Notes under the pieces: generated by a model
Databases searched by the model: none
Told to the model about the DNA's origin: nothing
The model's input: the letters and a program-made list of their open reading frames with translations, nothing else
From: Patescibacteria group bacterium
Lineage (GTDB): Bacteria > Patescibacteriota > Patescibacteriia > 2-01-FULL-39-33
Direction: 5' to 3'
Length of the DNA: 64,000 nt
Assembly (NCBI GenBank): GCA_041650895.1
Contig: JBAZKF010000001.1
Coordinates: forward strand, 17,685 to 81,684
Part shown: positions 1 through 64,000 of the stretch, piece after piece
Position numbering within the stretch: position 1 is the stretch's first letter
Layout of the letters: each line of letters starts with the position of its first letter
Program-made: the position numbers and the translations under genes

Positions 1-18
1 GTAGAGTTAGATAAGTAT

Positions 19-270
19 ATGACCGGATCCAACGTAACTCTGCCCGATGGTTCATTGGTCAAAATAGACCCCAAGGCATTGAAAGTCAAAACTAAAGAAG
101 CTCTGGCCGCTGCCAGTACGGTTTATGTTATTTCGCACGGTAAACGTTTGCCTATTATTTCCGGCGCAGTATTCAAACAGATGGGCTACAACAGTAAGAG
201 TATTAAGGTTGTTTCCGAAGCGACTCTCAATACTCATGATTTAGGTCCTCTCATCACCGGACAACAGTAA
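19..270 (+). CDS. hypothetical protein; ORF is open back to window start, so it may be the 3' part of a longer gene
   Basis: 83-aa ORF; no stop between base 1 and the first ATG in this frame; no recognisable motif. Confidence 0.3.
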   Translation: MTGSNVTLPDGSLVKIDPKALKVKTKEALAAASTVYVISHGKRLPIISGAVFKQMGYNSKSIKVVSEATLNTHDLGPLITGQQ

Positions 271-280
271 TTACAAACAT

Positions 281-1072
281 ATGTCACTCATATTTGCAGC
301 TATTACGCCGCATCCGCCGATTTTGATACCGGCTATTGGCAAAGACAACATCAAACAGATTGATAAAACCAAATTGGCCATGGAAAAATTGGAGGAAGAA
401 TTGTATTCGGCCAAACCGGACATTATCATGATTATTTCACCTCATGGCGAAATGAGCGCGGATTCTTTTACGGTGAATTTAAGCGACAGTTATGAGGTTA
501 ATTTTGAGTCGTTCGGCGATTTTACCACTAAACTTAAATTGAAGGGGGAAACCGTCTTGATGACTATGGGTAAAGAAAAGATTGCCGCTAAATCACCATT
601 AAATATCATTTCTGAGTCAATACTTGATCATGGCGCCGGTGTTCCCCTATTTTATTTGATGCGTCACCTGCCGCAGGTGCCGATTATTCCGCTGTCGTTT
701 TCTATGTTAGATAATCAGGCTCATGTGGAGTTTGGCAAGAGTTTGAAAGAGCTTATTTTGAGCACCGATAAGCGCGTGGCCGTTATTGCTTCCGGCGATT
801 TATCGCACTGTTTGACTAAGAATGCCCCCGTCCCCTATAATCCGGCCGGTAAGGATTTCGATCAGACATTAATTGAGTTGGTTAAGAAATGCGATACACA
901 AGGCATAACCAATCTTGATCGTAAACTGGTTAATGACGCAGCCGAATGCGGTTTACGTTCCATCCTGATATTATCCGGTATCTTAAGCGATATGAAGTGT
1001 CAGCCCGAGGTCTTGAGCTATGAAGGGCCGTTCGGCGTCGGTTATCTGGTAGTAGAAATAAAATTGGATTAA
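281..1072 (+). CDS. MEMO1-family protein (AmmeMemoRadiSam system protein B-like, LigB/class III extradiol dioxygenase fold)
   Basis: 263 aa; N-terminal ITPHPPILIP and SGDLSHC His motifs typical of the Memo/LigB fold. Confidence 0.6.
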   Translation: MSLIFAAITPHPPILIPAIGKDNIKQIDKTKLAMEKLEEELYSAKPDIIMIISPHGEMSADSFTVNLSDSYEVNFESFGDFTTKLKLKGETVLMTMGKEKIAAKSPLNIISESILDHGAGVPLFYLMRHLPQVPIIPLSFSMLDNQAHVEFGKSLKELILSTDKRVAVIASGDLSHCLTKNAPVPYNPAGKDFDQTLIELVKKCDTQGITNLDRKLVNDAAECGLRSILILSGILSDMKCQPEVLSYEGPFGVGYLVVEIKLD

Positions 1073-1084
1073 AATTTTTATAAA

Positions 1085-1118
1085 ATCACTCCGGCGGAAT
1101 GCTCGGAGTGATTTTTTA
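1085..1118. terminator. bidirectional intrinsic terminator between convergent genes
   Basis: perfect 9-bp stem ATCACTCCG/CGGAGTGAT with an A-run before and a T-run after. Confidence 0.5.
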
Positions 1119-1123
1119 TTGTG

Positions 1124-1399
1124 TTATTTTTTTGCATTAGTCGGGTTATCTATTAGTTTGAAAAAATACCGCCATTTCGCTCCGCTTCGGCAAAGCTCCT
1201 TAGTTTCATTGAGTGCTCGTTCTACTGGTTCCTTGGGGTTGTCGCGGCAAACTTTAAAGACCGAGCTTTTTTTGAAAGCCGGTACGCCTAACTCTTGAAT
1301 GATTTGTAAAGCTAAGTCTTGCCATTGGTAAGCGGGAGCTTTCCTAATTTGTCTTTTTTGCAAGAGCAAGCCTATTTTCTGCGGTTGAGTTTTGAACAT
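1124..1399 (-). CDS. hypothetical small basic protein
   Basis: 91-aa ORF convergent with the upstream gene; no motif recognised. Confidence 0.4.
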   Translation of the reverse strand: MFKTQPQKIGLLLQKRQIRKAPAYQWQDLALQIIQELGVPAFKKSSVFKVCRDNPKEPVERALNETKELCRSGAKWRYFFKLIDNPTNAKK

Positions 1400-1448
1400 A
1401 TTATCATTTTATCAAGTAAGATTAAGTTAGTAAAGTTTGATTTTTTTC

Positions 1449-1476
1449 TTGAAACATGTTATAATTTTTTTATAAT
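1449..1476 (+). promoter_or_regulatory. sigma70-like promoter for def-fmt
   Basis: TTGAAA-N16-TATAAT lying 9 nt upstream of the def ATG (short or no leader). Confidence 0.4.
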
Positions 1477-1484
1477 TTAAAATA

Positions 1485-1946
1485 ATGTTAAAAATACTGA
1501 CCATACCCCATCCCCTACTAAGGAAAAAGGCTCTGACGATTAAAAACCCCTTAGATAAGGAAATACAGAAGCTTATTCCTCAGATGGTAGAAATTATGCT
1601 GGCTAAAGATGGAGTCGGCTTAGCCGCGCCCCAGATCGGCCAGGGCATCAGATTAATAACCGTCCGCCATAAGGATGGTAATTTAGTCATGCTTAATCCT
1701 CAAATTATCAAAAAGTCAATGATTAAAGAGTGGGACGAAGAGGGCTGTTTGTCGGTGCCTAATATTTATGGCGATGTCAGGCGTTGCAAAAAGATCACAG
1801 TCAAGTTTGTTGATAGTACCGGTAAATCAAGGAAGCTAACCGGCGAGGGGTTATTAGCCCGTGTTGTCCAACATGAGGTTGATCATTTAGACGGGGTGTT
1901 GTTTATTGATAAGGCTAAGAACTTAAGAAAATTGGAAACAGTATAA
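1485..1946 (+). CDS. def: peptide deformylase
   Basis: GVGLAAPQIG, EGCLS and HEVDHLDG metal-binding motifs. Confidence 0.9.
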   Translation: MLKILTIPHPLLRKKALTIKNPLDKEIQKLIPQMVEIMLAKDGVGLAAPQIGQGIRLITVRHKDGNLVMLNPQIIKKSMIKEWDEEGCLSVPNIYGDVRRCKKITVKFVDSTGKSRKLTGEGLLARVVQHEVDHLDGVLFIDKAKNLRKLETV

Positions 1947-1951
1947 ATAAA

Positions 1952-2896
1952 ATGAAACCACTTAAGATAATTTTCGTTGGTACGCCGGAATTCGCTGTTC
2001 CCTACTTGCGCGGCTTGTTGGCTGATGCCGATTTTGAGGTTATCGGTGTGATCACTCAGCCGGATCGTCCTAGTGGGCGCAAGCAAGAATTTACTTCTCC
2101 ACCGGTCAAGTTTTTGGCGGTGGAAAAAAAACTAAATATTTGGCAGCCGGAAAGATTAAGGGGTAATCAAGAATTATTGGAAGAAATTAAGAAAATAGAT
2201 TTTGATTATTTGGTAGTCACGGCTTACGGCTTGATTATTCCCGCAGAATTTTTGGCTTTGGCTAAGTCCGGCAATATTAATGTCCATCCGTCCCTATTGC
2301 CTAAATACCGGGGCGCTTCCCCTATTCAGAGTGCCATACTTAATGGCGAGACCGAGACCGGTGTGACTATTATGTTAATGGACGAGAAAATGGATCATGG
2401 AGCGATTTTAACGCAAAAAAGTATTATTTTAACTGGTGAAGAAACTAATGAGTCATTGCATTTTCAGTTAGCCGAGTTGGGCGTGCCCTTATTGGTTGAA
2501 ACCATTAAGGATTTTACCGCCGGAAAGATTAAGCCACAGAAGCAGGATCATGAGATGGCGACATTTTGCACTACAATCGATAAGGAACAGGCGCAGATTG
2601 ATTGGAATAAGACGGCTGAAGAAATAAAAAGGAAAATTTATGCTTTTTATCCTTGGCCGGTGGCGTGGACGACTTTAGGCGGTTTGCGACTTAAAATTTT
2701 TCCGCCGGTCGCGATTATTGCCAACGTTATGGGCAGTTCTGAGCCGGGGCAAATCAAAGTTGACGGCGGTTTGGCTGTTTGTTGTGGCGAGAGGTGGCTG
2801 GAATTAAAACAATTACAGTTGGCAGGTAAAAAGGCTATGTCTGCATCGGATTTTGTCAGGGGTTATGCCGGCTTGGCTGGCCAAGTATTGAAATAA
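1952..2896 (+). CDS. fmt: methionyl-tRNA formyltransferase
   Basis: KIIFVGTPEFAVP N-terminus, NVHPSLLPKYRGASPIQ formyltransferase core; 6 nt after def. Confidence 0.9.
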   Translation: MKPLKIIFVGTPEFAVPYLRGLLADADFEVIGVITQPDRPSGRKQEFTSPPVKFLAVEKKLNIWQPERLRGNQELLEEIKKIDFDYLVVTAYGLIIPAEFLALAKSGNINVHPSLLPKYRGASPIQSAILNGETETGVTIMLMDEKMDHGAILTQKSIILTGEETNESLHFQLAELGVPLLVETIKDFTAGKIKPQKQDHEMATFCTTIDKEQAQIDWNKTAEEIKRKIYAFYPWPVAWTTLGGLRLKIFPPVAIIANVMGSSEPGQIKVDGGLAVCCGERWLELKQLQLAGKKAMSASDFVRGYAGLAGQVLK

Positions 2897-2919
2897 ATAT
2901 TGAAATAAAGTGGTAAAAT

Positions 2920-4230
2920 TTAGGAACGTCCTTGCGGGCGTTTTTTTGTTTGTCTGGTTATTAAATAAATACACAGTAAAGCGGTTAAATCCATGAATAA
3001 TTCTTCCCGTTGGAAGTAGTTGGTATAAATGGACATAATACAGACGAAAGAAAAATAGGCGAATAACATGGTGGTCAGCGGATTAGGCCGGCGCCAGGCA
3101 AAAGCGTAAATCACTCCCAATAGCACGCCCCAGCCCAGTCCGGCTAAAGCAATCCCCCACCAACCGAAGTCCAGAAAGTATGCAAACAAGAAAGTAGCAG
3201 TAATCCACCAGGGTAAAAATATTGCCGGCCAATCAATGGGCGCGGAAAATTGTGGCCAGTGAAAAATTTTTAAAGCTGAATTAAAAACCGCTAACTCGGT
3301 TCGGCCGAGATAATATTGTCCCGCATAGAGTTCCATTCCCCTGTCCAGCGCCTGCAGATTGAAAGACGGGATTAAATAGATCGGCGTTAAGAATTGCAAG
3401 TAAGGCGGTAAGCTGACTTGGGAAATGGTTGTCAGATAAGAAAAAGGATTATACTCTCCGGTATAGTTGTAATCGCGATAAGTGATGAATTGCCGAAAAG
3501 CCGGAATGGCAATGGAAACGCTTAAGATTACTACTCCAGCTAAAACAGTGCTAACTAAGAATTTTTTGAATTTAATGGTCTCCAGGTTAATAATAAGATA
3601 ACCGAAATAGCACAAGAGTACAGTAATTACGATGATTAGGCGGGAGGCATACAAGGATAAGGTGATGAAACCGATAATAATCGTCAGCCAATAAAAAATT
3701 TTCTTTCCGCGAGTCAGACGTTGTTTGTCTAAGATTAATTCCAAGAAAGACAGCGGAATAAATAAACGGGGTAAAAGAGATAGCCACTCAAAAACACCGA
3801 AGATTTCTTTGTTAATGATAAAGCGCATTTTGTCGGGAATGGAAGATAGGATGGGCAGAGTGCCGAAGCGGCTGAAGATGTAAATATTAGCCGCAATACT
3901 GGCCAAAACCATCAGGCCGATTACCCAAGTTATTAGGCGATTATCCATTCGTGGTCTTTTTTCTGTAGTCGCCAGCTTTTTGGCAGTTAAATGCTTGGCT
4001 AAATAATATGCCGCAATAAAGAGCGGGAAAAACAGGCTTAATGCCAGCCATAAGCGCCAGGTCAAAGGCCGCTCCAGCGGACTTAAATGCAACTGGCTGA
4101 CGGCCAGAGCGGCAGACCAGAGAGATAATAAAAGTTTGGCCGGAGAGAATCTTTCCCGGCCAAAAAAATAAAACCAGCCGAAGATAATTGCGGCTAGAAT
4201 AAAAATAAAAAATAGAAACCAAGACAGCAT
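2920..4230 (-). CDS. polytopic membrane protein, possibly O-antigen ligase/polymerase-like
   Basis: 436 aa with many predicted TM helices; directly downstream of a GT2 gene. Confidence 0.45.
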   Translation of the reverse strand: MLSWFLFFIFILAAIIFGWFYFFGRERFSPAKLLLSLWSAALAVSQLHLSPLERPLTWRLWLALSLFFPLFIAAYYLAKHLTAKKLATTEKRPRMDNRLITWVIGLMVLASIAANIYIFSRFGTLPILSSIPDKMRFIINKEIFGVFEWLSLLPRLFIPLSFLELILDKQRLTRGKKIFYWLTIIIGFITLSLYASRLIIVITVLLCYFGYLIINLETIKFKKFLVSTVLAGVVILSVSIAIPAFRQFITYRDYNYTGEYNPFSYLTTISQVSLPPYLQFLTPIYLIPSFNLQALDRGMELYAGQYYLGRTELAVFNSALKIFHWPQFSAPIDWPAIFLPWWITATFLFAYFLDFGWWGIALAGLGWGVLLGVIYAFAWRRPNPLTTMLFAYFSFVCIMSIYTNYFQREELFMDLTALLCIYLITRQTKKRPQGRS

Positions 4231-4239
4231 AAAAAATAA

Positions 4240-5019
4240 TTAGCTCAAGCTGTTTTTTATAAAATATAGCAAGGCTGACTTAAAGAAACGCCATTGATTA
4301 GTTACGACTTTTTGTTGCCCAAAGCTTTTTCCGCCGTAGTGGACGATTTTTGTTTCCGGCGTATAGATTATTTTGTAACCGGCTCGGCTGACGCGTCGGC
4401 AGAAGTCAACCTCCTCAAACCAGACAAAAAATCTTTCATCCAATAACCCGACTTTATCCAGAACTATGCGCGGAATGAGCATAAAAGCGCCCATCACCTG
4501 TTCTACTGCTTGTTCTTTCGTGTAATCGAAATCTTCAGCCAAGTAATGGCCGATTGATTTTAAATGAGGGAAGAGCTTAGGCAGTTTTAGGAGCATAAGG
4601 ATTACCGGCCAAAGAGTCGGCAAACGCCTGACTGAGGGTTGTAAACGGCCATCGGGATAAACCATTTGCACACCCAGAACTCCGCAGGTTGAATGACGTT
4701 TAGCGGCCGCCAATGATTTGCTTAAGGTGTCGGGAAATATTTCGGTGTCAGGATTAAGCAATAGAACATACTCCCCCGCCGCTTGCTTAATGGCCAGATT
4801 GTTGGCCCTAGCAAAGCCAAGATTCCTGTCACTGGCGATTAAGTGTGATTGGGGGAATCTTTTATTAACCATTTCCGTCGTGCCATCGCTGGAAGCGTTG
4901 TCCACGACAAAAACTTCCACAGTCAAGTCGCCTTGATTCCGGTAAATTGAGTCAAGGCATTTCTCCAATAGGTCTTTAACTTTATAGGAGACAATGATGA
5001 TGGAGAGTTGCGGTTTCAT
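4240..5019 (-). CDS. family 2 glycosyltransferase (alternative TTG start at 5061)
   Basis: MKPQLSIIIVSYK...VVDNASSDGT GT-A fold motifs; ATG at 5019 preceded by TGGTATAAT. Confidence 0.75.
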   Translation of the reverse strand: MKPQLSIIIVSYKVKDLLEKCLDSIYRNQGDLTVEVFVVDNASSDGTTEMVNKRFPQSHLIASDRNLGFARANNLAIKQAAGEYVLLLNPDTEIFPDTLSKSLAAAKRHSTCGVLGVQMVYPDGRLQPSVRRLPTLWPVILMLLKLPKLFPHLKSIGHYLAEDFDYTKEQAVEQVMGAFMLIPRIVLDKVGLLDERFFVWFEEVDFCRRVSRAGYKIIYTPETKIVHYGGKSFGQQKVVTNQWRFFKSALLYFIKNSLS

Positions 5020-5100
5020 AACTGTTACAATTATACCATGCTCTGGCGTCAGAGCAAACAAAACGCCGCCCTCTTTGCGGGAGAGCGGCGGCGGAAAAAA

Positions 5101-5406
5101 TTAAATTTTTTCAATTATGATCTCGGTGAAACACTGGCGATGGCCGAATTTCTTGCGGTATCTTGTTTTTCTTTTGTATTTAATGCCGGTAACCTTGTCG
5201 GCGCGTCCTTGGCCGATTATTTTGGCCAGGACTTTGCCAGCCAAAGTCGGTTCGCCCATCTCAACTTTTTCGCCATCGGCGACAAGCAGAGTTTCCAGTT
5301 CAATTTTGGAGCCGTCGGCGTCAACCAACTTTTCCACTTTAATCTTATCGTTTTCTTTAACCAGGTATTGTTTCCCACCGGTCTTGATAACAGCGATTTT
5401 TGCCAT
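5101..5406 (-). CDS. rplU: 50S ribosomal protein L21
   Basis: MAKIAVIKTGGKQYLVKENDKIKVEKL matches the L21 family. Confidence 0.9.
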   Translation of the reverse strand: MAKIAVIKTGGKQYLVKENDKIKVEKLVDADGSKIELETLLVADGEKVEMGEPTLAGKVLAKIIGQGRADKVTGIKYKRKTRYRKKFGHRQCFTEIIIEKI

Positions 5407-5482
5407 ATTTGTTTGTTTTGGTATTTACTTAACTATTTTAGCTCAATTGGCGTCTTTTGTCAAGGCGGTTATTCAGGGGTAT

Positions 5483-5523
5483 AAAAAAAACTCTTTCCGG
5501 CTTAATTGAGCCAAAAAGAGTTT
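5483..5523 (-). terminator. intrinsic terminator after the radical SAM operon
   Basis: AAACTCTTT...AAAGAGTTT stem with a nested GGCT/AGCC hairpin, followed on the minus strand by an 8-T run. Confidence 0.45.
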
Positions 5524-5533
5524 GCCTAATGTC

Positions 5534-6724
5534 CTAAATCACTTTTAATTTTACATCTGATCGTACCGTATCTTTATAGAGTACGCCATATTTGCCCCAC
5601 AAGTATTCATCAATAATCCTACAGGATTCCAGGTAGTGGCTATCCCACTCTCTAATTTTTTTAGCGCTGAATTCTTTCGGATCCTTGCCCTCCCTTAAGG
5701 CCTTGGCCTTGAGTCGGGCGACAGTCGGTCCGTAGGACTTTATCGGGCCAATATGGACGCGCAAAGCGAAGTTATCAATGTGTTTTTCAATCATTTCCAG
5801 CCAACCTTTTAAGGTGGCCGGATTTGGGTTATACATCTGCGGATAAATATCCAACCCCGCTTCAACTAGCGTGCGCAGGCAGAAGACTTGATCGGAAATG
5901 GTGGCATTGGCTTGGACGTTATCATGAAGATTGGCGTTGTCGGTGCCCTTAATGGCAGCCAAAACTTTAACCGGAAAAACTGCCAGGTGGCGGTAATAAT
6001 CAATCGGCCATAAATGGGGTGTGGAAAGATTGGTGTCCACTTGCCCGACAATATCTTCTCCTCGTTCTTCAATTCGGCGCCAGAGTTTAATGATCCAATC
6101 CAGCGCTACAGTCGGCTCACCGCCGGAAACGCGCAGGACCTTAATATTCAAATCAATTCCGGTTTGTTCCCTATAGATTTCCCGTACTTTGTCTCTGGCT
6201 ATTAGAAAGCTGTCAATAACATCGTCAGCATCAACCAGCCATTTCTTTCTGGTTTCCTGTAGGCCGTCATTGAGTTCATTATCCACGAAGCAGTATAAAC
6301 ATCCGCCGTCACAGGTTCCGGAATGGAAATTACAGCCGGCCACTTGCAGAATGAATGGCGCGTTATAATCCAGGGCGCGGGACAGCTCATAACCGGCTAC
6401 ATGTTTATACCATAGGGCAAAATCAAATTCCTGACGTTTGAGGTATTCCTCGACTTCACCTGGTGACATTCTACTGAGATCAACAAAATTCTTGCCGTAA
6501 GCTTTAGCCGCCAAGGGATCAACATCTTTGGCATTGAATTTAAAACGAAAAACCTTTCGCCCGTCTTTGTTAGGCATTAATTCTATAACCTTGCTGGTGT
6601 CTTTGCCCTGCAAGGTAGCGGAAAAATCAGCCACTAACAGCCGGCCGCCAGGCGTGATTAGTGTCTGGCGTAAGGCTTGAGCACGGTCTAAAGGACTTTG
6701 GACATACGATGGATTTTTAGGCAT
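5534..6724 (-). CDS. radical SAM enzyme of unknown function (AdoMet radical core with ~130-aa N-terminal extension)
   Basis: CDGGCLYC (CxxxCxxC) preceded by GCN, glycine-rich VSGGEPT SAM motif; AAGGAG Shine-Dalgarno; start overlaps the upstream ORF by 8 nt. Confidence 0.75.
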   Translation of the reverse strand: MPKNPSYVQSPLDRAQALRQTLITPGGRLLVADFSATLQGKDTSKVIELMPNKDGRKVFRFKFNAKDVDPLAAKAYGKNFVDLSRMSPGEVEEYLKRQEFDFALWYKHVAGYELSRALDYNAPFILQVAGCNFHSGTCDGGCLYCFVDNELNDGLQETRKKWLVDADDVIDSFLIARDKVREIYREQTGIDLNIKVLRVSGGEPTVALDWIIKLWRRIEERGEDIVGQVDTNLSTPHLWPIDYYRHLAVFPVKVLAAIKGTDNANLHDNVQANATISDQVFCLRTLVEAGLDIYPQMYNPNPATLKGWLEMIEKHIDNFALRVHIGPIKSYGPTVARLKAKALREGKDPKEFSAKKIREWDSHYLESCRIIDEYLWGKYGVLYKDTVRSDVKLKVI

Positions 6725-7181
6725 AATGCTTTTCTCCTTTCTTCAGCAGTTTTACGAGTTCATTGGTTAGTGCCTGTATTTTTTGGCATTTTTCCGGTGT
6801 TAGCGTTTCTAGAACCTGTTGTCCTTGATAATGCAATTTTTTTAAGAAAATGTATTCCGACTTGTTCTGCGTGTTAATTTCAGTAATTAAATCGGCCATT
6901 TCCATACACCATAAAGCAGTCCCTATTGAATCCTCGTACCAATCGCCATTGCATCCCGAGTAGTGGTAGAACCGGCAATTTTGGAAAAAATCAGCAAAGC
7001 GTTTCTGACTGCTTAATTCTTTCAGTACATTGCATATCCTGCCTATACGACTGTCAATTATTGCCTCGCAATCGCTCAGGCGGCTGATTAGTTTTGGTCC
7101 GGATAAATGGAAAACCACGATCAGTAGATCCAGTATGTCAAGTTTTTTAGCCGGTGTCTTGTTGCGCGTTTTTGTTGGCAT
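6717..7181 (-). CDS. Cys-rich hypothetical protein translationally coupled to the radical SAM gene
   Basis: 154 aa with 8 Cys (e.g. YHYSGCNGDW, WCMEM); stop overlaps the radical SAM start. Confidence 0.5.
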   Translation of the reverse strand: MPTKTRNKTPAKKLDILDLLIVVFHLSGPKLISRLSDCEAIIDSRIGRICNVLKELSSQKRFADFFQNCRFYHYSGCNGDWYEDSIGTALWCMEMADLITEINTQNKSEYIFLKKLHYQGQQVLETLTPEKCQKIQALTNELVKLLKKGEKHYA

Positions 7182-7273
7182 ATCTGTTGCCTCCCTCGGT
7201 TGTCGCTGGTTTATTAAGTTTTAATGTTCGGTTGAGTTATCTTACTATATTGAGGCCAAATGTCAAATAAATT

Positions 7274-7304
7274 AAAAATATCCCCGCAGATCATGTCTGC
7301 GAGG
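7274..7304 (-). terminator. intrinsic terminator after secF
   Basis: CGCAGA-TCATG-TCTGCG hairpin with flanking A/T runs. Confidence 0.4.
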
Positions 7305-7319
7305 ATGTTATTATGTCGA

Positions 7320-8225
7320 TTATTTTTTTAATTTTTTGTCCCAGATATTCCAGTCTACCAATAGACAGGAAGCAATAAAGATTGAGGAGTAAGTGCCGAT
7401 AAGAATACCAACCAGAAGCGCCAGAGTAAAGTTTTTGGTGCTGGCTCCGCCGAACAGGTAGAGGCAGAATAAAACCAATAATACTGTTAAGGAAGTGTTA
7501 ATGGAACGCGTTACGGTTTGGTTGATTGAATCATTAACTACCTCATCAAATTTTCCGGTATAAAATCTGCCTAAATTTTCTCTGGTGCGGTCAAACACCA
7601 CAATAGTATCATGAACGGAAAAACCCATAATAGTCAGTAGCGCGGTAATAAACAGGCCATCAACTTCTATGCCGACAAAATGTCCCAGGACGGCAAATAA
7701 ACCGACGACAATGGTAATATCATGAATCAAAGCTAAAATCGCCGTGATGCCGTATTTCCAGGACTCTACCGGTTTGGACACCTTACGAAAAGCGAAAGCA
7801 ATGTAAAGGATAATACATAAAGAAGCCACGGCGATGGCCATCCAGGCTTTTTTTTGCAGTTCTTGCCCGATTACCGGGCCGATTGATTCAAATCTTAATT
7901 CTTGGGTTTGGCCGGGGAACTTTTCGTCAATTGACTGCAAAACTTGCTGATGTTGATCTTCATTAACATTTTGAAATTTCAAGATGACATTTTTGTCTCC
8001 TGACGGTTGAATGATTACTTCGCCCAAGTCAAGATGATTAGTCGCTTCTTGGATTTCCGCATTTTGCGGCCGGTTGTCGGCAAAAGATAATTCTAAGAGC
8101 GAGCCGCCGGTAAAGTCTAGACCTGGTTTCAATCCCCAGGCGATGATGGCTAAAACGGAAGCGACAAATAAAACGCCTGATGCCAAGTAGTAATATTTTC
8201 GATTCTTGATGATTTGTAGTTTCAT
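7320..8225 (-). CDS. secF: protein translocase subunit SecF
   Basis: 301 aa, 6-TM SecF topology; directly downstream of secD. Confidence 0.85.
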   Translation of the reverse strand: MKLQIIKNRKYYYLASGVLFVASVLAIIAWGLKPGLDFTGGSLLELSFADNRPQNAEIQEATNHLDLGEVIIQPSGDKNVILKFQNVNEDQHQQVLQSIDEKFPGQTQELRFESIGPVIGQELQKKAWMAIAVASLCIILYIAFAFRKVSKPVESWKYGITAILALIHDITIVVGLFAVLGHFVGIEVDGLFITALLTIMGFSVHDTIVVFDRTRENLGRFYTGKFDEVVNDSINQTVTRSINTSLTVLLVLFCLYLFGGASTKNFTLALLVGILIGTYSSIFIASCLLVDWNIWDKKLKK

Positions 8226-8252
8226 ATGTTCTTTGTAAATGAGAATCGTTGA

Positions 8253-10124
8253 TTAAATTTTTTTCTTGACTCCATATAGCCACTTGTTTTGAGCCCATTT
8301 CCATTTAGCGGTCAAGAGCAGGAATTGCCGGCTGATGACAATAGCCGAGAACATGGAAACAGCGATACCCAGGGCCAGAGTAAAAGCAAAGCCGCGGATG
8401 ATACTGGAGCCGAACCAGAATAGAATAGCGCAAGTAATCAAGGAAGAGAAATTGGAATCGCGGATAGAAGTCCAGGCACGGCCAAAACCCTCATCAATCG
8501 CCTTCATTAAGTCTTTACCGGTGCGTAGCTCTTCTTTTAGGCGTTCAAAAATTAAAACGTTGGCATCCACGGCCATACCGATAGACAAAATGAAACCAGT
8601 GATACCGGCCAAAGTCATGGTTACATGAACGATTTTAAACAAAGCTAAGGAGATGGCGGTATAAATTACCAAAGCGACAACCGATAGTAAGCCGGGTAAG
8701 CGATAAAAGCCGATCATAAATAAAGCCACGGCCAGCAAGCCGATAAAACCGGCGAATAGGCTCTTTTGCACCGCTGCTTGACCTAGAGTGGCTCCGACAG
8801 TGGTTTGGGAAACTAATTTAATCGGCACAGGCAAGGCTCCGGCATTTAAGCGTTGGGCTAATTTTTTAGCTTCGTCTTGGGTAAAATTGCCTTGGATTAC
8901 GGCTTGGCCGCCTAAAATCGGTTCATTGACTTTAGGGATGGAAATCGCCGTACCGTCCAAGAAGATAGCGACCGGTTTGCCTACGTTTCTAGTGGTGATA
9001 TCAGCAAACAACTGTGCTCCCTCATTGTCAAATTCTAAAGATACCTGTGGCACTAAAGCGGTTTGATCATACTCTACGGAAGCTTTTTTTAGATTTTTTC
9101 CCGAAAGTTTGGTGTTAATCCATTCTGGTTCTTGGGCTATGCCTAAGTCAGTCGAGGTCTTGGTTTTTAGTAAAATATGGCGGACACTAACCGTACGGTT
9201 ATCCCCTGTCCCCTGATCCCCTTCCAATTTAATAATGTGATAACCAAAGGTAGTTTTGACCAAATCGGTATAAACCTCGCCAACTTTTAATTTATTGAAA
9301 GCAACATCGTCAAATTCAGTAACGAATTGTCCCTTTTTAACGCCTTCATATAACCCACCACTGTCTTTACTGCCGGGATCTTCGCTGTATTGTTTGGCTA
9401 AAGCGGAAAAATCACCGCCATTTTTTATCTGTTGTAAAACATCTACGGCTTGCTTACGCACTGTCAGATTCATGTCATCCAATTGTTTTTGTTGTTCCGG
9501 AGTCAATTGTTGCGCTTGCGGATTCTCTTCTTTGAATTCCAAAAGCGGCGTTTCGCCGATTATTTTGATGGCGGAATTAATGTCATAAACTCCGGCCAAC
9601 TCCACGCTGATGCGTGGATTATCGCCGGACATGGATGTTTGGACGACCGGTTCGGAAACACCTAAGGTATTGACACGTCGTTCAATTACATCTTTGACCC
9701 CGGCTAAAGCGTCGTTTTTGCCAGCTAGAGAGATTTGAGATAAATCGGCGTCATAAGTCAGTTGAGCACCGCCTAGAAGATCAAGGCCTAAACGGAAGGG
9801 CAGGCCGTAAGATGATAATTCGATTTGTTTGATATTGCGCCAAACCAACCGACTGCTATTATCGGAAACGTTTTTTTCCATTTTGGGAAAAACATTCAGA
9901 TTGGAGACGACGGGAATAGCTGATAGTCCGGCGTCTATCGTGTCGGCTGCTTTATTTTTGAAGCCAATAATATCAATATAGGCGGTAATCAAAAATAAAA
10001 CGGCAATACCAAAAAGCACCCAGCGGAGTCGGCCTCTTTGACCGGGTTTTAGCAGTTTTTCGAAGAAATTTTGCGGCATGTGTTTCTGTGGATAAGAGTT
10101 AAAATGATGGATAAATCTTAACAA
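8253..10124 (-). CDS. secD: protein translocase subunit SecD with an inserted parvulin-type PPIase domain
   Basis: GLDLLGG SecD motif and C-terminal 6-TM bundle; periplasmic region contains SALAKQYSEDPGSKDSGGLYEGV...FGYHIIKLE parvulin signature. Confidence 0.85.
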   Translation of the reverse strand: MLRFIHHFNSYPQKHMPQNFFEKLLKPGQRGRLRWVLFGIAVLFLITAYIDIIGFKNKAADTIDAGLSAIPVVSNLNVFPKMEKNVSDNSSRLVWRNIKQIELSSYGLPFRLGLDLLGGAQLTYDADLSQISLAGKNDALAGVKDVIERRVNTLGVSEPVVQTSMSGDNPRISVELAGVYDINSAIKIIGETPLLEFKEENPQAQQLTPEQQKQLDDMNLTVRKQAVDVLQQIKNGGDFSALAKQYSEDPGSKDSGGLYEGVKKGQFVTEFDDVAFNKLKVGEVYTDLVKTTFGYHIIKLEGDQGTGDNRTVSVRHILLKTKTSTDLGIAQEPEWINTKLSGKNLKKASVEYDQTALVPQVSLEFDNEGAQLFADITTRNVGKPVAIFLDGTAISIPKVNEPILGGQAVIQGNFTQDEAKKLAQRLNAGALPVPIKLVSQTTVGATLGQAAVQKSLFAGFIGLLAVALFMIGFYRLPGLLSVVALVIYTAISLALFKIVHVTMTLAGITGFILSIGMAVDANVLIFERLKEELRTGKDLMKAIDEGFGRAWTSIRDSNFSSLITCAILFWFGSSIIRGFAFTLALGIAVSMFSAIVISRQFLLLTAKWKWAQNKWLYGVKKKI

Positions 10125-10196
10125 AATTGAGAAAAAAAGGCAAGAACAGGTTAGAGACTCGCCTTTTAAGCTATTGTATATTCAACTGGTTGCCGA

Positions 10197-11195
10197 TTAA
10201 ATGGCCATAGCCATTTCCACTAAACGATTGGAGTAACCCCATTCGTTATCATACCAAGCCAGAATTTTGACTAGATTGCCGTCAACAACTCGGGTATACT
10301 TTAAATCCACAATGGCTGATTCGGTGGTGCCGATAATATCGGAAGAAACTAACTCGTCATCGCCGTCGGCAATAGCCAGAATGTTTTTGTATAGAGGGTG
10401 TGAAGACATTTTGCGGAAAGTATCATTAATCTCTTCAATGGTAACGTTTTTTTTGAGGACGGCTGTGATATCTGATAGCGAACCGCAGATAACCGGTACA
10501 CGGATGGAAATGCCGTCAAATTTGTCCTTGAGTGTCGGGATAACTAAGGTTGTCGCTTTGGCAGCGCCGGTAGATGAAGGCGCCATATTGGCAGCGCCGG
10601 CTCGGCCGCGCCTTAAATCCTTGGCATCAGGTCCATCAACTAGGCGTTGGCTGGCAGTATAGGCATGGACTGTAGTCATAATTGATTTAATGACACCAAA
10701 CTTTGATTCCAAAATTTGCATCACTGGAGCAATACAGTTAGTAGTGCAGGAAGCATTGGAGATTATTTTGTCTTGGCCGATCTTTTTTTTCGTTAATTCG
10801 GTGCCGAATACCAGAGTCGTTACTTCATCCTTGGCCGGCGCGGACAGGATGACTTTTTTGGCTCCGGCTAAGGTGTGTTTTTTTAGGTCTTCAGCTTTTT
10901 CAAAGACACCGGTGCATTCCAAGACTGCGTCAACCTTGTATTTTTTCCAAGGTAGTCTAGCTGGATCTTTCTCAGCAAAAACCGGTATTTTTTTACCGTC
11001 GACAATAATATTTTGCTTGTCGTAGGTGACTTTTTTACCGTACCGGCCGTAAACCGTATCATGCTTGAGCATGTAAGCTAAAGTTCGGGTATCGGTCAGA
11101 TCGTTGATGGCGACAATTTGCACCCCTCTCTTTTCCAGAGCTATTTTAAAGGCACAGCGGCCGATACGGCCAAAGCCGTTAATGGCTATTCTCAT
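10197..11195 (-). CDS. gap: glyceraldehyde-3-phosphate dehydrogenase
   Basis: MRIAINGFGRIGR NAD-binding motif and ASCTTNCIAP catalytic Cys motif. Confidence 0.9.
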   Translation of the reverse strand: MRIAINGFGRIGRCAFKIALEKRGVQIVAINDLTDTRTLAYMLKHDTVYGRYGKKVTYDKQNIIVDGKKIPVFAEKDPARLPWKKYKVDAVLECTGVFEKAEDLKKHTLAGAKKVILSAPAKDEVTTLVFGTELTKKKIGQDKIISNASCTTNCIAPVMQILESKFGVIKSIMTTVHAYTASQRLVDGPDAKDLRRGRAGAANMAPSSTGAAKATTLVIPTLKDKFDGISIRVPVICGSLSDITAVLKKNVTIEEINDTFRKMSSHPLYKNILAIADGDDELVSSDIIGTTESAIVDLKYTRVVDGNLVKILAWYDNEWGYSNRLVEMAMAI

Positions 11196-11347
11196 AGATT
11201 TGTATTAGTTAGCTTGATTTGTTGGTATTATAGCATAAAAATAAGAAATCAGGAAAATAATAGGCCGAGGAGATTATGGCGGAAGAAACAAAAAAAACCG
11301 CCAAGCGCATAGAGCGCGAGGCGGTGGTAAGGTGCGTGCATTCTCAG

Positions 11348-11560
11348 CTATTCATCGGGCGGTTTTATTTCTGATTCTAATCTTTGCAGTTCTTGCTGTA
11401 ATTGCTGGATTATTAGCTGATCTTTGTTAATCAGGCTTTTTAGACGTTGACGGAATCTCAGCGTAATCGGTTCATTCAATAGTTCTTCCCATTGACGATT
11501 AGCTAAAGTTAATTGCGCCAGCGTTTTTCTTATTTGTTTGATGCGGCGCTTGACACACAT
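11348..11560 (-). CDS. hypothetical coiled-coil protein
   Basis: 70-aa ORF rich in Q/L/E heptads. Confidence 0.3.
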   Translation of the reverse strand: MCVKRRIKQIRKTLAQLTLANRQWEELLNEPITLRFRQRLKSLINKDQLIIQQLQQELQRLESEIKPPDE

Positions 11561-11575
11561 ACCAGTCCCCCTGTC

Positions 11576-11824
11576 TTAGGCGGACGGTTCAGTGGCCGAG
11601 GCGTTATTGCCGTCGCGTAGCAGTTTTCGTGTTTCGATTAACACTCGATAGCATAAATCTAAACTAGTCTCATAGGTTATTTTTACTCCCGGTTTTATTA
11701 CCATCGGTAGAGCGACGGAACAGGTTCCGGGAAATTCTTTCGACATTTCATCCATTAACCCAATTATCTGTCGGATTTTTTTCTTTATTTGTTTTTGTTT
11801 CGGTGATTTGGGAACGGTACCCAT
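11576..11824 (-). CDS. hypothetical protein
   Basis: 82-aa ORF 15 nt upstream of the previous one. Confidence 0.35.
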   Translation of the reverse strand: MGTVPKSPKQKQIKKKIRQIIGLMDEMSKEFPGTCSVALPMVIKPGVKITYETSLDLCYRVLIETRKLLRDGNNASATEPSA

Positions 11825-12011
11825 GACGCTTTCTCCTTTTTGGTTGCCGACATTGAATTAATCTATGGTTTTAAAAGCCAAACTTTGTTATTTTGTTGTA
11901 ATGTCCTTATTGGTGCCGACCTGAATGGAATGAAAAATTTAGTTTAATCTTAAATTTTTCACTTTATCCAGATCAACAATGGAAAGCGGAAGCCAGTTAT
12001 GATGGCGCAGG

Positions 12012-12815
12012 TTAATCCTTAGTTATTGGAATTTCTACAACTACTGCTTTATTTTGATCTCGTTCCTTATCCAGCTCCACATCAACGCTACAACGCAGGA
12101 CGTGCCAGCCGACGACTACGCCGCGGCCGTGTTTGGTTTTAACTTTAGTGCCTAAGGCCGGTAACTTTGCTATCAGATCTTGATAGTAGGATTCTTCGTA
12201 AGCCAGACAGCATTTGAGGCGGCCACAAATGCCGGACAAGCGTTCGGCTCCGCGATGCACTATTTGCTGGTCTTCGGCGAAATCTGAAGACACGTTGCCG
12301 AGTTTTTTCAGATGACCGCGACAACATTGTCCAAGTCCGCAAGAGCCGACATCGCCCACCAACTTGGCTTCATCTCTGACGCCGATTTGTTGTAAACGTA
12401 TTACGCGATTAAAAGTTCGGCTTAATTCTTTGACTAGTTCACGGAAATCAATACGGCCGTCAGCGATGAATGCAAAAGATAATCTTTGGCCGTCAATAGA
12501 AAAATGAGCATCAACGATTTTCATTTCCAGCCCGTAGCGTTTAACCGCCTCTCGGCAATCCCGAATCACTTCGTTTTTATTTTGGCGGTTTTTTTCCAAC
12601 GCTTCCCAATCGTCGGCCTTGGCTAATCGCTCAACGTTATTGGCGATGGCTTTAGCCTCTTCCTCTCCCGCTTCTTTGAGTTCTGTGATCTTTCCCGCTT
12701 CTTCGCCATATTCGGTATTGATAACGGCAAAATCACCGATAGACAAAGTCAGGCCGCCAGTATTGGCGGCACTGAGCTTTTCCCATTGGTTTATTTCAAC
12801 TGTGGCGATGATCAT
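12012..12815 (-). CDS. ricT: PSP1 C-terminal domain protein RicT (YaaT-like)
   Basis: DGRIDFRELVKELSRTFNRVIRLQQIGVRDEAK plus CGLGQCC...GICGRLKCCLAYE Cys motifs, matching YaaT. Confidence 0.8.
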   Translation of the reverse strand: MIIATVEINQWEKLSAANTGGLTLSIGDFAVINTEYGEEAGKITELKEAGEEEAKAIANNVERLAKADDWEALEKNRQNKNEVIRDCREAVKRYGLEMKIVDAHFSIDGQRLSFAFIADGRIDFRELVKELSRTFNRVIRLQQIGVRDEAKLVGDVGSCGLGQCCRGHLKKLGNVSSDFAEDQQIVHRGAERLSGICGRLKCCLAYEESYYQDLIAKLPALGTKVKTKHGRGVVVGWHVLRCSVDVELDKERDQNKAVVVEIPITKD

Positions 12816-12833
12816 ATTTACTGATAGGCGGTA

Positions 12834-13622
12834 TTAACAGCTGGACGTGCCTTCCAAAATGTATTTGGCCCAGTTGGATATTTTGGCTTCACCCAGAAGA
12901 TCTTTGATTTTTTTGCTGTCGTCCTTAATGAAGATTTGATTAAGCAGGCAGTTTTCTTCGTAAAATTTATTGAGTTTGCCTTCAATAATCTTATCCCAGA
13001 TTTGTTCCGGTTTGTTTTCGCTTTTGAGCTGTTCGCGATAGATTTCTTTTTCTTTTTCAATTACGGCAGCATCAACGGCAGACGGTTCCAGCCAGCGCGG
13101 GCTCATAGCCACTATTTGCATGGCAATGTCATTAGCTAATGTTTCATTGCCACCGGTTAAAACGCAGATGCCGGCCACTTTGAGGTTGGCATGGATATAG
13201 CGCCCCACGACTTCGCCTTCATAAATCCCGAAACCGGAAAGTTGCATATTCTCCCCTACTTTCATCACTAATTCCTTAAGCTGATTTTCTGCCCAAATTT
13301 TAAATTCCTCGGGTTGAGAAACTAAAAGTTTATCCGCAAAGGATTGAACGGTATTGCGGAAATCTTCCGTACGCGATACGAAATCCGTTTCGCAAGCCAA
13401 GCCCACGATAGCGGTTTTCTTGCTGTCGCCGGAAACGGCGATAACGCCTTCTTTGACAGCGCGGTCGGCTTTTTTGGCGGCCTTGATTTCGCCTTTCTTG
13501 CGCATGATTTCGACTGCTTGATCCAGATTGCCCCTCGCTTCTTCTAAGGCAGTTTTGCAATCGCTTAAACCGGCGCCGGTTTTTTCGCGCAGTTGGGAAA
13601 TGAGCTTAACATCAATGGACAT
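12834..13622 (-). CDS. tsf: elongation factor Ts
   Basis: MSIDVKLISQLREKTGAGLSDCKTALEEARGNLDQAVEIMRKKG UBA-like N-terminus. Confidence 0.9.
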   Translation of the reverse strand: MSIDVKLISQLREKTGAGLSDCKTALEEARGNLDQAVEIMRKKGEIKAAKKADRAVKEGVIAVSGDSKKTAIVGLACETDFVSRTEDFRNTVQSFADKLLVSQPEEFKIWAENQLKELVMKVGENMQLSGFGIYEGEVVGRYIHANLKVAGICVLTGGNETLANDIAMQIVAMSPRWLEPSAVDAAVIEKEKEIYREQLKSENKPEQIWDKIIEGKLNKFYEENCLLNQIFIKDDSKKIKDLLGEAKISNWAKYILEGTSSC

Positions 13623-13708
13623 ATGATAGAAAATTAAAATTTTATAAAGTCAAAGCCATAAGATCAATAATGATTTTGTTCATTACTTTACAGGCTTTGG
13701 ATTACGGA

Positions 13709-14410
13709 TTATACTGTTTCCTTTTTTTGTTTCACCTTGCCAAAATTAATGGCCTCGGCGATAACGCGAGTGATCAGATCAACTGAGTTAAGGGCGTCAT
13801 CGTTGGCCGGAATGGGATAGGTGAATAAATCAGGATTGATGTTAGTGTCGCACGGCCCGATAATCGGAATTTTTCTTTTTTTTGCTTCTAAAACGGCGGT
13901 TTTTTCCCGTTTGGCATCAAGAACAAAGACGGCGTCGGGCAAACGATTCAAGCTTTCCAGTCCACCGACCATCTTATCTAAGCGTTCAATCTCTTTACTG
14001 ATCATTACTTGCTCTTTTTTGGTGTATTTTGCCAAGGCGCCGGAATCACGTTGTTCTTTCAATGAGCGGTATTTTTTTATCAGTTTTCCGACATTGACGA
14101 AATTAGTGAATAGTCCGCCGACCCAGCGTTCTTTAATGTAAGGCATGCCGGCCTGTTTGGCATACTTTTCAATCAACGGTTTGGCTTGGCTTTTGGTGCC
14201 AACAAAAAGAATATTGCCGCCGTTAGCGCCGATTTTCTCGGCAAACTCGGCTGCCTCTTTAAGTTTGGCCAGAGTTTGTTCCAAATCAATGATATGGACC
14301 CCGTTGCGTTCGGCAAAGATGAATGGTTTCATCTTGGGATGCCAGCGGCCTTTTTGATGGCCGAAGTGGACTCCTGCCTGGAGGAGTTCCATTAATGTTG
14401 GTAAATTCAT
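13709..14410 (-). CDS. rpsB: 30S ribosomal protein S2
   Basis: GVHFGHQKGRWHPKMKPFIF and VLFVGTK motifs; rpsB-tsf order. Confidence 0.9.
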   Translation of the reverse strand: MNLPTLMELLQAGVHFGHQKGRWHPKMKPFIFAERNGVHIIDLEQTLAKLKEAAEFAEKIGANGGNILFVGTKSQAKPLIEKYAKQAGMPYIKERWVGGLFTNFVNVGKLIKKYRSLKEQRDSGALAKYTKKEQVMISKEIERLDKMVGGLESLNRLPDAVFVLDAKREKTAVLEAKKRKIPIIGPCDTNINPDLFTYPIPANDDALNSVDLITRVIAEAINFGKVKQKKETV

Positions 14411-14584
14411 AGTTTTCCTTTCTTTCTTTGCAGTCCCTAATCCGCGGGTTGGCCGCAGATTGGCCCGATTTTAGTTGATTTTATATTACGGGCAAGGATT
14501 GATTCGGGGCTGCTGTTTATTAATAAAATGTATTAAAAGATTATCATAAATCAACGGATAAGTCAAATCTTGATCTGCTGGAAA

Positions 14585-14609
14585 TAAAAACCACCCCCGG
14601 AGGGAGTGG
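14585..14609 (-). terminator. intrinsic terminator
   Basis: GC-rich hairpin CCACCCCCGGAGGGAGTGG followed on the minus strand by TTTTTATTT. Confidence 0.4.
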
Positions 14610-14641
14610 TGTAAAATGAGCTATTTTGGCTTTAGCCGTCG

Positions 14642-15958
14642 TTACTTTTTCGGCCAGGACCTGTCAGCCGGCCATTCGGCGATGGAAACAGTATCAATCT
14701 TAGCGCCAGTTTCAGTCAAGTAAAGTTGAGTATTTGAGGTAATGGCGTCAATGATATACCCTCTGTATCGCGCCGATTCTTCGGATATATTGGTCATAAT
14801 ACTACCGGCGCTGTCTATTGCCGGATCGGCGAGATTTGACCATACCGTCTCTACCGGCAGACATTCTGCCAATACCTGCATTGCCTCATTTTCGACAATG
14901 CCGGTAATATACTCTTCAAGAGCTTCTTGATGGCCGAAGGCTTGGAGATTTTTCAGATAACTCTCATCACTGAGCAGAGTGTAGCCAACGGTTAATCGTA
15001 GTTTATTTTTCCCGATTTGGGGTACTTCAACTGCGATGCCGTTTCTGGCGGCGGCTATGCCCGGAGCGTATTTCTTGGTAAATAGATTTATCCATGATCC
15101 GTTATAAACTAACAGTTTATCATTATTATTGGTGGCAAAACGGGCGCAGAATTCTCCATTAGATCGATTAACAAGAACAACCGGGTTGAGCCGATTGGCT
15201 AAAGTGTAAGTCGGGACCTTAAACACCATAAAGGCGGATATAATAAGGGCCGTAATAAAAAATGTCTTAATCGATTTTCTTCTAATACCTGCTTCCTCTA
15301 TTGCTAAACTCAATAACATCGCCGGGAATAAGACCGTAAGAATGATGAATAGTAAACTAAGAGTAGTATCTGCCAGAAAAATATTGAACAATATGCACAG
15401 GTAGATTGTCAGGCCGATAACGGCAATAATTGTGACTATGGGGATTATCAATTCTATAATAAAATCCATGACGTCCGGACCGAATTCATTCCACCAGTTC
15501 TTTGTTCCTTTGGTTGCTTGGGTAAAGCCATAAAATAGCCAGCCTAGAATCAGACCGAATGGACTGATGGTTCTCTTTAACATTCGCACTGCCTTATTGG
15601 GCGGTTTTAGCAAGGCTTTGGCTTGCGACAGACTGACAATTCGATTGGACGTCAATGAAGCGATCAATCTCCTGTATTGCGAGTTCAAAGAAGGTAAGAG
15701 TTCGGGTTGCCATTCCATTCCCGTGGCTAAATGAAATAATGTTAGACCTAATTGATGGAAGGCTTCGCGTACATCCTTGACCGAATTTGTCTGGCCGTAA
15801 CCAACTTTATTATTATGGTTGATGAAAATATTTCCTGGTTCGTACCTTACTAATTCTTTTCCTTCTTTCAGACGCTCTTCCATATCTTCCAGCAGTCCCG
15901 ACGCAATAGTATACAGCAGGTCATCGTTTAACTTGACTTCGAAACTTTTCTTCCTCAT
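14642..15958 (-). CDS. membrane protein with N-terminal kinase C-lobe-like (pseudokinase) remnant; paralog of the downstream gene
   Basis: GNIFINHNNKVGYG and LGLTLFHLATG resemble kinase subdomains VIb/IX; 2 TM helices; C-terminal extracytoplasmic domain; AAGGAG before the ATG at 15958 (ORF track begins at 16063). Confidence 0.55.
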   Translation of the reverse strand: MRKKSFEVKLNDDLLYTIASGLLEDMEERLKEGKELVRYEPGNIFINHNNKVGYGQTNSVKDVREAFHQLGLTLFHLATGMEWQPELLPSLNSQYRRLIASLTSNRIVSLSQAKALLKPPNKAVRMLKRTISPFGLILGWLFYGFTQATKGTKNWWNEFGPDVMDFIIELIIPIVTIIAVIGLTIYLCILFNIFLADTTLSLLFIILTVLFPAMLLSLAIEEAGIRRKSIKTFFITALIISAFMVFKVPTYTLANRLNPVVLVNRSNGEFCARFATNNNDKLLVYNGSWINLFTKKYAPGIAAARNGIAVEVPQIGKNKLRLTVGYTLLSDESYLKNLQAFGHQEALEEYITGIVENEAMQVLAECLPVETVWSNLADPAIDSAGSIMTNISEESARYRGYIIDAITSNTQLYLTETGAKIDTVSIAEWPADRSWPKK

Positions 15959-16137
15959 CGTGCCGTTCTCCTTCATGGTTATGGCAACAATTGTTCCGGT
16001 TAAAGTTTGAGACCAAAATTGTAAGGTGCTTGTTATCCATATAACAATACGGTAACTTAGCATAATACCACAAAAATGTCAAATAACATAAATAAAAAAG
16101 CCGCTTTCCAGAGAAAAGCGGCGCTGAATGAACTGTA

Positions 16138-17697
16138 TTATTTGGCTTCCTGCTCGGCCATGACTTTGGCCGGCGGGTTGCACGGTGAAGCGGATGAATC
16201 GGCCTGCGTTTGTTTTGCGGCCATCTCTCCTGGCCCCCTTGGCTCCTTGATCTCAAGATAATTGTATTGATCCTGGAATTGTTCGCGCAGTTGGTTTTGG
16301 ATATTATCCATAATTCCCCGGCGTTTATTGTTTATTGCTTTTTGCCGGCGCGACAGGAGTTCGTTTCTGACTAAATTAACAGTGACATCGCGTATGACTT
16401 GGTAATCAACTTCTGACAGTGTGCCGTCCGCGCCTTTGGCTTCTACGGTTATGCCGCTAAGTTCTTGATCAATTACCTCAAGCGGTTTAACGGCGCCGCT
16501 TTCGGTTATGGCCTTTTTAGCCGCGGTTTGGCCGGCGTTAATAAGCTCTTGTTCCAGATCGGCTTGCGTCTGCTTATTTTTCATCATCCGCTTCCAGTCG
16601 CTTTCAAATGTCGCCTGGTCTGTTATGGCATACTTGATCCAGAAGCAGAACTTTTCTCCGTTTTTATCATTGTCCAGCGGCACCTCAACTGGGATGCCCT
16701 CGCGTTGGATGATTATGCCCGGCGCATAGCTTCTGGTGAACAAATTGACATACGCGTTTTCGTAATGCGGGATGTAATGTTTGTCTCCGCTATCGGCGAT
16801 ACGGCCGATTAAATTGCCGTTGGAACGATCAATTACCACTAAGGGAGGACAAAAGCCAGCCGTTGGAGTCTCAAAGACTTCATAAATTGAAAGCGAGGTG
16901 ATTAAGATCAAAAAGACAAAAAATCCCCTGGAGATGCAGTCATCCTCTGTCATGTTGGTAAGCATAGCGCACATTAAGGATACTGTGGCTCCTAGTATAA
17001 AGGAGGCAACTATAATTAGAAGGCCACAAAACCAAGCCAGACTAAAGCTGAAATAAGCAATATTGACAACAGCCAAGCAAATAAATGAAGCAACAGCAAT
17101 AACAATCAGCGTTATGTAGATAATAAGCGAAAACTTACGCTTTATAAGTTTCAATAATTTCAATAGTTTGGTTGCCGTTTTTTTTGTTTGCGGATAAACA
17201 TCGCCGGCCTTAGTCATTAGCCATTTGAAAGTCAAAACCACCCCCTGGCCAGCTAAAGCAATCAGCCAAAGCATAGCCATTATTATCGGCTTCAAAGCGC
17301 CATTGGCGAGACGTTTTATAGCCGGCGGCGGTTTGAGCATGGCTTCCACTTGGGGCAAGCTGGCCGCCGATTGCGATAACAGCAACCTAAGGAGGGGCCA
17401 CATTTTTGATTTGAACGGCTCATAAACAAAACCGCCTTCATTATAAGATGATCGGCCGGTGGCTAAGTGGTAAAGGGTAACACCTAAGGCGTAGAGCCCG
17501 TCACAAACATTGTTGGCCGTTTTGATTTTAGCCGATTGCTCACAGCGGACCCGACCCTTGTTGTCAATAAAAATATCTCGCGGGTCGTAGATGATATAAG
17601 TGCCATTTTCCGCCTGCTCCTGGAATTGCTGGAAGATGAAGCGAGCGACTTTGCCCAAGTCATCATCAAGCATTAACCGATTCGATACTTTTTGCAT
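16138..17697 (-). CDS. membrane protein with kinase C-lobe-like remnant (tandem paralog)
   Basis: YDPRDIFIDNKGRV, LGVTLYHLATG; shares the C-terminal motif NLFTxxYAPGI...G(I)xVEVP with the 14642 gene. Confidence 0.55.
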   Translation of the reverse strand: MQKVSNRLMLDDDLGKVARFIFQQFQEQAENGTYIIYDPRDIFIDNKGRVRCEQSAKIKTANNVCDGLYALGVTLYHLATGRSSYNEGGFVYEPFKSKMWPLLRLLLSQSAASLPQVEAMLKPPPAIKRLANGALKPIIMAMLWLIALAGQGVVLTFKWLMTKAGDVYPQTKKTATKLLKLLKLIKRKFSLIIYITLIVIAVASFICLAVVNIAYFSFSLAWFCGLLIIVASFILGATVSLMCAMLTNMTEDDCISRGFFVFLILITSLSIYEVFETPTAGFCPPLVVIDRSNGNLIGRIADSGDKHYIPHYENAYVNLFTRSYAPGIIIQREGIPVEVPLDNDKNGEKFCFWIKYAITDQATFESDWKRMMKNKQTQADLEQELINAGQTAAKKAITESGAVKPLEVIDQELSGITVEAKGADGTLSEVDYQVIRDVTVNLVRNELLSRRQKAINNKRRGIMDNIQNQLREQFQDQYNYLEIKEPRGPGEMAAKQTQADSSASPCNPPAKVMAEQEAK

Positions 17698-17824
17698 GAT
17701 TTCTCCTTTGGCTGTTCGGCCGGTTGTTTGTCTATAGACTTAATATCTTTTTAAATTTTAAGGTGCCAATCCGACTATGCCGGAATAGAGAATCTTAGCA
17801 TATTTTAGATAAAATGTCAATCTA

Positions 17825-17853
17825 TTGACATTTTGGCTAAAATCAGATATAAT
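17825..17853 (+). promoter_or_regulatory. consensus sigma70 promoter for rpmE, with -35 inside a 24-bp palindrome
   Basis: TTGACA-N17-TATAAT; palindrome AAATGTCAA-tcta-TTGACATTT at 17811-17834. Confidence 0.45.
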
Positions 17854-17886
17854 TAGCCATATTATCAATTAACGTATTAAGCGTTT

Positions 17887-18189
17887 ATGAAAAAAGAAGT
17901 CCACCCTCAGTATTATCCTCAAGCCAAGGTCATCTGCGCCTGCGGCAATGTTTTTGGTGTCGGGTCCACCCAAGAAGAGATTCATGTTGAAATCTGCTCT
18001 GCTTGCCATCCGTTTTATACCGGTAAACAGAAGTTATTGGATACGGCGCGCCGTGTTGACAAGTTCGTCAAGCGCGTTGAAGCTAAGGCTGTTAAAGTCG
18101 GCGGCAAGAAGGTTAAGAAAGAAAAACAAAAAGCCATCAAAGCCGCTAAGAAAGCCGACCAAGAAGGAGTCAAAATCATCAAAAAATAA
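17887..18189 (+). CDS. rpmE: 50S ribosomal protein L31 (Zn-ribbon form) with Lys-rich C-terminal extension
   Basis: [14 protein letters not shown]...[10 protein letters not shown] four-Cys ribbon; about 35 extra K/A-rich residues. Confidence 0.85.
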
Positions 18190-18265
18190 CTGCGATAGAT
18201 AAAAGGATCCCCAGCGCCTTAGCGGTGGCGGATTCTTTTTATTTAAGGTATAATGTAAGAGAAAT

Positions 18266-19336
18266 ATGCAAGATAAATTGCAACAATTGCAAATCAGGTT
18301 TGAGGAATTAGAACGTCTACTGCAGCTAGACGCCGTGATTAACGATCCTGCCAAAATCAAAGAAGTGTCGCAGGAGTATGATGATTTGAAAGAAATTATC
18401 GCCGCCAAGAAGCAATTGGATAAAACCAATGCGGAGTTGGCGGGAGTGGAAAAGATGTTTTTGGATAATAAAGATGACCAGGAATTATACAAGATATCAC
18501 TGGAAGAGAAAACTGATTTAACACGCCAAAAAGAAGAAACAGAAAAATTAATCAAATCGTTATTAATTCCCAAAGACCCGGCTGATAAGAAGAATGTTAT
18601 TGTGGAGATTCGCGCCGGCGCCGGTGGCGATGAAGCGGCGCTGTTTGCGGCCGAGTTGTTCCGTCTTTATAACCGCTATGCGGAAAAACATAATTGGAAA
18701 ACCAAGCTGATTTCTGACAGTCGTATTGGCATTGGCGGATTCAAGGAAGTGATTTTTGAAATCGCCGGCAATGGCGTTTACGGCCGGTTGAAATTTGAAA
18801 GCGGTGTGCATCGTGTCCAGCGCGTACCGGAAACCGAGAAAAAGGGTCGCGTCCATACTTCCACCGTTACTGTCGTTGTGTTGCCGGAGGTGGAGGAAAT
18901 GGATATGAGAATTGAATCCAAAGACATCCGCATCGACACTTTTTGCGCCGGCGGTCATGGCGGCCAGTCGGTCAATACCACCTACTCGGCCGTACGCATC
19001 ACCCATCTGCCTACCGGACTGGCTGTGTCTTGCCAGGACGAACGCAGCCAGTTGCAGAATCGTGAGAAAGCCATGTTAGTACTGCGCTCCCGCTTGTATG
19101 ATCTGAAACGCCAAGAAGAAGAAGCCAAACTTTCGGCGACTCGCAAATCGCAAATCGGTACCGGCGATCGGAGTGAAAAAATCCGCACTTACAATTTCCC
19201 TCAGGATCGCATTACTGATCATCGCATCAATGAGAATTTTTCCAATATTCCCGGAGTTATGGATGGCGATTTAGACAGGATTTTGGATCGTCTTAAAGAA
19301 TATTATGACGCCCAAGCCATTAGCGGGCAGGAATAA
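18266..19336 (+). CDS. prfA: peptide chain release factor 1
   Basis: GGQ motif [20 protein letters not shown]; RF1-type tripeptide region reads PET. Confidence 0.9.
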
Positions 19337-19342
19337 TCAAGA

Positions 19343-19378
19343 AATAAAATAAAAAGCGTTCCTTTTAGGGAACGCTTT
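19343..19378. terminator. intrinsic terminator (10-bp stem) between convergent genes
   Basis: AAAGCGTTCC-loop-GGAACGCTTT with A/T-rich flanks. Confidence 0.5.
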
Positions 19379-19396
19379 GTTAGTCAAAGTGCTTAC

Positions 19397-20002
19397 TTAA
19401 TAACGACTGTTAGGGCTGTCGGGCAGATTTTTATGCGGACGGAGTTGAATGGCATCATCCAATTTGAAGCGTTTACGTGTAGATTGATAATGAGCCTGTA
19501 AGAGTAGCGGTTGTTTGCCTTCCAATTGATTACCCCAACGCAGTTTACAGAGCCCGATGAGATACTCGGCATGGCCGTTCTGAAACGCCGGTGACTCATG
19601 GATGGCGCGAATCGGACGCCATTCATCATCCGTTAAGATTAAAATACTATTTTTGTAAGGCGAGACGCGGAAGAGACGGGTAAGATAATCAATTTTGCTG
19701 GTGTAATGCATGAGCGAGAATAGCCACATCCAATATTGGTGCAGTTCGTTATCTTGAATCGGTTCGCCGTTTAGGCGGCAGGTCATAGCTATTGCCGGTG
19801 GCAATTTGAATTCTTTAATAAGAAGTGAGCGCGGTATTTTGGCGTAATTCATGCTGGCAAGGCATAGGGTTACCATTATATCTTTATTCGGCCGTTGGCC
19901 GGTTGCTTTGGCCTCCCAGAATTGAACTACGGCCTTCAGGTAATTATCAATAATTTGTCTGTATTCTTCCAAAGCGTCGCTACAGCCACAAGACATGTTC
20001 AA
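19397..20002 (-). CDS. hypothetical protein inserted between prfA and prmC
   Basis: 201-aa ORF, Cys/Trp-rich; no recognisable domain. Confidence 0.45.
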   Translation of the reverse strand: MNMSCGCSDALEEYRQIIDNYLKAVVQFWEAKATGQRPNKDIMVTLCLASMNYAKIPRSLLIKEFKLPPAIAMTCRLNGEPIQDNELHQYWMWLFSLMHYTSKIDYLTRLFRVSPYKNSILILTDDEWRPIRAIHESPAFQNGHAEYLIGLCKLRWGNQLEGKQPLLLQAHYQSTRKRFKLDDAIQLRPHKNLPDSPNSRY

Positions 20003-20073
20003 GTCCTCCTTCGTTTATTGTTTTTGTTAAGGTTCTATTTAGTAAATAATATATTATCATCTTTGTTTCCATT

Positions 20074-20931
20074 ATGTCAATAGCTGAAATATTGCAGCCA
20101 GCTGTCAAAAAATTAAAAAATCGGAATATCATTTCGGCTGAACTGGACGCAGAATTGCTTCTGGCTTCTGTTTTAGCTCGGTCGCGCGAGTTTGTTTTGG
20201 CTCATCCGGAATTTAAGCTGACTGCCAAGCAATTGGGCAGGTTTAAAAGTCTGCTGGAACGTCGGATTAATTATGAACCGATAGCCTATATTCTGGGGAG
20301 TAAAGAGTTTTTTGGCTTGGAACTCAAGGTTAACAGAAACGTCCTAATCCCCCGCCCAGAAACTGAAACCGTGGTGGAAATGGCGCTTGATTATTGTCGC
20401 CGTTTAAAAATTAAGAAGCCGTGGTTGATTGATGTCGGCACTGGTTCTGGTGCCATTGCTTTAGCCCTGAAAAAAACCTTGCCTCAAGCGGAAGTTTTGG
20501 CTGTAGATAATTCAACACCGGCTGTGGCTTTAGCTAAACAGAATGCCAAACATCATGAATTGGAGATAAAGTTTATAAAAAGCGACTTACTTAGTCGGGT
20601 TAGTGATACTGAGCTAAAAGGTTCAGTAATTGTCGCCAATCTGCCTTATTTGAGTCCGATAACGATTAAACGGTATGCTCCGGCCTTAAAACGACAGTTA
20701 GCTTATGAGCCCAAAGTTGCTCTTTATGCCGGCCGTTACGGCACTGACGCTTATGACAATCTATTCCGGCAGTTGGTTTCTCGTCCGGTTCGGCCACGGG
20801 CCGTGTTTTGCGAAATCGGGCCATGCCATTGGCGAGAATATTACCGAGTGGCTAAGAAATATTTTCCTCTGCAGAAGCTGGAAATCAAGCCTGATCTGGC
20901 TGGCAAGAAAAGGTGTTTGATTATCTATTAG
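20074..20931 (+). CDS. prmC: release factor glutamine N5-methyltransferase
   Basis: LIDVGTGSGAIALAL SAM-binding motif and VIVANLPY (NPPY-type) motif. Confidence 0.85.
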   Translation: MSIAEILQPAVKKLKNRNIISAELDAELLLASVLARSREFVLAHPEFKLTAKQLGRFKSLLERRINYEPIAYILGSKEFFGLELKVNRNVLIPRPETETVVEMALDYCRRLKIKKPWLIDVGTGSGAIALALKKTLPQAEVLAVDNSTPAVALAKQNAKHHELEIKFIKSDLLSRVSDTELKGSVIVANLPYLSPITIKRYAPALKRQLAYEPKVALYAGRYGTDAYDNLFRQLVSRPVRPRAVFCEIGPCHWREYYRVAKKYFPLQKLEIKPDLAGKKRCLIIY

Positions 20932-20941
20932 TAGTTAGTAT

Positions 20942-20975
20942 AAAAAAACAACCCGCTTGCGCAGGTTGTTTTTAA
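20942..20975. terminator. bidirectional intrinsic terminator
   Basis: AACAACC...GGTTGTT stem flanked by an A7 run and a T5 run. Confidence 0.45.
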
Positions 20976-20982
20976 TTTCAAA

Positions 20983-21657
20983 CTATTTTTTATCCTTGTC
21001 TTCATTAGCGGTTGCAGTTTCGCCTTCGGCAGGAACAGTTTCGCCTTCGGCAGGAACAGTTTCGCCTTCGGCAGGAACAGCCGGAGTTTCTTCCACTTCA
21101 ACTTTCGGTCGAGCCACATTAGCTATAGCATCGTCAGGATGATGATGTAGAACTTCCAGGGTTGCCGGGATTTTTAGGTCGGCTAAGGTGATGACATCGT
21201 CAAAAGTATTCAAAGGTGTGATATCAACTACGATTTCATGGATCAAATCAGTCGGTAAACAGTGCACTTCCAATTCGGAAACATTATGCACTAATACTCC
21301 GGCGTCTTCCTTAACGGCGCGGGATTCGCCGGTGAATGTTAGAGGAATGGTGGCGTGCATCTTTTCTTTCATATTGATCTGATGCAAGTCGGCATGGGTA
21401 ATGCGTCCTTTGACCGGTTCAAATTGGACTTCGGAAATAATCGTTTTGATCGGCGCTCCGCCGTCAATACTTAAGTCAATAATGGTGCTCTCGCCAGCTT
21501 CTTTCAATACCTTTTCAAATTCAATATAATTGAATTCTAGATTCTGATTGGTTTGGCCGTGGCCGTAGATTACCGCCGGGACAGAGCCTTGGGCTCTTAG
21601 TGCTTGGACTTTTTTGCCCAATTCTTTACGGGTTTTAGCTTTTAGATTCAATGTCAT
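20983..21657 (-). CDS. rplY: 50S ribosomal protein L25/general stress protein Ctc with C-terminal PAEGETV repeats
   Basis: MTLNLKAKTRKELGKKVQALRAQGSVPAVIYGHGQTNQNLEF L25 N-terminus. Confidence 0.85.
   Translation of the reverse strand: MTLNLKAKTRKELGKKVQALRAQGSVPAVIYGHGQTNQNLEFNYIEFEKVLKEAGESTIIDLSIDGGAPIKTIISEVQFEPVKGRITHADLHQINMKEKMHATIPLTFTGESRAVKEDAGVLVHNVSELEVHCLPTDLIHEIVVDITPLNTFDDVITLADLKIPATLEVLHHHPDDAIANVARPKVEVEETPAVPAEGETVPAEGETVPAEGETATANEDKDKK
21015..21077. repeat. 3 x 21-bp perfect tandem repeat inside the rplY coding region
   Basis: CAGTTTCGCCTTCGGCAGGAA x3, encoding (V)PAEGET x3. Confidence 0.8.
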
Positions 21658-21763
21658 ATATGGATGTTAATTCGTAATAACCAGGTTACTTTAGCATTAA
21701 ATTATTTTTTTGTCAAATTAGCGTTACCTGCTTGCAGTATGGCGAATAACTAGCTTTAAAATA

Positions 21764-21797
21764 AGAAAAAAAGCCCCATTAATTGGGGCTTCGTTTG
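21764..21797 (-). terminator. intrinsic terminator after the rSAM/SPASM operon
   Basis: AGCCCCA-TTAAT-TGGGGCT perfect hairpin; 7-T run on the minus strand. Confidence 0.55.
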
Positions 21798-21816
21798 GTT
21801 TAATTAAAGGTGCTGA

Positions 21817-22425
21817 TTATTCGGCGGGAACGGAAGGTTCGGTGTTAGTGTTCTTTTTAGTAAAGGCGCCGTATTTAATCATTGCTGTCCCTGAACCGCC
21901 GGGCCAGTCAGAGAAAGCTCCATAAAAAGTCATTATGCCGTCCGGCGTACTGGGCGGGAAAAATGGTCGCCTCCTCAGTTGCCGGGGAAGGGGCGAGCTT
22001 TCCGGAGGTAGTTCCGGGATGGGGGGTAAATTATTGTTTTGGTCTAGCTGTTCAATTAGCACTTGTTCCGCCGTCTTGAAAACAATTTCTTGTTTCTCGT
22101 GATCATAATCAGCAAACAAGCGGTTAAAGGCAAAAACAATTTGCAAATCATCATTAAGCAGGACGCCGTAGTCGCAAATAGTTTCTTCGGCACCAAAAAT
22201 TCTAATGGCTAAATTGATCATCCCGGTTTCTTGGGGATAAGTGGCCATAAATTCTTCAGCTAATTTGGTTTGGCCTCGCATGACAATTAAATAATAATCT
22301 CGCGTCATTTCTTCCATAGAGTCTTGGGGATTCTGCCGATTCGGTAACTTTACTTCGACTTGATGACGCTGTAGGTCAAGCCGTAAAAAATTAAGGGCAC
22401 CGTCGCCAGTTTTTGGGTTGCTCAT
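21817..22425 (-). CDS. hypothetical protein with Pro-rich linker and C-terminal YGAF repeats; co-transcribed with the rSAM/SPASM gene
   Basis: 202 aa from an ATG with GGAGAG Shine-Dalgarno (ORF track begins at 22515, overlapping upstream); C-terminus FYGAFSDWPGGSGTAMIKYGAFTKK. Confidence 0.55.
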   Translation of the reverse strand: MSNPKTGDGALNFLRLDLQRHQVEVKLPNRQNPQDSMEEMTRDYYLIVMRGQTKLAEEFMATYPQETGMINLAIRIFGAEETICDYGVLLNDDLQIVFAFNRLFADYDHEKQEIVFKTAEQVLIEQLDQNNNLPPIPELPPESSPLPRQLRRRPFFPPSTPDGIMTFYGAFSDWPGGSGTAMIKYGAFTKKNTNTEPSVPAE

Positions 22426-22462
22426 CTTTTCTCTCCTTCTCGATTGTTGATTGACGTTTAAA

Positions 22463-23482
22463 TTAGTTAGATAAGCTATGCATGCAACAGAATGGCGCTC
22501 GTCCGAACTTATCAAAATGAGCTAAGGCCATGGATTTGCACCCGCCTTGGCACCAGGAGTATTCCTGGCAGTTTTGGCAAATTCCCGCCGCTTGGCAAAT
22601 TTTATCATCTCGAAAAAATCTCATAACTTCGCTGTCTTGTTGCCAGATCTCCCGCAATGTTTTTTGCCGTATGTTACCGAGAATAAAGCGTTCGTCCATT
22701 AGTGATAAACAAGGTAATACGTTGCCACAGGCATCAATGCCGACGGTCTGTTTGCCGGCAGTGCAGCCGGGCCAGTCAGAGCCGCGCAAGATGTTGCAAT
22801 CGTAGTTGAAGCAATCAGCCGCTCTAATATCCAAACGATGATCGTAGTTCCGTCGCAACCACGCCAAGGTGAGGCAAACATGGCGAAAGATTCTTTCATT
22901 AATCATTAGTTTGCTGTTACCCTTGGCTCGATCTATCGGTGAGATCAACTGGACTTGCCAGCCGGAAGCCCCGACTTGATATAATGTATTAGCCAAGTTG
23001 TGTAGCATCATATAGTTTAGGCGGTTGACAGTAGTAATGGCGGTAACTGGCAGGCCGATAGAGTTAGCTGTGGCGATGGCGTTTAGCGCTCTGCGCCAAG
23101 ACTGGCAGTTGCCACGGATATAATTATGCACAGTCGCATCGCCGTCAATGGAAACGCCGATGGTGTAGGCCCCGGAATCTTTAAGACGTTTAGCCAAATC
23201 ATCGGTCATAGTCAGACCGTTGGTGATTAAGGCGAAGCCAAGCTGTTTTTCCTTTAAGCCATCAAGCAGTTGCGGAAAATCATCTTTAATAGTCGTTTCA
23301 CCGCCGGATAAAGCCAACTGTTTTAATCCTAGTTCTCGCAGTTGATCAAAAACTCCCAGCCATTCATCGGCTGTCAGCTCATTAGCTTTAAGGGCTTTTA
23401 CGCAACCGGAGCCACAGTGCCTGCAATTGAGGTTGCAGCTTGCGGTCGTTTCTATCACTGCGTTAGTAATCTTATCAAACAA
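22463..23482 (-). CDS. radical SAM/SPASM-domain maturase-like enzyme
   Basis: CNLNCRHC (CxxxCxxC), ALSGGE; C-terminal Cys cluster CQNCQEYSWCQGGC...FCC typical of SPASM; TTG start with AAGGAGG Shine-Dalgarno. Confidence 0.8.
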   Translation of the reverse strand: MFDKITNAVIETTASCNLNCRHCGSGCVKALKANELTADEWLGVFDQLRELGLKQLALSGGETTIKDDFPQLLDGLKEKQLGFALITNGLTMTDDLAKRLKDSGAYTIGVSIDGDATVHNYIRGNCQSWRRALNAIATANSIGLPVTAITTVNRLNYMMLHNLANTLYQVGASGWQVQLISPIDRAKGNSKLMINERIFRHVCLTLAWLRRNYDHRLDIRAADCFNYDCNILRGSDWPGCTAGKQTVGIDACGNVLPCLSLMDERFILGNIRQKTLREIWQQDSEVMRFFRDDKICQAAGICQNCQEYSWCQGGCKSMALAHFDKFGRAPFCCMHSLSN

Positions 23483-23582
23483 TACATTATCCTCCTTTCT
23501 ATTTTTTGTTGAATTGCCTGGTTATACTGTTAGGTTGTAAGGATCTTTTGATGTTTCATCTTATTCCTAAAAGCAAAAGTTG

Positions 23583-24692
23583 TCAAGTGGTGCGATGGCC
23601 ATATCTGGCGATGGATAAATTGATGCCGATAAGTATCATCATGGTCAGCAAAAAACTGCCACCGTAAGAAACTAACGGTAAAGAAATTCCGGTTACCGGC
23701 AATAAGCCGACGCACATACCGATATTAATGAAGACATGGGAAAACACCAGGGCGGCGGTCAGCAGGGCAATAAACATGCCCAAGTCATCGGGCGCGCGCG
23801 TGGCAATGCGATATAAGCGAAAAAAGAACAAACTGAATAATCCTAAGACTAGGCAGACGCCGACAAAGCCGATTTCTTCAGCGACGACGGAAAAAATAAA
23901 ATCTGTCTGGCTTTCCGGAATAAACTTAAGCTGGCTTTGGCTGCCGAAGCCTAATCCTCGACCCATCAGTTTTCCGGCGCCGACGGCAATGATGGACTGG
24001 CGCACATTGTATCCCCTGCCTTGCGGATCCAGTGACGGGTTAATAAAAGTGAAGATGCGGGCTTGCTGATAATCTTGAAAAACAAAAAACCAGGCAAAGA
24101 GCAATGAGGCTGTAATTAAACCGAAGATTAAAAAGATTTGCCAGCGTTTTTGGACGATTAATATGAATGCCGCTAGCCAGATAAAAAACAGTACCATGGC
24201 TGATCCGAAGTCCGGCTGTAAGGCGACTAAGCATAACGGTACGGCTACGATAGCTCCCAAGAATATCAAATGCCAGAATTTGTATAAGGTGCGGCTGTAG
24301 CGACTGCAAATGTCAGCCAGAACGATAATTAAGAATATTTTGGTCAGTTCTACCGGTTGGAAACTCATAAAGCCAAAATCAAACCAACCGCGAGCCCCGT
24401 TGACCACCTGACCCAAAGGAGTTAAAACCAAAATCAATAGCACAATGGATACGGCATAACCGATCCAGCCGACATAGCGGAAAACCCGGTAATCCAGAAA
24501 AGAGATCGCGCCGGCTGCGCTCAGGGAAATAAACAACCAGAGGATTTGTTTGCGGAAATTATCAAATTCGCCCAAACCGCGGCCCAAGGCAACACTATAA
24601 ATGGCGGCTAAGCCGAAAAGCATTAAAAAAATCGAGCTAGCCAAAAGCCACCAATCGATTTTTTTGAATAAATTTGTAATTAAAGTTTGCAT
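23583..24692 (-). CDS. ftsW: SEDS-family peptidoglycan glycosyltransferase FtsW/RodA
   Basis: 10-TM protein with the conserved ...LPVTGISLPLVSYGGS C-terminal motif; ends with TGA. Confidence 0.8.
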   Translation of the reverse strand: MQTLITNLFKKIDWWLLASSIFLMLFGLAAIYSVALGRGLGEFDNFRKQILWLFISLSAAGAISFLDYRVFRYVGWIGYAVSIVLLILVLTPLGQVVNGARGWFDFGFMSFQPVELTKIFLIIVLADICSRYSRTLYKFWHLIFLGAIVAVPLCLVALQPDFGSAMVLFFIWLAAFILIVQKRWQIFLIFGLITASLLFAWFFVFQDYQQARIFTFINPSLDPQGRGYNVRQSIIAVGAGKLMGRGLGFGSQSQLKFIPESQTDFIFSVVAEEIGFVGVCLVLGLFSLFFFRLYRIATRAPDDLGMFIALLTAALVFSHVFINIGMCVGLLPVTGISLPLVSYGGSFLLTMMILIGINLSIARYGHRTT

Positions 24693-24766
24693 GTTTACTT
24701 ATTTTATCAAATACGGCGAATATGAAAAAAAATGGCGTAATATTTTTGTGTAATATCCGTAGTTGA

Positions 24767-26005
24767 TTATTCGTGTCTTAAGGCCGCAATGGGATTCATA
24801 TTGGCCGCATGGCGCGCGGGATAGTAGCCGAAAATCAGGCCAACAGCGCCACAGAAGCCGAAAGCGATAATAATGGATTGCGGCGGTAAAATGAATTGCC
24901 AACTATAACCCAATAGTCCGGCGGCAAAACTGATAAAATAGGCAAAACTGATGCCGACAATTATGCCCAAAGCCCCGCCTATCAAAGTGATTATAATCGC
25001 TTCATAAAGAAATTGCCAGAGGATTTGGGCTTTCTTGGCTCCGACGGCTTTACGCAGGCCGATTTCAAAGGTGCGTTCGGAAACCGACACGTACATAATG
25101 TTCATAATGCCCACGCCGCCGACCAGCAATGAAATGCCGGCAATGGCGATTAGAAGCAAAGTGATGCCATCAAAAATAGTATTAATCATATCCCGAGCCT
25201 CGGTCATAGTGGTTACGGAAAAGTCATCGTATTGGGCATCATCTATTTCATGACGGGTACGTAATAGGTAGATAATATCATCAGCCGTTTGGTCCTCTTT
25301 GGAAGTGTCAGTAATATTAGTAGTAACGGTTTGGATATAATCAATGCCCATGATGATTTTTTGCAAAGTTTTTACCGGCACATAAGCTAATTGGTCAAAA
25401 TCAAAACCGAAAGTGGCTCCAGCCTCATCCATTACGCCGACAACGCGAAATTTATTTTTGCCGATTTTTATTTCTTGCCCCAATGGTTCTTGATTGCCGA
25501 ACAATTTAGCTGATAGTTTACTGCCTAAAACCACTACGCGCGCCAATTCATTATCCTCATCTAAAGTGAAAAACCGGCCGGTTTTGACTTTAGTCTTACC
25601 CATCTCCACATAAGCCGGCAAAGTGCCCATCAGGTTGACTGATTTTTGTTGATCCTGAAATGATATCACTTCCTGATCCATAATCATCACATAGTAGTTT
25701 TCAATATTGGGCAGTTTGCCGATAGCTTCAGCGTCTTCCATAGTCATAGTGGTTACGGCTACACCCTGCGCCATGCTGGTGGCATTTTGAGCGGAGTTTT
25801 TGCCCGTGGTCGGCACTTTGACTTCTATTTGGATTATTTTTGAACCAAATGCTTCCAGTTGGCCGAGAATTTCTCCCTTGAGTCCTTCCCCTGCCGACAT
25901 GACGATAATCACCGCGGCAATGCCGATAATAATGCCGATCACCGTTAAAACGGTACGGGTTTTGTTATTTTGCAATGATTTTAAAGCAATGTTAAGCGAT
26001 TGCAT
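24767..26005 (-). CDS. ABC transporter permease, FtsX/MacB family
   Basis: N-terminal TM, large periplasmic MacB-like domain, C-terminal FtsX 3-TM bundle. Confidence 0.75.
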   Translation of the reverse strand: MQSLNIALKSLQNNKTRTVLTVIGIIIGIAAVIIVMSAGEGLKGEILGQLEAFGSKIIQIEVKVPTTGKNSAQNATSMAQGVAVTTMTMEDAEAIGKLPNIENYYVMIMDQEVISFQDQQKSVNLMGTLPAYVEMGKTKVKTGRFFTLDEDNELARVVVLGSKLSAKLFGNQEPLGQEIKIGKNKFRVVGVMDEAGATFGFDFDQLAYVPVKTLQKIIMGIDYIQTVTTNITDTSKEDQTADDIIYLLRTRHEIDDAQYDDFSVTTMTEARDMINTIFDGITLLLIAIAGISLLVGGVGIMNIMYVSVSERTFEIGLRKAVGAKKAQILWQFLYEAIIITLIGGALGIIVGISFAYFISFAAGLLGYSWQFILPPQSIIIAFGFCGAVGLIFGYYPARHAANMNPIAALRHE

Positions 26006-26020
26006 ATTGCGGTATGTGAT

Positions 26021-29000
26021 TTAAGCGCGGAAATCGCAGATGCCGTTGTAGTCGCACCATTTACAGGTGTTTTCCGACGGTTGAGGCGGGAATTTTCCGC
26101 GTTTTATTTTAGTTACGGTATCAATTATTTTTTCTTTCATTTTTTCCAGTTCTTTGGCCGTGCCCAAAAATGATAATTCCGAATTGTTATCAAAGTAATA
26201 ATAGGCTAATTCTTTGACTGGTTGTCGTAGTATCTGTTCGGCGGCCAATTGATAAATTAATAATTGATCTTTGTCGTCCGTTTCCAGCTTTTTTTTGGGA
26301 CTGCCGGTTTTGTAGTCAATCAGCCGCAATCCGCCGTTAACTTCATCGATGCGGTCAATGGCGCCACGCACCGACACCTCCGGTGCCAGCTTGACAGTGA
26401 AGCCTTTTTCCAGTTCCAGAGCCAGGGTCGGCGTTTGTTGCCAATGGCCAAAAAAATTTTTCAGGCAGTCCAGGCCGTGATCATGGTATTTGCGTTTGGT
26501 CAGCACATCAGGATACCATTCATCCACAAATGACATTTCATAGAGATCTTTGACTTCGTCCCAGGATATCTCCAGCGATTCGCCGGTTTCGCCAAATAGA
26601 TTTTTTTGTTTGGCCTCGGCCTTGGTGCGCGCCAGAATGAAGAATTTCTGCATGGTTGAATGCATGGTCTTGCCGAAAGAAAAAACTGGTTTGCCTTTTA
26701 TGGGCAAGCGCAGGATGTGGGCGAAGCGGTATTGGTAAGGGCAAGATTCAAATGATTTCAGCTGGGTGAAGGAGATGGTGGGCAGAAGTGGTTTATTGCC
26801 GGATGGCAAAGACTCGTCTACGGCCTTGGATTTGACCGTAGACAGTAAGTCGGAACCGGATACGGCCAGCGTTGTTGCGGCCAAGGCAAAACCATCTTCA
26901 TTTAGCTCCAGCAAGAAGCGGGAAAGTTTCTTGGTTCTGGCGCCACCGTAGTCTTCGGCTGAGGAAAAGTATAACCCCTGCTTAGCCCGCGTCATAGCGA
27001 CATAAAACAGCCGTCGCTCTTCTTGCAGATGCGCGTCGCCTTCGGGCAAGATTTCCTTAGTCAGGGCCGTAGGTAATTCCAGCCGGTCGTTTCTACTGCC
27101 CGAGGGGAATTTTCTGTCAACCAAGTTGGCGATAAAAACATATTTAAACTCCAATCCTTTGGCCGAGTGAACAGTCATAATTCTGACTGAATCGGGACTG
27201 AGGTCTTCCAAATTTGGTGCCAAAGCTCCTTCCTCCCCCGCTTCCAGTTCCAGTTCCATTAGAGCGCGGAAATTGTTCAAACTATGATCCAGATTATCTT
27301 TTTCAAACATCTGCATTTTGCGATAAAACTGGTTAAGGTAATTGAGCTCTTGGCGGTTCTCCAAGTTATCCTTGGCGGTTAACCGTTTGAGATAGCCTGT
27401 TGCTTCCAGAAACTCCTGGCACAGTTCTGTCGGCCTGGCGCCGGCTTGGGCGCGGGCGGTTTGCGCTTCAATCAACCCTGCGATCTTAAGCAGTTTTTTT
27501 CTGCCTTCTTCGGATAGCCCGGATAGCAAGGAATTCTGTTTGGCGGCTTCAAATAGCGACCAGGCGTGCTTCCCCGCCTGATAATTGAGCGTGCCGAAAT
27601 CAGTCAGGTTGATTTGCCAGGCCGGCAAGCTTAAAACGCGGAACATGGCGATGTTTTCGCGGTAATCATCCAGCACCTTGAACCAGTTCATGATGTCCAA
27701 GATGATTTTTTTGCCGTAAAGCCCGCGTGAGGCCATGAAAATATAAGGGATATTGGCTGATTCCAAGAGATAACAAAAGTTGTCCGCTGAAGCGTTGGCG
27801 CGCACCAGAATGGCAAAGTCCGACCACTTGGTTTCCTTATTGGAATTATACAATTCAATTATTTTATCTACTACCGCTTTGGCCTCATCAGCAATGGTTT
27901 GACCATGAAGATGATTGATTTCTCCGACGCCCGCTAAATGAGTGGCGAGTTTTTTTGATAATTTTTTCTGTCCTTTGGATAGTTTTGCTTCCAGACGATC
28001 GGGGTTGTTCCGTTGGATGAAGTTATAAGACAAGTCCAAGATATTCTGGCAGGAACGGTAATTGTCGGTCAGCAATATTTCTTTGGCGCCGGGAAAATCA
28101 TCTTTGAACTGCAAAATATTGGATACTGATGCGCCGCGGAATTTGTAGATTGATTGGTCATCGTCGCCGACCACTGTTAAATTGTTTTTGGGTTCGGCTA
28201 AGAGCTTGACCAGCTCGTATTGCGCCCAGTTGGTGTCTTGGAATTCATCCACTAGAATATATTTGAATTGCGAACGGTATTTATATAATACTGTTTTCCT
28301 GGTTTTGAATAGTTTAAGGGTGTAATTAATCAGATCGCCGAAATCCAAGGCGTTGTTTTCCAGTAGCAGTTGCTGGTAGGTGTGGTAAGCATCGGCGATC
28401 TCCAGTTGTTTGGCGATTTCTTCCGTTTTCAGCGCAGCGATTTCTGTCGGCGACAAGTCTTCTTGCCCCCCTTCTTTGATTATTGATTTAAGAAAATCAG
28501 CCGAGTCGCAATTTAATTTTAAATTTTCCGCATATTCCAAATAAGCGTCGGCGGAGATTTCTTCATCCTTGGCGCGAGAAAATAACTTTAGCAAATCATG
28601 AATGAATTTGGTGGGATTGCCTAAGGGACGATAATGCTTAAGATTGAAACGATCCAGATTCTGGCGCACCAAAAGCCATTGCTCGGTCTGGGTGAGCAAG
28701 CGGAAGTCAGCCGGCAAACCGATTTCCAGGCCGTATTCTTTGAGAATGCGTTCGCAGAAAGCGTGGAAGGTAGAAATCCATAAGTCGTTATAGCCTAAAG
28801 GCAGAAGTTGATCCACACGTTCTTCCATTTCGGACGCGGCTTTTTCGGTAAAGGTCAGAGCCAAAATTTCCTCTGCGTGGATATTTTTTTCCATTATCAA
28901 GTAAGCGATTTTCCTGGTGATAACCGTGGTCTTGCCCGTACCCGCCCCGGCGATAATTAAAAGGGGCCCGCTGTCATGTAAAACAGCGTCTTTTTGGCTG

Positions 29001-29029
29001 GAATTCAGGTCGGCTAATTGATTATTCAT
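26021..29029 (-). CDS. UvrD/PcrA-type helicase fused to a C-terminal Cas4/AddB-like PD-(D/E)XK Fe-S nuclease
   Basis: Walker A AGAGTGKTTV, UvrD motifs; C-terminal CPYQYRF...DYKTG...CKWCDYNGIC four-Cys nuclease signature. Confidence 0.8.
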   Translation of the reverse strand: MNNQLADLNSSQKDAVLHDSGPLLIIAGAGTGKTTVITRKIAYLIMEKNIHAEEILALTFTEKAASEMEERVDQLLPLGYNDLWISTFHAFCERILKEYGLEIGLPADFRLLTQTEQWLLVRQNLDRFNLKHYRPLGNPTKFIHDLLKLFSRAKDEEISADAYLEYAENLKLNCDSADFLKSIIKEGGQEDLSPTEIAALKTEEIAKQLEIADAYHTYQQLLLENNALDFGDLINYTLKLFKTRKTVLYKYRSQFKYILVDEFQDTNWAQYELVKLLAEPKNNLTVVGDDDQSIYKFRGASVSNILQFKDDFPGAKEILLTDNYRSCQNILDLSYNFIQRNNPDRLEAKLSKGQKKLSKKLATHLAGVGEINHLHGQTIADEAKAVVDKIIELYNSNKETKWSDFAILVRANASADNFCYLLESANIPYIFMASRGLYGKKIILDIMNWFKVLDDYRENIAMFRVLSLPAWQINLTDFGTLNYQAGKHAWSLFEAAKQNSLLSGLSEEGRKKLLKIAGLIEAQTARAQAGARPTELCQEFLEATGYLKRLTAKDNLENRQELNYLNQFYRKMQMFEKDNLDHSLNNFRALMELELEAGEEGALAPNLEDLSPDSVRIMTVHSAKGLEFKYVFIANLVDRKFPSGSRNDRLELPTALTKEILPEGDAHLQEERRLFYVAMTRAKQGLYFSSAEDYGGARTKKLSRFLLELNEDGFALAATTLAVSGSDLLSTVKSKAVDESLPSGNKPLLPTISFTQLKSFESCPYQYRFAHILRLPIKGKPVFSFGKTMHSTMQKFFILARTKAEAKQKNLFGETGESLEISWDEVKDLYEMSFVDEWYPDVLTKRKYHDHGLDCLKNFFGHWQQTPTLALELEKGFTVKLAPEVSVRGAIDRIDEVNGGLRLIDYKTGSPKKKLETDDKDQLLIYQLAAEQILRQPVKELAYYYFDNNSELSFLGTAKELEKMKEKIIDTVTKIKRGKFPPQPSENTCKWCDYNGICDFRA

Positions 29030-29161
29030 GGATATACTTTAACATATTTTACTTGTCTTACCAAGGTCTTAACTCTTAATATTTTAAGTGATAAAATATT
29101 GTTATTAATTAATTTGGCGTTGTAACAGTAGATTAACAGAAGCAAAGGAAAGGATTAGAAA

Positions 29162-29431
29162 ATGGCGGAGAACATCGGAATCAAGCGAAAAAGCGGACAG
29201 GTCAAAGATGGAAAATGGTTAGTGTTGACAGAAAGTACTGGTGAGCCGGGCGTGGGTTTTCGGCATAGTTGTGGCGCGGAAATTATGGCGCAACAAGTCG
29301 CTCGTCCCATTTGGGATGGGCCATTTCCCCTTTCTGGCAGTGGCCGGTGCAGTTATGAGAAAGTTCCTTATTGTCCACAATGCGAAGAGATACCAAACTA
29401 TCATGGCGCACCGATAACTCCTCGGAGTTAA
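29162..29431 (+). CDS. small Cys4 zinc-ribbon-like protein
   Basis: 89 aa, AAGGAAAGGA Shine-Dalgarno, HSCGAE...CPQCEE; followed by a strong terminator. Confidence 0.4.
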   Translation: MAENIGIKRKSGQVKDGKWLVLTESTGEPGVGFRHSCGAEIMAQQVARPIWDGPFPLSGSGRCSYEKVPYCPQCEEIPNYHGAPITPRS

Positions 29432-29457
29432 TTTTTCTAAATAAAGTACCAACTATG

Positions 29458-29487
29458 AACGGGATGACACTATCATCCCGTTTTTTT
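29458..29487 (+). terminator. intrinsic terminator
   Basis: ACGGGATGA-CACTA-TCATCCCGT followed by TTTTTTT. Confidence 0.6.
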
Positions 29488-29569
29488 ATTTGATATGTCG
29501 TAGATATTTGAATTAGTACGCGTTAGTTTTTTTATTTGAGTTAAGACAAAACAAAAATCACGTCCATAG

Positions 29570-29640
29570 CTCGGGGACAGGGGCTCGAACCCCGATTAAC
29601 GGCTTCAAAGGCCGCTGTCCTACCATTAGACGATCCCCGA
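29570..29640 (-). tRNA. tRNA-Gln (anticodon UUG)
   Basis: cloverleaf folded by hand: U1-A72 acceptor, D-arm GTCT/GGAC, anticodon loop CUUUGAA, T-loop TTCGAGC; 71 nt, no encoded CCA. Confidence 0.8.
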
Positions 29641-29712
29641 GTTATAGACGCGATTTTTCATTAACGCCTTATCTGGTTTTAATTATTTGCTTCGGGGCAA
29701 AGCCCCTGTCCA
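29623..29712. repeat. 90-bp direct repeat copy A (tRNA-Gln leader plus first 18 nt of the tRNA)
   Basis: one mismatch versus copy B; contains hairpin GGGGC-AAA-GCCCC. Confidence 0.8.
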
Positions 29713-29806
29713 GGGTTGGCGTCCAATCTGCCACTGGCAGATTGTCCGACGCTCGACTGCGTCTACCGATTGGTCTCGCTTCCAACCAGTCGCAGATTAC
29801 TGCGAC

Positions 29807-29896
29807 CCATTAGACGACCCCCGAGTTATAGACGCGATTTTTCATTAACGCCTTATCTGGTTTTAATTATTTGCTTCGGGGCAAAGCCCCTGTCCA
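29807..29896. repeat. 90-bp direct repeat copy B, heading a 94-nt structured non-tRNA insert
   Basis: same leader plus TCGGGGGTCGTCTAATGG, then perfect hairpins GTCGCAG-TAAT-CTGCGAC and CAATCTGC-CAGTG-GCAGATTG instead of a tRNA body. Confidence 0.8.
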
Positions 29897-29903
29897 AAAT
29901 GTT

Positions 29904-30026
29904 TTACTTATTGTAAGGCCGGCCAGTCACTTTGGTTTCAAACTTCTTTTTTTTGGCGCTTTTTTTATCTTCCAGTTTAACTAAGCGAGGCACTTTGATT
30001 TTCGGATCTCTTTTTCTTTTTGCCAT
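29904..30026 (-). CDS. possible 40-aa highly basic peptide
   Basis: MAKRKRDPKIKVPRLVKLEDKKSAKKKKFETKVTGRPYNK; no clear Shine-Dalgarno. Confidence 0.2.
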   Translation of the reverse strand: MAKRKRDPKIKVPRLVKLEDKKSAKKKKFETKVTGRPYNK

Positions 30027-30179
30027 ATGATTTTATTATTCTGAGACAAAATGGGATAATCTCGGATTGTGGAGATTATTGATTTTGCTTTTATTTTAAT
30101 TTTAACCTGTATTTGATTCTAACAAATTTATTGCCATTTGGCAAGATTTTGCCAAAAAAAAGAGCCCCCGTAACTCTAG

Positions 30180-31010
30180 TCTCACACCCATGAAACATTA
30201 CTATTTATTGGTGTGTGGCCGGTTGGCGGGGGGTATAAAGGAAGGTGCTATTTCGAGTAGTGGCGGGGATCGGGGCGCCCTTCTGGCATCTCGGCCGAGT
30301 CCGGAAACGGCTCCACGTGCATGCCCAATGCATGCGACAATTCTTGAGCCGTGACATGCGAGAGCTCCGCTAAACACCGCGCAGATGCCTATTTTACTAT
30401 CTCATTATGGCAGCGCGCGATTGACAGGTGCGGACCTTATTTCACAGAATCTCCGGATAGTTCGGGCCACATCTCGCGCCCCGATCCCCAAATTTTAGCC
30501 GGTGGTGATTATTCCTGAGGGGCCCGGCTTTGCCCCTAAGTACATCGTTTTCTCTTTGGCACGGGGTTTCACTCCGTTTTTTGGTGGCCGATTTCGTTAG
30601 GCCTTTTTCTGGGCCGGCTTAACGCACCGCTTTCACTAATGGTCGGTGCGCCTAACCATCTGGCAACATGGTCGGGATACTCCCAAATCGGGTAGTCCCC
30701 TGCTATATTTTTATTCAAGTTGCCAGTTCGTTAGCCTAGGTAACTACACGAATCCTACGGGATAGCGACTCATTATGAGCCCTCCAGTAATTTTGGCCGA
30801 CGTTGGCCACGCGCCATTCTAACTGTCCGGATGGTCGCCAAAGGCGAGCCCCGGAAAAAAACGATACTACTGCTGACTGTTAAGGAGCTTAGTGAGACGA
30901 GACGGAAGCGGCCCTTTGGGCCTAGGAATGGAACGATAATGGTTGGTTCCTCCACTTTCCGTCTCGTCTCACCTTGAGCTTCAATCATATCACATCGTGA
31001 ATATTTTGTC
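30180..31010. other. ~0.8-kb GC-rich, ORF-free segment with several perfect long-range inverted repeats (candidate large structured ncRNA or gene-less mobile-element relic)
   Basis: about 60% GC versus an AT-rich genome; stems GGGGATCGGGGCGC/GCGCCCCGATCCCC (14 bp, about 200 nt apart), GTGAGACGAGACGGAAAG/CTTTCCGTCTCGTCTCAC (18 bp), CTGGCAAC/GTTGCCAG, CGCACCG/CGGTGCG; dense stops in all frames. Confidence 0.4.
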
Positions 31011-31190
31011 AATAGCTTTATCCACAGGTTAACTATAAACAATTAAAATTTAATCTAAATTTAGCTAAAATAAATTAGATTAATTTATGATTAAAATACC
31101 GATAATCCGTTATGGGCGGACTTATCACAGTAAATGTAAGTTCAATGACAGGCTTGCTCCAATAGCGTCTATCAGTTAGAATGAAGTTAT

Positions 31191-31787
31191 ATGTCCGAAT
31201 CAAATATCAAAATTCTTATTGAAAAGTTTGCCAGATTTCCCTCAATTGGCCCAAAAACAGCCGAGAGGATGGTGTATTATCTGTTAAAACAAGCGCCGGA
31301 AAGGATGGATGAGTTGGCTTTGGCCATTTCTCAACTCAGAAATAGCGTTACCACCTGCAGTATTTGCTTCAATTTTAGCGAATCCAATCCTTGTCCGATC
31401 TGCGCCGATTCCAGGCGCGATCGTCGGGTCATTTGTATCGTGGCCAAACCGCAAGACATTTCGGCCATAGAGAAAACCGGTTCATACAATGGCGTTTATC
31501 ATGTCCTGGGTGGTAACATTAATCCGTTGGAGAACATCATGCCCGAGAACCTGCGGCTCAAGGAACTTTTAGCCAGGATTAAAGATAACGAGGTGTGCGA
31601 GTTGATTTTAGCTTTAAATCCTGATATGATCGGTGGGACCACTTCTATTTATCTGTCTAAATTGTTAAAGCAGTTCTCCCATGTGACAGTAACGCGTTTG
31701 GCGCGCGGTCTGCCCATGGGCGCCGATTTAGAGTATGCTGATGAAGTAACATTAGAAAGCGCTATCTCCGGCCGCAGGGAAGTATAA
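31191..31787 (+). CDS. recR: recombination protein RecR
   Basis: HhH N-terminus FPSIGPKTAERM, C4 zinc finger CSICFNFSESNPCPIC, Toprim domain. Confidence 0.9.
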   Translation: MSESNIKILIEKFARFPSIGPKTAERMVYYLLKQAPERMDELALAISQLRNSVTTCSICFNFSESNPCPICADSRRDRRVICIVAKPQDISAIEKTGSYNGVYHVLGGNINPLENIMPENLRLKELLARIKDNEVCELILALNPDMIGGTTSIYLSKLLKQFSHVTVTRLARGLPMGADLEYADEVTLESAISGRREV

Positions 31788-31804
31788 ATTAAAAAACAAC
31801 CGGT

Positions 31805-32284
31805 TTAAACCGGTTGTTTTTTAATCGCGTCTTTTTTTTCGTAATGTTCTTTTTCCGCTTCAGAAAACATTTTTGCCCCGCGTTTGAATTCATCAATTAG
31901 TATGTCAATAAAATCATTGAATATTTGGCAATGCTTCTGATCGGTTTGCAGTTTTCTGTCTCTTAAACTTAAGATTATGTCGCTGTTTCTTCTTTGCGCA
32001 AATTCCAAAACATTAGTCATAGCTGAATTAATCCGACGGATAAGATCTCTTTTTTCCTCATCGGGCAGATTTTCATTTTCTAACATACCCAGTAGTTCTT
32101 CATAGATTTCATAAAAATGACCAATGGCGGTTTTTCGGGCAATTTCTATATCCTCATCGTTGATGTAAGAGTTGCGTTCTTTTGCCTGAGAAACCCAATC
32201 GGTGAAGAATTCCTCTTTCCCCCATTTGGTGTCGGGCATGATATCTTCCACTAAAGAAATTTCTTTTCCTTCAAAAATAGCCAT
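31805..32284 (-). CDS. hypothetical protein
   Basis: 159-aa acidic ORF upstream of rluB on the same strand. Confidence 0.45.
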   Translation of the reverse strand: MAIFEGKEISLVEDIMPDTKWGKEEFFTDWVSQAKERNSYINDEDIEIARKTAIGHFYEIYEELLGMLENENLPDEEKRDLIRRINSAMTNVLEFAQRRNSDIILSLRDRKLQTDQKHCQIFNDFIDILIDEFKRGAKMFSEAEKEHYEKKDAIKKQPV

Positions 32285-32288
32285 AAAT

Positions 32289-32972
32289 TTATGATAAAAA
32301 AGCTTTTTGAGGCGTTATTATTTGATATTCCCCTTCTTTTAATCCTCCCAATTTCAGTTTGCCTATTCTAATTCTTTTTAAATCCTTCACTTCGTAACCC
32401 AGTTGTTCGGCCATGCGGCGGATTTGGCGATTGACGCCTTCTTTCAGAATCAAAGTTACTTGGTTGCCTCGCTGTTTTACGATTTTTATCGGTTGGAGTT
32501 TTTTGCCGTCCAAAATCAATCCCCGCTCTATTTTTTGTGCGTCGGTTTTATTCAGAGGCCGATCCAGCTCAACTTTGTATTCTTTTTCGTGGCCGAACTT
32601 GGCTTGGGTCAAGCGATAGGCGAAATCGCCGTCATTGGTTAGGATAATCAGCCCGCGCGAATCTTTGTCCAGCCGTCCGACCGGATAGATGCGTTGCTTG
32701 ATTTTAACTAAATCCAATACCGACTTGCCTTGCGAACCGGTGGAAGAAGTGATATATCCCATGGGCTTGTTAAGCGCCAGATAGATTTTCTTCGTTTCTG
32801 CCGCCAGTTTCTTGCCGGCTAACTCCACTGTGTCATTGTTTTCATCAATTGCCAAGCCCAAATCCTTGACGCTTTGGCCGTTGACTTTCACCTTGCCGGC
32901 CTTAATCAGCTCATCGGCTTTCCGTCGCGAGCACACGCCAGCTTGAGCAATGTATTTGTTTAAACGAATCAT
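32289..32972 (-). CDS. pseudouridine synthase, RsuA/RluB family
   Basis: S4 domain N-terminus MIRLNKYIAQAGVCSRRKADELI and catalytic VGRLDKDSRGLI motif. Confidence 0.85.
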   Translation of the reverse strand: MIRLNKYIAQAGVCSRRKADELIKAGKVKVNGQSVKDLGLAIDENNDTVELAGKKLAAETKKIYLALNKPMGYITSSTGSQGKSVLDLVKIKQRIYPVGRLDKDSRGLIILTNDGDFAYRLTQAKFGHEKEYKVELDRPLNKTDAQKIERGLILDGKKLQPIKIVKQRGNQVTLILKEGVNRQIRRMAEQLGYEVKDLKRIRIGKLKLGGLKEGEYQIITPQKAFLS

Positions 32973-33006
32973 AATTTTTCGTCATTGTGAACGGAGTCAG
33001 TCCCTT

Positions 33007-33093
33007 GTCATTTCGACCGGATCGAAGCGGAGTGGAGAAATCGCTTGCATTTAATTAATAACCAAGGGATTTCTCGACTACGCTCGAAATGAC
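33007..33093 (-). promoter_or_regulatory. ~87-nt imperfect long hairpin in the rluB leader / GT2 3'UTR
   Basis: GTCATTTCGA...GAGAAATC // GATTTCTC...TCGAAATGAC nested inverted repeats. Confidence 0.35.
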
Positions 33094-33130
33094 ACTGTGG
33101 TCGCATTTTAGAATACGAAAATAAAATAAA

Positions 33131-33814
33131 TTAAATTCCATGTTTTTCTTGCACAATCTTTTTCCACTTCTCATAATTTTCTTTAGCCGGCAACTTCAGC
33201 CAAGGCAACTTGTACACAAACGATGGCAGCCATTGGCTCATGGTTCCGCCGGTCGTGACTTTAAACAATACTTCGGGAATAAAGACGCCCTTGCCGCCTC
33301 TTTCGGCCAGAGTTAAAAACAGATCCCAGTCTTGGAATTTTTTTAAGGTCGCATCAAAGCCGGGAAGTTTTTCCCGCCTAATTAAAGAGCAAGTATGAAT
33401 ATATGGCTGCTGTTTTAATTTTTCCGCATCAAACGGCCAGAGTTTGAATTTTTTCCAGCCCCAAAGGAATTGGCTGTAAGCAAAGCTGGCTTCGGATATG
33501 GTCTTAAGCGCCAAATGCATTTTTTCTAAGGCCTGGGGCTTAAGAACGATATCAGCGTCAACAAAAATCACTTCCTTACCGGAAGATTGGCTGAAACCGT
33601 AGTTACGCGCCGCCGGAGCGCCTTTGTTTTCTTGGTTCAAGATGGTTAAACGATGACTGCAAGTGGTTAAAGCTAAAAGCAAATCATCGGTGGATCCGTC
33701 GTTGACTATAATAATCTCGTAATCCTTAAAGGTTTGGTTAAAGATGCTGTCTAAGCAGGCGGTGATGGTCTTGCTGGCGTTATATGCCGGGATGATGATG
33801 GATATTTGCGGCAT
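33131..33814 (-). CDS. family 2 glycosyltransferase
   Basis: MPQISIIIPAYNASKTITACLDSI...VNDGSTDD GT-A motifs. Confidence 0.8.
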   Translation of the reverse strand: MPQISIIIPAYNASKTITACLDSIFNQTFKDYEIIIVNDGSTDDLLLALTTCSHRLTILNQENKGAPAARNYGFSQSSGKEVIFVDADIVLKPQALEKMHLALKTISEASFAYSQFLWGWKKFKLWPFDAEKLKQQPYIHTCSLIRREKLPGFDATLKKFQDWDLFLTLAERGGKGVFIPEVLFKVTTGGTMSQWLPSFVYKLPWLKLPAKENYEKWKKIVQEKHGI

Positions 33815-33817
33815 AGC

Positions 33818-34933
33818 TTAATTATCAATTGTATTTTTGATTTTTTCAATTTGTTTGCTCCAATCAAACTCTCGCGCTCTTTTTTGTCCGGCCTCTGTCA
33901 GGCGTCGCCACAATTCCCGATCGGTGGCGATTTTAATTATCGCCTCTTTTATCTCTCTAGTGATCTGCGGGTCAACTAGAATGCCGGTCACCCCGCCTAT
34001 TACCGCCTCCTTGGAACCGCCGAATTTTGACGCGATGACGGCGGTTTTGGTCGCTGCGGCTTCCAGATAACCAATACCGAAGCCCTCGGGTTTTAATGAT
34101 GCTGTAACATAAATATGAGCTAATTGCAAGTAAAAAGCTTTAGCCTCAGGAATATTAGTCACTTCTCCGGCGAAGATTACATTGTATTTCAATCCTAATT
34201 GTTGAGCTAAGTTTTTTAATTTTTCTTCTTGCGAACCGCCGCCGACGATAATATATTTGAGTTCCGGCACGACAGATAACAGTTCTGGCATTATTTTAAT
34301 AATTGCTTCAATGTTTTTTTCCGGCTCCAGCCGGCACATGGACAGCATAATAGTGTCATTGTCATCCAGCCCCAACAGCTTTTTCTTACCGGCAAAATCT
34401 TCGTCCGGCTTATTGAGTGCTTCATAGTTGATGCCCGGATAAATTACTGTTACCTTCTGTTTGTTGCCGATTAATTTACTTATTTCCTCGCCCAGATATT
34501 CGCTATTGGCGATAAATTTGCGACATAAGGGGCTGTTATAGACTTGTTTCAGCATCCTTTTTTGCCACCAATTGTTGCCTATTTGGGTAATGTCCGTGCC
34601 ATGGGTAAAGACATAAAATGGCAGTTTAAATTTGCCGGCTAAAGAATTATAAGGGTGGAAATGGCCAAAAATTAACCGTTCTATTTTTTCTGTTTGGATG
34701 ATACCGCTAATGTCTTTGGCCAGCGGCCGCCAGCGTGGCGGGATTTTGCCACTAAAAAAATCAGTGCGGTAAATGTGGTAAGGTTGAGTTTGATCAAATT
34801 CTTTCTCCCCCGCTTGAGCTTGCGCCAGGACGCAAATCTCGGCCGGCGCCAAACGCGACAGCAGGTTAAGGTAATAATTTTGCACTCCCCCGGCTTGTGG
34901 CGGGAAAAAGTTGGTAATTAGCAGTTTTTTCAT
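33818..34933 (-). CDS. family 4 (GT-B) glycosyltransferase
   Basis: EGFGIGYLEAAATKTAVIAS retaining GT4 motif. Confidence 0.8.
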   Translation of the reverse strand: MKKLLITNFFPPQAGGVQNYYLNLLSRLAPAEICVLAQAQAGEKEFDQTQPYHIYRTDFFSGKIPPRWRPLAKDISGIIQTEKIERLIFGHFHPYNSLAGKFKLPFYVFTHGTDITQIGNNWWQKRMLKQVYNSPLCRKFIANSEYLGEEISKLIGNKQKVTVIYPGINYEALNKPDEDFAGKKKLLGLDDNDTIMLSMCRLEPEKNIEAIIKIMPELLSVVPELKYIIVGGGSQEEKLKNLAQQLGLKYNVIFAGEVTNIPEAKAFYLQLAHIYVTASLKPEGFGIGYLEAAATKTAVIASKFGGSKEAVIGGVTGILVDPQITREIKEAIIKIATDRELWRRLTEAGQKRAREFDWSKQIEKIKNTIDN

Positions 34934-36516
34934 AATTCGCTTTTCCCTTTAAAATCCCTCACTAAGTCTTTAAACGAGCCCAAACGGAACAAGCCCAAGG
35001 CGTAGGCCGCGGCAAAATAAGTCATACCGCCAACGGCAATTGCCACAATAAAATGTGTTCGTTCCTTAAGCAACCAGACCGCTAAATACATTATAAGGCA
35101 GGCTAGAAGAATTTTTGAGGCCGACCAAAGCAGGAATTTCCAGTCATAATCAATCACTTGGCCGACAACAATAGTACCCAAGCCGAATAATAAAGCATAG
35201 CTGGCAATATTGGCTATGGCCGATCCGTTATAACCCCAGATAGGAATCAGGATTAGATTGGCGATGAAAGAAAAGCCGGCCACTATTCCCAGATGCCAAG
35301 TGTTTCTGGCTTGGCGATCGCAGGCATTGAGCATGGCGCCGACGGGAAAACACAAGAAGACGAAAACCAATGACAGCATTAGGATATCCAGGGGTAAAAC
35401 AGAAGCCGTATAATGGTTGCCAAAAACCGGACCAATTACCTTGTCAGCGATGGAAATTACGCCAATAGATATGGGTAAAGAAAAAAACATCAGCCAATAC
35501 ATGGATTTGACAAAAAGTTTGGATAATTTTTCCTTGCTGTGGGCGAAGTAATTGGCGAATGCCGGGTAGATTGAAGCGGAAAAAGCCAGGGCGATGAATT
35601 GCAGAGCAAAGGCCACCTTAAAAGCCACGGAATAGATGCCCACGGCGTAATCTCCGGCCAGCTTTGATAGCAAGACAATATCAATGGCTGAAAAAATACG
35701 ATTAAAAATTCCAGCTAAGGCAAAAGGAATGGAAATAAGCACTAATTGCCTGATTGTCAGCCAGTCAAAAGAAAAAATTATCGGCACACTATATTTGTGG
35801 CGTAAATTAATTGTGGACCATAAAAAATTGATCAGACTGCCTAAAACATAAACAGCCATTACCCAGGTCAGCGGCGCGCCACAGAACAATAATCCTCCGC
35901 CAATAATTAAAACCGTTAGTTGATTAATGATAACTCCCAAACTTTCATACATGAGATCCTGGTGTCCGCGCAGAGTGCCATAGACGCTTAATGAAAGTGA
36001 ATCTAACAGCATGACAAAACCGGAAATATACACTAGCGACTTAGTGAGCGGTGGATAACCCAGAATATTAACCAGAATCACAATAATCAAATAAACCAAG
36101 GCCGAAGCTACGAGTTTATAACCGAGGATATTGGCGAGGTATTTGGCGGAATGTTCGCGATTCTTGGCCACTTCGCGGATCAGTACTTGGGTCAGTCCTA
36201 AATCCAAGAACATGGCAAAAATGGAGGTAAAGCTCAAAGCAAAAGTAAATCTTCCTTGATCGGCCACGCCGATGGAACGCGCTAAGATAATGAAATATAA
36301 AAACGACAGCGCCTTTTGGACAGCCAGTGATGCGCTGTAAAAAAAAGTATTTTTGGCTAAACTTCTGTTGGACATAATGGCAATCAGACGATAAGTCAGG
36401 AGTATTAAAACATATGAATTATACCATAAAAATAAGCAAAAAATAAAGCCCGCTAAAGATAGTGGTAGCGGGCGGGAAAGGTGCAAAATGTTGCGATTAT
36501 GATTCTGCCGGCGCAT
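34930..36516 (-). CDS. polysaccharide biosynthesis flippase, MOP/Wzx family (start uncertain; alternative ATG at 36375)
   Basis: 12-14 TM protein; SLAKNTFFYSASLAVQKALSFL is a Wzx-like N-terminus. Confidence 0.6.
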   Translation of the reverse strand: MRRQNHNRNILHLSRPLPLSLAGFIFCLFLWYNSYVLILLTYRLIAIMSNRSLAKNTFFYSASLAVQKALSFLYFIILARSIGVADQGRFTFALSFTSIFAMFLDLGLTQVLIREVAKNREHSAKYLANILGYKLVASALVYLIIVILVNILGYPPLTKSLVYISGFVMLLDSLSLSVYGTLRGHQDLMYESLGVIINQLTVLIIGGGLLFCGAPLTWVMAVYVLGSLINFLWSTINLRHKYSVPIIFSFDWLTIRQLVLISIPFALAGIFNRIFSAIDIVLLSKLAGDYAVGIYSVAFKVAFALQFIALAFSASIYPAFANYFAHSKEKLSKLFVKSMYWLMFFSLPISIGVISIADKVIGPVFGNHYTASVLPLDILMLSLVFVFLCFPVGAMLNACDRQARNTWHLGIVAGFSFIANLILIPIWGYNGSAIANIASYALLFGLGTIVVGQVIDYDWKFLLWSASKILLACLIMYLAVWLLKERTHFIVAIAVGGMTYFAAAYALGLFRLGSFKDLVRDFKGKSEL

Positions 36517-36829
36517 TAGTCATAGCGTCATAGAATTTCCAATCAATACCGGACAGTAAGATGGAGGTAGAAGAGTTGCCGCAGATTAGGGCAAAAATCG
36601 GAAAGAGCCGCGGGAGTTCCTTGGGGCAGTGCTTAAGGCAATTGGAATAGAGCTCCGATATGATCTGTTGCAAACAACCGACGCAGATTTTAGTATCTTT
36701 GTCAACCAATTGCGCTCGTTTGACCATTAAAGCGGACATTAATTCTTGTAGAATCATTTGTCGTTCATGTGGTTTAGCGGATTGTTTTGCCGCCTTGACC
36801 AGTAATTCGTAGATTCTTTCTTCAGTCAT
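36497..36829 (-). CDS. hypothetical protein
   Basis: 110-aa ORF with CVGC/CLKHC pairs. Confidence 0.4.
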   Translation of the reverse strand: MTEERIYELLVKAAKQSAKPHERQMILQELMSALMVKRAQLVDKDTKICVGCLQQIISELYSNCLKHCPKELPRLFPIFALICGNSSTSILLSGIDWKFYDAMTNAPAES

Positions 36830-36960
36830 GGCGGGTACCTCCTAAGGTTAACAACCTGGCTTAACTTTAGCAGATCTAAACCTTAGTGGCAATTAAGTTA
36901 TCCCCCAAGATAAAAAGCGTCCGCAATGGACGCTTGTAATTAAAGTTCTCTTATTAGCGA

Positions 36961-37989
36961 TTAAGGCGCCAAGTTGATATCAAGGCCGTGCTCCGGATAG
37001 AGATATTGAAAGTTCAATCCGGCAGTCGGGATCCAAAAGCCGTCGTCGCTGATAATTCTATCCACTTCAACTCCCAGTCTTTCCTTTAGCAATTCGTCTA
37101 TGCCAGGCATTAACGATCCTTCGCCGGTTAGCCAGATTTGGCAGATTTTTCGGCTGTCACGCAAACCGTTGAAGTAGGCTATGGATCTGGAGATTTCTGA
37201 AACCAGATTACTCAATATTTTTTGGACGGCTGGTCCTGTACAACGCAAGGGAATCAAGCCCATTTTACCTTTTTCTGCCTCAGGATATGCTATCCCCAGC
37301 TCCTGGCTTAGGGCCGAAGTGATATCGGCGCCACCCAAACTGATTGAACGGAATAAGGGCGAACAGTGACCGCTTTGTGCATAAGGTTTTCCCAGGCATA
37401 AAACTTCGGTATGTTGGCAGCCAACATCAACAACAGCAAGGCCTGGTTGGATAAGTCCGTAACGATTCAGCCAATTGTAGGTAGCGATGGAGTTAACTCC
37501 CAGAAAATTGACCCTGTAGCCGGCGTCGTTTACCATTTTTATCTTTTGGAGAGCTACATCTCTCTTGACGGCGACGATAAGCACTTCATATCCGCCGTCA
37601 TCGTCCCGATCGAGGATATCAAAATCATAAATGATTTGATCAAGACTAAACGGAATTTGCTGCAGAAGTTCAAATTCAACAAATAGTCTTAACTTTGAGT
37701 TGGCCGCCAGAGCCGGAGAAAGATGGCGTACGCGGCTGAAAACCGCCGTACTAGGCAAAAGTGTGGCCACCCTTTTCCGTCTGTCAATGCCGCCAAAAAC
37801 AGTGTTTAATGCCTCGGCTGTTGCCCTATTTTGTTCTTCTTTATCCGCGGGGTTTTCAATGGTTATGCTACTGGAACGGTTATTCCACCCCTGACGCATT
37901 AAACGCACTGTTCCAGCACCGACATCAAGAAATAATTCACTCTGTCGATTAGCTCTTTTCTTTTTGAATTGTTTTTCCGTCTGACTCAT
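36961..37989 (-). CDS. pilM: type IV pilus assembly ATPase-fold protein PilM (actin/FtsA-like)
   Basis: ELFLDVGAGTVRLM N-terminal phosphate loop and LGGADITSALSQELGIAYPEAEKGK PilM signature. Confidence 0.6.
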   Translation of the reverse strand: MSQTEKQFKKKRANRQSELFLDVGAGTVRLMRQGWNNRSSSITIENPADKEEQNRATAEALNTVFGGIDRRKRVATLLPSTAVFSRVRHLSPALAANSKLRLFVEFELLQQIPFSLDQIIYDFDILDRDDDGGYEVLIVAVKRDVALQKIKMVNDAGYRVNFLGVNSIATYNWLNRYGLIQPGLAVVDVGCQHTEVLCLGKPYAQSGHCSPLFRSISLGGADITSALSQELGIAYPEAEKGKMGLIPLRCTGPAVQKILSNLVSEISRSIAYFNGLRDSRKICQIWLTGEGSLMPGIDELLKERLGVEVDRIISDDGFWIPTAGLNFQYLYPEHGLDINLAP

Positions 37990-38140
37990 GTCGCGTCCCT
38001 TTCTTTGGTTGGTGAGCCTATTAAGATTGTTAATGTACTTTTCTCACTATTTGATCCGTTTGTATTATAGCACTATTAATTAATTTGTCAATAGCGAGTG
38101 GCGGGGGTTTTAATCAGCCGATAAAAATAGATTTTCAAAT

Positions 38141-38176
38141 AAAAAACCGCATAATATTGAATTACGCGGTTTTTTA
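38141..38176. terminator. bidirectional intrinsic terminator after rpsI
   Basis: AAAAAACCGC-loop-GCGGTTTTTT. Confidence 0.5.
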
Positions 38177-38195
38177 TTATAACATTTAAGATATT

Positions 38196-38636
38196 TTAGC
38201 GTTTAGACCACTGCGGAGCGCGACGGGCGCGTTTCAAGCCAGGTTTTTTTCTTTCTTTGACTCTGGGATCGCGAGTCATTAATCCCTCGGCTTTCATAGC
38301 CGGTCGCAATTCCGGATTGAGTTGTTCCAATGCTCGGGCAATGCCGTGGCGGGAAGCCGCAGCTTGGCCATTTTTACCGCCGCCGGCTACATGGATGGAA
38401 ACAGTGGTATTCTTATCGTGGCCGGTCAGAACTAACGGCTTTAAGACGACATCTTGCAGGTCTTTGGTGGGAAAATAAACCTTATAATCAAGATTATTGA
38501 CTATGATTTCTCCTTTGCCCTTCAGATACAGGCGGACATTGGCGGAGGATGTTTTTCGGCCACCTCGGCCATAAAAAAACTTGCCTTCCGGCTTAACAAT
38601 CTCGACTTCTTTAATTTCTTTCTTTTTGGTAACCAT
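38196..38636 (-). CDS. rpsI: 30S ribosomal protein S9
   Basis: C-terminal GGGKNGQAAASRHGIARAL...RDPRVKERKKPGLKRARRAPQWSKR. Confidence 0.9.
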   Translation of the reverse strand: MVTKKKEIKEVEIVKPEGKFFYGRGGRKTSSANVRLYLKGKGEIIVNNLDYKVYFPTKDLQDVVLKPLVLTGHDKNTTVSIHVAGGGKNGQAAASRHGIARALEQLNPELRPAMKAEGLMTRDPRVKERKKPGLKRARRAPQWSKR

Positions 38637-38657
38637 AATATATTATTGCCAAAACAA

Positions 38658-39017
38658 TTAGTTAGTGGTTTTTAACCGCTTAATCATCTGATCGCGCAGT
38701 TTATTCTTGGGTAACATACCCCAAACGGCTCGTCTGAGGACTTCGCCGGCATTCTCTTTCATAACCACGCTGGCTTTTTTGATTCTTAATCCGCCGGGGT
38801 GGGTGGTATGCCATTTGTATTCTTTTTGATCCATTTTCTTTCCGGTTAACTTCAGTTTGGAACAATTAGCAACTTCAACGAAGTCGCCGGCATCAATATT
38901 CGGAACAAAGGTGGCTTTGTTTTTACCGCGTAAGATAATGGCGATGCGCGTGGCTAAGCGCCCGACCGGTTGGTCAGTGGCATCAAGCTGATGGGTTTTT
39001 CTTTCTATTTCCTTCAT
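38658..39017 (-). CDS. rplM: 50S ribosomal protein L13
   Basis: QPVGRLATRIAIILRGK, HPGGL, GMLPKN L13 motifs; start trimmed to the ATG at 39017 to avoid overlap with rplQ. Confidence 0.85.
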   Translation of the reverse strand: MKEIERKTHQLDATDQPVGRLATRIAIILRGKNKATFVPNIDAGDFVEVANCSKLKLTGKKMDQKEYKWHTTHPGGLRIKKASVVMKENAGEVLRRAVWGMLPKNKLRDQMIKRLKTTN

Positions 39018-39030
39018 AAAATAAGTTAAA

Positions 39031-39381
39031 TTAGACGAATTCAATAATAGCCACTTCCGCTCCGTCATTGACGCGCGGAGCCAATTTGACGATTCTGGTG
39101 TAGCCGCCTTTGCGGTCTTTATACTTCGGGCCCAAAACCTCAAACAACTTTTTGACCGCACCCTGAGTGTAAAGCACTCTTAAGGCCTCACGGCGATTGT
39201 GCAGGGTGTCGTTCTTGGCCAAGGTGATTAGTTTTTCCACTTTGGGGCGGGTTACTTGGGCTTTGGCTTTAGTGGTTTTGATTTTTTCATATACCACAAG
39301 AGAGGTAGCCAAGCTGCGTAACAATGCTTCTCTTGGCGCCTTTTCACGACCTAGTACTTTTCCTTTTCTGTTATGTCTCAT
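39031..39381 (-). CDS. rplQ: 50S ribosomal protein L17
   Basis: MRHNRKGKVLGREKAPREALLRSLATSL L17 N-terminus. Confidence 0.9.
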   Translation of the reverse strand: MRHNRKGKVLGREKAPREALLRSLATSLVVYEKIKTTKAKAQVTRPKVEKLITLAKNDTLHNRREALRVLYTQGAVKKLFEVLGPKYKDRKGGYTRIVKLAPRVNDGAEVAIIEFV

Positions 39382-39493
39382 AATATATTGGTCATAAAGT
39401 CTAATGGCCTATAAAGTCTAAAGTTTGTCAGGCCGGTTATATTTCTCCGGCTGTTAGTTTTACGGACTTTACGGATACTTGACTTTGTTCTGT

Positions 39494-40372
39494 TTATTCT
39501 TCGATTTTTTTGGGTCGGCCGCGCTTCTTGGGTTTAGGTTCTTCCCCGGTTTCTTCGCCGATTTTTTCTTCGGTCTCCTCAACGACTCCGGTGTTTTCTT
39601 CCAAAATCTCCTCCGCTTTTTCTTCAGCGGCGATTTCCGGCAGAATGATCGGCGCCTCAATATCAATTTCTTCCATTTCTCTGGCTCCGCCTTCCATAAT
39701 CCAGCTGAATTGATTGGTTAGGATTTCAGCCGCTTTTTTTACGGCGTCTTCCGGAGAGATGGTGCCGTCAGTTTCAATAGTCAAAATTAGTTTGTCATAA
39801 TCGGTGCGTTGGCCGACGCGAGTCGCCTCTACTTCTAAACCGACATTAATAACCGGAGTAAAAATAGAATCAGTCAAAATCGTGCCGATTTCTCCCTTGC
39901 CCTTACTCTGATCCTCTACTGGAACATAACCAATGCCTTTAGCTACGGTTAATTCCATTTCTATTTCGGCGTTTTCCGCGCTTAGCGAGGTAATGACGGC
40001 GTCTTTATTGACCACCTCAGCATCAATTGATTGCTGGATGTCGGCGCCGGTAACTTTCTTTTTTCCCTCGGCCTTAAGCTGCAGGGTAACCGGTTCATCG
40101 GAGTAGACTTTGAATCTCAGGGTTTTTAGGTTAAGAATGATCTCCAGGACATCCTCCGGTACATTTTCCATGGCCGAAAATTCGTGTTTGACACCCTTGA
40201 TTTTAACAGCGGTAACAGCGCCACCCGGTAAAGATGACAGGATGATTCGTCTTAGGGCATTGCCCAAAGTCAGACCGTAACCGGGAAAGCAGGGCTCGAT
40301 TACAATTTGAGCCGATTTGCCCGGAACTGATTCTTCAACGATGAATTTTTTAGGCAAAGGAATGTGTTTCAT
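39494..40372 (-). CDS. rpoA: DNA-directed RNA polymerase alpha subunit, N-terminal domain only, with acidic/AT-hook-like tail
   Basis: alpha-NTD dimerisation motifs (LGNALRRILLSSLPG); 292 aa; C-terminus is E-rich then KPKKRGRPKK and lacks the HhH alpha-CTD. Confidence 0.85.
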   Translation of the reverse strand: MKHIPLPKKFIVEESVPGKSAQIVIEPCFPGYGLTLGNALRRIILSSLPGGAVTAVKIKGVKHEFSAMENVPEDVLEIILNLKTLRFKVYSDEPVTLQLKAEGKKKVTGADIQQSIDAEVVNKDAVITSLSAENAEIEMELTVAKGIGYVPVEDQSKGKGEIGTILTDSIFTPVINVGLEVEATRVGQRTDYDKLILTIETDGTISPEDAVKKAAEILTNQFSWIMEGGAREMEEIDIEAPIILPEIAAEEKAEEILEENTGVVEETEEKIGEETGEEPKPKKRGRPKKIEE

Positions 40373-40443
40373 AATATTTCCTCCTTGGCTGCCGGAGCTT
40401 TAGCGCAGACAGCTCGTTAACTTAAAAGTAATTAAATTATTTA

Positions 40444-41082
40444 TTATTTGCTGTAGTACTCGACGATGGTTCGCCAGTCAATATTGACTGCAATATCTCC
40501 CAATTTAGGCTGGCTGGTAATCTTGCCTTCAATTTTTTCCGAGTCAATAGTCAGCCAAGCGGGGATATTAGTCAGTTTGCTTAATTTTTGTTTAATTTCT
40601 TTGTAGCCGGAGCTCTTTAAGATTTTGTCGGATAGAGTAATGATATCGCCGACTTTCATTTGATAAGAAGGGATATTGACTTTTTTGTTATTAACTCTGA
40701 CATTGCCGTGGCTGACTAATTGGCGGGCGGCGCGTCGGGAAGTGGCAAAGCCCAGGCGATAAACCGTATTGTCCAAGCGTCCTTCCAGAAATCTGAAGAG
40801 CCATTCGCCGGTGTTGCCGACTTTGCTTAATGATTTTTTGAAGTAAATCAAGAACTGCGCTTCATAAATTCCATACATGCGCTTAGCTTTCTGTTTTTCC
40901 ATCAATTGTTTGCCGAAATTGGTTTTTTTACCAACACGTTGCAATGGGCCGTGCATGCCGGGCGGAAAATTACGTTTCACCATGGGGCATTTGGCGGAAT
41001 TGCATTTTTCGCCTTTCAAAAATAATTTTTCACCGGCGCGGCGGCAAGATTTGCATTGGAGATTTCTAGTGAAGTTAGACAT
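40444..41082 (-). CDS. rpsD: 30S ribosomal protein S4
   Basis: CKSCRRAGEKLFLKGEKCNSAKC zinc ribbon, S4 RNA-binding domain; start at MSNFTRNL. Confidence 0.85.
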   Translation of the reverse strand: MSNFTRNLQCKSCRRAGEKLFLKGEKCNSAKCPMVKRNFPPGMHGPLQRVGKKTNFGKQLMEKQKAKRMYGIYEAQFLIYFKKSLSKVGNTGEWLFRFLEGRLDNTVYRLGFATSRRAARQLVSHGNVRVNNKKVNIPSYQMKVGDIITLSDKILKSSGYKEIKQKLSKLTNIPAWLTIDSEKIEGKITSQPKLGDIAVNIDWRTIVEYYSK

Positions 41083-41120
41083 AAGAGGATAAGAAATAAA
41101 GAAATAGGTATAAGATAAAA

Positions 41121-41597
41121 TTAAACGCGGCGAGGTCTGGGCGCGCGACAACCGTTATGAGGAATCGGAGTAATGTCTTTAATAGTGGAAACAATAAAGC
41201 CGTTAGCGTTAATGGCGCGAACTGCTGATTCGCGACCGCCGCCAATACCGCGAACAAATACCGAGACTTCTCTTAAGCCGTATTTTTTAACTTTTTCCGC
41301 AGCTGTTCTGACGATGATCGTCGCGGCGTAAGGAGTGGCCTTTTTAGGTCCTTTAAAACCGCATTGGCCGGCTGAACACCAGGACAACACATTGCCGTTT
41401 TGATCGGTAAAAGTGACAATAGTATTATTGTAGGTGGACTTAACATAAGCCCGGCCGCTGGATACCTGGCGGGCGGCTACGGTTTTTTTGACTTTCTTTT
41501 TCGACTTGTCGGCCGGTTTAGCGGCTACGGTGTCAGCGTTGGCTTCCACTGGAGCAGTCATAACGGTCGGTTCGTTTGTCAACAATTCTTCAGACAT
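41121..41597 (-). CDS. rpsK: 30S ribosomal protein S11 (with ~35-aa N-terminal extension)
   Basis: GRAYVKSTYNNTIVTFTDQNGNVLSWCSAG...PHNGCRAPRPRR. Confidence 0.85.
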   Translation of the reverse strand: MSEELLTNEPTVMTAPVEANADTVAAKPADKSKKKVKKTVAARQVSSGRAYVKSTYNNTIVTFTDQNGNVLSWCSAGQCGFKGPKKATPYAATIIVRTAAEKVKKYGLREVSVFVRGIGGGRESAVRAINANGFIVSTIKDITPIPHNGCRAPRPRRV

Positions 41598-41627
41598 AAT
41601 TATATTGGTATTTGGCTATTATATTGA

Positions 41628-42023
41628 TTAAGTTTTTTGGCTGGTATCTTTTCTGCCAGAACCCATGGTCTTTCGGACATTGCCTCGCACAGTGCGATTG
41701 TTGGTTTTGGTGCGTTGGCCGCGAGCCGGCAATCCTTTCATGTGGCGGATTCCTCGGTAGGCTTTGATTTCTTTCAAGCGTTTGATATTGCTCATGACTT
41801 CACGACGCAAATCGCCTTCAATACTAAAGCCGCCTTTTTCTACGGCTGTTCTTAAGGCGATTACTTGTTCTTCAGTCAAATCGTTAACTCTGGTGTCAGG
41901 ACTGATTTTGATGCTGGCCAGGATTTTGCTGGCGCGCGGTTTACCTACGCCAAAAATATAAGTTAAAGCGATTTCTACTCTTTTATTATTGGGGATGGTA
42001 ACTCCTGCGATTCTAACTGCCAT
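41628..42023 (-). CDS. rpsM: 30S ribosomal protein S13
   Basis: [27 protein letters not shown]. Confidence 0.9.
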
Positions 42024-42068
42024 AATATTTTAGTTTATAAAGTTTATAAAGTCTGCTTGACTTGATTA

Positions 42069-42182
42069 TTACCCTTGGCGTTGCTTATGCTTGGGATTTT
42101 TACAAATAACAACCAGGCGCTTCTTGCGTCTGATAACTTGGCAATCCTTGCAGATTTTTTTAACTGAAGCTCTAACTTTCAT
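42069..42182 (-). CDS. rpmJ: 50S ribosomal protein L36
   Basis: 37 aa [37 protein letters not shown]; not in the ORF track (shorter than 60 aa). Confidence 0.8.
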
Positions 42183-42277
42183 AAAGATAAAAATTGAGAA
42201 ATAAGAAATTAAGGTAGGCAAAACTCACTCTTGGCTTTTAGCCATTAGCTGTATGCTGTATGCCATAAGCTACTGAA

Positions 42278-42517
42278 TTAATAACGATAAGTAATGCGTC
42301 CGCGAGTCAGATCATAAGGCGTCATTTGGATTTTGACTTTATCGCCGGGTAACAGGCGGATGTTAAACATTCGCATTTTGCCGGACAAATGAGCCAAGAT
42401 TTCATGGCCGTTCATTAACTTAACGCGGAAATTGGCTGACGGCAATGATTCCGTCACCTCGCCATCTAACTCCAAGAAATCCTTAGAGTCGGCGGCATTT
42501 TCTGGTTGTTGTGACAT
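42278..42517 (-). CDS. infA: translation initiation factor IF-1
   Basis: [22 protein letters not shown]...[13 protein letters not shown]; start at MSQQ. Confidence 0.85.
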
Positions 42518-42706
42518 TGTAAGGTTATTCTTTAATAACAAATTACTTTAATGATCCTTGTTTTAGCCTTTGATTGGTTAAAACAGTGAATAAAGCTAAA
42601 TTTTTTTCAGATAAAACAAAAACTCACGGCTCCCCTCTTTGCATCCAAAATCTGTCATACTTTTAAGGAAATTAAGCCAAATTTTGTCTTTTTCAAATCT
42701 GAGATA

Positions 42707-42734
42707 ATTATAGCAGATTGAGTATATTTGTCAA
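42707..42734 (-). promoter_or_regulatory. consensus sigma70 promoter for the infA-rpmJ-rpsM... operon
   Basis: on the minus strand, TTGACA-N16-TATAAT directly after an upstream terminator hairpin. Confidence 0.45.
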
Positions 42735-42812
42735 TACTTGCCGAATTTAATTTAATTTTATAGTAATTTCGGCTTATTGTCAAGAAAAACCCGCCGCCAA
42801 ATGGCAAACGGG

Positions 42813-43010
42813 TTAGGGTTTTGTCTTACCAGCCCCATTTTGCTCATTTAGCTTTCTTTTCAGGCCTTTGTTTTCTCGACGCAAACGTTCGTTATCATTA
42901 ATGATTTGCATCATGCCGTAAAGCAGGAAGCCAAAAAGCGCTAATACTAAAGTAAAAACGAAATAGTGTTGGCAAAATATTAAAAGAACTAAATAAGCTG
43001 ATTCTTTCAT
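42813..43010 (-). CDS. small membrane protein
   Basis: 65 aa, one TM helix; followed by a hairpin plus T-run terminator at about 42785-42812. Confidence 0.35.
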   Translation of the reverse strand: MKESAYLVLLIFCQHYFVFTLVLALFGFLLYGMMQIINDNERLRRENKGLKRKLNEQNGAGKTKP

Positions 43011-43084
43011 TATCCCCTCCTTTCACGATTATTGTTCCGCCGGGATGTCTATTTAGACAACGGCGGGTATTAGGATTTTTACAA

Positions 43085-44863
43085 TTAATCAAGAATTGCC
43101 TTGATGCGCCTGATGCCGGATGAAGATGCTTCCTCTTTGACAATTTTAAAATGTCCGATTTCTCCGGTATTTTTAGCGTGTGGTCCGCCACAGATTTCTT
43201 TGGAAAAGCATTGTTCAAAGGTGGCATCGCCGCCAATGCTGTAAACTTTGACGCGGTCGCCGTATTTGCTGTCAAAAATTCCCATGGCTTCACATTTGCG
43301 GGCTTTTTCAATGGACAACTCTTCACTGACAACGGGTAGATTCTTTTTTATTTGCTCATTGACTAGATTTTCTATTTGTTCCAGTTGTTCAGGCGTAACT
43401 TTTTCCGGATGCGAAAAATCAAACCGAATGCGTTCGGCGGTGATATTGGAACCGCGTTGAAAAACATGATCACCCAAGATTCGGCGCATGGCCGCCAGCA
43501 TTAAGTGGGTGGCAGTGTGCATACGCGCCGATAATTCGGAGTTGTCAGCCAGGCCACCCTTGAATTTTTTTTCCGCTCCTTGGCGCGAGGTCTGCTGATG
43601 TTTGGCAAATTCTCTTTGGTACTCTTCTTCGTCGATTGTTAATCCTTTCTCTTTGGCTAATTCCCGCGTCATCTCAATCGGAAAACCGTAAGTAGAAAAG
43701 AGCTGGAAAGCGTCTGTGCCGGAGATTTTTTTGTTTTCTATTTTTAACTTATCAAATTTTTTTAAGCCGTTCTCTAAAGTAGTATTGAACTTTTCTTCTT
43801 CTTTATTGAGCTCATCAATGATTTGATCGCGCTTCTCTCGCAGTTCCTTGTAGAAACCGCCTTGCAGTTCAATCACTGCTTCGGCTACTTGGTAAGTGAA
43901 GGGAGAGTTGACGCCCAGTTCGACTCCAAACCGAATGGCTCGGCGCAATAAACGACGTAAGACATAACCTTGCTCTACATTAGACGGAACTACGCCGTCA
44001 GCCAAAAGAAAGGTGGCGGCGCGCAAATGGTCGGCGATAATTCTGACCGGTTTTAATTCTTCCGGTCCTAATTCAGCAGGCAAGAGGCCGCATAAGGCGC
44101 AGACCTGGGCGACAATACTATAAAGCGGGTCAATGTCATAAGCACTGGATTTGCCGTCCAAAGTGGCCACGGTGCGTTCCACACCCATGCCGGTGTCCAC
44201 GTTTTTCTGTGTCAGCTCGTCATATTTGCCGTCGGCTGTCTTGTTATAAACCATGAATACGTTATTCCAGATTTCCACCCAGTGTTTGTCGCTCGGATCA
44301 AATTCCGCCGGTGCCGGCTCTTCGCCGGACCAATAAAACATTTCCGTATCCGGGCCACATGGGCCGGTCTGGCCGGCCGGGCCCCACCAATTGTCGGCTT
44401 TGGGCAGGTAAGCGATGCGCGCCGGTTGAACCCCCAGTTCCTGCCAGAGAGCGAATGATTCTCTGTCTTGTGGCGCATCATCATCACCGGCAAAACAAGT
44501 AAAAGCCAGTTTGTCCAAAGAAATTCCTAATTCCTTGGTTAAAAAATTAAAACTTAAAGTGATAGCCTCTTTTTTGCCATAATCGCCCAATGACCAATTG
44601 CCCAACATTTCAAATAAGGTCAGATGCCAAGCATCGCCGACATCGTCAATATCGCCGGTACGAATGCATTTTTGGACATTGACTAACCGTTTGCCGCAGG
44701 GATGTTTTTCACCTAATAAGTATGGTACTAAGGGGTGCATGCCGGCAGTAGTGAATAGGGCGGTTGGATCATTCTCCGGCACTAACGGCGCGCCGGGAAT
44801 AATGGCGTGGCCGTTCTTTTCAAAATACTCAAGAAATTTTGTTTTGAGATCTTTGGCAGTCAT
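43085..44863 (-). CDS. alaS: alanine--tRNA ligase, short form (catalytic plus editing domains, no C-Ala domain)
   Basis: FTTAGMHPLVPY class II motifs; editing-domain HxxxH (HTATH) and CGGPH; only 592 aa. Confidence 0.85.
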   Translation of the reverse strand: MTAKDLKTKFLEYFEKNGHAIIPGAPLVPENDPTALFTTAGMHPLVPYLLGEKHPCGKRLVNVQKCIRTGDIDDVGDAWHLTLFEMLGNWSLGDYGKKEAITLSFNFLTKELGISLDKLAFTCFAGDDDAPQDRESFALWQELGVQPARIAYLPKADNWWGPAGQTGPCGPDTEMFYWSGEEPAPAEFDPSDKHWVEIWNNVFMVYNKTADGKYDELTQKNVDTGMGVERTVATLDGKSSAYDIDPLYSIVAQVCALCGLLPAELGPEELKPVRIIADHLRAATFLLADGVVPSNVEQGYVLRRLLRRAIRFGVELGVNSPFTYQVAEAVIELQGGFYKELREKRDQIIDELNKEEEKFNTTLENGLKKFDKLKIENKKISGTDAFQLFSTYGFPIEMTRELAKEKGLTIDEEEYQREFAKHQQTSRQGAEKKFKGGLADNSELSARMHTATHLMLAAMRRILGDHVFQRGSNITAERIRFDFSHPEKVTPEQLEQIENLVNEQIKKNLPVVSEELSIEKARKCEAMGIFDSKYGDRVKVYSIGGDATFEQCFSKEICGGPHAKNTGEIGHFKIVKEEASSSGIRRIKAILD

Positions 44864-45094
44864 AGTTCGATGCGTGGCTTATGGCGTATAGTTAATGACC
44901 AAAACCTTGATTAATTTAGTTTATTGGAAGTCCTTTAAATACTCCGTCCGCTTGGCGGCGGGATCAACTTCATATATGAAATGATAACAAAATCAGCTGA
45001 TTTTGGCAAATTTAAACTAATTAAAATGTGGTTGAATAAATTGCGTAAAATGAAAACGCCCGGCGGATGTATACCGCGCGGGCGTTAAAGTGCG

Positions 45095-45880
45095 TTATAC
45101 AGTCGGTTTAGTCGGCTCCGGGGTGGCCAGTCCCCTCTTGATGAGCTTCGTTGCTTCCTCAGTATTCAGTGACCCGAAAAAAGCATAATTCATCTCCTTT
45201 AAAATTACCAAGCTTAGTATTTCTGTTCCAGCCAGGTAATCGAATTGCTCACGGACGCGACTTGATAAGTCCCCGATATTAACAGAGGTAAAAACCTTGC
45301 TGTGGTCGCTGCAACGAAAACATCTCTTTATCGCATTGCTTAATCGACCGCGATATTTTTCATCAAGCAGATGTTTCGATATTCCTTGTGCGTTATTCAC
45401 TAAGTGAACAAGAATGTCGTCCAGGCCATCATTAAAATCCTGGGGTATTCGACGGTCCCATGATCCTGCCAATTCCAATAAAGATAAAATAAGACCAAGC
45501 TTGAATTCATCACTGCAGTAAAAATAATTCTGGCATAGGGCCTCCATCCACTTCTTAATCGTAAGGCCGTTTATGTTGTTTTGACTATCTAAAACATGTT
45601 TAGTCACTATGTTGATAATACGGCAGGTATCGTCTATCCCATGGTCACATGATTTTATTGTGCCATCAATACTTCTGACGATTTTCTTAAAATCTAGTTT
45701 ACCGCCATGAAGGAGTATTATTATTTTCGATACCTCGCCATCTATCGCTTGGAGTCCCTTACATAGGACTTTCACCAGACAACCCAATGCTTCCGGAGTT
45801 GCCATTCCTAAACAATCGATCAGGTTCAGGGTTGGGTCTGTGCCGGCAACCGCCGTTGATTGCGAATCTTCATTAGCCAT
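45095..45880 (-). CDS. hypothetical protein
   Basis: 261-aa ORF, Cys-containing, no motif recognised. Confidence 0.45.
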   Translation of the reverse strand: MANEDSQSTAVAGTDPTLNLIDCLGMATPEALGCLVKVLCKGLQAIDGEVSKIIILLHGGKLDFKKIVRSIDGTIKSCDHGIDDTCRIINIVTKHVLDSQNNINGLTIKKWMEALCQNYFYCSDEFKLGLILSLLELAGSWDRRIPQDFNDGLDDILVHLVNNAQGISKHLLDEKYRGRLSNAIKRCFRCSDHSKVFTSVNIGDLSSRVREQFDYLAGTEILSLVILKEMNYAFFGSLNTEEATKLIKRGLATPEPTKPTV

Positions 45881-46102
45881 GATGCGTTCCTTCCTGGCCT
45901 ATCGGCCATCTTCTTCTTTCAAAGAACATTCTCCCTCTCAGGAGATGAATACGGAACATCCGTATATCTGATCTATGATAGCATAATTTTATAGATAAGT
46001 CAAGTTGCTGTTTGAAGATTAAATAATTTTATCTAATTTTAAATAAAAAGCACCGATTAATCGGTGCTAAAAAGTGCTGTTAACATTGACCATAGGCGGT
46101 CG

Positions 46103-46621
46103 TCAGAATTTGTCAATTAATTCTTCAACTCTTTTATGATCCAGTTCTTTTTGTCGGTTTTTGGCCTCGGCCACCTCTGTTTCTGTGGCCGGATAAAAGT
46201 CGTAGCTGGCCTGGCACCATCCTCCTGTTTCAGCTAATTGGAGACAGAGAGAGTTCAAATAGCGTAAATAATAACTCGGCCATTTACCTGTTAATCGCAC
46301 TAAATCAAATCCGGTCGGGTCCAGTGGTTTTTTTGCTTGTTCATCATTATGGGTAGTCTGGAAATAATATTCCCCCGCTTTAATGTCTTTCACCGGCAAG
46401 CGCAATCGTGATTTTTCCTCTTTGGCCAGGCGTTTTAAGGCTGCTTGATATTTCTTATAGCCGGGAAAATAATCCCTGACTTTTTGGACTGCCCCGCTAA
46501 CGCTGTTGCAGGTTTGTTCCATTACTGTGTCGCAATCTTTGCAACCGAACCAGTTTAAACCGCTATGGCGGTATAATTTAGGCAGGAGATCCATTGGCTT
46601 GCCGCATTTCGGACAGAGCAT
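46103..46621 (-). CDS. hypothetical protein with N-terminal zinc ribbon
   Basis: MLCPKCGKPM...GCKDCD. Confidence 0.45.
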   Translation of the reverse strand: MLCPKCGKPMDLLPKLYRHSGLNWFGCKDCDTVMEQTCNSVSGAVQKVRDYFPGYKKYQAALKRLAKEEKSRLRLPVKDIKAGEYYFQTTHNDEQAKKPLDPTGFDLVRLTGKWPSYYLRYLNSLCLQLAETGGWCQASYDFYPATETEVAEAKNRQKELDHKRVEELIDKF

Positions 46622-46651
46622 GATTCTTTCCTCCCTTGTCTTGTTGTTGTT

Positions 46652-47398
46652 TTATGCAAGTGCTTGAGCTATAACTGTTTCCAATTTTTTTCTCAATTCA
46701 TTAAAATCAAAATTCTCATATTCCGCGGGTAGAATCGGCGGCAGGAATTCAAAAGTTATGATCCCCGGTCTGACCATTAAGCTGCCGCGCCTCCATGACT
46801 GATAGGCACCTCTGATTACGCAAGGAATGATAACGGGCTGGGCATTTTTTGCCAAATGAAAAGCGCCTTTTTTAAACTCTTGCAACCGGCCGGTTTTGCT
46901 TCTCTCGCCTTCCGGAAAGACCGCTAGTGATTCGCCGGCATTGATCGCCTTTTCTATTTTTTTCATAGAGGCGATTGCTTGTTTGCGATCTTTATTGTCT
47001 ACGGGAATAATGCCGTGGGCCTTCATCATCCAGCCCCAAATCGGCAATCGGAAGTATTTGGCGGCACCGACGCCGGTGATTCTTTCCGGCATGGCGTATG
47101 CCACCAAAAAGGCGTCCAGAAAAGATTGATGATTAATCAGATACAGATATGGTCCGTCGGCCGAGTTCGGTATTTGTCCCTTGAACTCCACTCGTTGGCC
47201 GAGAATTTTCAGGCAAAGCCAGCCACAGGGTCGAATCCAGAAGTGCCATAAGAATTCCCGTGGCAGAAACAGTAGCCAGACAATATAAAGGATACAGCAA
47301 ATGGCTGCAGAACAGCAGAAAATCGGAAGGAGAATTAACGACCTTAAGGCGACAAGAAGCCAAGCGATTAACTCGCCGATTTGTTTCAATAAGCGCAT
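46652..47398 (-). CDS. plsC: 1-acyl-sn-glycerol-3-phosphate acyltransferase
   Basis: NHQSFLD (HxxxxD) and FPEGERS acyltransferase motifs. Confidence 0.8.
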   Translation of the reverse strand: MRLLKQIGELIAWLLVALRSLILLPIFCCSAAICCILYIVWLLFLPREFLWHFWIRPCGWLCLKILGQRVEFKGQIPNSADGPYLYLINHQSFLDAFLVAYAMPERITGVGAAKYFRLPIWGWMMKAHGIIPVDNKDRKQAIASMKKIEKAINAGESLAVFPEGERSKTGRLQEFKKGAFHLAKNAQPVIIPCVIRGAYQSWRRGSLMVRPGIITFEFLPPILPAEYENFDFNELRKKLETVIAQALA

Positions 47399-47475
47399 TA
47401 GTCATCTCCTTTTGTTTTTATTTTTCAAAGGACTTGGTGTTGACGCAATATACCATAAATAATCCCGTTAGTCAA

Positions 47476-48570
47476 TCATTCTATAACACCTCCGCCGAGC
47501 AATTGATTATTGTCGTAAAAAACGATTGATTGTCCGGGGGTGGCGGCGCGAGGAGACTGGACGAATTCCGCCAGATAGCGCCGACCGATTTTTTTGACTC
47601 GGCATTTTTCCGGCCGGACATGATAGCGGATCTGCGCTTCGCAGGATAAGGGTAGCTGGATTTTTCCCGTCAGCCAGTTGGCGGACTTAAAAAATACCCG
47701 TCGATTATACAGTTTATCGCTATCGAATTTTTTTGACACTACTAACTTGTTTTTTTTGCGGTTAAAGCCGATGACATACCAAGGCCCGCCCGATAAGCCG
47801 ATGCCACTGCGTTGGCCCAGGGTATAAAGGGATAGTCCTTGATGCTTGCCGACAGCCTCGCCTTTTTCATTAATAATTTCTCCTTCTTTCAGTCCCAAAT
47901 ATTTTTTTAGGAATCTCGTGTGGCTTTGGCCGACAAAACAGATTTCTTGGCTATCGGGTTTGGCGTGCACGGCCAATTTGAATTTTTTGGCTAATCCCCT
48001 AACCTGGTCCTTGGTGTAACCGGCTAAGGGGAACAAGAGATGTTTTAATTGTTCTTGCTTTAGGTTGTATAAAAAATATGTTTGATCTTTGTTTTTATCT
48101 TTGGGGCGGTATAAATCAAATTGGCGTATGGCTCCTGTTTTTAGATTTTTAACTTGCGGTTTGAGCCGCACATAATGTCCCGTGGCGACATAATCCGCAT
48201 CAAAAACTGTCCGCGCATAATCCAGTAGTAATTTGAACTTGATGAACTTATTGCAAGCTACGCAGGGGTTGGGCGTCCGGCCGGCTTTGTATTCGGCCAA
48301 GAATTCGTCAACAATTATTTTTTTGAACTCTTTGCCGAAGTTGACTTTATGGATCGGGATATCCAGTAGGTGCGCCACCTCTTTGGCCTCATTCCAGGCC
48401 GCCAAACTGCAACAGCGATTCTCGCCATACTTCTCTCCGCTGGGAAACCAAAATTGCATAAAAACGCCCATGACATTATAGCCTTGGTTTTTTAATAGTG
48501 CCGCAACTACCGAGGAATCCACTCCGCCGGACATGGCCACTACGACTTTTTTGTCTTGATTTTTTTTCAT
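47476..48570 (-). CDS. mnmA: tRNA 2-thiouridine(34) synthase MnmA
   Basis: PP-loop VVVAMSGGVDSSV, catalytic Cys, C-terminal barrel. Confidence 0.9.
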   Translation of the reverse strand: MKKNQDKKVVVAMSGGVDSSVVAALLKNQGYNVMGVFMQFWFPSGEKYGENRCCSLAAWNEAKEVAHLLDIPIHKVNFGKEFKKIIVDEFLAEYKAGRTPNPCVACNKFIKFKLLLDYARTVFDADYVATGHYVRLKPQVKNLKTGAIRQFDLYRPKDKNKDQTYFLYNLKQEQLKHLLFPLAGYTKDQVRGLAKKFKLAVHAKPDSQEICFVGQSHTRFLKKYLGLKEGEIINEKGEAVGKHQGLSLYTLGQRSGIGLSGGPWYVIGFNRKKNKLVVSKKFDSDKLYNRRVFFKSANWLTGKIQLPLSCEAQIRYHVRPEKCRVKKIGRRYLAEFVQSPRAATPGQSIVFYDNNQLLGGGVIE

Positions 48571-48680
48571 ACTTCAATCATAGCCGATATTTTTCAGAAA
48601 AACAAACAAGGGAGGGAAGATTATTTTTATAGACCCGATGTTTACTGAGATTGTTATCAGACTGCTTAAAAATTATCAAT

Positions 48681-48706
48681 AAAAAATGCCGGAATGGATT
48701 TCCGGC
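48681..48706 (-). terminator. intrinsic terminator
   Basis: GCCGGAA-TGGAT-TTCCGGC perfect hairpin; T6 on the minus strand. Confidence 0.5.
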
Positions 48707-48748
48707 GTGGTGCTTGAATGGTCAGATTTTAAAAGCGTAATTTTTTAC

Positions 48749-49480
48749 CTAACAGCCTTTGCTTTTCGGCTGGTTGAATTTAGCAAAGCTGGACAGTAAA
48801 ATTCGTTCAAAATATCCCTTGCAGAAATTGTACAAGTTTTCATATAACCTGACCACGAATTCTCGCAGGATCGTATGTGGCATTGATAGCGGCCACCAAA
48901 CCCACCAGAAGAGCAGCTTCTCCTTGTATTTTTCGAGACTGGGTTTGTTATCGACGCTATATGTATCGCAAGAGTTATCCCATTCTCGCAATAGATCATC
49001 GGGGATTTGGGCTCCCTTAATATTTTTATGGTTAAGGAACCATTCAAGGTGCTTGCCATATTTTTCCGCCAAAGAAATACTCAGCAACTTTAATTTGATG
49101 CTTGCATAAACCAGGCCGATCACGATGTAGCCGACAATAATGCCGACGATAACCCAGGGATTGGCGTAGGCGTATTTAAATAGCATCATAAAGGGATTAA
49201 AGGCGCCAACAAGCCACATAATAACCAGGCCGACCGCAATCAAAATTATGGGCGTTCGCCATTCGTCATCAGTGCAGTAGCATATAAGGATAACCAGCCA
49301 GACGGAACAATAAATCCAGAAGCCCAGTCCGCCGAATACGAAAAGATTGAATATGGTCCAACTGCTCAACCCCGCGAAGAACGATGAAGCTGGGACACTA
49401 TCGGCCTGACTGACCACGCAACCAGACATAGCTATTGCACCCAGTGAGAATAACAGAGTCAACAACAACGCCTTTTTCAT
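48749..49480 (-). CDS. hypothetical membrane protein
   Basis: 243 aa, N-terminal signal/TM and 3-4 TM helices. Confidence 0.5.
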   Translation of the reverse strand: MKKALLLTLLFSLGAIAMSGCVVSQADSVPASSFFAGLSSWTIFNLFVFGGLGFWIYCSVWLVILICYCTDDEWRTPIILIAVGLVIMWLVGAFNPFMMLFKYAYANPWVIVGIIVGYIVIGLVYASIKLKLLSISLAEKYGKHLEWFLNHKNIKGAQIPDDLLREWDNSCDTYSVDNKPSLEKYKEKLLFWWVWWPLSMPHTILREFVVRLYENLYNFCKGYFERILLSSFAKFNQPKSKGC

Positions 49481-49751
49481 TTGTCCGTCTCCCTTGCCTT
49501 GTTTGTTCCTTTATTTTTTTATCAAACAAATTGATTATTAAAGAGCGTCGATCGTCATTAATTAATTGTCTAGCGCATCCCTTCCTCCTTTGGTTGTCTC
49601 AACTTTATCTGGAATGATAATTAAGCTTAGCAAAGATGTCGCATATTGTCAATATATAGCGAATAACTGACAGTATTCCAACAAAAGTCGGCAATTTTAA
49701 AGATTTTATTTAAAAAACAATGATTTTTGGTATTTGGGATATTTGGATTTT

Positions 49752-50984
49752 TTAGGCGGCGTTGTCGCCGGCGACATAGCCGGTGGTCCAGCAGATTTGT
49801 AAATTGAAACCGCCCGTCGGTCCGTCTAAATCCAAGATTTCTCCGGCTAAATATAAGTTAGCAATGATTTTTGAACGCATGGTTTTAGGGTCGATTTCAT
49901 TGATTTTGACTCCGCCCTTGGTGATTATGGCTCTGTCATACCCTTCTAATCTATTAATGGCGGCCTTAAGTCCCTTGAATGATGAAACCAATGATTTTCT
50001 TTCTGCGCGAGTAACAACGTTGGCTTGCTTGTCAGGATCGATTCCGGCTGACTTTAAGGCAACATCAATCAGTTTGGTTGGCGCCAAAACGGTTAGAGAA
50101 TTTTTTATGGTTTTATTTTTTTGTGCTTGCCATAATTCCCTAAGATTAGTATCAATTTGGCTCTCGGTTTTCGATGGAAAAAAGTCCACAATGATGGCGG
50201 TGTCGGAGCTTAGCCTGTCAGTAATCAGTCGGCTTAGGTTAATCGCGGCCGGACCGCTGATGCCGTTAGCGGTAAAGATGATATCGCCGTTTTCTTGAGC
50301 TATTAAGCGGTTGTTTTGTTTGACTGTTAACTTGATTTTTTTAAAGCTTACGCCCTCTAATGATTTATTGGTCCTTTCTTGCAAGACGATCGGAGTTAAG
50401 GCTGGCCGCGGCTCAATGATTGTGTGTCCTAATTTTTGCAACCAAGCATAGGCTTCGCCGGTTGAGCCGGTCAAGGGGTAAGATTTGCCCCCGGTTGCCA
50501 ACAGATAGTTTTTAGCTGTTATTTCTTCGCCCTTGGCTAAAATAATTTTTTGGATTTTATTATTTTGAGCAACGATTTTTTTTACGGCTGAGTCGGTTTT
50601 TATTTTTATCTGATATTTTTTTAAGTCAGCAAGCAGGGCTTTTAGGATGTCTCGCGCCTGATCGCTTTGAGGCAGGACCCGATTATTGTCCTCTACTTTC
50701 GTTTTGACTCCCCTGGCGGCAAAAAAAGCGATTGCATCTGCGGCGTCAAATTGGCTGAAGCCGGATAGTAAAAATTTGCCATTATTGCCGTAGCAATCAG
50801 CCAGTATTCTATGGTTGTCAATTTTATTGGTTAGGTTGCAACGGCCATTGCCGCTAAGCAGCAATTTTATTCCCGGTTGGCGGTTTTTTTCAATTATAAT
50901 CACTTTAGCGCCGAGTTCCCCGGCGCGATTGGCGGCCATTAGTCCGGCTGGTCCGGCACCGATTATCGCTAAATCATAAATCAT
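49752..50984 (-). CDS. HI0933-like FAD-dependent oxidoreductase
   Basis: MIYDLAIIGAGPAGLMAA Rossmann FAD motif, GNGRCNLTN, C-terminal GGFNLQ motif. Confidence 0.8.
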   Translation of the reverse strand: MIYDLAIIGAGPAGLMAANRAGELGAKVIIIEKNRQPGIKLLLSGNGRCNLTNKIDNHRILADCYGNNGKFLLSGFSQFDAADAIAFFAARGVKTKVEDNNRVLPQSDQARDILKALLADLKKYQIKIKTDSAVKKIVAQNNKIQKIILAKGEEITAKNYLLATGGKSYPLTGSTGEAYAWLQKLGHTIIEPRPALTPIVLQERTNKSLEGVSFKKIKLTVKQNNRLIAQENGDIIFTANGISGPAAINLSRLITDRLSSDTAIIVDFFPSKTESQIDTNLRELWQAQKNKTIKNSLTVLAPTKLIDVALKSAGIDPDKQANVVTRAERKSLVSSFKGLKAAINRLEGYDRAIITKGGVKINEIDPKTMRSKIIANLYLAGEILDLDGPTGGFNLQICWTTGYVAGDNAA

Positions 50985-51059
50985 ATTGATAATTATATCA
51001 TGGTTTATGTTATTTATATATTGTTTATTTAATAGTGAAATAAAAACCACTGAAATTAA

Positions 51060-51452
51060 TCAGCGGTGTTTAATTAGTAGCTTAGGAATAAACAATTGGC
51101 AAGCTTCTGCTAGAAGCCGGCGATGGCAATGTTCGCATGTTTCTTCAATACACAGCAAAGTCACGTCATTTTTTATCGCCAAACAAGCCAAGTAATTTAT
51201 TAATGAACATTTTGGTTCTTGTTTGATCTCGTTAAGATATCTTGTTTCAAACTCCGCCCAAGAAATGCCTCTCTTGCAGTAATCACCGATGAGTTTAGGC
51301 GACGGACCCAGAATAGGCATATGAATATCAAATTTTTGTATCCGCGCATCAGGAGTGATGCCGTCTGAAAGTGTATGCCGGCTCATAATTGATATCCGTA
51401 TTCCGTCTTGGGGCTCAGGACTTTCCAGAATGCATTTGGTGAATAAAGCCAT
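51060..51452 (-). CDS. DUF488-family protein
   Basis: 131 aa from an ATG with AAGAAAGGA Shine-Dalgarno; C-terminal CEHCHRRLL typical of DUF488. Confidence 0.55.
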   Translation of the reverse strand: MALFTKCILESPEPQDGIRISIMSRHTLSDGITPDARIQKFDIHMPILGPSPKLIGDYCKRGISWAEFETRYLNEIKQEPKCSLINYLACLAIKNDVTLLCIEETCEHCHRRLLAEACQLFIPKLLIKHR

Positions 51453-51552
51453 TATGGATTCCTTTCTTAGGTACGAACGAACTATATGAAGTGTTAGCTT
51501 ACAATTTTTAATTGTTTCCGTCAATACTAATACTTATTTGCTTAGAATATCC

Positions 51553-52209
51553 CTATTTAACTCCTTTCCATTCATTGAAAAATTCCTGCAAAAATTGTTC
51601 CATATATTTGTGCCTTTTAGCGGCCATTTTCTTGCCCGTAACCGTGTTCATATTATCTTTTAGTTTCAATAATTTGCTATAGAAATGATGAATGGTGGAT
51701 ATATCCTCTTTATTTTCATCAAAGTATTTGCGTTTAAACGATTTTTCCGGAACCCACATATTTAAAGATTGAGCGCCTCCGTATGCAAATGTCCGACCAA
51801 TTCCAATAGCTCCCATAGCATCTAAGTTATCGGCATCCTGAATAATCAAGGTTTCAATGTCCGAGACGGTTTTGCCTCTTTTAGAAAAATTATATTCCTC
51901 GTGGTATTCAATACAATGCAGTATTTTATTTTTTTGTTCAGAAGTCAATTTTGTCTCATTAATAATTTTATTGATTTTTGGCAATGAATTTTTTGGCGAG
52001 CAAAAATTGCCAGTCTCGTTTCCTATGATTCTGTGGATGTCGTGCAAAAACGCTCCAACGGCAATAACTGTCCTATCCCCCCCTTCCTTCTTTTGCAAAT
52101 AATTAGCGATGTTCAGAACCCTTTTCAAATGGTAAATATCGTGCCCACTACTTTCATTAGAAAATAATGATTTTATTTTTTTTTCAATTTTACTAATAAT
52201 CATTTCCAT
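51553..52209 (-). CDS. HD-domain phosphohydrolase
   Basis: H..HDIYHLKR ... HDIHR HD motifs. Confidence 0.75.
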   Translation of the reverse strand: MEMIISKIEKKIKSLFSNESSGHDIYHLKRVLNIANYLQKKEGGDRTVIAVGAFLHDIHRIIGNETGNFCSPKNSLPKINKIINETKLTSEQKNKILHCIEYHEEYNFSKRGKTVSDIETLIIQDADNLDAMGAIGIGRTFAYGGAQSLNMWVPEKSFKRKYFDENKEDISTIHHFYSKLLKLKDNMNTVTGKKMAAKRHKYMEQFLQEFFNEWKGVK

Positions 52210-52266
52210 AAGTATTTTTTATTCATAACATAATGTTACCAAAACATCATAAAAAAATCCAATGTT

Positions 52267-52315
52267 CACATCTCGGTATCAAAAATATCCCTAAGGGGGT
52301 GTTTTGTCGCATCTG
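52267..52315 (-). promoter_or_regulatory. conserved ~50-nt upstream element, copy 1 (terminator hairpin plus promoter region), upstream of the HD gene
   Basis: about 85% identical to 56112-56164; minus-strand sense CAGATGCGACAAAA-hairpin-TATTTTTGATACCGAGATGTGAAC. Confidence 0.5.
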
Positions 52316-52326
52316 CGGGACAGGGA
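52313..52326. repeat. 14-nt direct repeat of the tRNA-Gln(CUG) 3' end (putative distal att site of the island)
   Basis: CTGCGGGACAGGGA identical to 61635-61648. Confidence 0.55.
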
Positions 52327-52489
52327 TTTACGCGCTCGGTTGTCGCCAAAAAGCGACAACCCCACTTGTCCTGAGTAGCCGTCAATCGCTCCCAGGGTCG
52401 CGATTGCCGTCGCTCAATTATCCGTCTCGGCTTCTGCCTCGACTTATATCTCGCTCGCTACCTGTTCGAATCACTCACATAGACAAATA

Positions 52490-52520
52490 AAAATACAGCT
52501 AATTAAGCTGTATTTTTATT
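52490..52520. terminator. bidirectional intrinsic terminator
   Basis: ATACAGC-TAATTAA-GCTGTAT perfect hairpin flanked by an A-run and a T-run. Confidence 0.55.
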
Positions 52521-52629
52521 TGCTGACTGACTCGGTCTAGAACCGATCCATATCAAGTATTATAAGGGTTTTCGGAATTATTTTCAGAGGCAATTTTAGG
52601 CGTCTCGGTCGGGTATAAATATGTTATGA

Positions 52630-52781
52630 AATGCGACAAATGCGACAGTACTTTGATACTATTTTAAATATAGAATTTTGGACAAAAAAATGAGACAAAT
52701 GAGACACTAAAACAGGATTTTCAAAAAGAAACACAAAAGTGTAATTTGTGTCTAATTTTAGATTAAAATTTGATGAGACAG
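52630..52781. repeat. iteron-like short direct repeats in a non-coding AT-rich stretch
   Basis: AATGCGACA x2 (tandem), AATGAGACA x2 (tandem) plus a third TGATGAGACAG; hairpin ACACAAA...TTTGTGT. Confidence 0.5.
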
Positions 52782-52871
52782 TAAAAAATTGACTGCCTCA
52801 TTTTCAATAAATAAAAACCGCCACCCAAGGATAAACCCTGAGTGGCGTGATGTGTGCAATTGCCGCGTTGC

Positions 52872-53243
52872 TTAGCGACTGATTGGCAGGAATCCCAGCG
52901 ATCCCCAATGATCGCGTTCGAGGGAGCGATCAAACGTCAATCCGTCGGAGCCGAAGTGGCCAATAGAAACGCGATCGTAGTTTCCGCCATAAGAGACTGT
53001 CGGCGTTGCAGGCGGAATCAAATCGGGTTGATTGAAATGAGCGCTGAGCAGCTCGTCGAGCGTGGCCAGCCGATAACCCCACCACTTGGAAAGGATGGAG
53101 ATTCGTCTGAAATTCGCGCCGCGCGCCGCTTGGAAGAAGGCCAATTCGCCTGCACCTTGCGGGCGGTAAGCCTTTTGCCGCAGCACTTTGCCGCGCAAAT
53201 AGGCCACGATAACCCACAAATAATCCAGAATAGTCTGTTTCAT
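52872..53243 (-). CDS. hypothetical protein
   Basis: 123 aa; AGGAGAG Shine-Dalgarno 7 nt before the ATG; lies in a locally GC-rich patch with overlapping alternative ORFs. Confidence 0.5.
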   Translation of the reverse strand: MKQTILDYLWVIVAYLRGKVLRQKAYRPQGAGELAFFQAARGANFRRISILSKWWGYRLATLDELLSAHFNQPDLIPPATPTVSYGGNYDRVSIGHFGSDGLTFDRSLERDHWGSLGFLPISR

Positions 53244-53257
53244 GTCGTATCTCTCCT

Positions 53258-53779
53258 TTATTGGATTTCGTTGATGGCTTTAGTGAGCGAATCGCTGTCT
53301 TTTGCGTAGCTGACGCGTTGCGCCGTTTCAAAAAGTTTGAATATACCATCACAGAAGTTTCCGCGATGAGTATTCTGATAGAGGGCAATCATCTTTTGGA
53401 TAACGATCATGAGCGCCCGCGCCTTCTTGGAATCTTTCGATTCATCCAAGATATGGTCAGTTCTGAGCTCTTCCTCGAATCTCATCTCGCCCTTGCGAGT
53501 ATCGGAGAGATAGTATATGGATACTCTGACGTTTTCATTCTTGTAATCCTTCGGTTCGACGACGATTCCCTCGATTTCCCAAATCGTTGCGGTCGGATGC
53601 CGCCTTCTGGCGGAAACAATCTTGACGGTAATATCATACGCGTCATGGGTGTGGATATAGTCGGGCGTATGAAATTCTACTGTCCGCTCACCCAGCTCAG
53701 TATCGAAAAGGGCAAGCATGAGATCGAGTTTTGATGGACCGCCGTCCACCAGGTGTGTTTCTTCTTTTCTTTGTGTCAT
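53258..53779 (-). CDS. hypothetical protein
   Basis: 173 aa; AAGGAG Shine-Dalgarno before the ATG. Confidence 0.5.
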   Translation of the reverse strand: MTQRKEETHLVDGGPSKLDLMLALFDTELGERTVEFHTPDYIHTHDAYDITVKIVSARRRHPTATIWEIEGIVVEPKDYKNENVRVSIYYLSDTRKGEMRFEEELRTDHILDESKDSKKARALMIVIQKMIALYQNTHRGNFCDGIFKLFETAQRVSYAKDSDSLTKAINEIQ

Positions 53780-54036
53780 ACGACACTCCTTTCAATGTGC
53801 TGCTGCGCATTAGCCGAGGAACGCGCACAACCTCCTTATTCCCCGCCATTCAAGCAAGGAAACGACTTAGCCATACAGCTAAGAATTACTATATATTAGC
53901 ATATAGACATTATTTTGTCAAGTATTTTATCCACAATTAATCGAAATATTATGTATATTTACCTAAAATTAAACAAAAAAATGCCAGTAATTATTGGCAT
54001 TTTTATCGCAAATATTAATAATTCTATCTTTTCTTA

Positions 54037-54342
54037 CTATTTCTGCTTTTCCTGGTATTCTAACACTTTTTCCATCGGAGAAAGGCCGCCCAAAGCCATA
54101 TGAGGGAAGTAATTCCAAGCGTCAGTTATTGTTTCTAAAATATTACTTAATTCCGAGACATCACCGCCCCGGTCGAACCTAGCAATAATCGTCGACATAT
54201 CATCATTATCTTCTTCTTGATAAATGGCATCAAGAATATCTTCCAGTGCAAAGTCGCTCTCGGTTTCTGCAAGCAAATCAATAATGTCTTGTTGGATTGC
54301 TTCGCCTTCAGATAGGATTTGTTGTTGGGAAAGGGGTTGCAT
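54037..54342 (-). CDS. hypothetical acidic protein
   Basis: 101 aa, D/E-rich. Confidence 0.4.
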   Translation of the reverse strand: MQPLSQQQILSEGEAIQQDIIDLLAETESDFALEDILDAIYQEEDNDDMSTIIARFDRGGDVSELSNILETITDAWNYFPHMALGGLSPMEKVLEYQEKQK

Positions 54343-54603
54343 AATGATTTATTATAAAATATATACCACTTGAAAATGAAAAAGATTTTACGCCTGAAGA
54401 TTTTGCTTGGTATAATATGACAATAATAATTGCTGATAATAAAAAACATGACATCTCAAATGATGAGTTGAAGAACAGAGTCAAAGATTTCCTTTTATTT
54501 GCAATAAGATAATATTGAATACTAAAAATACCACGGCAAAACCGTGGTATTTTTGAAGCTAAATAATTGAGGGGACTCAGTCATTTGAATTAGCGTGTAT
54601 TGG

Positions 54604-54750
54604 CTGGAGGTTTTTAATAAAATCCGAACCGAATTTCAGAAAAGCTTGCCCTGAGCGAAGTCGAATGGGTCATAATCGGTCGGGCGGAACCTGCCTGCCG
54701 GCAAACAGGCGAAACATTTGGACGACTGAGGCGGAATTGCAATTTCCAAT
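54604..54750 (+). repeat. ~150-bp island repeat element R1
   Basis: about 90 nt near-identical to R2 (AAATCCGAACCGAATTTCAGAAAAGCTTGCCCTGAGCGAAGTCGAATGGGTCATAA...), shared 3' end GAAACATYTGGACGRCTGAGGCGRAATTGCAATTTCCAAT containing palindrome GAAATTGCAATTTC. Confidence 0.75.
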
Positions 54751-54775
54751 CTTTTAGTGATATTAATAATAGAAT

Positions 54776-55525
54776 CTAGAAATGTTCATTCGGTTTTTCT
54801 CTCAATTCATTCTTAATCCCATATTCGGGATGCTTCTTTATCCAGTCTGAAATGTCAGTCCATTTAAGGCCATGAAAACCAAATTGACCATTCCATTTGG
54901 CACCGTATTCTTTATTTTTTTCAAAACTGAATTTGTGCGCTAATTTAACTGGAGCGAATTTTATGCCTAAGTTTTCTAAATATTTACGTTTAATGACAGA
55001 AATAATCCAATCTTCATTTTCCGCATATTTGTGGCTTGGTGAATCTTCAATATTAATACTTGGATCATTTTGCAATATTTCTAGCAGTTTCTTGCTTCGC
55101 AGACTAAAACCGCCATTGCCAACAACCAACTTATCTTTTACCCATAATGGTGCACCAATATAATCGTATTTCAAATATTCATCATCCCAAGCAGTGGAAT
55201 TCAAAATAAAACCGTCATATTGAATAATCAAAACAAAATCAGTCTTTATATAATTATTCAACTCCTTGAGAATGAATTGCGAGTATTTTTTAATCGATTC
55301 TACGGGGTTGATTTTGATGACATTTTTATTATCGGAAGAAATTGATGATAATAATTTAATATCGGCAAATTCAAAATCTTTGCAACAAATTTCTGCGGCT
55401 TTTATAAGTCGATCAATATCAACACAGTCAAGACCAAACAGTGTTACATTTTTTAGTTTTTTCATTTCTATGGATTGATAAAATGTTTTTGAGTTCTGAA
55501 AATTGTAATTAGCTAACACTGACAC
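54776..55525 (-). CDS. hypothetical protein (GTG start at 55525; alternative ATG at 55465 giving MKKLKNVTLFGLDC...)
   Basis: 249-aa ORF in cassette between R1 and R2. Confidence 0.5.
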   Translation of the reverse strand: MSVLANYNFQNSKTFYQSIEMKKLKNVTLFGLDCVDIDRLIKAAEICCKDFEFADIKLLSSISSDNKNVIKINPVESIKKYSQFILKELNNYIKTDFVLIIQYDGFILNSTAWDDEYLKYDYIGAPLWVKDKLVVGNGGFSLRSKKLLEILQNDPSINIEDSPSHKYAENEDWIISVIKRKYLENLGIKFAPVKLAHKFSFEKNKEYGAKWNGQFGFHGLKWTDISDWIKKHPEYGIKNELREKPNEHF

Positions 55526-55588
55526 GGTCTCATAATAGTTATCTAAAAAATTATTGCCCCATCACGCCACTCACTATAGCTTTTGTAA

Positions 55589-56065
55589 TCATTTTTTAAT
55601 TGAATGCTTATCGGAAAATTTAGGGTTTGCAATGAATTCAGAAGTATCCGTATTGATAAATCCGATGATGTTTTCTGGAGAAATAACATTACTATCTTCC
55701 GTTTTAGAAAAAATATGTTCACTTGATGCCTTGATTGATCTTTCACGTGCTGAATATCCTCCAAAATCAGAAGAGTCGAATCCTTTGGGTACTGCAATTA
55801 GAATAATAATTGTTCTGCCACCATAATCCCAACCATCTAACTTGTGTAGCAAAGAATCTTGATTTTCTGGAATTCTACAGGCGATATCATGTATGGCGTT
55901 CCATTTGGTTCGAAGTCCTTTTTCAAGAATACTATCAGCTATTTCTCGATTTGAAACTCCATGACCCCAAATATCAACTGATTGTTGATATGTTTCCAAT
56001 GTTTTTAACAAATGGGTGTGTCGACTTTCAGAAGATTTTTTTTCAAACTTGTTCATAAATCTCAA
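55589..56065 (-). CDS. hypothetical protein
   Basis: 158-aa ORF preceded by upstream-element copy 2. Confidence 0.5.
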   Translation of the reverse strand: MRFMNKFEKKSSESRHTHLLKTLETYQQSVDIWGHGVSNREIADSILEKGLRTKWNAIHDIACRIPENQDSLLHKLDGWDYGGRTIIILIAVPKGFDSSDFGGYSARERSIKASSEHIFSKTEDSNVISPENIIGFINTDTSEFIANPKFSDKHSIKK

Positions 56066-56111
56066 GTTTATTTTACTATCTTGTTGTTAAAATATCAAAC
56101 AGTTCTAACGT

Positions 56112-56164
56112 CCACATTTCGGTATACAAAAATACCCCTAAAATAGGGGCATTTTGTCGCATCT
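56112..56164 (-). promoter_or_regulatory. conserved upstream element copy 2
   Basis: CACATTTCGGTATACAAAAATACCCCTAAAATAGGGGCATTTTGTCGCATCTG; hairpin CCCCTAAAATAGGGG. Confidence 0.5.
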
Positions 56165-56318
56165 GGAGGTCTTTAATCAAATCCGAACCGAATTTCAGAA
56201 AAGCTTGCCCTGAGCGAAGTCGAATGGGTCATAACCGGTCGGGCGGAATTCCCCCCCAAACCCCTCCTTCCGCCCGACCGAAACATCTGGACGGCTGAGG
56301 CGAAATTGCAATTTCCAA
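56162..56318 (+). repeat. ~150-bp island repeat element R2
   Basis: contains a perfect 12-bp hairpin GGTCGGGCGGAA-(TTCCCCCCCAAACCCCTCC loop region)-TTCCGCCCGACC. Confidence 0.75.
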
Positions 56319-56338
56319 TTTTTCTTTGGCGGCATTAA

Positions 56339-56773
56339 TTATATAATTTTATCAACCCACAGAACAGTGCCTTCTCTTTTAAATCCATATCTTTCGATAA
56401 ACTTAGAAAATAACTCCTGATCTTCGGCATTCACACAAAGCATAATATAAGTATATCCAAGATCTTTAACTTGCTTCAATCCTTCCTCTGTTAATTTTGC
56501 GGCCACTCCCAATCCGCGAGCGGATGGTGTCACGTAAAGATTTTCCCAAGTAATTTTCTTTGTTGGTATGTGAGCGGAATAAAAAGAAAAGCCAATAATT
56601 TCATTTTTTGTTTTTGCCACTAACAGAACATCACTAGGACTTTGACACCATTTTTTTAATTGTTCTTTACTCCAAAAAATTCCACTAGCACTAGCAAATT
56701 CTTTCTGTAAAGCACCTAGTTTATAAATCTCATCAATGTCCGTAATATTCATTCTAGATATTTGAAAATCCAT
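56339..56773 (-). CDS. GNAT family N-acetyltransferase
   Basis: acetyl-CoA binding motif region ...ARGLGVAAKLTEEGLKQVKDLGY...; 4 nt after the cyclodipeptide synthase gene. Confidence 0.8.
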   Translation of the reverse strand: MDFQISRMNITDIDEIYKLGALQKEFASASGIFWSKEQLKKWCQSPSDVLLVAKTKNEIIGFSFYSAHIPTKKITWENLYVTPSARGLGVAAKLTEEGLKQVKDLGYTYIMLCVNAEDQELFSKFIERYGFKREGTVLWVDKII

Positions 56774-56776
56774 ATA

Positions 56777-57478
56777 TTATTCGATATCGGCTATGCCTGT
56801 TTTATTTATAATTCTTAATTTATTCCTTAAACCATTATACTCATTACTTTTAATAATTTTTACTACTAATTCATCAAATTTACCTAATCCCGGATACAAA
56901 ATAACTGAATACAATTCACCACGATTAATAATCGAAACTCCATTCAAAAATAATGGCAATTCTTGTAGGACATAAAGAGCCACTGACTCGGCTCGATCTT
57001 TTGAAATAGTGCGTCCTCGTATTTTTAGCATTTCGTTAGAAATTTCCATTACCGAATTATAAAAAGCCTTTTGTTCAGAAAATTCCCTCATTAATACCTC
57101 TCGTTGTTTAACAAATTTTGGCGTTAAAGCATCATCATAGTTGGCGATAACAACCTTCTTTTGATCTTTTGCGGGCAATCTTGAGACGATTACTTCGACT
57201 TCTTGTCTTTTCTCATCTTCCATTTCGAAAGCCTTTTTTAATGATTGTGCTCTGCTTAAATTATCAATATACCTTAAATTAGAAACCTGAAGTCTCCCTG
57301 GGATTAAAATTAACAAGGATTTTTTAGTATGTATGAGGCCAAAATCAATAAGTTTTTCAAGATTATTTTTCGTGAACCATTTATTACCAAAACTTAAACC
57401 TATCCAAAGATTATATCTTTTTTTAAAGATATAATCTTTGGGAATTAATAATGTTTCTTTTATTTGAATTATTTCCAT
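56777..57478 (-). CDS. tRNA-dependent cyclodipeptide synthase (CDPS), XYP-type
   Basis: IGLSFGNKWF (catalytic Ser in the G-x-S-x-GN-x-x-F motif, compare AlbC IGISAGNSYF), LYVLQELPLF (AlbC NYVLAEAPLF; Tyr/Glu catalytic pair), SVILYPG (Y-P); about 233 aa as expected. Confidence 0.75.
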   Translation of the reverse strand: MEIIQIKETLLIPKDYIFKKRYNLWIGLSFGNKWFTKNNLEKLIDFGLIHTKKSLLILIPGRLQVSNLRYIDNLSRAQSLKKAFEMEDEKRQEVEVIVSRLPAKDQKKVVIANYDDALTPKFVKQREVLMREFSEQKAFYNSVMEISNEMLKIRGRTISKDRAESVALYVLQELPLFLNGVSIINRGELYSVILYPGLGKFDELVVKIIKSNEYNGLRNKLRIINKTGIADIE

Positions 57479-57514
57479 ATACGATTAATCTTATATGATC
57501 ATACCAAAATTATT

Positions 57515-57739
57515 TTATTCACAATAATAAAATACGCCACCATATTGATTTTTTTCTTGAAAGCTTAGGCTATCATAATCTTCAACACAGCTTCTAAATT
57601 TATCGTATTTATCTTCAGATTCATAATAATTATCTGACCACTCCTCAGCAGTCATACTTTCATATTTACCAATACTACAACCACTTAAAAACAGGAGAAA
57701 TAGTAATGACATAAATACAATGTAATATTTTTTTATCAT
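57515..57739 (-). CDS. small lipoprotein
   Basis: 74 aa; signal peptide with lipobox LSGC; acidic, 4 additional Cys. Confidence 0.5.
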   Translation of the reverse strand: MIKKYYIVFMSLLFLLFLSGCSIGKYESMTAEEWSDNYYESEDKYDKFRSCVEDYDSLSFQEKNQYGGVFYYCE

Positions 57740-57789
57740 AACAAATATACATTTTATTTTAGATTCAAACTAATATTATAAAATTAACT

Positions 57790-59604
57790 TTATTTAATCC
57801 CAGCCACTTTTTTTTCTTCGTCTGTCATTAGATGCGCGGGATTAATAGACTCCCACCAATAATTATTAAGACCTCTTTTTTGTATCGTTGTGATGTATTC
57901 AATTAATTTTAGTCTTACCTCAGTTTCTTGTAAATTCATTAATCCTGCAAGCTGTATACGAATATTTTTATCAAATAGAATTTTTTTTACGAATGGCATA
58001 ATTCTCTCTCCATAATATCTGCCAAAATCAGCCCATAAAGGTTCCCCATTATGCTCGGACAGTACAACAAGTAGGAAATTGGCCTGAAATTGAAAATTTT
58101 CAATTTTTCCATCCATTTTTGGTACTAATTCAATAAGCCAATCTTGATTTTTTAAATATTCCCTAATGTATTCATTCACTTTAGTTGAATGACCAGTCAG
58201 GGCACGAGTATAATGAAAATGATTATCTTCTAAAAAAGACATCGGTGGCTGATCAAAGTAATTTGGATTATCGAACTTAGTTTCAAGTAAAATTTTGAGT
58301 GGCGCATAATTATCTCTGGCTATACAAATAGTAGCTATAATGTATAAGATTTCAACAATTATAACTTCCGGAACCGCAATCAGAGAAATTAGACCGGATT
58401 TATTATTTGTAAGTTCAACTAAAGCTGTCAGATATTCACAGTATATTTTTATCTGATTTTTGTTGCCATATACTGAAATTGTAGCACCTAAATATATATA
58501 CTGATAACTACTCGCTTCCATGCGCGAAATAGCCTCTGGTATGCGATCCACATCCTGACCAATTTCCTGAAAAATTATTTCCCATTCCTTTTTTATTTTA
58601 GTGATTAATTTGTGGCACAATCTCTCAAAATTTAATATATTAATAGTTTCCACACTAGACCCGGAAGAACCAACAACAAAATTAATTGTTTCCTGCAAAA
58701 GTTTGTTTTTTTCATCCATCGTTAAATCAATCACTGGCACAGAAAAAATAGCATTTTGTAATTCTGGCGTTTTTGGTATCTCAATGGTTTCGGGCTTTAA
58801 ATGCAACCTCTTTTTAAACACTGGGAGAGTGAGATTACCCTCTAATTTACCTAACATGGTTGGTGTTTGAGTGTGTTTCCATTTGTCCCTAGCACGAGAG
58901 CTTACACCTTCTGCGATTGGACTAAAAATGTCTGTAGCTGAAAAATATTCACTAGGACGATTTTTTTGGAGTTCATCAAGTACATAATATGTAAATAAAC
59001 CATTTTTAAGTTCAGGATCTTCGATTGAAAGTTCATCATCTTTACTGGCAGTAAAAATCATACTACCATTACCAATTACTGTATTTGAAAATGATTTAAT
59101 ATTTTTAAATCCCTTGGTATTGGGGATTGGGTAATTTTTGGCATTTTTACTTACTGACCCACTAAAACAAGAATCAATAAAAATTAAATTTACTTTTGAT
59201 TTTAGGGATGTGAAAATATTTTTTATATCCTCTACTGATAAACAAGTATTTACAATATCATGAGTTGCATCATACGGCACTAAAAAGCTAAGTCCTGAAT
59301 TAATATTATTAGGATCATCAACTAATGCTCCGTGACCGGAATAGAAAAAGAAGAAAACGTCATCTGACTCGATATTATCCAGTAATTCTTTTCCTAACGC
59401 AGTCTTGATTTCTGAAAGAGTCGCCTCTTCATCAACTAAAAGTTTATTATACCCAATATTGCTAATATTTTGTTGAAATAATGAGAAAAACTCTGTTGCA
59501 TCTTTTTCTGCAAACGCTAGATTTGTAATTTGATTCTTATGCTTAGAAATTCCAATCGCAACAATATGATGTTTCATGAAATTAATTATTTTAGTAATTC
59601 CCAC
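57790..59604 (-). CDS. caspase-like (peptidase C14) domain protein with ~350-aa unknown C-terminal domain
   Basis: HIVAIGISKH...FFFYSGHGA (His) ... LIFIDSCFSG (Cys) dyad; GTG start with GGGAG Shine-Dalgarno, alternative ATG at 59577. Confidence 0.7.
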   Translation of the reverse strand: MGITKIINFMKHHIVAIGISKHKNQITNLAFAEKDATEFFSLFQQNISNIGYNKLLVDEEATLSEIKTALGKELLDNIESDDVFFFFYSGHGALVDDPNNINSGLSFLVPYDATHDIVNTCLSVEDIKNIFTSLKSKVNLIFIDSCFSGSVSKNAKNYPIPNTKGFKNIKSFSNTVIGNGSMIFTASKDDELSIEDPELKNGLFTYYVLDELQKNRPSEYFSATDIFSPIAEGVSSRARDKWKHTQTPTMLGKLEGNLTLPVFKKRLHLKPETIEIPKTPELQNAIFSVPVIDLTMDEKNKLLQETINFVVGSSGSSVETINILNFERLCHKLITKIKKEWEIIFQEIGQDVDRIPEAISRMEASSYQYIYLGATISVYGNKNQIKIYCEYLTALVELTNNKSGLISLIAVPEVIIVEILYIIATICIARDNYAPLKILLETKFDNPNYFDQPPMSFLEDNHFHYTRALTGHSTKVNEYIREYLKNQDWLIELVPKMDGKIENFQFQANFLLVVLSEHNGEPLWADFGRYYGERIMPFVKKILFDKNIRIQLAGLMNLQETEVRLKLIEYITTIQKRGLNNYWWESINPAHLMTDEEKKVAGIK

Positions 59605-59792
59605 GCTTCAACTCCCAAGGCATTGGCTAATTTATATAAATTTTCTAATGTAGGGTTTACCCGGCCACTTTCCACCCGGCAGATATAGGCGCGGTCAATT
59701 CTGCTTGAACGAAAAACGTCGCCTTGAGTTAGGCCTTTTTCCTCTCGTATCCGTTTAAAATTAACGGCAAGTTTTTTGCTTAATTTATGCAT
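59586..59792 (-). CDS. XRE-family helix-turn-helix transcriptional regulator
   Basis: 68 aa; IREEKGLTQGDVFRSSRIDRAYICRVESGRVNPTLENLYKLANAL. Confidence 0.75.
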   Translation of the reverse strand: MHKLSKKLAVNFKRIREEKGLTQGDVFRSSRIDRAYICRVESGRVNPTLENLYKLANALGVEAWELLK

Positions 59793-59951
59793 AGTTATTC
59801 ACAGATATTTTACCAATTATTGTATATCTTAACAATATTGTTGTATAATACAATAGAGAAGTGGGGGTTTGTGTTAAAAAAAAGAAAAAGTTTGATTTTG
59901 TCCAAAATATAGTTCGAGCCGATTTTTTTAATCTGGTTCTTTGGCGGTTTT

Positions 59952-60069
59952 ATTCCGCCTCAGCCGTCCAGATGTTTCGGTCGGGCGGAAGGAGGGGTTT
60001 GGGGGGGGAATTCCGCCTGACCGATCATAATTTTTGTTGAAATTCGGTTCGGATTTGTTCATAAACACC
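59952..60069 (-). repeat. island repeat element R3 (inverted orientation relative to R1/R2)
   Basis: reverse complement shares AAATCCGAACCGAATTTCA and the GG(T)CRGGCGGAATTCCCC...CCTCCTTCCGCCCGACCGAAACATCTGGACGGCTGAGGCGGAAT hairpin region with R2. Confidence 0.7.
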
Positions 60070-60144
60070 CAGCCAGTTTCGCTTTTCATTTTTTAAAACA
60101 GAATTCCAACCGTTTTTTGGCTTAAATTCAAATTTTTTGCCTTG
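60070..60144. repeat. 75-bp perfect inverted repeat, left copy (flanks the recombinase gene)
   Basis: exact reverse complement of 61563-61637, checked base by base. Confidence 0.85.
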
Positions 60145-60206
60145 GTTCCGATTACTATCGGAACGCCAGAATCAAACTTTTTCTTTTTCTTTAATTCAAT
60201 ACAAAT

Positions 60207-61694
60207 ATGAAATACTTTCTTTACGCCCGCAAGTCGACAGACGAAGAGGAGCGTCAAGTCCTTTCAATTGAAGCCCAGCTCGCAGAGCTGAAGGAGTTAG
60301 CCGCCAAAGAAAAATTGGAAATTGCTGACTCGCTCTGCGAGTCTAAAACCGCCAAAGAACCAGGCCGAAAAATTTTCGGCGAAATGCTCGCTCGGATTGA
60401 AAAAGGTGAAGCCGACGGAATTTTAGCGTGGCACCCAGATAGATTGGCCAGAAATAGCGTTGATGGTGGGAAGATTATCTACATGGTGGATATTGGCCAG
60501 ATTAAAACGCTGAAATTCCCGACTTTTTGGTTTGAGAATACTCCGCAAGGTAAATTCATGCTCAATATCGCTTTCGGCCAGAGCAAATACTATATTGATA
60601 ATTTAAGCGAAAATGTTAAGCGCGGATTCAGACAAAAGTTAAGGCGTGGCGAATATCCCAACAAAGCGCCTATTGGCTATCTTAATGACCGCATGGCTAA
60701 AACCGTGCTTATTGATCCTCTGCGCGCCAAGCTGATAATCAAGATGTTTGAGATGTACAGCACGGGAGAATTTTCGCTTAAATTTCTAAAAGATAAGTTT
60801 TGCGATATCGGTCTGACCAGTAAGCGAGGAAAAATCCTGACTGTCGGCATGATTTCTAATATATTGAGCAATCCCTTTTATTGCGGAGTATTCAAGTTTA
60901 ATGGCGAAATATACCAAGGCAAGTACGAGCCGATTATTTCCAAGAAGCTTTTTGATGAAGTTCAGGCGGTAATGCGGGATCGCGGCCGGCCGCTCGGGCA
61001 AGACAAGCACGACTACGCATTTACAGGACTAATGAAATGCAAATGCGGCGCCTGCATTACCGCTGAACGGCAAAAAGGCCATATCTATTATCGCTGTACG
61101 AAAAAGCTCGGAGCCTGCGATGAAAAGTATATCCGCGAAGAAAACTTGCTGGAGCAATTCTATGGCCTTTTTCAAAAAGCTTCTTTGTCTGATGACTGGA
61201 TTGACAAGATGCTCGCCAAACTGGACGAGGAACAGAAAAGCGATATGAAGTCATCTATTGGTCTGATTGATGAGGTTAAAGCGCAAATTGGTGGCCTAGA
61301 GAGCAAGTTAGACAAGTTATTAGATGACCGATTAGAAGGGTTATTGGACAAGGACGACTATTTGCGCAAGAAAGAACAGCTCATCAATCAAAAAATCACT
61401 TTTGAGGACAAAATCCAGTCAATCAGGCAAACAGGAAATAATTGGCTCGAACCGATGAGAGAATTCCTTTTCGCCAATAAACAAACCAAAAAAGTCGCCA
61501 ATGGCGGCGACCTTCTAGAGATTAGAGCATTTATTAAAAAAATCGGCTCGAACTTTATTTTGCAAGGCAAAAAATTTGAATTTAAGCCAAAAAACGGTTG
61601 GAATTCTGTTTTAAAAAATGAAAAGCGAAACTGGCTGCGGGACAGGGACTCGAACCCCGATACCACCCTCCAGAGGGGCGTGTCCTACCATTAG
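60207..61694 (+). CDS. large serine recombinase (resolvase/invertase catalytic domain plus recombinase and zinc-ribbon/coiled-coil domains)
   Basis: N-terminal YARKSTDEEERQVLSIEAQ (catalytic Ser region), RLARN, CxxC...CxxC zinc ribbon; 3' end runs through the right IR and antisense into the tRNA. Confidence 0.85.
   Translation: MKYFLYARKSTDEEERQVLSIEAQLAELKELAAKEKLEIADSLCESKTAKEPGRKIFGEMLARIEKGEADGILAWHPDRLARNSVDGGKIIYMVDIGQIKTLKFPTFWFENTPQGKFMLNIAFGQSKYYIDNLSENVKRGFRQKLRRGEYPNKAPIGYLNDRMAKTVLIDPLRAKLIIKMFEMYSTGEFSLKFLKDKFCDIGLTSKRGKILTVGMISNILSNPFYCGVFKFNGEIYQGKYEPIISKKLFDEVQAVMRDRGRPLGQDKHDYAFTGLMKCKCGACITAERQKGHIYYRCTKKLGACDEKYIREENLLEQFYGLFQKASLSDDWIDKMLAKLDEEQKSDMKSSIGLIDEVKAQIGGLESKLDKLLDDRLEGLLDKDDYLRKKEQLINQKITFEDKIQSIRQTGNNWLEPMREFLFANKQTKKVANGGDLLEIRAFIKKIGSNFILQGKKFEFKPKNGWNSVLKNEKRNWLRDRDSNPDTTLQRGVSYH
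61563..61637. repeat. 75-bp perfect inverted repeat, right copy, abutting the tRNA-Gln 3' end
   Basis: CAAGGCAAAAAATTTGAATTTAAGCCAAAAAACGGTTGGAATTCTGTTTTAAAAAATGAAAAGCGAAACTGGCTG. Confidence 0.85.
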
Positions 61695-61705
61695 ACGATC
61701 CCGCA
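61635..61705 (-). tRNA. tRNA-Gln (anticodon CUG)
   Basis: hand-folded cloverleaf; U1-A72; anticodon loop CUCUGGA; T-loop TTCGAGT; about 80% identical to the tRNA-Gln(UUG) at 29.6 kb. Confidence 0.8.
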
Positions 61706-61761
61706 TTATTTTTTCTATTTAGCAGTATAGCACATAAATCAGGATAAATCAAGGCGTAGTC

Positions 61762-61790
61762 TTGACAAAATTAAACATCTGTGATAAAAT
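61762..61790 (+). promoter_or_regulatory. promoter for rnpB
   Basis: TTGACA-N17-(TG)-TAAAAT, about 10 nt upstream of the predicted RNase P RNA 5' end. Confidence 0.4.
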
Positions 61791-61799
61791 TATAACACT

Positions 61800-62150
61800 G
61801 AGTATGACGGATAGTTACTCTTTGGCCTTAGGCCGAAGAGAGGAAAGTCCGAACACCCTTTTCGGCGCAAGCCGGAATGTCGCGGTAATGGGTAACGCCC
61901 ACCCGGACAGTCGTAAGGCTGGCCGAGGACCAGTTCCACAGAGACAATACTAACGAGATGCGCAAGTATTTCGCGAAAGGTGAAAAGTGTAGCGAAGTAT
62001 TAAGTTGAGAGTGAGATATCTCCTCAAATTAATGCCACCCTACTCAACTCCCAGCGATGGGCAGTTGTGGTAAACTCTACCTGGTGCAACCCCGTTTCGG
62101 GGGCTTGATCATGCCGGTAACGGCAATGACAGACAGATGACTATCGTTTT
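61800..62150 (+). ncRNA. rnpB: RNase P RNA (bacterial type A-like)
   Basis: universally conserved GAGGAAAGTCCG(AAC)... P4 strand, GGTAACGCC, terminal P1 pairing GGATAGT/ACTATC, followed by T-run. Confidence 0.7.
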
Positions 62151-62206
62151 TTACGGCCGCAAGGTTAGTAAAAAATACAGAATTCGGCTTATAGTCATAT
62201 TCAGTT

Positions 62207-62239
62207 AAAAAATACTTCGCTGCTGCGAGGTATTTTTTT
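62207..62239. terminator. bidirectional intrinsic terminator between rnpB and rnhA
   Basis: A6-TACTTCGC-TGCT-GCGAGGTA-T7. Confidence 0.6.
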
Positions 62240-62243
62240 ATAT

Positions 62244-62639
62244 TTATTCGTGTCTATCAATCGCTTCGTTGACTAGTTTGTCCGCTAATTTGTTTTGCTC
62301 GCGATAGATGTGTTTGAAAGTGACTCTTTTGAATTTGGTGCTTAGGTTATAGACTTTAATGAACAGTACTCCCAGATCCTTATCTTTGACTCGGTATTCG
62401 CGATTTAATTGCTTTACCACCAGTTCGGAATCCAAAAGGCATTCAGCCTCGGTTACCCCGTTTTCTAAGGCATGCTCCAGAGCCAAAATTAAAGCGCGAT
62501 ACTCCGCCTGGTTATTGGTGGCTTCGCCGATATAGCGTTTAAGTTCCAGTTGTTTCTCGCCGATTTTTATTACGGCTCCGATACCGGCCGGACCGGGATT
62601 GCCCCGCGCTCCGCCATCAGAATAAATTATTGCTTTCAT
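62244..62639 (-). CDS. rnhA: ribonuclease HI
   Basis: MKAIIYSDGGARGNPGPAGIG ... catalytic DEDD residues. Confidence 0.85.
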   Translation of the reverse strand: MKAIIYSDGGARGNPGPAGIGAVIKIGEKQLELKRYIGEATNNQAEYRALILALEHALENGVTEAECLLDSELVVKQLNREYRVKDKDLGVLFIKVYNLSTKFKRVTFKHIYREQNKLADKLVNEAIDRHE

Positions 62640-62787
62640 ATTGACTTTTTCAGTATAAAGAGTTATGTTTCTATTATTGTTCTTTAATTATAACTTCAAA
62701 TAGCGTAATCAACAACCTGAAAGGAGAAAGCCATGATCGTTAAATCCGATCCGATAAGAATTTTCACACCGCCCATATGAGGCGGTT

Positions 62788-64000
62788 TTATTTTTCACTT
62801 ATTTTTAAATCTTCAATTTTCAATTGCAATTCTTTATTGCCGTTCCATTCATTTACGCCAAGCTCAAAAACTATATCAATCTTGTCCCCCGCTTTGAGTC
62901 GCGCGCACCATTCGCCAAAAGAAAAGCCAATTAACTTGTGTAAGTTGGATAAATCCCCGTTTTGCGACACTAACACCTTAAGATGTTTGCCGTCGACTCC
63001 GACCGTCTGCACTTGCTCCACCGACAAACCGAAAGCGGCAAATAGCGGTTGTTCGTTATCTTCGCCGAACGGTTCAAATTTACTGACTTCCTCTAATAAT
63101 TGCCAATCGATTTGGGATAGTTTTATTTCCGTATCAATCAACAAAGTCGGAGTCAGATCAAGCCCGATTAATTTTCCTTTCGCCAATTGTCGGATTTTCT
63201 CTTTAAATTTTTGAAAATTATCCTCGCCAATAATCGTCAAACCGCAAGCCTGGGGATGTCCGCCATATTTGGCGAGCAAGTCATGGCATTGCTTAAGCGC
63301 CTCGGTAATGTCAAATTCCTCAATGCTTCTTCCAGATGCCAAATACTTGTCGCCTTCTTTGGTGAATACCAGGGCCGGCCGGCGATGCTTGTCAGCCAAA
63401 CGTCCGGCTACCAGCCCGACTACTCCTGCCGCCCAACCCTCGCCTTCAGCGATTAGAATATGTTCTTCTTCGGCGGTTTTAGCTATTTGAATGAAGGCGG
63501 CTTCTAGAATCTTACTGGTGATCTGCTGCCTTTCCTTGTTGTTATTTTCAAGAAATTGCGCCCATTTTTCCGCCTCTTCCTCCGATTCGGCAGTCAATAG
63601 ATTAAATGCCACGGAAGCGTGGCCAACTCGTCCGGCGGCGTTGATTCGCGGTACAATCCGCCAACCTAAGTATTCGGTGTCTAAGCTGTTGTGGCGATTA
63701 TTAACTAATTCCATCATTTTTGCCAAACCCAAGTTGCGGGTCTTCTCCATTACCATCAAGCCGTATTTGACTATAATCCTATTTTCGCCCAGTAGCGGTA
63801 CAATGTCGCCGACCGTAGCGATTGCCGCCAAATCCAACAGCCATTTTTCGTAACCCTCAGGCAATTGAATCGGACTATTATTCTCCTGCTGATATTTAAT
63901 GATGGCCTGTATGAATTTAAAAGCTACGCCAGCGCCGCATAACGGGCTTTCGGGATAACCGCAAGATTTGACCTGAGGGTCAATAATTGCCAACGCCTGA
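62788..64000 (-). CDS. recJ: single-stranded-DNA-specific exonuclease RecJ (C-terminal part; N-terminus lies beyond window end)
   Basis: DHHA1 domain GGGH motif (YGGHPQACG) and RecJ OB-fold region; ORF open at 64000. Confidence 0.8.
   Translation of the reverse strand, partial: QALAIIDPQVKSCGYPESPLCGAGVAFKFIQAIIKYQQENNSPIQLPEGYEKWLLDLAAIATVGDIVPLLGENRIIVKYGLMVMEKTRNLGLAKMMELVNNRHNSLDTEYLGWRIVPRINAAGRVGHASVAFNLLTAESEEEAEKWAQFLENNNKERQQITSKILEAAFIQIAKTAEEEHILIAEGEGWAAGVVGLVAGRLADKHRRPALVFTKEGDKYLASGRSIEEFDITEALKQCHDLLAKYGGHPQACGLTIIGEDNFQKFKEKIRQLAKGKLIGLDLTPTLLIDTEIKLSQIDWQLLEEVSKFEPFGEDNEQPLFAAFGLSVEQVQTVGVDGKHLKVLVSQNGDLSNLHKLIGFSFGEWCARLKAGDKIDIVFELGVNEWNGNKELQLKIEDLKISEK

Follow-up and report, generated by a model that had tools for sequence, protein, structure and literature searches.

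A composite integrative island at the 3′ end of a Patescibacteria tRNA-Gln gene, probably placed there by a large serine recombinase

Insertion boundaries and the empty site

Positions 54607–61631 of the window, the 64,000-nucleotide stretch of Patescibacteria DNA analysed here, probably represent a composite integrative island, which was placed at the 3′ end of a tRNA-Gln gene by the tRNA-targeting large serine recombinase (LSR) encoded at 60207–61694. The inserted segment is 7,025 bp in length; as defined by comparison with empty sites, it extends from the repeat R1 to the 3′ end of the recombinase gene and has TGGCTG at both bounds. In L033, L034 and L035, three related genomes that all lack window 54607–61631, the block Y directly abuts tRNA-Gln; therefore, 54607–61631 is an insertion. 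The empty site reads ...TTGAATTAGCATGTATTGGCTG|CGGG(A/T)CA(G/T)GGACTCGAACC, and the neighbouring RNase H gene is 90–92% identical in these genomes.

Y (54523–54606, + strand) is the native 3′ flank of tRNA-Gln and the putative B arm of the island's attB. It contains a terminator hairpin, followed by ...GTGTATTGGCTG, and ends with the left copy of the 6-bp core TGGCTG (54601–54606, + strand), which is the reverse complement of the tRNA 3′ end CAGCCA. The tRNA-Gln(CTG) gene, identified by ARAGORN and Rfam at 61632–61705 on the − strand, would form the B′ arm; its 3′ CAGCCA now comes from the element. In L021, a Y-type flank is joined to R.

The recombinase and its half-sites

The LSR is 495 residues in size, it is encoded on the + strand and contains the Pfam domains Resolvase, Recombinase and Zn_ribbon_recom. 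Its open reading frame runs across the core at 61632–61637 and stops within tRNA-Gln. Two + strand segments, rcB (61533–61562) and rcA (61563–61637; LSR codons 453–477 plus the right core copy TGGCTG at 61632–61637), together make up the P arm of the attachment site and contain the final conserved codons of the LSR gene.

In the mechanism that we propose, the chromosomal attB would be Y-TGGCTG-tRNA and the attP of the element would be LSR 3′ end (rcA)-TGGCTG-R. The crossover would take place within the 6-bp identity TGGCTG, CTG being the minimal core common to all junctions. R would serve as the element-side right arm, with its first ∼30 bp as the P′ half-site; the R head would imitate the T-loop of the tRNA, at a distance from the core that is 5 bp greater. 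Adjacency and conservation suggest that the window's LSR catalyzes the reaction, presumably through a circular intermediate.

The geometry of the two right arms agrees with this assignment. Counted from the core, CGAAC, a tRNA T-loop-like motif, begins at position 14 in the tRNA/Q arm and at position 19 in the R arm; this holds for 7/7 lineages. The zinc-ribbon motif of serine integrases is known to be shifted in the same manner, its distance from the centre being 5 bp greater in attP than in attB (PMC3783163); as judged from sequence, the spacing of the R arm versus the tRNA/Q arm matches this published attP/attB signature. The R head in the attP configuration would also code for the last 13–15 LSR codons (...IRTEF...), and in 7/7 lineages the frame ends with the conserved tail x(F/Y)x(K/Q)IRT(D/E)F. 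Among 120 LSR homologues, at least 56 have tRNA-antisense DSNP-type tails and ∼7, counted by eye, have related (I/V/L)(R/L)T(F/Y)F tails; the regular expression IR[TS][DE]F gave no match over the homologue tails.

The R repeats

The three R copies reported in the earlier note are real, R1 and R2 being direct repeats and R3 being inverted, and all are longer than was described there. R1 (54607–54754, + strand) is a decayed copy with head type a at the left end of the insertion. R2 (56166–56333, + strand), the distal end of the resident element on the attR side, contains the P′ half-site, a perfect hairpin and tail 1 (56308–56333). R3 (59933–60069, − strand) is internal. The window contains exactly three copies of the 19-mer AAATCCGAACCGAATTTCA, at 54620 (+), 56179 (+) and 60038 (−); shuffled sequences gave a mean of 0.07 matches, and three copies were reached in 0/100. 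R1 and R2 match over 86 nt at 97% and 45 nt at 91%, and R3 matches R2 in inverted orientation over 68 nt at 97%.

The perfect 12-bp hairpin was supposed to be shared by all copies; it holds for R2 (56237–56248/56268–56279) only. The R3 hairpin (60011–60022) has one mismatch, and R1 retains the 5′ arm (54678–54689) with no fold, the 3′ arm being lost. The common tail also holds in part, with two mismatches in R1. Tail 1 of R2 is the exact reverse complement of LSR codons 32–40 (26/26 nt), and the R3 tail, t2′ (59933–59952, + strand), is an exact inverted copy of LSR codons 47–53; the earlier note missed both matches. The most likely role of the GC-rich hairpin is to insulate or stop transcription at the end of the element. 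R corresponds to no known RNA.

R was found in only 12 other distinct contigs, with 1–2 copies each. The metagenome collection gave 12 loci, and R-homologous sequence is present in only three contigs of the species-representative genome collection; the 19-mer without the rest of R occurs in seven further contigs. CTG precedes R in 16/18 tabulated copies, three of which are from the window, and most R contigs contain an LSR gene, an LSR 3′-end remnant or tRNA-Gln within the available stretch. R is ∼140 bp in size, has an internal palindrome and is present in three copies within 5.5 kb, as might be expected of a miniature transposable element or of some generic genomic repeat that has no relation to the recombinase. 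We consider this explanation barely credible: all three window copies lie inside the island, the R-homologous contigs are few (three species-representative, 12 metagenome loci), target-site duplications are absent apart from the att core, and the flanks of R are always att-type arms. The earlier note had set a scattered, high-copy MITE against its own reading; such a MITE is already contradicted.

Junctions, arms and cargo

All five junction strings were recovered as the earlier note gave them, and the CTG junction pattern is not a product of chance. GTCGCATCTG is present at 52306–52315 and 56156–56165, whereas AAACTGGCTG is present at 61628–61637 and, inverted, at 60070–60079. The arms that recur at these junctions are long homologies rather than short coincidences: the left arms X and X′, in which GTCGCATCTG reaches to 52315 and 56165, respectively, align over 62 nt at 81%, and 14 nt are common to the tRNA and to P, a block that begins at 52316.

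A sixth CTG junction, missed before, is located at 52525|52526 in a second attachment locus. X (52249–52315, + strand), the left arm of this locus, consists of a terminator-like hairpin followed by GTCGCATCTG and ends with CTG at 52313–52315; it is homologous to X′ and to the left flank of R in L008. P (52316–52525, + strand), also present in L012 and L017, is a 210-bp insert between X and Q. Its first 11 nt are antisense to tRNA-Gln (CGGGACAGGGA), and its end is formed by a palindromic terminator and CTG; CTGCGGGACAGGGA occurs as a 14-bp direct repeat at 52313 and 61635. Q (52526–52811, + strand) is a tRNA-like arm, with AGAAC at attB spacing, plus a conserved non-coding block that has no Rfam match. 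Q is 71% identical to L034 and 84% identical to L008 7489–7773, where it directly follows the LSR-rcA-CTG junction and forms the chromosomal right arm. L015 carries a full element at the same X|Q locus. X′ (56095–56165, + strand), an X-type left arm joined to R2 and recognised by its homology to X, appears to be an internal remnant of an attR that arose at a site of the X|Q type.

R2, the left junction of the resident 5.5-kb element (56166–61637), would be its attR together with X′; R1, either an older junction or one that was co-mobilised, would form the outer attR with Y. The 1.56 kb that separates R1 from R2 probably represents donor flank, which moved with the element when excision took place at an older R (accretion). 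Between R1 and X′, this region encodes one DUF5672 protein (54776–55525, − strand; Pfam) and one 158-residue protein (55589–56065, − strand); an 87% identical DUF5672 gene is located in L012, just outside the distal R of the element. The cargo of the resident element (56339–59792, − strand; Pfam and PADLOC) encodes a GNAT protein, a cyclodipeptide synthase, a 74-residue protein, a 604-residue caspase-like protein and an XRE/C-protein-like HTH protein. Its GC content is 0.28–0.35, compared to 0.44 for the genome. The cargo varies between element copies; it is a single block with its own regulator.

The earlier note proposed an integron-like cassette array driven by a serine recombinase; on such a reading, R would be an attC-like hairpin on an integron-like platform, and the R-bounded units would be independently mobile cassettes, captured and shuffled by the recombinase. 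In keeping with that proposal, R1 and R2 enclose a two-gene unit as direct repeats, four of four arm combinations occur, tandem 'rcA remnant|R' junctions are present in L002, L016 and L018, and conservation extends to the R hairpin, in which L023 has one compensatory change. However, canonical elements contain exactly two inverted R copies around one cargo block with an HTH regulator; neither loci with more than two units nor an attI-like platform were seen, and a tyrosine IntI and attI are both absent. The sequence of the R head agrees with a double-stranded LSR P′ half-site plus an ORF tail rather than with a folded single-stranded site, and hairpin changes among close copies are single and non-compensatory. 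We therefore regard the platform as unlikely; R is better described as the P′ arm plus terminal module of one integrative-island family than as a per-cassette attC-like site. What stands of the earlier note is site-specific recombination at a CTG-containing core beside a large serine recombinase, together with serial integration, which agrees with the empty site, the attP/attB geometry and the tandem build-up; cassette exchange is not supported.

Placement by the LSR is also supported by a second 2×2 arm set, {X or Z, rcA} × {Q, R} (X′′|R...rcA|Q in L008, Z|Q in L034, Z|R in L012 and L017). It has difficulties of its own. The left arms Y, X, Z, the P-end palindromic terminator and rcA have little in common beyond a T/A-rich stretch plus CTG; this likeness is loose for two LSR half-sites and counts against our main claim. 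A further assumption, either a co-mobilised donor flank or a non-autonomous unit, is required for the X′|R2 junction within the insertion, and the 'rcA remnant|R' junctions would need a tandem dimer or a non-canonical attP × attL reaction.

An inverted attachment site upstream of the recombinase gene

R3 is flanked by a pair of inverted copies of the 3′ end of the recombinase gene itself, a feature overlooked in the earlier note. On one side is A (60070–60144, + strand), a 75-nt, 100% inverted copy of 61563–61637; on the other side are IRa (59876–59900, + strand), B (59903–59932, + strand) and t2′, which are inverted matches to the LSR 5′ UTR (60167–60191), LSR codons 443–452 and LSR codons 47–53, respectively. 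R3 plus A appears to constitute an intact internal second attP; it immediately precedes the LSR gene, has the opposite orientation to the LSR 3′ end and is conserved in the family. A and rcA are identical within each genome and different between genomes. The same contiguous mosaic is present in L002, L008, L023, L025, L026 and L032, and partially (IRa and B) in L031; its patches co-vary with the LSR gene of the lineage in question.

IRa, B, t2′, A and t1 exactly complement parts of the LSR transcript, window 59870–60400 has a fold z-score of −5.6, and the mosaic is preceded on the + strand by a perfect TATAAT. Together with the co-variation, these features could point to R or the non-coding block as a guide, bridge or antisense RNA that pairs with the recombinase mRNA or the element ends. 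We think that this is very improbable. The patch pairs are interleaved (B<A<rcB<rcA), therefore one nested fold is impossible; two patches in L036 are direct repeats, yet they are 92–100% identical. No Rfam match was obtained, the promoter scan gave no + strand promoter, and R1 and R2 fold no better than shuffles. No large serine recombinase is known to use RNA.

Comparison with known systems

Like the phage-type large serine integrases (Listeria A118/LI, Bxb1 and phiC31), the island LSR combines Resolvase, Recombinase and zinc ribbon domains, and its sites have a short common core and the 5-bp attP/attB motif shift (PMC3783163). Different from them, it is <30% identical to any phage or plasmid LSR, the island targets a tRNA 3′ end, the integrase ORF spans the core, and a second, inverted attP flanks the LSR gene; no recombination directionality factor was recognised in the island, and the family elements are 3–6 kb islands rather than phages.

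In Dehalococcoides, islands with a serine recombinase (the DsiB integrase) occupy the 3′ end of the tRNA-like gene ssrA (PMC3146451). They too form tandem islands split by target-end repeats, with a repeat embedded in the integrase gene and variable cargo, and accretion of non-autonomous units was proposed for them (PMC3146451). They differ in that their integration module has six genes, with a CcrB-like and a second, small recombinase, and in their 20-bp direct repeat; an inverted attP copy and self-matching patches were not described (PMC3146451).

SCC/SCCmec elements (CcrAB) also employ large serine recombinases and form unit arrays separated by att-type repeats, but they target rlmH rather than a tRNA, use two recombinases, and have an internal recombinase gene without site overlap. 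As in the island, SCC/SCCmec units have terminal inverted repeats. Integrons likewise place gene units, separated by palindrome-containing repeats, beside a recombinase gene; their tyrosine recombinase IntI, attI, Pc promoter, attC sites recombined as folded single strands, and promoterless same-orientation cassettes are all absent from the island. Shufflons and invertible segments (Rci; Hin/Gin/Cin) resemble it in the short exact inverted repeats, some of them coding, clustered around the recombinase gene. However, no alternative orientation was seen in the island, the only rearranged form, L036, is a fixed variant, and the island repeats are not copies of one site because they differ from each other.

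The element family

All sequences are metagenome assemblies, in which inverted repeats of 75–190 bp may be assembled wrongly; the island layout was seen again in at least nine independent assemblies. Canonical elements carry R as one inverted pair, with one copy at the distal end and one internal copy before the recombinase gene. The same layout, built from unrelated sequences, is found at tRNA-Gln, tRNA-Asn and tRNA-Ser, in Patescibacteria (Magasanikbacteria), Brocadia, Nitrospira and other contigs, and tandem build-up of units at a tRNA occurs both here and in other contigs. The inverted attP, together with the short patches matching the element's own LSR gene, is unexplained and looks new. 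The island belongs to a widespread, undescribed family, whose members always keep a spare inverted copy of their own attachment site.

Insertion at the tRNA-Gln(CTG) gene

The island carries a single recombinase, the 495-residue large serine recombinase (LSR; 60207–61694, + strand), which contains the Resolvase, Recombinase and zinc-ribbon domains (Pfam PF00239, PF07508 and PF13408) and has its conserved serine in the motif YARKSTDEE. The LSR shares less than 30% identity with any phage or plasmid LSR and has only a remote match in the PDB; 7,989 of the 8,000 scored database proteins match it at E ≤ 1e-20. Its reading frame crosses rcB (61533–61562) and rcA (61563–61637) and stops inside tRNA-Gln(CTG) (61632–61705, − strand), the integration target. 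One RNase P RNA (class A, 61799–62207) directly adjoins this tRNA gene; a second tRNA-Gln (TTG, 29569–29640), located 32 kb off, has stretches of 22–23 nt in common with it.

Our analysis is based on metagenome assemblies and comparative sequence. Through homologues of the neighbouring RNase H gene (90–92% identity) we reached three related contigs, L033, L034 and L035. In all three, block Y, the native 3′ flank of tRNA-Gln (54523–54606 in the window), directly abuts the tRNA gene (...TTGAATTAGCATGTATTGGCTG|CGGG...), and the segment corresponding to window 54607–61631 (7,025 bp) is missing. The core TGGCTG, which is the reverse complement of the tRNA 3′ end CAGCCA, is present at both insert ends (54601–54606 and 61632–61637). 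Taken together, the empty sites and the repeated core indicated that CTG|R1 and rcA-CTG|tRNA are the true insertion junctions. The related contig L023 has TTGTTC as core at its three sites. Exact-protein look-up of the HD gene gave no match, and look-up of the RNase H gene gave matches only in contigs terminating within or just before the tRNA; contigs of relatives often break either at the tRNA itself or a short way upstream of the LSR (L028, L030, L031, L033 and L035). Between a 101-aa gene and Y, L034 contains a different 437-aa serine recombinase and a 428-aa gene (12515–13828 and 11198–12484 in locus coordinates); the window equivalent of this stretch is only ∼180 nt in length (54343–54522). 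Homologues 36–39% identical to the window LSR also occur in L011, L015 and L021.

The GC content is 0.28–0.36 across 54–60 kb, versus ∼0.44 elsewhere. The cargo lies entirely on the − strand; it encodes one XRE/C-protein-like HTH protein, one 604-aa caspase-like protein, one 74-aa protein, one cyclodipeptide synthase and one GNAT protein, followed in order by R2, a 158-aa protein, a DUF5672 protein and R1. The cargo of the resident element is at 56339–59792, and its 604-aa protein is classified by PADLOC as both caspase and PDC-S65. Sister elements have restriction-modification, HEPN or GmrSD genes behind the same HTH gene; in view of these cargo types, the cargo block looks like a defence or toxin module. 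Promoter scanning found no + strand promoter upstream of the LSR gene. No candidate recombination directionality factor (RDF) was recognised among the island ORFs, such factors being highly diverse.

LSR genes of this family may themselves be targets of integration. Three fusion proteins (P0003, P0028 and P0115) are long ORFs of 718–865 aa, in which the 3′ end of a different serine recombinase gene runs into an internal part of a window-family LSR gene. The breakpoint in these three is ...VPT|LAFGQSKYY, at about codon 120, and the viral contigs L041 (60–410) and L042 (4–354) hold LSR residues 1–117 only, which end near the same point. It appears that LSR genes of the window family are entered by one family of elements, possibly phages.

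Repeats R1–R3 and their junctions

R1 (54607–54754, + strand) and R2 (56166–56333, + strand) are direct repeats, and R3 (59933–60069) is inverted relative to both. The three copies proposed in the earlier note are real: in the 64-kb window we counted exactly three occurrences of the 19-mer AAATCCGAACCGAATTTCA, a number that shuffled sequences never reached. The perfect 12-bp hairpin ascribed to all of them is present in R2 only; R3 has one mismatch, and R1, which has lost the 3′ arm, does not fold better than shuffled sequences. One 36-nt insert, GAAAAGCTTGCCCTGAGCGAAGTCGAATGGGTCATAA, is common to R1 (54639–54675) and R2 (56198–56234) and is missing in R3 and in 15 of 15 R copies of other contigs. 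In its left half R2 resembles R1 and in its right half R3, as a recombinant of the two would.

The five junction strings listed in the earlier note are all correct, and the recurring arms are long homologies. The left arms X (52249–52315) and X′ (56095–56165), both ending in GTCGCATCTG, are 81% identical over 62 nt; A (60070–60144) and rcA form one perfect inverted pair of 75 nt (100% identity); and the tRNA gene shares 14 nt with P (52316–52525), one block at a second attachment locus. Two further inverted pairs are formed by B (59903–59932) with rcB, and by IRa (59876–59900) with IRa′ (60167–60191). The tails of R2 and R3 are named t1 (56308–56333) and t2′ (59933–59952), respectively. At gathering and E-value thresholds, Rfam returned no match for R, P or the neighbouring block Q.

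Seven lineages (the window, L002, L008, L023, L025, L026 and L032) were compared for the distance of one motif from the core. In all seven, the T-loop-like CGAAC starts nearer the core in the tRNA/Q arm (+14) than in the R arm (+19); the two values are 13 and 18 in L025. With the Listeria integrase, the chromosomal site attB has its zinc-ribbon motif 5 bp nearer the centre than the element site attP; this difference underlies attP/attB discrimination (PMC3783163). The 5-bp shift observed here covers the right arms only, and the left arms of the sites are poorly conserved. Judged by this spacing, R has the signature expected of an attP half-site of a serine integrase. The conserved 19-mer recognised in the earlier note is the CGAAC-type half-site motif.

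The C-terminus of the LSR depends on the state of the element. In the attP configuration, the LSR frame runs across the core into R and stops 13–15 codons on in most lineages; the resulting tail, x(F/Y)x(K/Q)IRT(D/E)F, is conserved, with synonymous differences between lineages. In the integrated state, this IRTEF-type tail is replaced by translated tRNA antisense. Such DSNP-type tails are present in at least 56 of the 120 best database homologues. Related (I/V/L)(R/L)T(F/Y)F tails, read by eye, were found in about seven of the same 120, among which the regular expression IR[TS][DE]F had no match.

The R hairpin sits after the LSR stop of the attP configuration and faces the end of the cargo operon. 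In L023 its stem has one compensatory change (T-A to G-C), and the loop occurs in both orientations. The hairpin probably insulates or terminates transcription at the ends of the element; binding of a protein to the palindrome is another option.

R in other genomes and the second attachment locus

One scan, covering one genome per species, found R in three contigs only, all from Patescibacteria. It also gave seven further exact matches to the 19-mer, outside Patescibacteria, which have no other similarity to R; the IRTEF peptide is uninformative in these seven, since the 19-mer itself fixes it. The metagenome scan gave 12 R loci, nine of them new. The viral collection contained no R copy and only five LSR-related loci, none of which is informative on isomers. 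CTG precedes 16 of the 18 tabulated R copies, including the three in the window. The earlier note had named a high-copy MITE scattered through the genome as the finding that would refute its reading. We rejected the MITE, as R-bearing contigs hold one to three copies, located at att-type junctions and not dispersed.

The R copies form inverted pairs flanking variable cargo. The copy with tail 1 marks the distal end, and the copy with tail 2 adjoins A-LSR-rcA-tRNA (the window, L002, L008 and L020); in the elements lacking an LSR (L011 and L012), the tail-2 copy adjoins one palindromic terminator and tRNA-Gln. At the second chromosomal site, L008 and L015 have the arrangement X″|R...LSR-rcA|Q, where X″ is the counterpart of X and X′; this is the same locus as X|P...|Q of the window. 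With the terminator-type left arm Z, L034 has Z|Q, and L012 and L017 have Z|R. These second-site junctions reproduce, with independent arms, the combinatorial pattern of half-sites described in the earlier note.

Q (52526–52811) is a conserved non-coding block, 84% identical to its counterpart in L008, where it serves as an integration target, and 71% identical to that in L034; it begins with a tRNA-like T-arm remnant and contains the doubled motifs ATGCGACAAATGCGACAG and ATGAGACAAATGAGACAC. P (52316–52525; 11210–11440 in L012) is flanked by inverted tRNA-Gln 3′-end fragments, which in L012 are GGGACAGGGACTCGAAC and GTCCCTGTCCCGCA, and terminates in a palindromic terminator with arms including CAG...CTG. 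P is possibly a miniature element, or else a tRNA remnant that was displaced. We also considered 52316–54606 as an older element (E1) and rejected it, as L034 has Q...Y as resident DNA between the two attachment loci.

History and class of the island

We read attB before insertion as Y-TGGCTG-tRNA, and the resident element as 56166–61637, comprising R2, cargo, internal attP and LSR. The stretch from R1 to X′ (54607–56165) contains the DUF5672 gene and the 158-aa gene. In L012, which has the same RecJ–RNase H–tRNA-Gln synteny, an 87%-identical DUF5672 gene lies just outside the distal R of the element. In the window, X′ shares homology with the X arm found at the Q-type site. In the simplest account, the element formerly resided at an X′|Q-type site, would have been excised via the older, more distal R (R1), and the 7.0-kb composite would then have entered the Y|tRNA site. 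A possible alternative is that a non-autonomous unit integrated in a separate step. The window holds tandem units, Y|R1...X′|R2...rcA|tRNA; in L002, L016 and L018 one rcA remnant is joined to R, and the L011 and L012 elements lack a recombinase. The composite is probably a product of accretion, the process also described at Dehalococcoides ssrA for its serine-recombinase islands (PMC3146451).

The island fits the LSR integrative elements by its serine, recombinase and zinc-ribbon domains, its empty site, its shared core and the 5-bp attP motif shift of the right arms. It also fits the tandem tDNA islands of the ssrA-GI type, which have tandem units with att-type repeats, some of them without recombinase. 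The earlier note had instead suggested an integron-like cassette array. Integrons require an IntI-type tyrosine recombinase, attI and Pc, whereas the only recombinase here is of the serine type; they have one attC per promoterless cassette, all in the same orientation, whereas R occurs in inverted pairs around a multi-gene block with its own regulator. The hairpin changes among close R copies are also non-compensatory. We do not class the window island as an integron-like system; LSR islands that adjoin a tRNA end, have an integrase ORF spanning the site and grow by tandem accretion are of a known kind.

Conserved layout and self-matching patches

Relatives in Magasanikbacteria, Brocadia, Nitrospira and other contigs, with LSRs of ∼60% identity and located beside tRNA-Gln, tRNA-Asn or tRNA-Ser, have the same gene order. 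It comprises, in turn, distal R, cargo and HTH (−); then IRa, B, t2′, inverted R, A, hairpin and IRa′; then LSR (+), rcB, rcA and core; and finally the tRNA (−). R differs between lineages, and within one element both copies are 90–100% identical over 110–145 nt; A and rcA are 97–100% identical over 51–87 nt across the family. The small patches are contiguous, each 97–100% identical to part of the LSR gene or 5′UTR of its own element. The IRa patch is 17–25 nt in length, the B patch (27–30 nt) matches LSR codons ∼443–455 and the t2′ patch (15–20 nt) matches codons 47–54; the tail beside the distal R is an inverted copy of codons 32–40 in the window and of codons 35–40 in L023. The patches co-vary with the LSR gene lineage by lineage.

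LSR codons 28–55 show unusually high nucleotide conservation across phyla, synonymous sites included. Codons 41–46 (60327–60343) form a palindrome with 7-bp arms, GACTCGC TCT GCGAGTC, which reads GCCTCGC...GCGAGGC in other clades, a compensatory change within coding sequence; the segments copied beside R2 and R3 flank this palindrome.

Two explanations of the patches were rejected. The region folds well, which would suit a single RNA fold for the whole mosaic, but the pairings are interleaved, so that one fold is unable to hold all of them, and L036 has two of them as direct repeats. The second idea was that patch B serves as an alternative exon joining LSR and HTH protein. Only L023 and the L036 lineage have this fusion in frame, and in the six others it is stopped after 11–47 codons; fusion through patch B is not a general design. 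Our literature searches found no description of an inverted attP or of patches copied from the recombinase gene; as far as these searches show, the duplicated inverted attP, the state-dependent LSR C-terminus and the co-varying patches are undescribed for serine integrases.

Spare inverted attP and possible inversion of the LSR segment

Every full element has one intact inverted attP ahead of the LSR gene (R3 + A in the window). All nine full loci are in the same orientation, and no isomer was observed among them. The related contigs L036–L039 share one fixed variant, in which the LSR gene, in opposite orientation to that of the full loci, points the same way as tRNA-Ser, the HTH gene and the cargo, and which also has a deletion. 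Its LSR forms one in-frame fusion with the XRE HTH protein, joined at the B junction (P0117, 559 aa); a single A and a single, distal R are retained (L036 element, 3489–7870), and IRa and the codon 28–40 patch are direct repeats with 92% and 100% identity, respectively. L036 also has a second, standard-type element at a second tRNA-Ser (10887–12690), with truncated LSR and flanks of 147-nt inverted repeats.

The L036–L039 form is what would be expected if the segment between A and rcA had inverted and a deletion between the two rcB copies had come next; this arrangement hints that flipping of the LSR segment is possible. Such inversion, driven by the LSR itself or by host recombination, would rejoin the integrated LSR gene to its authentic ...IRTEF C-terminal exon and would place it behind the tRNA promoter. 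One idea suggested by the sequence arrangement, which we regard as rather unlikely, is a programmed DNA switch built from R3 + A together with the self-matching patches and operated by inversion of the LSR segment between A and rcA.

Implications for the family

Taken together, the database matches and the frequency of tRNA-antisense tails indicated that the family is a very large set of serine integrases, which target tRNA 3′ ends and reside on tiny islands with defence-type cargo. The layout exposes attP, attB and core directly from sequence; this helps in the search for integrases suited to genome engineering and in locating islands within uncultured phyla, Patescibacteria among them. The spare inverted attP, the state-dependent C-terminus and the co-varying patches may signal a new form of directionality control. 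The DNA switch, if true, would be an RDF-free control of excision and integration, and its design would be common to thousands of tRNA-targeting serine-recombinase islands across phyla.

Follow-up and report, generated by a model that had tools for sequence, protein, structure and literature searches.

Within the 64,000-nucleotide stretch of Patescibacteria DNA analysed here (the window), we identify a tRNA-dependent cyclodipeptide synthase (CDPS) of the XYP subfamily together with an adjacent GNAT N-acetyltransferase, and we propose, with a probability of roughly 0.7, that the two genes constitute a secondary-metabolite module which is carried, along with a repeat at its 3' end, as a mobile cassette, the lipoprotein, caspase-like, HTH and recombinase genes nearby being independent neighbours. 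The features of the region are the following.

54601-54755, plus strand: repeat element copy A, direct relative to copy B; bounds a separate cassette (DUF5672 and a 158-aa ORF)
56163-56333, plus strand: repeat element copy B, ~160 nt, immediately 3' of the GNAT gene; cassette boundary
56339-56773, minus strand: GNAT N-acetyltransferase, 144 aa, single-domain
56777-57478, minus strand: tRNA-dependent cyclodipeptide synthase (CDPS), XYP subfamily, 233 aa
57515-57739, minus strand: lipoprotein ORF, 74 aa, with the lipobox LSG-C
57790-59604, minus strand: caspase-like (Peptidase_C14) protein, 604 aa, SGHG and DSCFSG motifs; PF00656, 65.9 bits
59586-59792, minus strand: XRE-family HTH regulator, 68 aa; PF01381, 51.5 bits; overlaps the caspase-like start
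59952-60075, minus strand: repeat element copy C, inverted relative to copy B
60207-61694, plus strand: large serine recombinase, 495 aa; Resolvase, Recombinase and Zn_ribbon_recom domains
61632-61705, minus strand: tRNA-Gln(CTG), anchor of the variable region

Identification of the cyclodipeptide synthase

A sequence-only reading of this DNA had placed three ORFs here, and GNAT, CDPS and the 74-aa ORF were recovered on the minus strand at exactly the positions it gave. As it had also claimed, the GNAT start codon lies 4 nt downstream of the CDPS stop (a 3-nt spacer; the junction reads ...GAATAATATATGGAT...), and the 74-aa peptide is encoded just upstream of the CDPS; it possesses a textbook signal peptide and lipobox (MIKKYYIVFMSLLFLLFLSG followed by C). 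The dN/dS values against homologues are 0.09-0.20 for CDPS, GNAT and lipoprotein (0.10-0.16 for the latter), indicating purifying selection on all three, and since the CDPS additionally scores above curated profile cut-offs, these are no chance ORFs. A search for promoters and terminators gave no useful signal, with 21 promoter-like sites as compared to 18.6 expected.

Family membership of the 233-aa protein is directly evident from its matches to PF16715 (51.7 bits, cut-off 27, residues 17-203) and TIGR04539 (65.7 bits, cut-off 45), and its best sequence match is ParcuCDPS (structures 7QB8/7QAT; E ~1e-18), with an alignment spanning the full length. The AlphaFold model (pLDDT 94.2, pTM 0.90) predicts the class-I aminoacyl-tRNA synthetase-like Rossmann fold common to all solved CDPSs. 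In a Foldseek comparison of this model with the PDB, CDPS structures filled all of the top 50 places (TM 0.6-0.8), with ParcuCDPS being the best (TM 0.76-0.82).

The motifs previously quoted are present in the translation, namely IGLSFGNKWF with Ser29, LYVLQELPLF with Tyr169 and Glu173, and ILYPG with Tyr195-Pro196. The nucleophile Ser29, located in G27-L-S29-F-G-N32, aligns with S26 of ParcuCDPS (S37 in AlbC), Y169 and E173, four residues apart, align with Y167/E171 (Y178/E182 in AlbC), and Y195-P196 align with Y191-P192 (positions 202-203 in AlbC), where enzymes of the NYH subfamily have a His. The X of XYP is Asn32 in the window CDPS. G27, S29, G31, N32, E173, Y195 and P196 are invariant in all 24 aligned members of the clade to which the window CDPS belongs, and the position of Tyr169 is occupied by Phe in a few of them. 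In ParcuCDPS, S26, Y167, E171, Y191 and P192 have been shown to be essential (PMC7613923). Because Ser29, Tyr169, Glu173 and Tyr195-Pro196 are all kept, the protein is a genuine tRNA-dependent CDPS of the XYP subfamily, in agreement with the initial assignment; the PF16715 match and, after alignment, the catalytic Ser, Tyr and Glu on which that assignment had been staked are all found.

The accompanying view that CDPS genes are rare outside Actinobacteria, Firmicutes and Proteobacteria is, on the other hand, overstated. The nearest solved relative, ParcuCDPS, is a characterised CPR enzyme with crystal structures, and relatives occur in 35 GTDB species loci, nearly all of them CPR or DPANN. Moreover, the NCBI record for an identical protein, from a Patescibacteria MAG, is already named tRNA-dependent CDPS. 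With this annotation and a characterised relative in another CPR bacterium, the window CDPS is not unprecedented.

The substrate pocket differs from that of ParcuCDPS

ParcuCDPS (CDPS 90) originates from Parcubacteria bacterium RAAC4_OD1_1, has been structurally determined (PDB 7QB8 and mutants) and makes cyclo(His-Pro) and cyclo(His-Glu). It shares with the window CDPS the XYP subfamily, an origin in the same superphylum of tiny bacteria, and the GNKWF motif after the nucleophile, at 27.6% identity over 196 aa. However, the His-selecting P1 residues Y55, E174 and Y189 of ParcuCDPS are L58, L176 and I193 in the window CDPS, and the essential Asp58, the hydrogen-bonded partner of the catalytic Ser, is replaced by Gly61, a position that is Gly or Ser across the clade. 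The latter exchange implies that active-site details differ from those of ParcuCDPS, the only characterised close relative. Since Asp58 and Y55/E174/Y189 are all replaced, so that neither the His pocket nor the Ser/Asp dyad is found, the window CDPS likely represents a related but distinct subtype in specificity and mechanism.

The P1 variants Y55V, E174L and Y189L of ParcuCDPS change the preference from His to Leu or Phe (PMC7613923). As L58, L176 and I193 resemble these engineered variants, we predict a hydrophobic residue, e.g. Leu, Phe or Met, as the first (P1) substrate, a prediction based on three mapped ParcuCDPS positions at 27.6% identity. The small, separate clade with aliphatic residues at the three His-pocket positions appears to be new; for enzymology, it may serve as a naturally occurring equivalent of the pocket mutants engineered in ParcuCDPS. 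Longer CDPS relatives are fusions with SET, class-I methyltransferase or PRTase domains; CDPS-GNAT fusions, which would constitute Rosetta-stone evidence, were sought among these longer relatives and none were found.

A conserved GNAT partner

The GNAT matches PF00583 (43 bits, cut-off 20.7) and displays the acetyl-CoA motif R86-G-L-G-V-A91, in which R86 and G89 are invariant. Its fold model (pLDDT 83, built with database homologues) matches GNAT folds, the nearest being ArsN/PAT, RimI, Ard1 and PaiA, i.e. amine N-acetyltransferases. Adjacency of CDPS and GNAT is present in 8 of the 10 distinct clade loci (the window, L001, L002, L004, L006, L008, L012 and L013), where the two genes are up to 11 nt apart or share up to 16 nt, with frequent overlap of stop and start codons; the gene order is reversed in L006. 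The clade members L009 and L010 lack a GNAT, and hence the CDPS can stand alone. Beyond these clade loci, a GNAT next to the CDPS is present also in L027 (spacing 63 nt), the sole such case among the sampled relatives of ~25% identity (L014-L042, taken as the wider ParcuCDPS-like group).

Among 106 ORFs located near CDPSs, no family other than GNAT recurs often (9, as compared to 4 methyltransferases and 2 SET domains). In a search of 5.8e9 proteins, the GNAT family itself amounts to just 17 homologues, and the lengths of their contigs are those of the contigs with CDPS matches. This distribution argues that the GNAT is a dedicated, conserved partner of this CDPS clade, as the sequence-only reading had assumed from proximity, and the CDPS-associated GNAT family, equally small as the CDPS clade, is new. 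The further claim that neither partner matches a known CDPS pathway survives in part: the literature searched holds no characterised CDPS-GNAT pathway, but N-acetyltransferases are already the commonest accessory domain near CDPS genes, a co-occurrence reported only statistically (PMC5767969).

A Fem/PacB-type aminoacyl-tRNA-dependent transferase of GNAT fold was considered for this protein and rejected, as the GNAT has 144 aa and one domain; Fem/PacB-type enzymes have two GNAT domains (~330 aa) with a tRNA-binding helix (PMC12945691).

Proposed pathway

We infer the substrate class, the actual making of a cyclodipeptide and the role of the GNAT along the following lines. The CDPS would take two aminoacyl-tRNAs out of the translation pool. 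An aminoacyl ester would be formed first on Ser29, by the ping-pong mechanism of the family, followed by a dipeptidyl-enzyme, assisted by Glu173 and Tyr169, and then by cyclisation and release of a 2,5-diketopiperazine. The co-translated, acetyl-CoA-dependent GNAT would act on the same pathway, most likely through N-acetylation of a free amine of the product, a precursor or a side product. The suggestions of the sequence-only reading that the diketopiperazine is N-acylated, that it serves as a signal or toxin and that the tRNA pool is hijacked are speculative.

Alternatively, the GNAT may act prior to cyclisation, with the alpha-amine of either an aminoacyl-tRNA or an enzyme-bound aminoacyl or dipeptidyl group as its target, so that an N-acetyl-amino acid or a linear N-acetyl-dipeptide would be released in place of the diketopiperazine or along with it. 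A plain diketopiperazine ring lacks the free amine on which a typical N-acetyltransferase would act, and the nearest relatives of the GNAT by sequence and fold (RimI, Ard1, ArsN/PAT and PaiA) acetylate alpha- or other primary amines. The tight translational coupling and the swap of gene order furthermore suggest close cooperation of the two proteins, possibly in a complex. However, we know of no precedent in the CDPS family for interception by a GNAT before cyclisation, and Tyr195, to which a part in cyclisation is ascribed, is retained in the CDPS. Likeness to tRNA-acetylating GNAT toxins (TacT, AtaT or ItaT type) was not found in NCBIfam or PADLOC, nor was any recognisable among the top PDB matches of the GNAT; the gene beside it is a CDPS and not a small antitoxin. 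A review moreover describes one conserved ping-pong cyclisation mechanism for CDPSs (PMC12945691, 2026). We consider action of the GNAT before cyclisation rather unlikely.

A probable mobile cassette at a tRNA-Gln gene

Copies B and C of the repeat bracket the GNAT, CDPS, lipoprotein, caspase-like and HTH genes. Copy B opens with CTGGAGG and closes with a piece of the recombinase gene (codons ~32-40) in antisense orientation, and it includes a GC hairpin and the T-arm-like sequence CCGAACC; the ~160-nt repeat matches no Rfam family in gathering or E-value mode, and ARAGORN calls no tRNA in it. The repeat is also located 3' of the GNAT in L001, L002, L045 and L055. An element of the copy C type lies ~40 nt from tRNA-Gln in L043, where the recombinase is absent, and the DUF5672 cassette is found again after the repeat element in L044.

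The serine recombinase is flanked by perfect 75-nt inverted repeats (60070-60144 and 61563-61637), and its 3' end overlaps tRNA-Gln, with a homologue overlapping tRNA-Glu in L015. Near-identical copies of the recombinase are present in L047, L051 and L052 and none in L043 and L044; between tRNA and CDPS, no integrase was detected in L008, L013, L037 and L042. The CDPS region is AT-rich, with a GC content of 0.27-0.38 as compared to about 0.43-0.45 in the flanks, and such a dip is seen in most loci checked. A DNA block of 86-90% identity that spans repeat, GNAT, CDPS and lipoprotein was found in three distinct contexts. On sister contigs where tRNA-Gln and the repeats form the same framework (L043, L044 and L051), the cargo is different: the slot of L051 holds an HTH-like ORF, a DNA methylase and a putative endonuclease (restriction-modification cargo), and that of L043 an HTH protein, an AAA_15/21 ATPase, a lipoprotein and a TIR protein, the last exactly at the place taken by CDPS-GNAT in the window.

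A recombinase beside a tRNA, deviant composition and varying cargo together point to an integrative island at a tRNA gene. The earlier description of a mobile, variable region in a reduced-genome Patescibacteria bacterium is thus corroborated, by the recombinase at tRNA-Gln, the AT-rich block and the cargo swapped in sister contigs. Within this region, CDPS-GNAT and the ~160-nt 3' repeat appear to behave as a mobile AT-rich cassette at the tRNA-Gln variable site, an arrangement that is new.

The other genes between the repeats follow different distributions. Lipoprotein homologues are found only in L001-L003, L045 and L055, with a CDPS, and in L043, without one; they are absent from the more distant clade loci L004, L006, L008, L012 and L013. 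The homology in L043 is limited to window positions 57514-57775, i.e. a separate lipoprotein unit of 262 nt. The lipoprotein is accordingly a neighbour that shuffles independently and not a member of the CDPS-GNAT pair, and the three-gene cluster originally put forward, which included it, is not upheld. The caspase-like protein matches the PADLOC entries 'caspase' (6e-10) and PDC-S65 (2e-8), and no homologue was found in any CDPS locus examined. Homologues of the HTH regulator lead differing cargo in L043, L044, L047 and L050, and in L051 a 74-aa HTH-like ORF without a phmmer match to the window HTH occupies the same position. The caspase-like and HTH genes are separate cargo from CDPS-GNAT.

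The pair being enclosed by repeats together with an HTH gene and a PADLOC-matching caspase-like gene, and sister slots holding a methylase with a putative endonuclease (L051) or an ATPase with a TIR protein (L043), CDPS-GNAT could, rather than serving signalling or antibiotic production, be a conflict module, i.e. an anti-phage, abortive-infection or inter-bacterial toxin system that drains or modifies aminoacyl-tRNAs and was selected as part of the cargo at a defence hot spot. We regard this as very unlikely. PADLOC returns no match for the CDPS and none of significance for the GNAT (best E 0.049), leaving a known defence system unsupported, and the pairs of L001, L004, L006, L008, L012 and L013 are located amid housekeeping, glycosyltransferase or methyltransferase genes, not defence genes. 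In addition, the slow turnover of CDPSs (~0.002-0.005 per min for ParcuCDPS, PMC7613923) is a poor way to deplete tRNA pools.

The tRNA genes raise another question. Among the 27 tRNAs in CDPS loci, 10 are tRNA-Gln as compared to 1.2 expected (P ~1e-7, or 8e-6 with related genomes collapsed) and 3 more are tRNA-Glu; all are upstream on the CDPS strand, several within 3-30 nt, except for a second, inverted tRNA-Gln copy in L008. Such a tRNA may be functional, co-transcribed with the CDPS and supplying or marking Glu-tRNA(Gln), Gln-tRNA(Gln) or Glu-tRNA(Glu) for synthesis of cyclo(X-Glu/Gln), compatible with the frequent use of Glu by XYP enzymes and with cyclo(His-Glu) as a ParcuCDPS product (PMC5816076). 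However, the same tRNA-Gln(CTG) site bears cargo without CDPS in the close relatives L043, L044 and L051, and a serine recombinase gene extends into the tRNA both in the window and in L015, so the linkage is explained by an integration hot spot. The tRNAs, moreover, resemble ordinary housekeeping isoacceptors diverging with their hosts, and no tRNA is located nearby in DPANN and many CPR relatives. A role of the tRNA in the CDPS pathway is hence highly doubtful. Conserved synteny of tRNA-Gln with RNase P RNA was also considered as the cause of the linkage and rejected, RNase P RNA being found at the locus only in the closest relative, L002.

A scheme that combines these elements, in which the CDPS draws on the upstream tRNA-Gln or tRNA-Glu and the GNAT caps the aminoacyl or dipeptidyl intermediate or the aminoacyl-tRNA, to give an N-acetylated linear product or a translation-targeting effector in an episymbiont defence hot spot, is unlikely. 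We retain the two-gene secondary-metabolite module, carried as a cassette, as the preferred interpretation.

Significance

The genomes of Patescibacteria (CPR) are very small, and few secondary-metabolite genes are known from them. Against this background, a conserved, apparently mobile two-gene module that is under purifying selection and would use aminoacyl-tRNAs suggests that a small peptide product matters to the host-attached lifestyle. CDPS-GNAT may be the first tractable pair of this kind, given the small size of both proteins and the good expression of ParcuCDPS in E. coli.

Comparison with known systems

In canonical pathways, CDPSs operate with tailoring enzymes, AlbC with a cyclodipeptide oxidase, Rv2275 with CYP121, YvmC with CypX and BcmA with 2-oxoglutarate dioxygenases, and most enzymes of these types belong to the NYH subfamily and to Actinobacteria, Firmicutes or Proteobacteria. 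The window pair resembles them in that a CDPS is placed beside a dedicated modifying enzyme in a putative compact operon, but the partner is here a small GNAT. Movement on mobile elements close to tRNA genes likewise has precedents among CDPS clusters, e.g. that of bicyclomycin (PMC5930311). The GNAT itself shares with RimI, Ard1/Naa10, ArsN1/phosphinothricin acetyltransferase and PaiA a single domain of ~145 aa and the acetyl-CoA motif; the profiles of these enzymes are the nearest to it, yet all score far under the curated cut-offs (RimI 32.5 bits, cut-off 86.4), and its own family of 17 members occurs only alongside this CDPS clade.

In sequence comparison, the region further resembles tRNA-anchored islands and integron-like cassette arrays, with variable cargo downstream of a tRNA and an adjacent site-specific recombinase, the exchange of cassettes being putative. 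In contrast to integron-like arrays, the recombinase here is of the large serine type, possesses 75-nt inverted repeats of its own and does not occur in every island, and the window repeats resemble degenerate tRNA 3' ends fused to junction fragments of the recombinase gene rather than attC sites. In common with such arrays, cassettes of 1-5 genes are split by a conserved structured repeat, here of ~160 nt, and sister genomes differ in cargo, making this repeat-bounded region at tRNA-Gln a compact example of accessory and defence-like gene exchange in reduced genomes.

A cyclodipeptide synthase with retained catalytic residues

The sequence-only reading described a tRNA-dependent cyclodipeptide synthase (CDPS), an adjacent GNAT acetyltransferase and a small lipoprotein, and all three open reading frames are present on the minus strand exactly where it placed them, within the following arrangement of genes and elements.

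Features of the CDPS region (window coordinates, strand, description)
54601-54755, plus: repeat copy A
56163-56333, plus: repeat copy B, immediately 3' of the GNAT gene
56339-56773, minus: GNAT N-acetyltransferase, 144 aa
56777-57478, minus: CDPS, 233 aa
57515-57739, minus: lipoprotein ORF, 74 aa
57790-59604, minus: caspase-like protein, 604 aa, Peptidase_C14, SGHG and DSCFSG motifs intact
59586-59792, minus: XRE-family HTH protein, overlapping the start of the caspase-like gene
59952-60075, minus: repeat copy C, inverted
60207-61694: large serine recombinase, 495 aa, with Resolvase, Recombinase and Zn-ribbon domains
61632-61705: tRNA-Gln(CTG), overlapped by the recombinase 3' end on the opposite strand
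61799-62207: RNase P RNA, beyond the tRNA-Gln

The CDPS translation contains the motifs IGLSFGNKWF, LYVLQELPLF and ILYPG highlighted in that reading. Residues 17-203 match both Pfam PF16715 (51.7 bits; gathering score 27) and NCBIfam TIGR04539 (65.7 bits; cut-off 45), and the best solved relatives are seven entries of ParcuCDPS, the characterised enzyme of Parcubacteria bacterium RAAC4_OD1_1 (PDB 7QB8 and mutants; E ~1e-18, residues 14-211). An AlphaFold model built from 24 clade sequences (mean pLDDT 94.2, pTM 0.90) retrieved CDPS structures as all 50 of its top 50 PDB matches in Foldseek, with ParcuCDPS as the best fold match (TM 0.76-0.82), followed by the P. gingivalis, S. sapporonensis, YvmC, BtCDPS, Fdum, AlbC, Rv2275, Nbra and Rgry enzymes. 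In the HMMER alignment of the two proteins (27.6% identity, 196 columns), the catalytic ParcuCDPS residues S26, Y167, E171 and Y191, all essential by mutagenesis (PMC7613923), are conserved as S29, Y169, E173 and Y195, and the subfamily-signature P192 as P196; G27, S29, G31, N32, E173, Y195 and P196 are invariant in the 24 clade members. With both family cut-offs passed and the catalytic Ser/Tyr/Glu kept on alignment, the proposed identity holds, and the 233-aa protein is confirmed, at the level of sequence and predicted structure, as a CDPS, an as yet uncharacterised representative of an established enzyme family.

An identical protein is deposited at NCBI (MFA5124282.1, 'MAG: tRNA-dependent cyclodipeptide synthase [Patescibacteria group bacterium]', from a contig of 957,791 bp), where the GNAT is MFA5124281.1. 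CDPS in Patescibacteria has precedent, as the lineage already holds a characterised family representative in ParcuCDPS, the subject of a structural study in 2022 (PMC7613923). In a survey that took a single genome for each GTDB species, relatives turned up at 35 loci, almost all from CPR bacteria (Paceibacteria, Saccharibacteria-labelled bins, Zambryskibacteria and others) and DPANN archaea. The subfamily is small: when 1.84 billion cluster representatives were searched with a profile, 277 clusters reached E<=1e-3 and 49 reached E<=1e-30. The clade of the window CDPS comprises ~30 proteins with 51-91% identity to it. The longer relatives in this CPR/DPANN subfamily include CDPS-SET fusions (three clusters: P0056, P0057, P0109), CDPS-methyltransferase fusions of the class-I SAM type (two clusters: P0138, P0167) and a fusion of phosphoribosyltransferase and CDPS (one cluster: P0132). 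SET domains are normally protein lysine methyltransferases, and we know of no description of the CDPS-SET architecture.

The CDPS gene (GC 0.298) lies in an AT-rich block at ~53.9-60.0 kb (GC 0.27-0.38 in 500-nt windows vs ~0.43-0.45 in the flanks), and a similar dip accompanies the CDPS region in most loci checked. Among close relatives, dN/dS values of 0.09-0.20 indicate purifying selection on the CDPS, GNAT and lipoprotein genes. Two clade members look damaged: the CDPS gene of L013 (6007-6700) is split into ORFs 6007-6282 and 6329-6700, with an intact GNAT and, upstream, a methyltransferase and a PLP-decarboxylase-like gene, and the CDPS of L010 (5608-6315) is short of ~25 residues at its C-terminus, with no GNAT beside it.

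A dedicated acetyltransferase partner

A 3-nt spacer separates the CDPS stop codon from the GNAT start codon, and the GNAT gene adjoins the CDPS throughout most of the clade: in L001 (87% CDPS identity to the window), L002/L003 (89%), L004/L005/L011 (57%), L008 (56%), L012 (55%) and L013 (53%), with clade loci showing gaps of up to 11 nt or overlaps of up to 16 nt. In L006/L007 (61%) the GNAT is upstream, its stop codon overlapping the CDPS start, and in L027 it stands 63 nt from a CDPS of only 26% identity. Two clade members are without it, L009, where rpoB follows the CDPS, and L010, with the C-terminally truncated CDPS. Like the CDPS clade, the GNAT family is small (17 matches, 55-91% identity, among 5.8 billion proteins), its members sit on contigs whose lengths equal those of the contigs with CDPS matches, and of the Pfam families encoded by 106 flanking ORFs at 38 loci just three recur: GNAT (9), class-I SAM methyltransferase (4) and SET (2). 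No CDPS-GNAT fusion occurs among the longer CDPS relatives. The GNAT is, hence, a conserved, dedicated partner of this CDPS clade. Our literature searches yielded only a statistical report, in which N-acetyltransferases rank as the most frequent accessory domain up to 2.5 kb from CDPS genes (PMC5767969), and the mention of a GNAT-fold ligase near the Rickettsiella CDPS (PMC2922099); they turned up no characterised CDPS-GNAT pathway.

The protein is a single domain with the acetyl-CoA motif R86-G-L-G-V-A91. Profile and fold searches returned generic amine or N-terminal acetyltransferases only, all far below family cut-offs, the nearest types being polyamine/PaiA enzymes, RimI, Ard1/Naa10, ArsN/phosphinothricin acetyltransferase and streptothricin acetyltransferase. 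A Fem/PacB-type aminoacyl-tRNA transferase was rejected, as such enzymes have two domains (PMC12945691), and NCBIfam, PADLOC and top PDB matches gave no link to tRNA-acetylating toxins. A bare diketopiperazine lacks a free amine; the substrate is therefore likely a product side-chain amine, a linear intermediate or side product, or another pathway component. The signal or toxin role and the draining of the tRNA pool suggested in the sequence-only reading are unsupported.

Cassettes at a tRNA-Gln hot spot

A perfect inverted repeat of 75 nt (arms 60070-60144 and 61563-61637) flanks the recombinase gene, the outer ends of its arms (CAGCCAG / CTGGCTG) coinciding with the tRNA-Gln 3' end. Since the unit 60070-61637 is so flanked and is missing from the otherwise collinear sister contigs L043 and L044, the recombinase appears to have been inserted on its own. 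At L015 a recombinase homologue overlaps tRNA-Glu(TTC) ~3 kb from the CDPS, in the same layout.

A further conserved repeat of ~120-160 nt, with exactly three copies in the window and no Rfam match, is built of a TGGCTGG start, a T-arm-like CCGAACC, a GC hairpin (GGTCGGGCGGAA..TTCCGCCCGACC) and terminal recombinase-gene fragments. Copies A and C start with TGGCTG, the end of the tRNA gene, and copy B with CTGGAGG. We read the repeat as what could be a decayed integration (att) junction, or else an active recombination site. It recurs at L001 (7160-7300 and 7990-8105), L002 (2280-2460) and in L043-L055, and its core was found on 13 contigs in a metagenome scan, bounding cassettes of 1-5 genes downstream of tRNA-Gln. 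The repeat follows the GNAT in L001, L002, L045 and L055, and the block repeat-GNAT-CDPS-lipoprotein retains 86-90% DNA identity among the window, L001 and L002 in differing flanks (FtsEX and polysaccharide genes in L001; DUF6498 and RNase P RNA in L002). The CDPS-GNAT pair is cassette-like. Copies A and B enclose a cassette of their own, a DUF5672 protein (54776-55525, minus; 82.9 bits) and an ORF of 158 aa without a family match (55589-56065, minus); in L044 the DUF5672 gene again follows the repeat.

Cargo across the sister contigs comprises restriction-modification, TIR with ATPase, caspase, CDPS-GNAT and DUF5672. L051, with a near-identical recombinase and tRNA-Gln, carries an HTH-like ORF, a 170-aa ORF, an N6/N4 DNA methylase, a 176-aa ORF and a serine hydrolase (435-4173), including a probable endonuclease. 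L043, with tRNA-Gln close to repeat copy C and no recombinase between, holds an HTH, an AAA_15/AAA_21 ATPase, a lipoprotein, a 98-aa ORF and a TIR-domain protein (2867-5885). L044 keeps the RecJ and tRNA-Gln neighbourhood of the window, with an HTH and a 508-aa protein ahead of its repeat and no CDPS. The L043 and L051 cargoes are apparent defence systems in Patescibacteria. As the same scaffold bears other cargo in sister contigs, the tRNA-Gln region is a variable, defence-flavoured hot spot, which supports the mobile island of the sequence-only reading.

The lipoprotein, with positive charge at the N-terminus, then a hydrophobic stretch and the lipobox LSG|C, does not belong to the CDPS-GNAT module: homologues accompany only the closest CDPS relatives (L001-L003, L045, L055) and L043, which has no CDPS and whose DNA homology to the window is limited to 57514-57775, i.e. 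the lipoprotein gene and 36 nt, between the ATPase gene and the 98-aa ORF. The caspase-like and HTH genes, directly upstream in the CDPS orientation, were found beside no other CDPS among the loci compared. The caspase-like protein matches PADLOC 'caspase' and PDC-S65, the latter a candidate system matched by its C-terminal region, and is likely a defence or abortive-infection candidate unrelated to the CDPS.

Of the 27 tRNA genes across CDPS loci, ten are tRNA-Gln (mostly CTG) and three tRNA-Glu. Against an expectation of 2/45 tRNAs, the tRNA-Gln excess has P ~1e-7, or ~8e-6 after collapsing three loci with identical tRNA. These genes (L001, L004, L008, L013, L018, L023, L027, L030, L037, L038, L042 and the window) lie upstream of the CDPS on the same strand, except a second, inverted tRNA-Gln in L008, and the linkage holds even for CDPSs only ~25% identical. 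Several gaps measure 3-30 nt to the longest possible ORF start (L008, L023, L030, L038). Possibly the linkage is functional, through co-transcription with the CDPS and Glu- or Gln-charged tRNA as substrate, and ParcuCDPS does make cyclo(His-Glu) (PMC5816076); however, relatives hold CDPS-free cargo at the same tRNA-Gln site, and an integration hot spot is therefore favoured. In L008, inverted tRNA-Gln(CTG) copies (5888-5959, plus; 9196-9269, minus) bracket a 3.2-kb segment with CDPS, GNAT, a PRA-PH-like ORF, a 122-aa ORF and a glycosyltransferase, and may reflect inversion or duplication at the hot spot.

Comparison with characterised systems

The points of interest that remain are the conserved dedicated GNAT partner, the cassette-like mobility at the tRNA-Gln hot spot, for which the bicyclomycin clusters, CDPS clusters carried by mobile elements close to tRNA genes, are a precedent (PMC5930311), and a predicted, naturally hydrophobic P1 pocket. 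The window clade is separate from ParcuCDPS (~28% identity), and the His-selecting P1 residues Y55, E174 and Y189 of the latter are replaced by L58, L176 and I193. ParcuCDPS variants combining Y55V, E174L and Y189L lose His use and make cyclo(Leu-Pro) and cyclo(Phe-Pro) (PMC7613923); by this analogy a hydrophobic first substrate is predicted with modest confidence. Asp58 of ParcuCDPS, essential and proposed as a member of a Ser/Asp dyad (PMC7613923), corresponds to Gly61 in the window CDPS (Gly or Ser across the clade), directly followed by the clade-invariant Arg62, and the active site is therefore organised differently from that of ParcuCDPS.

Follow-up and report, generated by a model that had tools for sequence, protein, structure and literature searches.

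The window, as we call the whole 64-kb stretch of DNA analysed here, carries a gene for a 595-aa protein in which a caspase-type protease is joined to a previously undescribed helical C-terminal domain (CTD). The functional unit is this single protein and not a gene pair. Sequence comparison identifies the CTD as a constant module that is attached to a caspase, a Ser/Thr kinase or a RelA/SpoT nucleotide pyrophosphokinase, or is encoded separately. We propose, with a probability of roughly 0.55, that the caspase-CTD protein acts as effector and sensor/autoinhibitor in one chain for abortive infection, and that it stands here behind a captured XRE cassette.

Gene Start and Layout of the Locus

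The features of the locus are collected in Table 1. The long open reading frame (57790..59604, minus strand) gives the 604 aa of the first-pass annotation when it is read from a GTG at 59604, but the start was found to lie more likely at the ATG at 59577. The beginning MK.H(I/L) at this ATG was common to 81/81 full-length homologues and the identical database protein has 595 aa; on this alignment, ATG 59577 is therefore almost certainly the true start, and the GTG was discarded. The stop codon occupies 57790-57792. The stop codon of the XRE gene is separated from the ATG by 8 nt, in keeping with the earlier description of a regulator gene ending 8-19 nt before, or over, the start of the large gene.

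Table 1. Features of the caspase-CTD locus and its surroundings, in window positions
Feature	Position	Strand	Basis
Caspase-CTD protein gene, 595 aa	57790..59577	-	ORF; 100% identity to 595-aa database protein
Peptidase C14 domain (metacaspase/orthocaspase-type), aa 1-255	58813..59577	-	Pfam PF00656
Catalytic His82 codon, within YSGHGA	59332..59334	-	Translation and alignment
Catalytic Cys137 codon, within DSCFSG	59167..59169	-	Translation and alignment
Flexible linker, aa 256-285	58723..58812	-	pLDDT
All-alpha CTD, aa 286-595 (~310 aa)	57793..58722	-	Predicted model; PADLOC PDC-S65 match
XRE/HTH_3 controller-like regulator, 68 aa	59586..59792	-	Pfam HTH_3, 1e-13
Candidate XRE operator, two abutting palindromic boxes (ATTGT-N8-ACAAT each)	59819..59854	.	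Motif search
Promoter-like site, TTGTTA-17-TAAAAT with TG extension, overlapping the operator	59807..59835	-	Consensus scan only
Downstream same-strand genes (context, outside the conserved unit)	56339..57739	-	ORFs and Pfam
Lipoprotein gene	57515-57739	-	
CDPS gene	56777-57478	-	Pfam
GNAT gene	56339-56773	-	
Large serine recombinase gene, running into tRNA-Gln (island integration apparatus)	60207-61694	+	
tRNA-Gln(CTG)	61632-61705	-	

The N-terminal Half Is a Caspase-type Protease

The presence of a His-Cys dyad in the N-terminal ~250 aa had been noted from the sequence, and this was borne out. Pfam PF00656 matched the first ~250 aa of the 595-aa protein with 65.9 bits (cut-off 21.4; E 5.8e-18), and His82 and Cys137, within the motifs encoded at 59343-59326 (YSGHGA) and 59175-59158 (DSCFSG), were invariant across 81 sequences. 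When the family profile was aligned with the metacaspases of the PDB, SGHG fell on the YSGHG of AtMC4 and TbMCA2 and DSCFSG on the DSCHSG of AtMC4, so that the dyad does align to the catalytic residues of C14. In Foldseek the protease domain matched the MALT1 paracaspase at 5.8e-10, and also GSU0716 and the caspases 3, 6, 8 and 9. Thus a PF00656 score above the curated threshold, the canonical dyad and the caspase/haemoglobinase fold, by which a C14 peptidase is recognised, are all present; judged by these matches, the N-terminal half is a genuine clan-CD C14 protease of the metacaspase/orthocaspase/paracaspase type, with an intact dyad and predicted to be active. Asp135, two residues N-terminal of the catalytic Cys, was likewise invariant in the 81 sequences and aligned with the Asp of DSCHSG; because of this invariant Asp, the protease probably cleaves after Arg or Lys.

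The EAD/EACC1-associated caspases of NTP-dependent conflict systems belong to the same protease superfamily, and the NCBIfam model caspase_w_EACC1 gave 60.9 bits; this score, however, is under the 140-bit family cut-off, and an EAD or EACC1 partner is absent here. The Enterobacter plasmid example, which has an EAD1 partner, lacks the CTD and differs in architecture, and membership in this group was rejected.

The protease domain ends with a conserved LPVFKK segment (aa 251-256; consensus YLPVFKKxL), which is followed by the linker. In the full-length predicted model (pLDDT 86.7; pTM 0.55) the pLDDT of aa 257-270 was below 50, and the ~30 aa between protease and CTD are predicted to be disordered.

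The CTD Is a Conserved Helical Domain Without a Pfam, PDB, or BFVD Match

The CTD was modelled with high confidence (pLDDT 94.5; pTM 0.90) and held a set of conserved residues, namely G395, P403, Q498, D517-F-G-R520 and W575-x-S577. The last ~350 aa had been described as free of any recognisable motif, in a module that may match no described family. This stood for Pfam, which returned nothing on the CTD even at E<=5, for the whole PDB (best Foldseek E 0.31, i.e. nothing matching; the sequence was also unmatched among the PDB sequences) and for the viral structures of BFVD, and a housekeeping match was found in none of the three; it did not stand for PADLOC, since the unvalidated candidate model PDC-S65 covers the CTD. 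From the predicted model and the alignment, the CTD is a real, conserved and previously undescribed helical domain. The mean pairwise identity was 39.9% in the CTD vs 55.6% in the protease domain, so the CTD is the faster-diverging part. The CTD is still rather well conserved, given its presumed role in an arms race.

PDC-S65 is a candidate single-gene system of PADLOC-DB v2 (PDLC05061, PDLC05060), and its profile positions 347-541 of 592 matched the CTD at E 1.9e-8. The two are alike in protein length and in being stand-alone single genes. They differ in that only the CTD is matched; the ~340 N-terminal profile positions found no counterpart in the caspase, kinase or RelA/SpoT versions, and the 595-aa protein does not match the model over its full length. 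PDC-S65 proper therefore appears to carry yet another N-terminal domain. No mention of PDC-S65, a computational candidate, was found in the literature searched, and the PDC candidates of PADLOC that have been put to the test are others.

The CTD Is Shared by Caspase, Kinase, and RelA/SpoT Proteins

An exhaustive phmmer census over 1.84 billion representatives gave only 60 carriers of the CTD: 30 with a caspase, 9 with a kinase and 3 with a RelA/SpoT domain, the other 18 being short proteins or fragments. An HMM built from the CTDs of the caspase family matched the kinase and RelA/SpoT fusions at 1e-21 to 1e-31, and the motifs DFGR(F/Y) and WxS were common to the CTDs of all three. PDC-S65 also matched the CTD of RelA/SpoT-fused and of stand-alone proteins. 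A split form was found as well, in which three different stand-alone CTD proteins are each encoded 35-38 nt downstream of a gene for a kinase of 260-280 aa.

The enzymatic domains of these relatives match models of defence genes: the RelA/SpoT domains matched PDC-S33, and the kinase domains matched PD-T4-6, a Ser/Thr-kinase single-gene defence system, the kinase-CTD relatives scoring 1e-26 to 1e-43 mainly through the kinase domain. The protein of the window resembles PD-T4-6 in being encoded by a single gene, but has a caspase in place of the kinase.

Distribution and Neighborhoods of the Homologues

Homologues were found in Patescibacteria, Saccharibacteria, Aenigmarchaeota, Dadabacteria, Thermodesulfobacteriota and Gammaproteobacteria, and one protein from Patescibacteria was 63% identical to one from Aenigmarchaeota. 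A homologue is also encoded in Pseudoalteromonas piscicida 2515 (NZ_CP074588.1, ~507109-508857). The family is rare, stand-alone and patchy, and has passed horizontally between distant phyla, DPANN archaea among them. No conserved neighbour of the caspase-CTD gene was found in 25 loci (22 related loci and those of the three closest homologues). Restriction-modification, TIR or AbiTii genes often lay next to homologues; the flanking genes of defence type included a Schlafen-type helicase with HNH and a restriction endonuclease, a protein with a TIR domain, AbiTii together with a LexA-like protein, DNA methylases and a NucS-like protein. When PADLOC was run on 136 neighbours, without a control set, DNA methylases and type I specificity subunits recurred, which is suggestive.

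The TIR neighbour brings in the type IV Thoeris systems, which have a caspase-like effector (Rousset et al., bioRxiv 10.1101/2024.10.24.620036). On this comparison, a TIR protein or another enzyme, with its gene elsewhere, could make a nucleotide second messenger that the CTD binds, and one locus (L006) fits it: a close homologue, with 64% identity over aa 1-329, follows a TIR_2 gene there at a distance of 11 nt. Such a partner is, however, missing here and in nearly all relatives. A TIR gene was detected neither in the operon at the window locus nor among the ORFs of the window (phmmer with the L006 TIR, a weak test) nor among the scanned genes of the island. Across the collected loci, jackhmmer turned up TIR genes in L006 and L056 alone; the caspase of L056 lacks the CTD of the family, and of ~25 loci just one has a TIR gene beside a family member. 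Genes for kinase-CTD and RelA-CTD proteins likewise stand as singletons, and the split CTD pairs with its effector and not with a signal generator. A second-messenger effector of this kind is very unlikely.

Many bacterial orthocaspases have ill-defined roles outside immunity. The protein might accordingly be a stress-response or regulatory protease outside defence, with a CTD that recruits cellular substrates, and its gene an ordinary accessory gene; several homologues embedded among housekeeping genes, e.g. dnaA/dnaN and ribosomal protein genes, with no defence gene at their flanks, and the moderate conservation of the CTD are what would be expected of it. We nevertheless regard such a role as unlikely. 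A patchy spread across domains of life at the high identity given above and a family of 60 in the whole census speak against it, as do the CTDs carried by kinases and RelA/SpoT enzymes with matches to defence models, the PDC-S65 match and the position of the gene on a mobile island.

The XRE Regulator Belongs to a Portable Cassette

The first-pass annotation had read the XRE and caspase genes as a two-gene module, to be looked for as a co-occurring pair in metagenomes. Such a module was contradicted by the homologous loci. In a phmmer search of 22 related genome and metagenome loci, with inspection of their upstream ORFs, no XRE gene was found before the caspase gene; none was seen at the loci of the three closest homologues either (64-70% identity; 0/3), and a conserved XRE-caspase pairing was rejected. 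Homologues of the XRE with 79-87% identity instead precede unrelated cargo genes elsewhere, with the same double operator.

The 68-aa XRE is covered by HTH_3 at aa 13-62, and its best PADLOC match was the restriction-modification 'Control_protein' (1.1e-10). Across the 64-kb window the motif ATTGT-N8-ACAAT occurred just twice, against 0.08 expected, and these are the two abutting boxes. The double box was kept in all four loci of XRE homologues with enough upstream DNA; the half-sites were conserved, and three substitutions in the locus L191 fell in the spacers. Promoter-like sites in the region were in total not above those of shuffled sequence.

The controller (C) proteins of restriction-modification systems offer a close likeness, in that a small HTH_3 protein is encoded directly upstream of a potentially toxic gene and tandem palindromic operator boxes lie upstream of the regulator's own gene; both are seen here. 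They differ in the cargo, which is the caspase-CTD protein here (unknown proteins elsewhere) and not a restriction endonuclease, and in that the island has no methyltransferase partner. Because 25 caspase loci lack the XRE and near-identical XREs precede unrelated genes, the XRE with its double operator is, on these comparisons, a portable controller cassette like those of the C proteins. By analogy with the control of restriction enzymes by C proteins, the XRE is probably an autoregulator of the operon that keeps the expression of a toxic cargo low or delays it. The cassette makes several uncharacterised cargo genes at other loci candidates for toxic functions under tight control.

The same arrangement, in which a small HTH gene leads and that of a putative toxin follows after 8 nt, recalls a type II toxin-antitoxin system, in which the XRE would bind and neutralise the caspase as a toxin and repress the operon, and NCBIfam did find a weak similarity of the XRE to HipB/Y4mF-type antitoxins, under the cut-offs. 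We consider this highly improbable: the pairing is missing from all 25 other caspase-family loci, the XREs with 79-87% identity go with unrelated cargo, the best PADLOC match is to a controller protein, and the XRE is essentially the HTH alone, with no toxin-binding extension.

The Gene Lies in a Mobile Island

The caspase-CTD gene is followed on the same strand by a lipoprotein, a CDPS and a GNAT gene, with gaps of 50, 36 and 3 nt; no terminator-like site was found between these genes on the minus strand, and the three may be co-transcribed with the caspase-CTD gene. The strand, the short gaps and the lack of a terminator-like site would also suit a protein that serves the neighbouring cyclodipeptide synthase cluster as an accessory, e.g. 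a processing or self-resistance protease. In the loci inspected, however, no CDPS, GNAT or lipoprotein gene was seen beside a caspase-CTD homologue, and a role of this kind is scarcely credible.

The phage origin of the caspase-CTD protein was considered and rejected: a full-length relative was absent in IMG/VR, and tblastn against the INPHARED phages was blank. Neither a methyltransferase nor a restriction enzyme was found among the island ORFs scanned with Pfam and PADLOC. Over 52-64 kb, Rfam gave only RNase P RNA and tRNA-Gln. A repeat of the island had no match in IMG/VR; it was set aside as a known RNA, Rfam giving no match to it and its folding being no better than that of shuffled sequence (z = -0.68).

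The GC content was 0.31-0.34 over 54-60 kb vs 0.40-0.47 elsewhere in the window. The unit lies in a mobile island of low GC, which a large serine recombinase has integrated at tRNA-Gln, and the earlier description of a mobile island with a CDPS nearby was borne out by the low GC, by the recombinase gene abutting tRNA-Gln and by the CDPS gene itself.

A Proposed Mechanism

A defence or toxin role, as first suggested, is plausible; the PDC-S65 match, the defence-type neighbours of the relatives and the mobile island agree with it, and what has to be given up is the two-gene module. In the mechanism that we propose, the CTD would bind the enzymatic domain and hold it inactive. A trigger, most plausibly a component of a phage or mobile element, would lift this inhibition, and the freed protease would cleave cellular proteins, so that growth stops. 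The outcome would be abortive infection with a fused toxin-antitoxin logic, as in CapRel, and the gene would have been captured in this genome downstream of the XRE and double-operator cassette. The orientation of the two domains is uncertain in the full-length model at its pTM of 0.55, and intramolecular inhibition has no structural support from it.

CapRel, a toxSAS protein with a RelA/SpoT domain and a C-terminal phage-sensing autoinhibitory domain, shares the architecture of a toxic enzyme and a regulatory domain in one polypeptide, and RelA/SpoT-CTD fusions are themselves present within the CTD family. The effector here, by contrast, is a protease, and the CTD has no fold match to any PDB chain, the Foldseek search revealing no homology to the antitoxin/sensor domain of CapRel.

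More tentatively, the CTD may be a new trigger-sensing autoinhibitory module that gates at least three toxic enzymes, in cis or as a separate protein, and the protein of the window a single-chain caspase immune receptor circulating among ultra-small CPR bacteria and DPANN archaea; we hold this wider reading to be possible and no firmer than that. If the protein is such a receptor, pathogen sensing would lead directly, with no adaptor, to caspase activation in prokaryotes. If the proposed mechanism is true, one polypeptide would make a minimal path from recognition of the trigger to caspase-type proteolysis, and could dispense with the TIR, CRISPR or STAND partners that known bacterial caspase systems employ, and the CTD would be a new reusable regulatory module that can be compared across three effector classes and a natural two-gene split. 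CPR bacteria and DPANN archaea, thought to be poor in immune repertoire, exchange genes of the caspase-CTD family. The uncharacterised PDC-S65 of PADLOC also gains a domain-level interpretation.

Gene start and protease domain

ORF calling recovered both ORFs of the first-pass annotation at the coordinates it had given. Its length of 604 aa for the caspase protein was correct for the ORF read from GTG but not for the gene: in the alignment, all 81 full-length homologues started at the equivalent of ATG 59577, and a 595-aa database protein encoded on a 957,791-bp contig was identical to ours; the real gene therefore encodes 595 aa, and residues are numbered accordingly. The XRE stop codon lies 8 nt ahead of this ATG.

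Coordinates of the features (window positions unless a locus is named)
Feature	Position	Strand	Remark
XRE gene	59586-59792	-	68 aa
Caspase-CTD long ORF	57790-59604	-	604 aa from GTG
Caspase-CTD gene	57790-59577	-	595 aa from ATG
YSGHGA motif	59343-59326	-	translation checked
DSCFSG motif	59175-59158	-	translation checked
Candidate operator	59819-59854		two abutting 18-bp boxes, ATTGT-N8-ACAAT, upstream of XRE gene
Lipoprotein, CDPS and GNAT genes	56339-57739	-	after caspase gene
Serine recombinase gene	60207-61694
tRNA-Gln(CTG)	61632-61705
75-nt inverted repeat	60070-60144; 61563-61637		100% identical
Adjoining 30-nt segment	59903-59932; 61533-61562
~150-nt element	54601-54754; 56163-56337; 59937-60075 (inverted)		91-98% identity
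RNase P RNA gene	61799-62207		bacterial class A, 137.8 bits
Overlapping-ORF region	52230-53400		~1.1 kb
TIR_2 gene	L006, 1324-2202
Caspase-CTD homologue	L006, 2214-3199		64% identical
XRE cassette	L190, 2652-4404
XRE cassette	L191, 984-2978
P. piscicida homologue	L203, NZ_CP074588.1, about 507109-508857

The first ~250 residues matched Peptidase_C14 (Pfam, 65.9 bits against a cut-off of 21.4). In an alignment of 81 homologues with 38-70% identity to the query, His82 and Cys137 were invariant, as were Asp135, Gly81, Gly83, Ser139 and Gly140. A profile of this alignment found PDB metacaspases, and in the HMMER alignment SGHG fell on YSGHG and DSCFSG on DSCHSG of Arabidopsis metacaspase-4, with the motifs of Trypanosoma MCA2 likewise aligned; the caspase-type His-Cys dyad noticed earlier thus coincides with the C14 catalytic residues. 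The full-length AlphaFold model (mean pLDDT 86.7) gave Foldseek matches to MALT1 paracaspase (E 5.8e-10), Geobacter GSU0716 and animal caspases, and membership of Peptidase C14 is established. The basic-specific metacaspase/paracaspase branch typically has an Asp in this place, two residues ahead of the catalytic Cys, and the invariance of Asp135 suggests that cleavage may occur after Arg or Lys. In the loop of aa 139-170, disordered in the AlphaFold model, Lys147 is invariant and Lys155 and Lys161 are nearly so, and the protease domain closes with a conserved LPVFKK segment directly ahead of the linker; loop and segment are candidate autoprocessing sites.

The C-terminal domain and its relatives

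When aa 271-595 were modelled alone with the family alignment, an all-alpha fold of very high confidence was obtained (pLDDT 94.5, pTM 0.90). The C-terminal domain (CTD) had been described as lacking any recognisable motif, and this held: there was no match to 350,542 PDB chains (Foldseek; best E 0.31, TM below 0.3), to BFVD viral models (Foldseek), to PDB sequences (phmmer), or to Pfam at E<=5 for the CTDs of six diverse members. The sole library match was to the PADLOC model of the single-gene system PDC-S65 (positions 347-541 of 592, E 1.9e-8), itself an unvalidated candidate, to which the protein belongs only partially, through its CTD; the match was limited to the CTD in RelA/SpoT-fused and stand-alone versions too. 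The proposal of a defence module outside described families therefore holds only with a reservation, as an existing candidate model already matches the CTD.

An exhaustive phmmer search of 1.84 billion cluster representatives with the CTD returned only 60 proteins, whose N-terminal parts, classified with local HMMs, were caspases in 30, Ser/Thr kinases in nine and RelA/SpoT domains in three, the other 18 being short or fragments. Pfam confirmed Pkinase and RelA_SpoT in the distant members; in PADLOC, the kinase domains matched the single-gene kinase defence PD-T4-6 (down to 5e-43) and the RelA/SpoT domains the candidate PDC-S33. An HMM built from caspase-family CTDs alone also matched the CTDs fused to kinases and RelA/SpoT enzymes, almost end to end (1e-21 to 1e-31), and G395, P403, Gln498, DFGR(F/Y) at 517-521 and WxS at 575-577 were common to all classes in the alignment. 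Family members are less alike in the CTD (mean pairwise identity 39.9%) than in the protease (55.6%), so that the CTD is the faster-diverging part.

Stand-alone CTD proteins of ~300 aa formed more than 20 further clusters in a profile search of a 5.8-billion-protein collection, and in three independent cases a stand-alone CTD gene lay 35-38 nt downstream of a gene for a 260-280-aa Ser/Thr kinase. Such alternation between fused and split forms is a classical sign of physical cooperation between the CTD and the enzyme next to it. Two-gene operons of this kind, at L195-L197 and L205-L210, are a natural split of the kinase-CTD fusion; those at L208-L210 adjoin DUF433/DUF5615 toxin-antitoxin-like pairs.

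Caspases, kinases and alarmone synthetases all have relatives that act as toxic effectors in phage-defence systems, whether described or candidate. The protein would be a self-contained effector-regulator, in which a constant C-terminal module either restrains the caspase-type protease or mediates its action; evolution appears to have coupled this module to kinase and alarmone-synthetase-type enzymes as well. A trigger presumably acting on the CTD would release proteolysis and bring about cell arrest, that is abortive infection, and expression in this genome would additionally be under the XRE cassette, within the tRNA-Gln island. We give this reading, from computational analysis, slightly better than even odds (about 0.55). 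CapRel, with an analogous architecture, and PD-T4-6 would be functional analogues of our protein and are not its homologues. What is new is a single-protein candidate with an undescribed domain and an unusual host range; the kind of effector-plus-regulator defence protein is known.

Distribution and genomic neighbourhoods

No XRE-like ORF was found in 22 genome and metagenome loci with caspase relatives or at the three homologues nearest to our protein (64-70% identity). Nor was the caspase-gene start consistently abutted by a small ORF across the 22 loci. The two-gene module of the first-pass annotation was thus not borne out, nor was the conserved co-occurrence that it had suggested looking for. 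This missing co-occurrence contradicts an XRE-caspase toxin-antitoxin pair, which we regard as very unlikely; the protein as an accessory of the CDPS cluster, with which there is likewise no co-occurrence, is scarcely credible.

The neighbours of the homologues vary by locus, and several are of defence type: a Schlafen-group-3 helicase with HNH and REase_MTES_1575 proteins (L008), a TIR_2 protein (L006), AbiTii with a LexA-like repressor (L089), DNA methylases (L001, L084, L189), a NucS-like/DUF5655 protein (L082) and a Rep protein (L086). DNA methyltransferases, type IIG enzymes and type I specificity subunits were the most recurrent PADLOC matches (136 neighbours, 22 loci); such recurrence, read from homologue neighbourhoods alone and without a control set, is no more than suggestive. 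Other homologues are embedded between housekeeping genes, which favours a non-immune orthocaspase, a reading that we consider rather unlikely beside abortive infection.

Activation by a second messenger produced elsewhere appears quite unlikely; the main point bearing on it is the sole TIR association among about 25 loci, in Delongbacteria (L006), where a TIR_2 gene ends 11 nt ahead of the caspase-CTD homologue. This locus, perhaps a TIR-coupled variant, recalls type IV Thoeris, whose caspase is promiscuous and Arg-specific (Rousset et al., bioRxiv 10.1101/2024.10.24.620036). Our protein would parallel that caspase in its proposed output but lacks the TIR partner that defines the system.

Hosts include Patescibacteria, Saccharibacteria, Aenigmarchaeota, Dadabacteria, Thermodesulfobacteriota, Delongbacteria, a Bdellovibrio relative and Gammaproteobacteria, a range that indicates horizontal spread of the family; no full-length relative was found in IMG/VR or among INPHARED phages. 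The cultured Pseudoalteromonas piscicida 2515 encodes a full-length but distant homologue (582 aa, 22% identity, Peptidase_C14), which could serve as an experimental handle. It lies directly downstream of a 581-aa DUF4209 protein and is unannotated in the PLSDB table.

The XRE cassette

The XRE protein is of the HTH_3 type (Pfam, 1e-13), and its best PADLOC matches were restriction-modification "Control_protein" models (1.1e-10). Homologues with 79-87% identity precede unrelated genes of no assigned function, encoding 159-aa and 264-aa proteins (L190, L192-L194) or 130-aa and 440-aa proteins (L191), none with a Pfam or PADLOC match. Upstream of the XRE gene, the ATTGT-N8-ACAAT box occurs twice, its only occurrences in 64 kb (0.08 expected), and promoter-like hexamers, a consensus match only, overlap this double box. 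It was present in 4/4 XRE-homologue loci with enough upstream DNA; at L191 the half-sites were unchanged and three substitutions fell within spacers. With unrelated cargo behind near-identical XREs and the double box recurring, the XRE and its putative operator are, judged by sequence, a portable regulatory cassette with exchangeable cargo. C proteins time the expression of toxic restriction enzymes, and the cassette probably behaves in the same manner; its other cargo genes, too, could have toxic or defence functions under tight control. On this reading, the XRE is neither a cognate antitoxin nor a dedicated caspase partner.

The island and its integration site

GC content is 0.31-0.34 around the gene pair and 0.40-0.47 elsewhere in the window, and a large serine recombinase gene running into tRNA-Gln forms the boundary of the low-GC part. 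No stop codon ends the recombinase ORF ahead of the tRNA gene, and the ORF runs 63 nt into the reverse complement of that gene (C-terminus ...WLRDRDSNPDTTLQRGVSYH); the tail of the recombinase is therefore set by the integration junction. The RNase P RNA gene immediately beyond tRNA-Gln marks the chromosomal side of this junction.

An inverted repeat flanks the recombinase gene and contains the last ~105 nt of its ORF up to the tRNA-Gln 3' end; in the left copy, an insert of ~137 nt has shifted the adjoining 30-nt segment, and the copy is thereby permuted. Such an arrangement points to a recombinase segment that can invert, or to a product of recombination at the attachment site. A ~150-nt element, present three times and only within the island, begins with a degenerate tRNA-Gln 3' end (TGGCTGG...ATCCGAACCGAAT) and holds a 13-bp GC-rich hairpin; it had no match in Rfam or IMG/VR and did not fold significantly. 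Its copies delimit one cassette of DUF5672 and a 158-aa protein and another of GNAT, CDPS, lipoprotein, caspase and XRE, a pattern that looks like tandem accretion at the attachment site. At the far island edge lies a region of normal GC in which the ORFs, on both strands, all overlap one another and Rfam gave no match; it may be a decayed gene or non-coding DNA that has escaped recognition.

The caspase gene is followed on its strand by genes for a 74-aa lipoprotein, a tRNA-dependent cyclodipeptide synthase (CDPS) and a GNAT acetyltransferase, at successive gaps of 50, 36 and 3 nt and with no intergenic terminator-like site among them, so all five genes, from XRE to GNAT, may form one XRE-controlled transcript.
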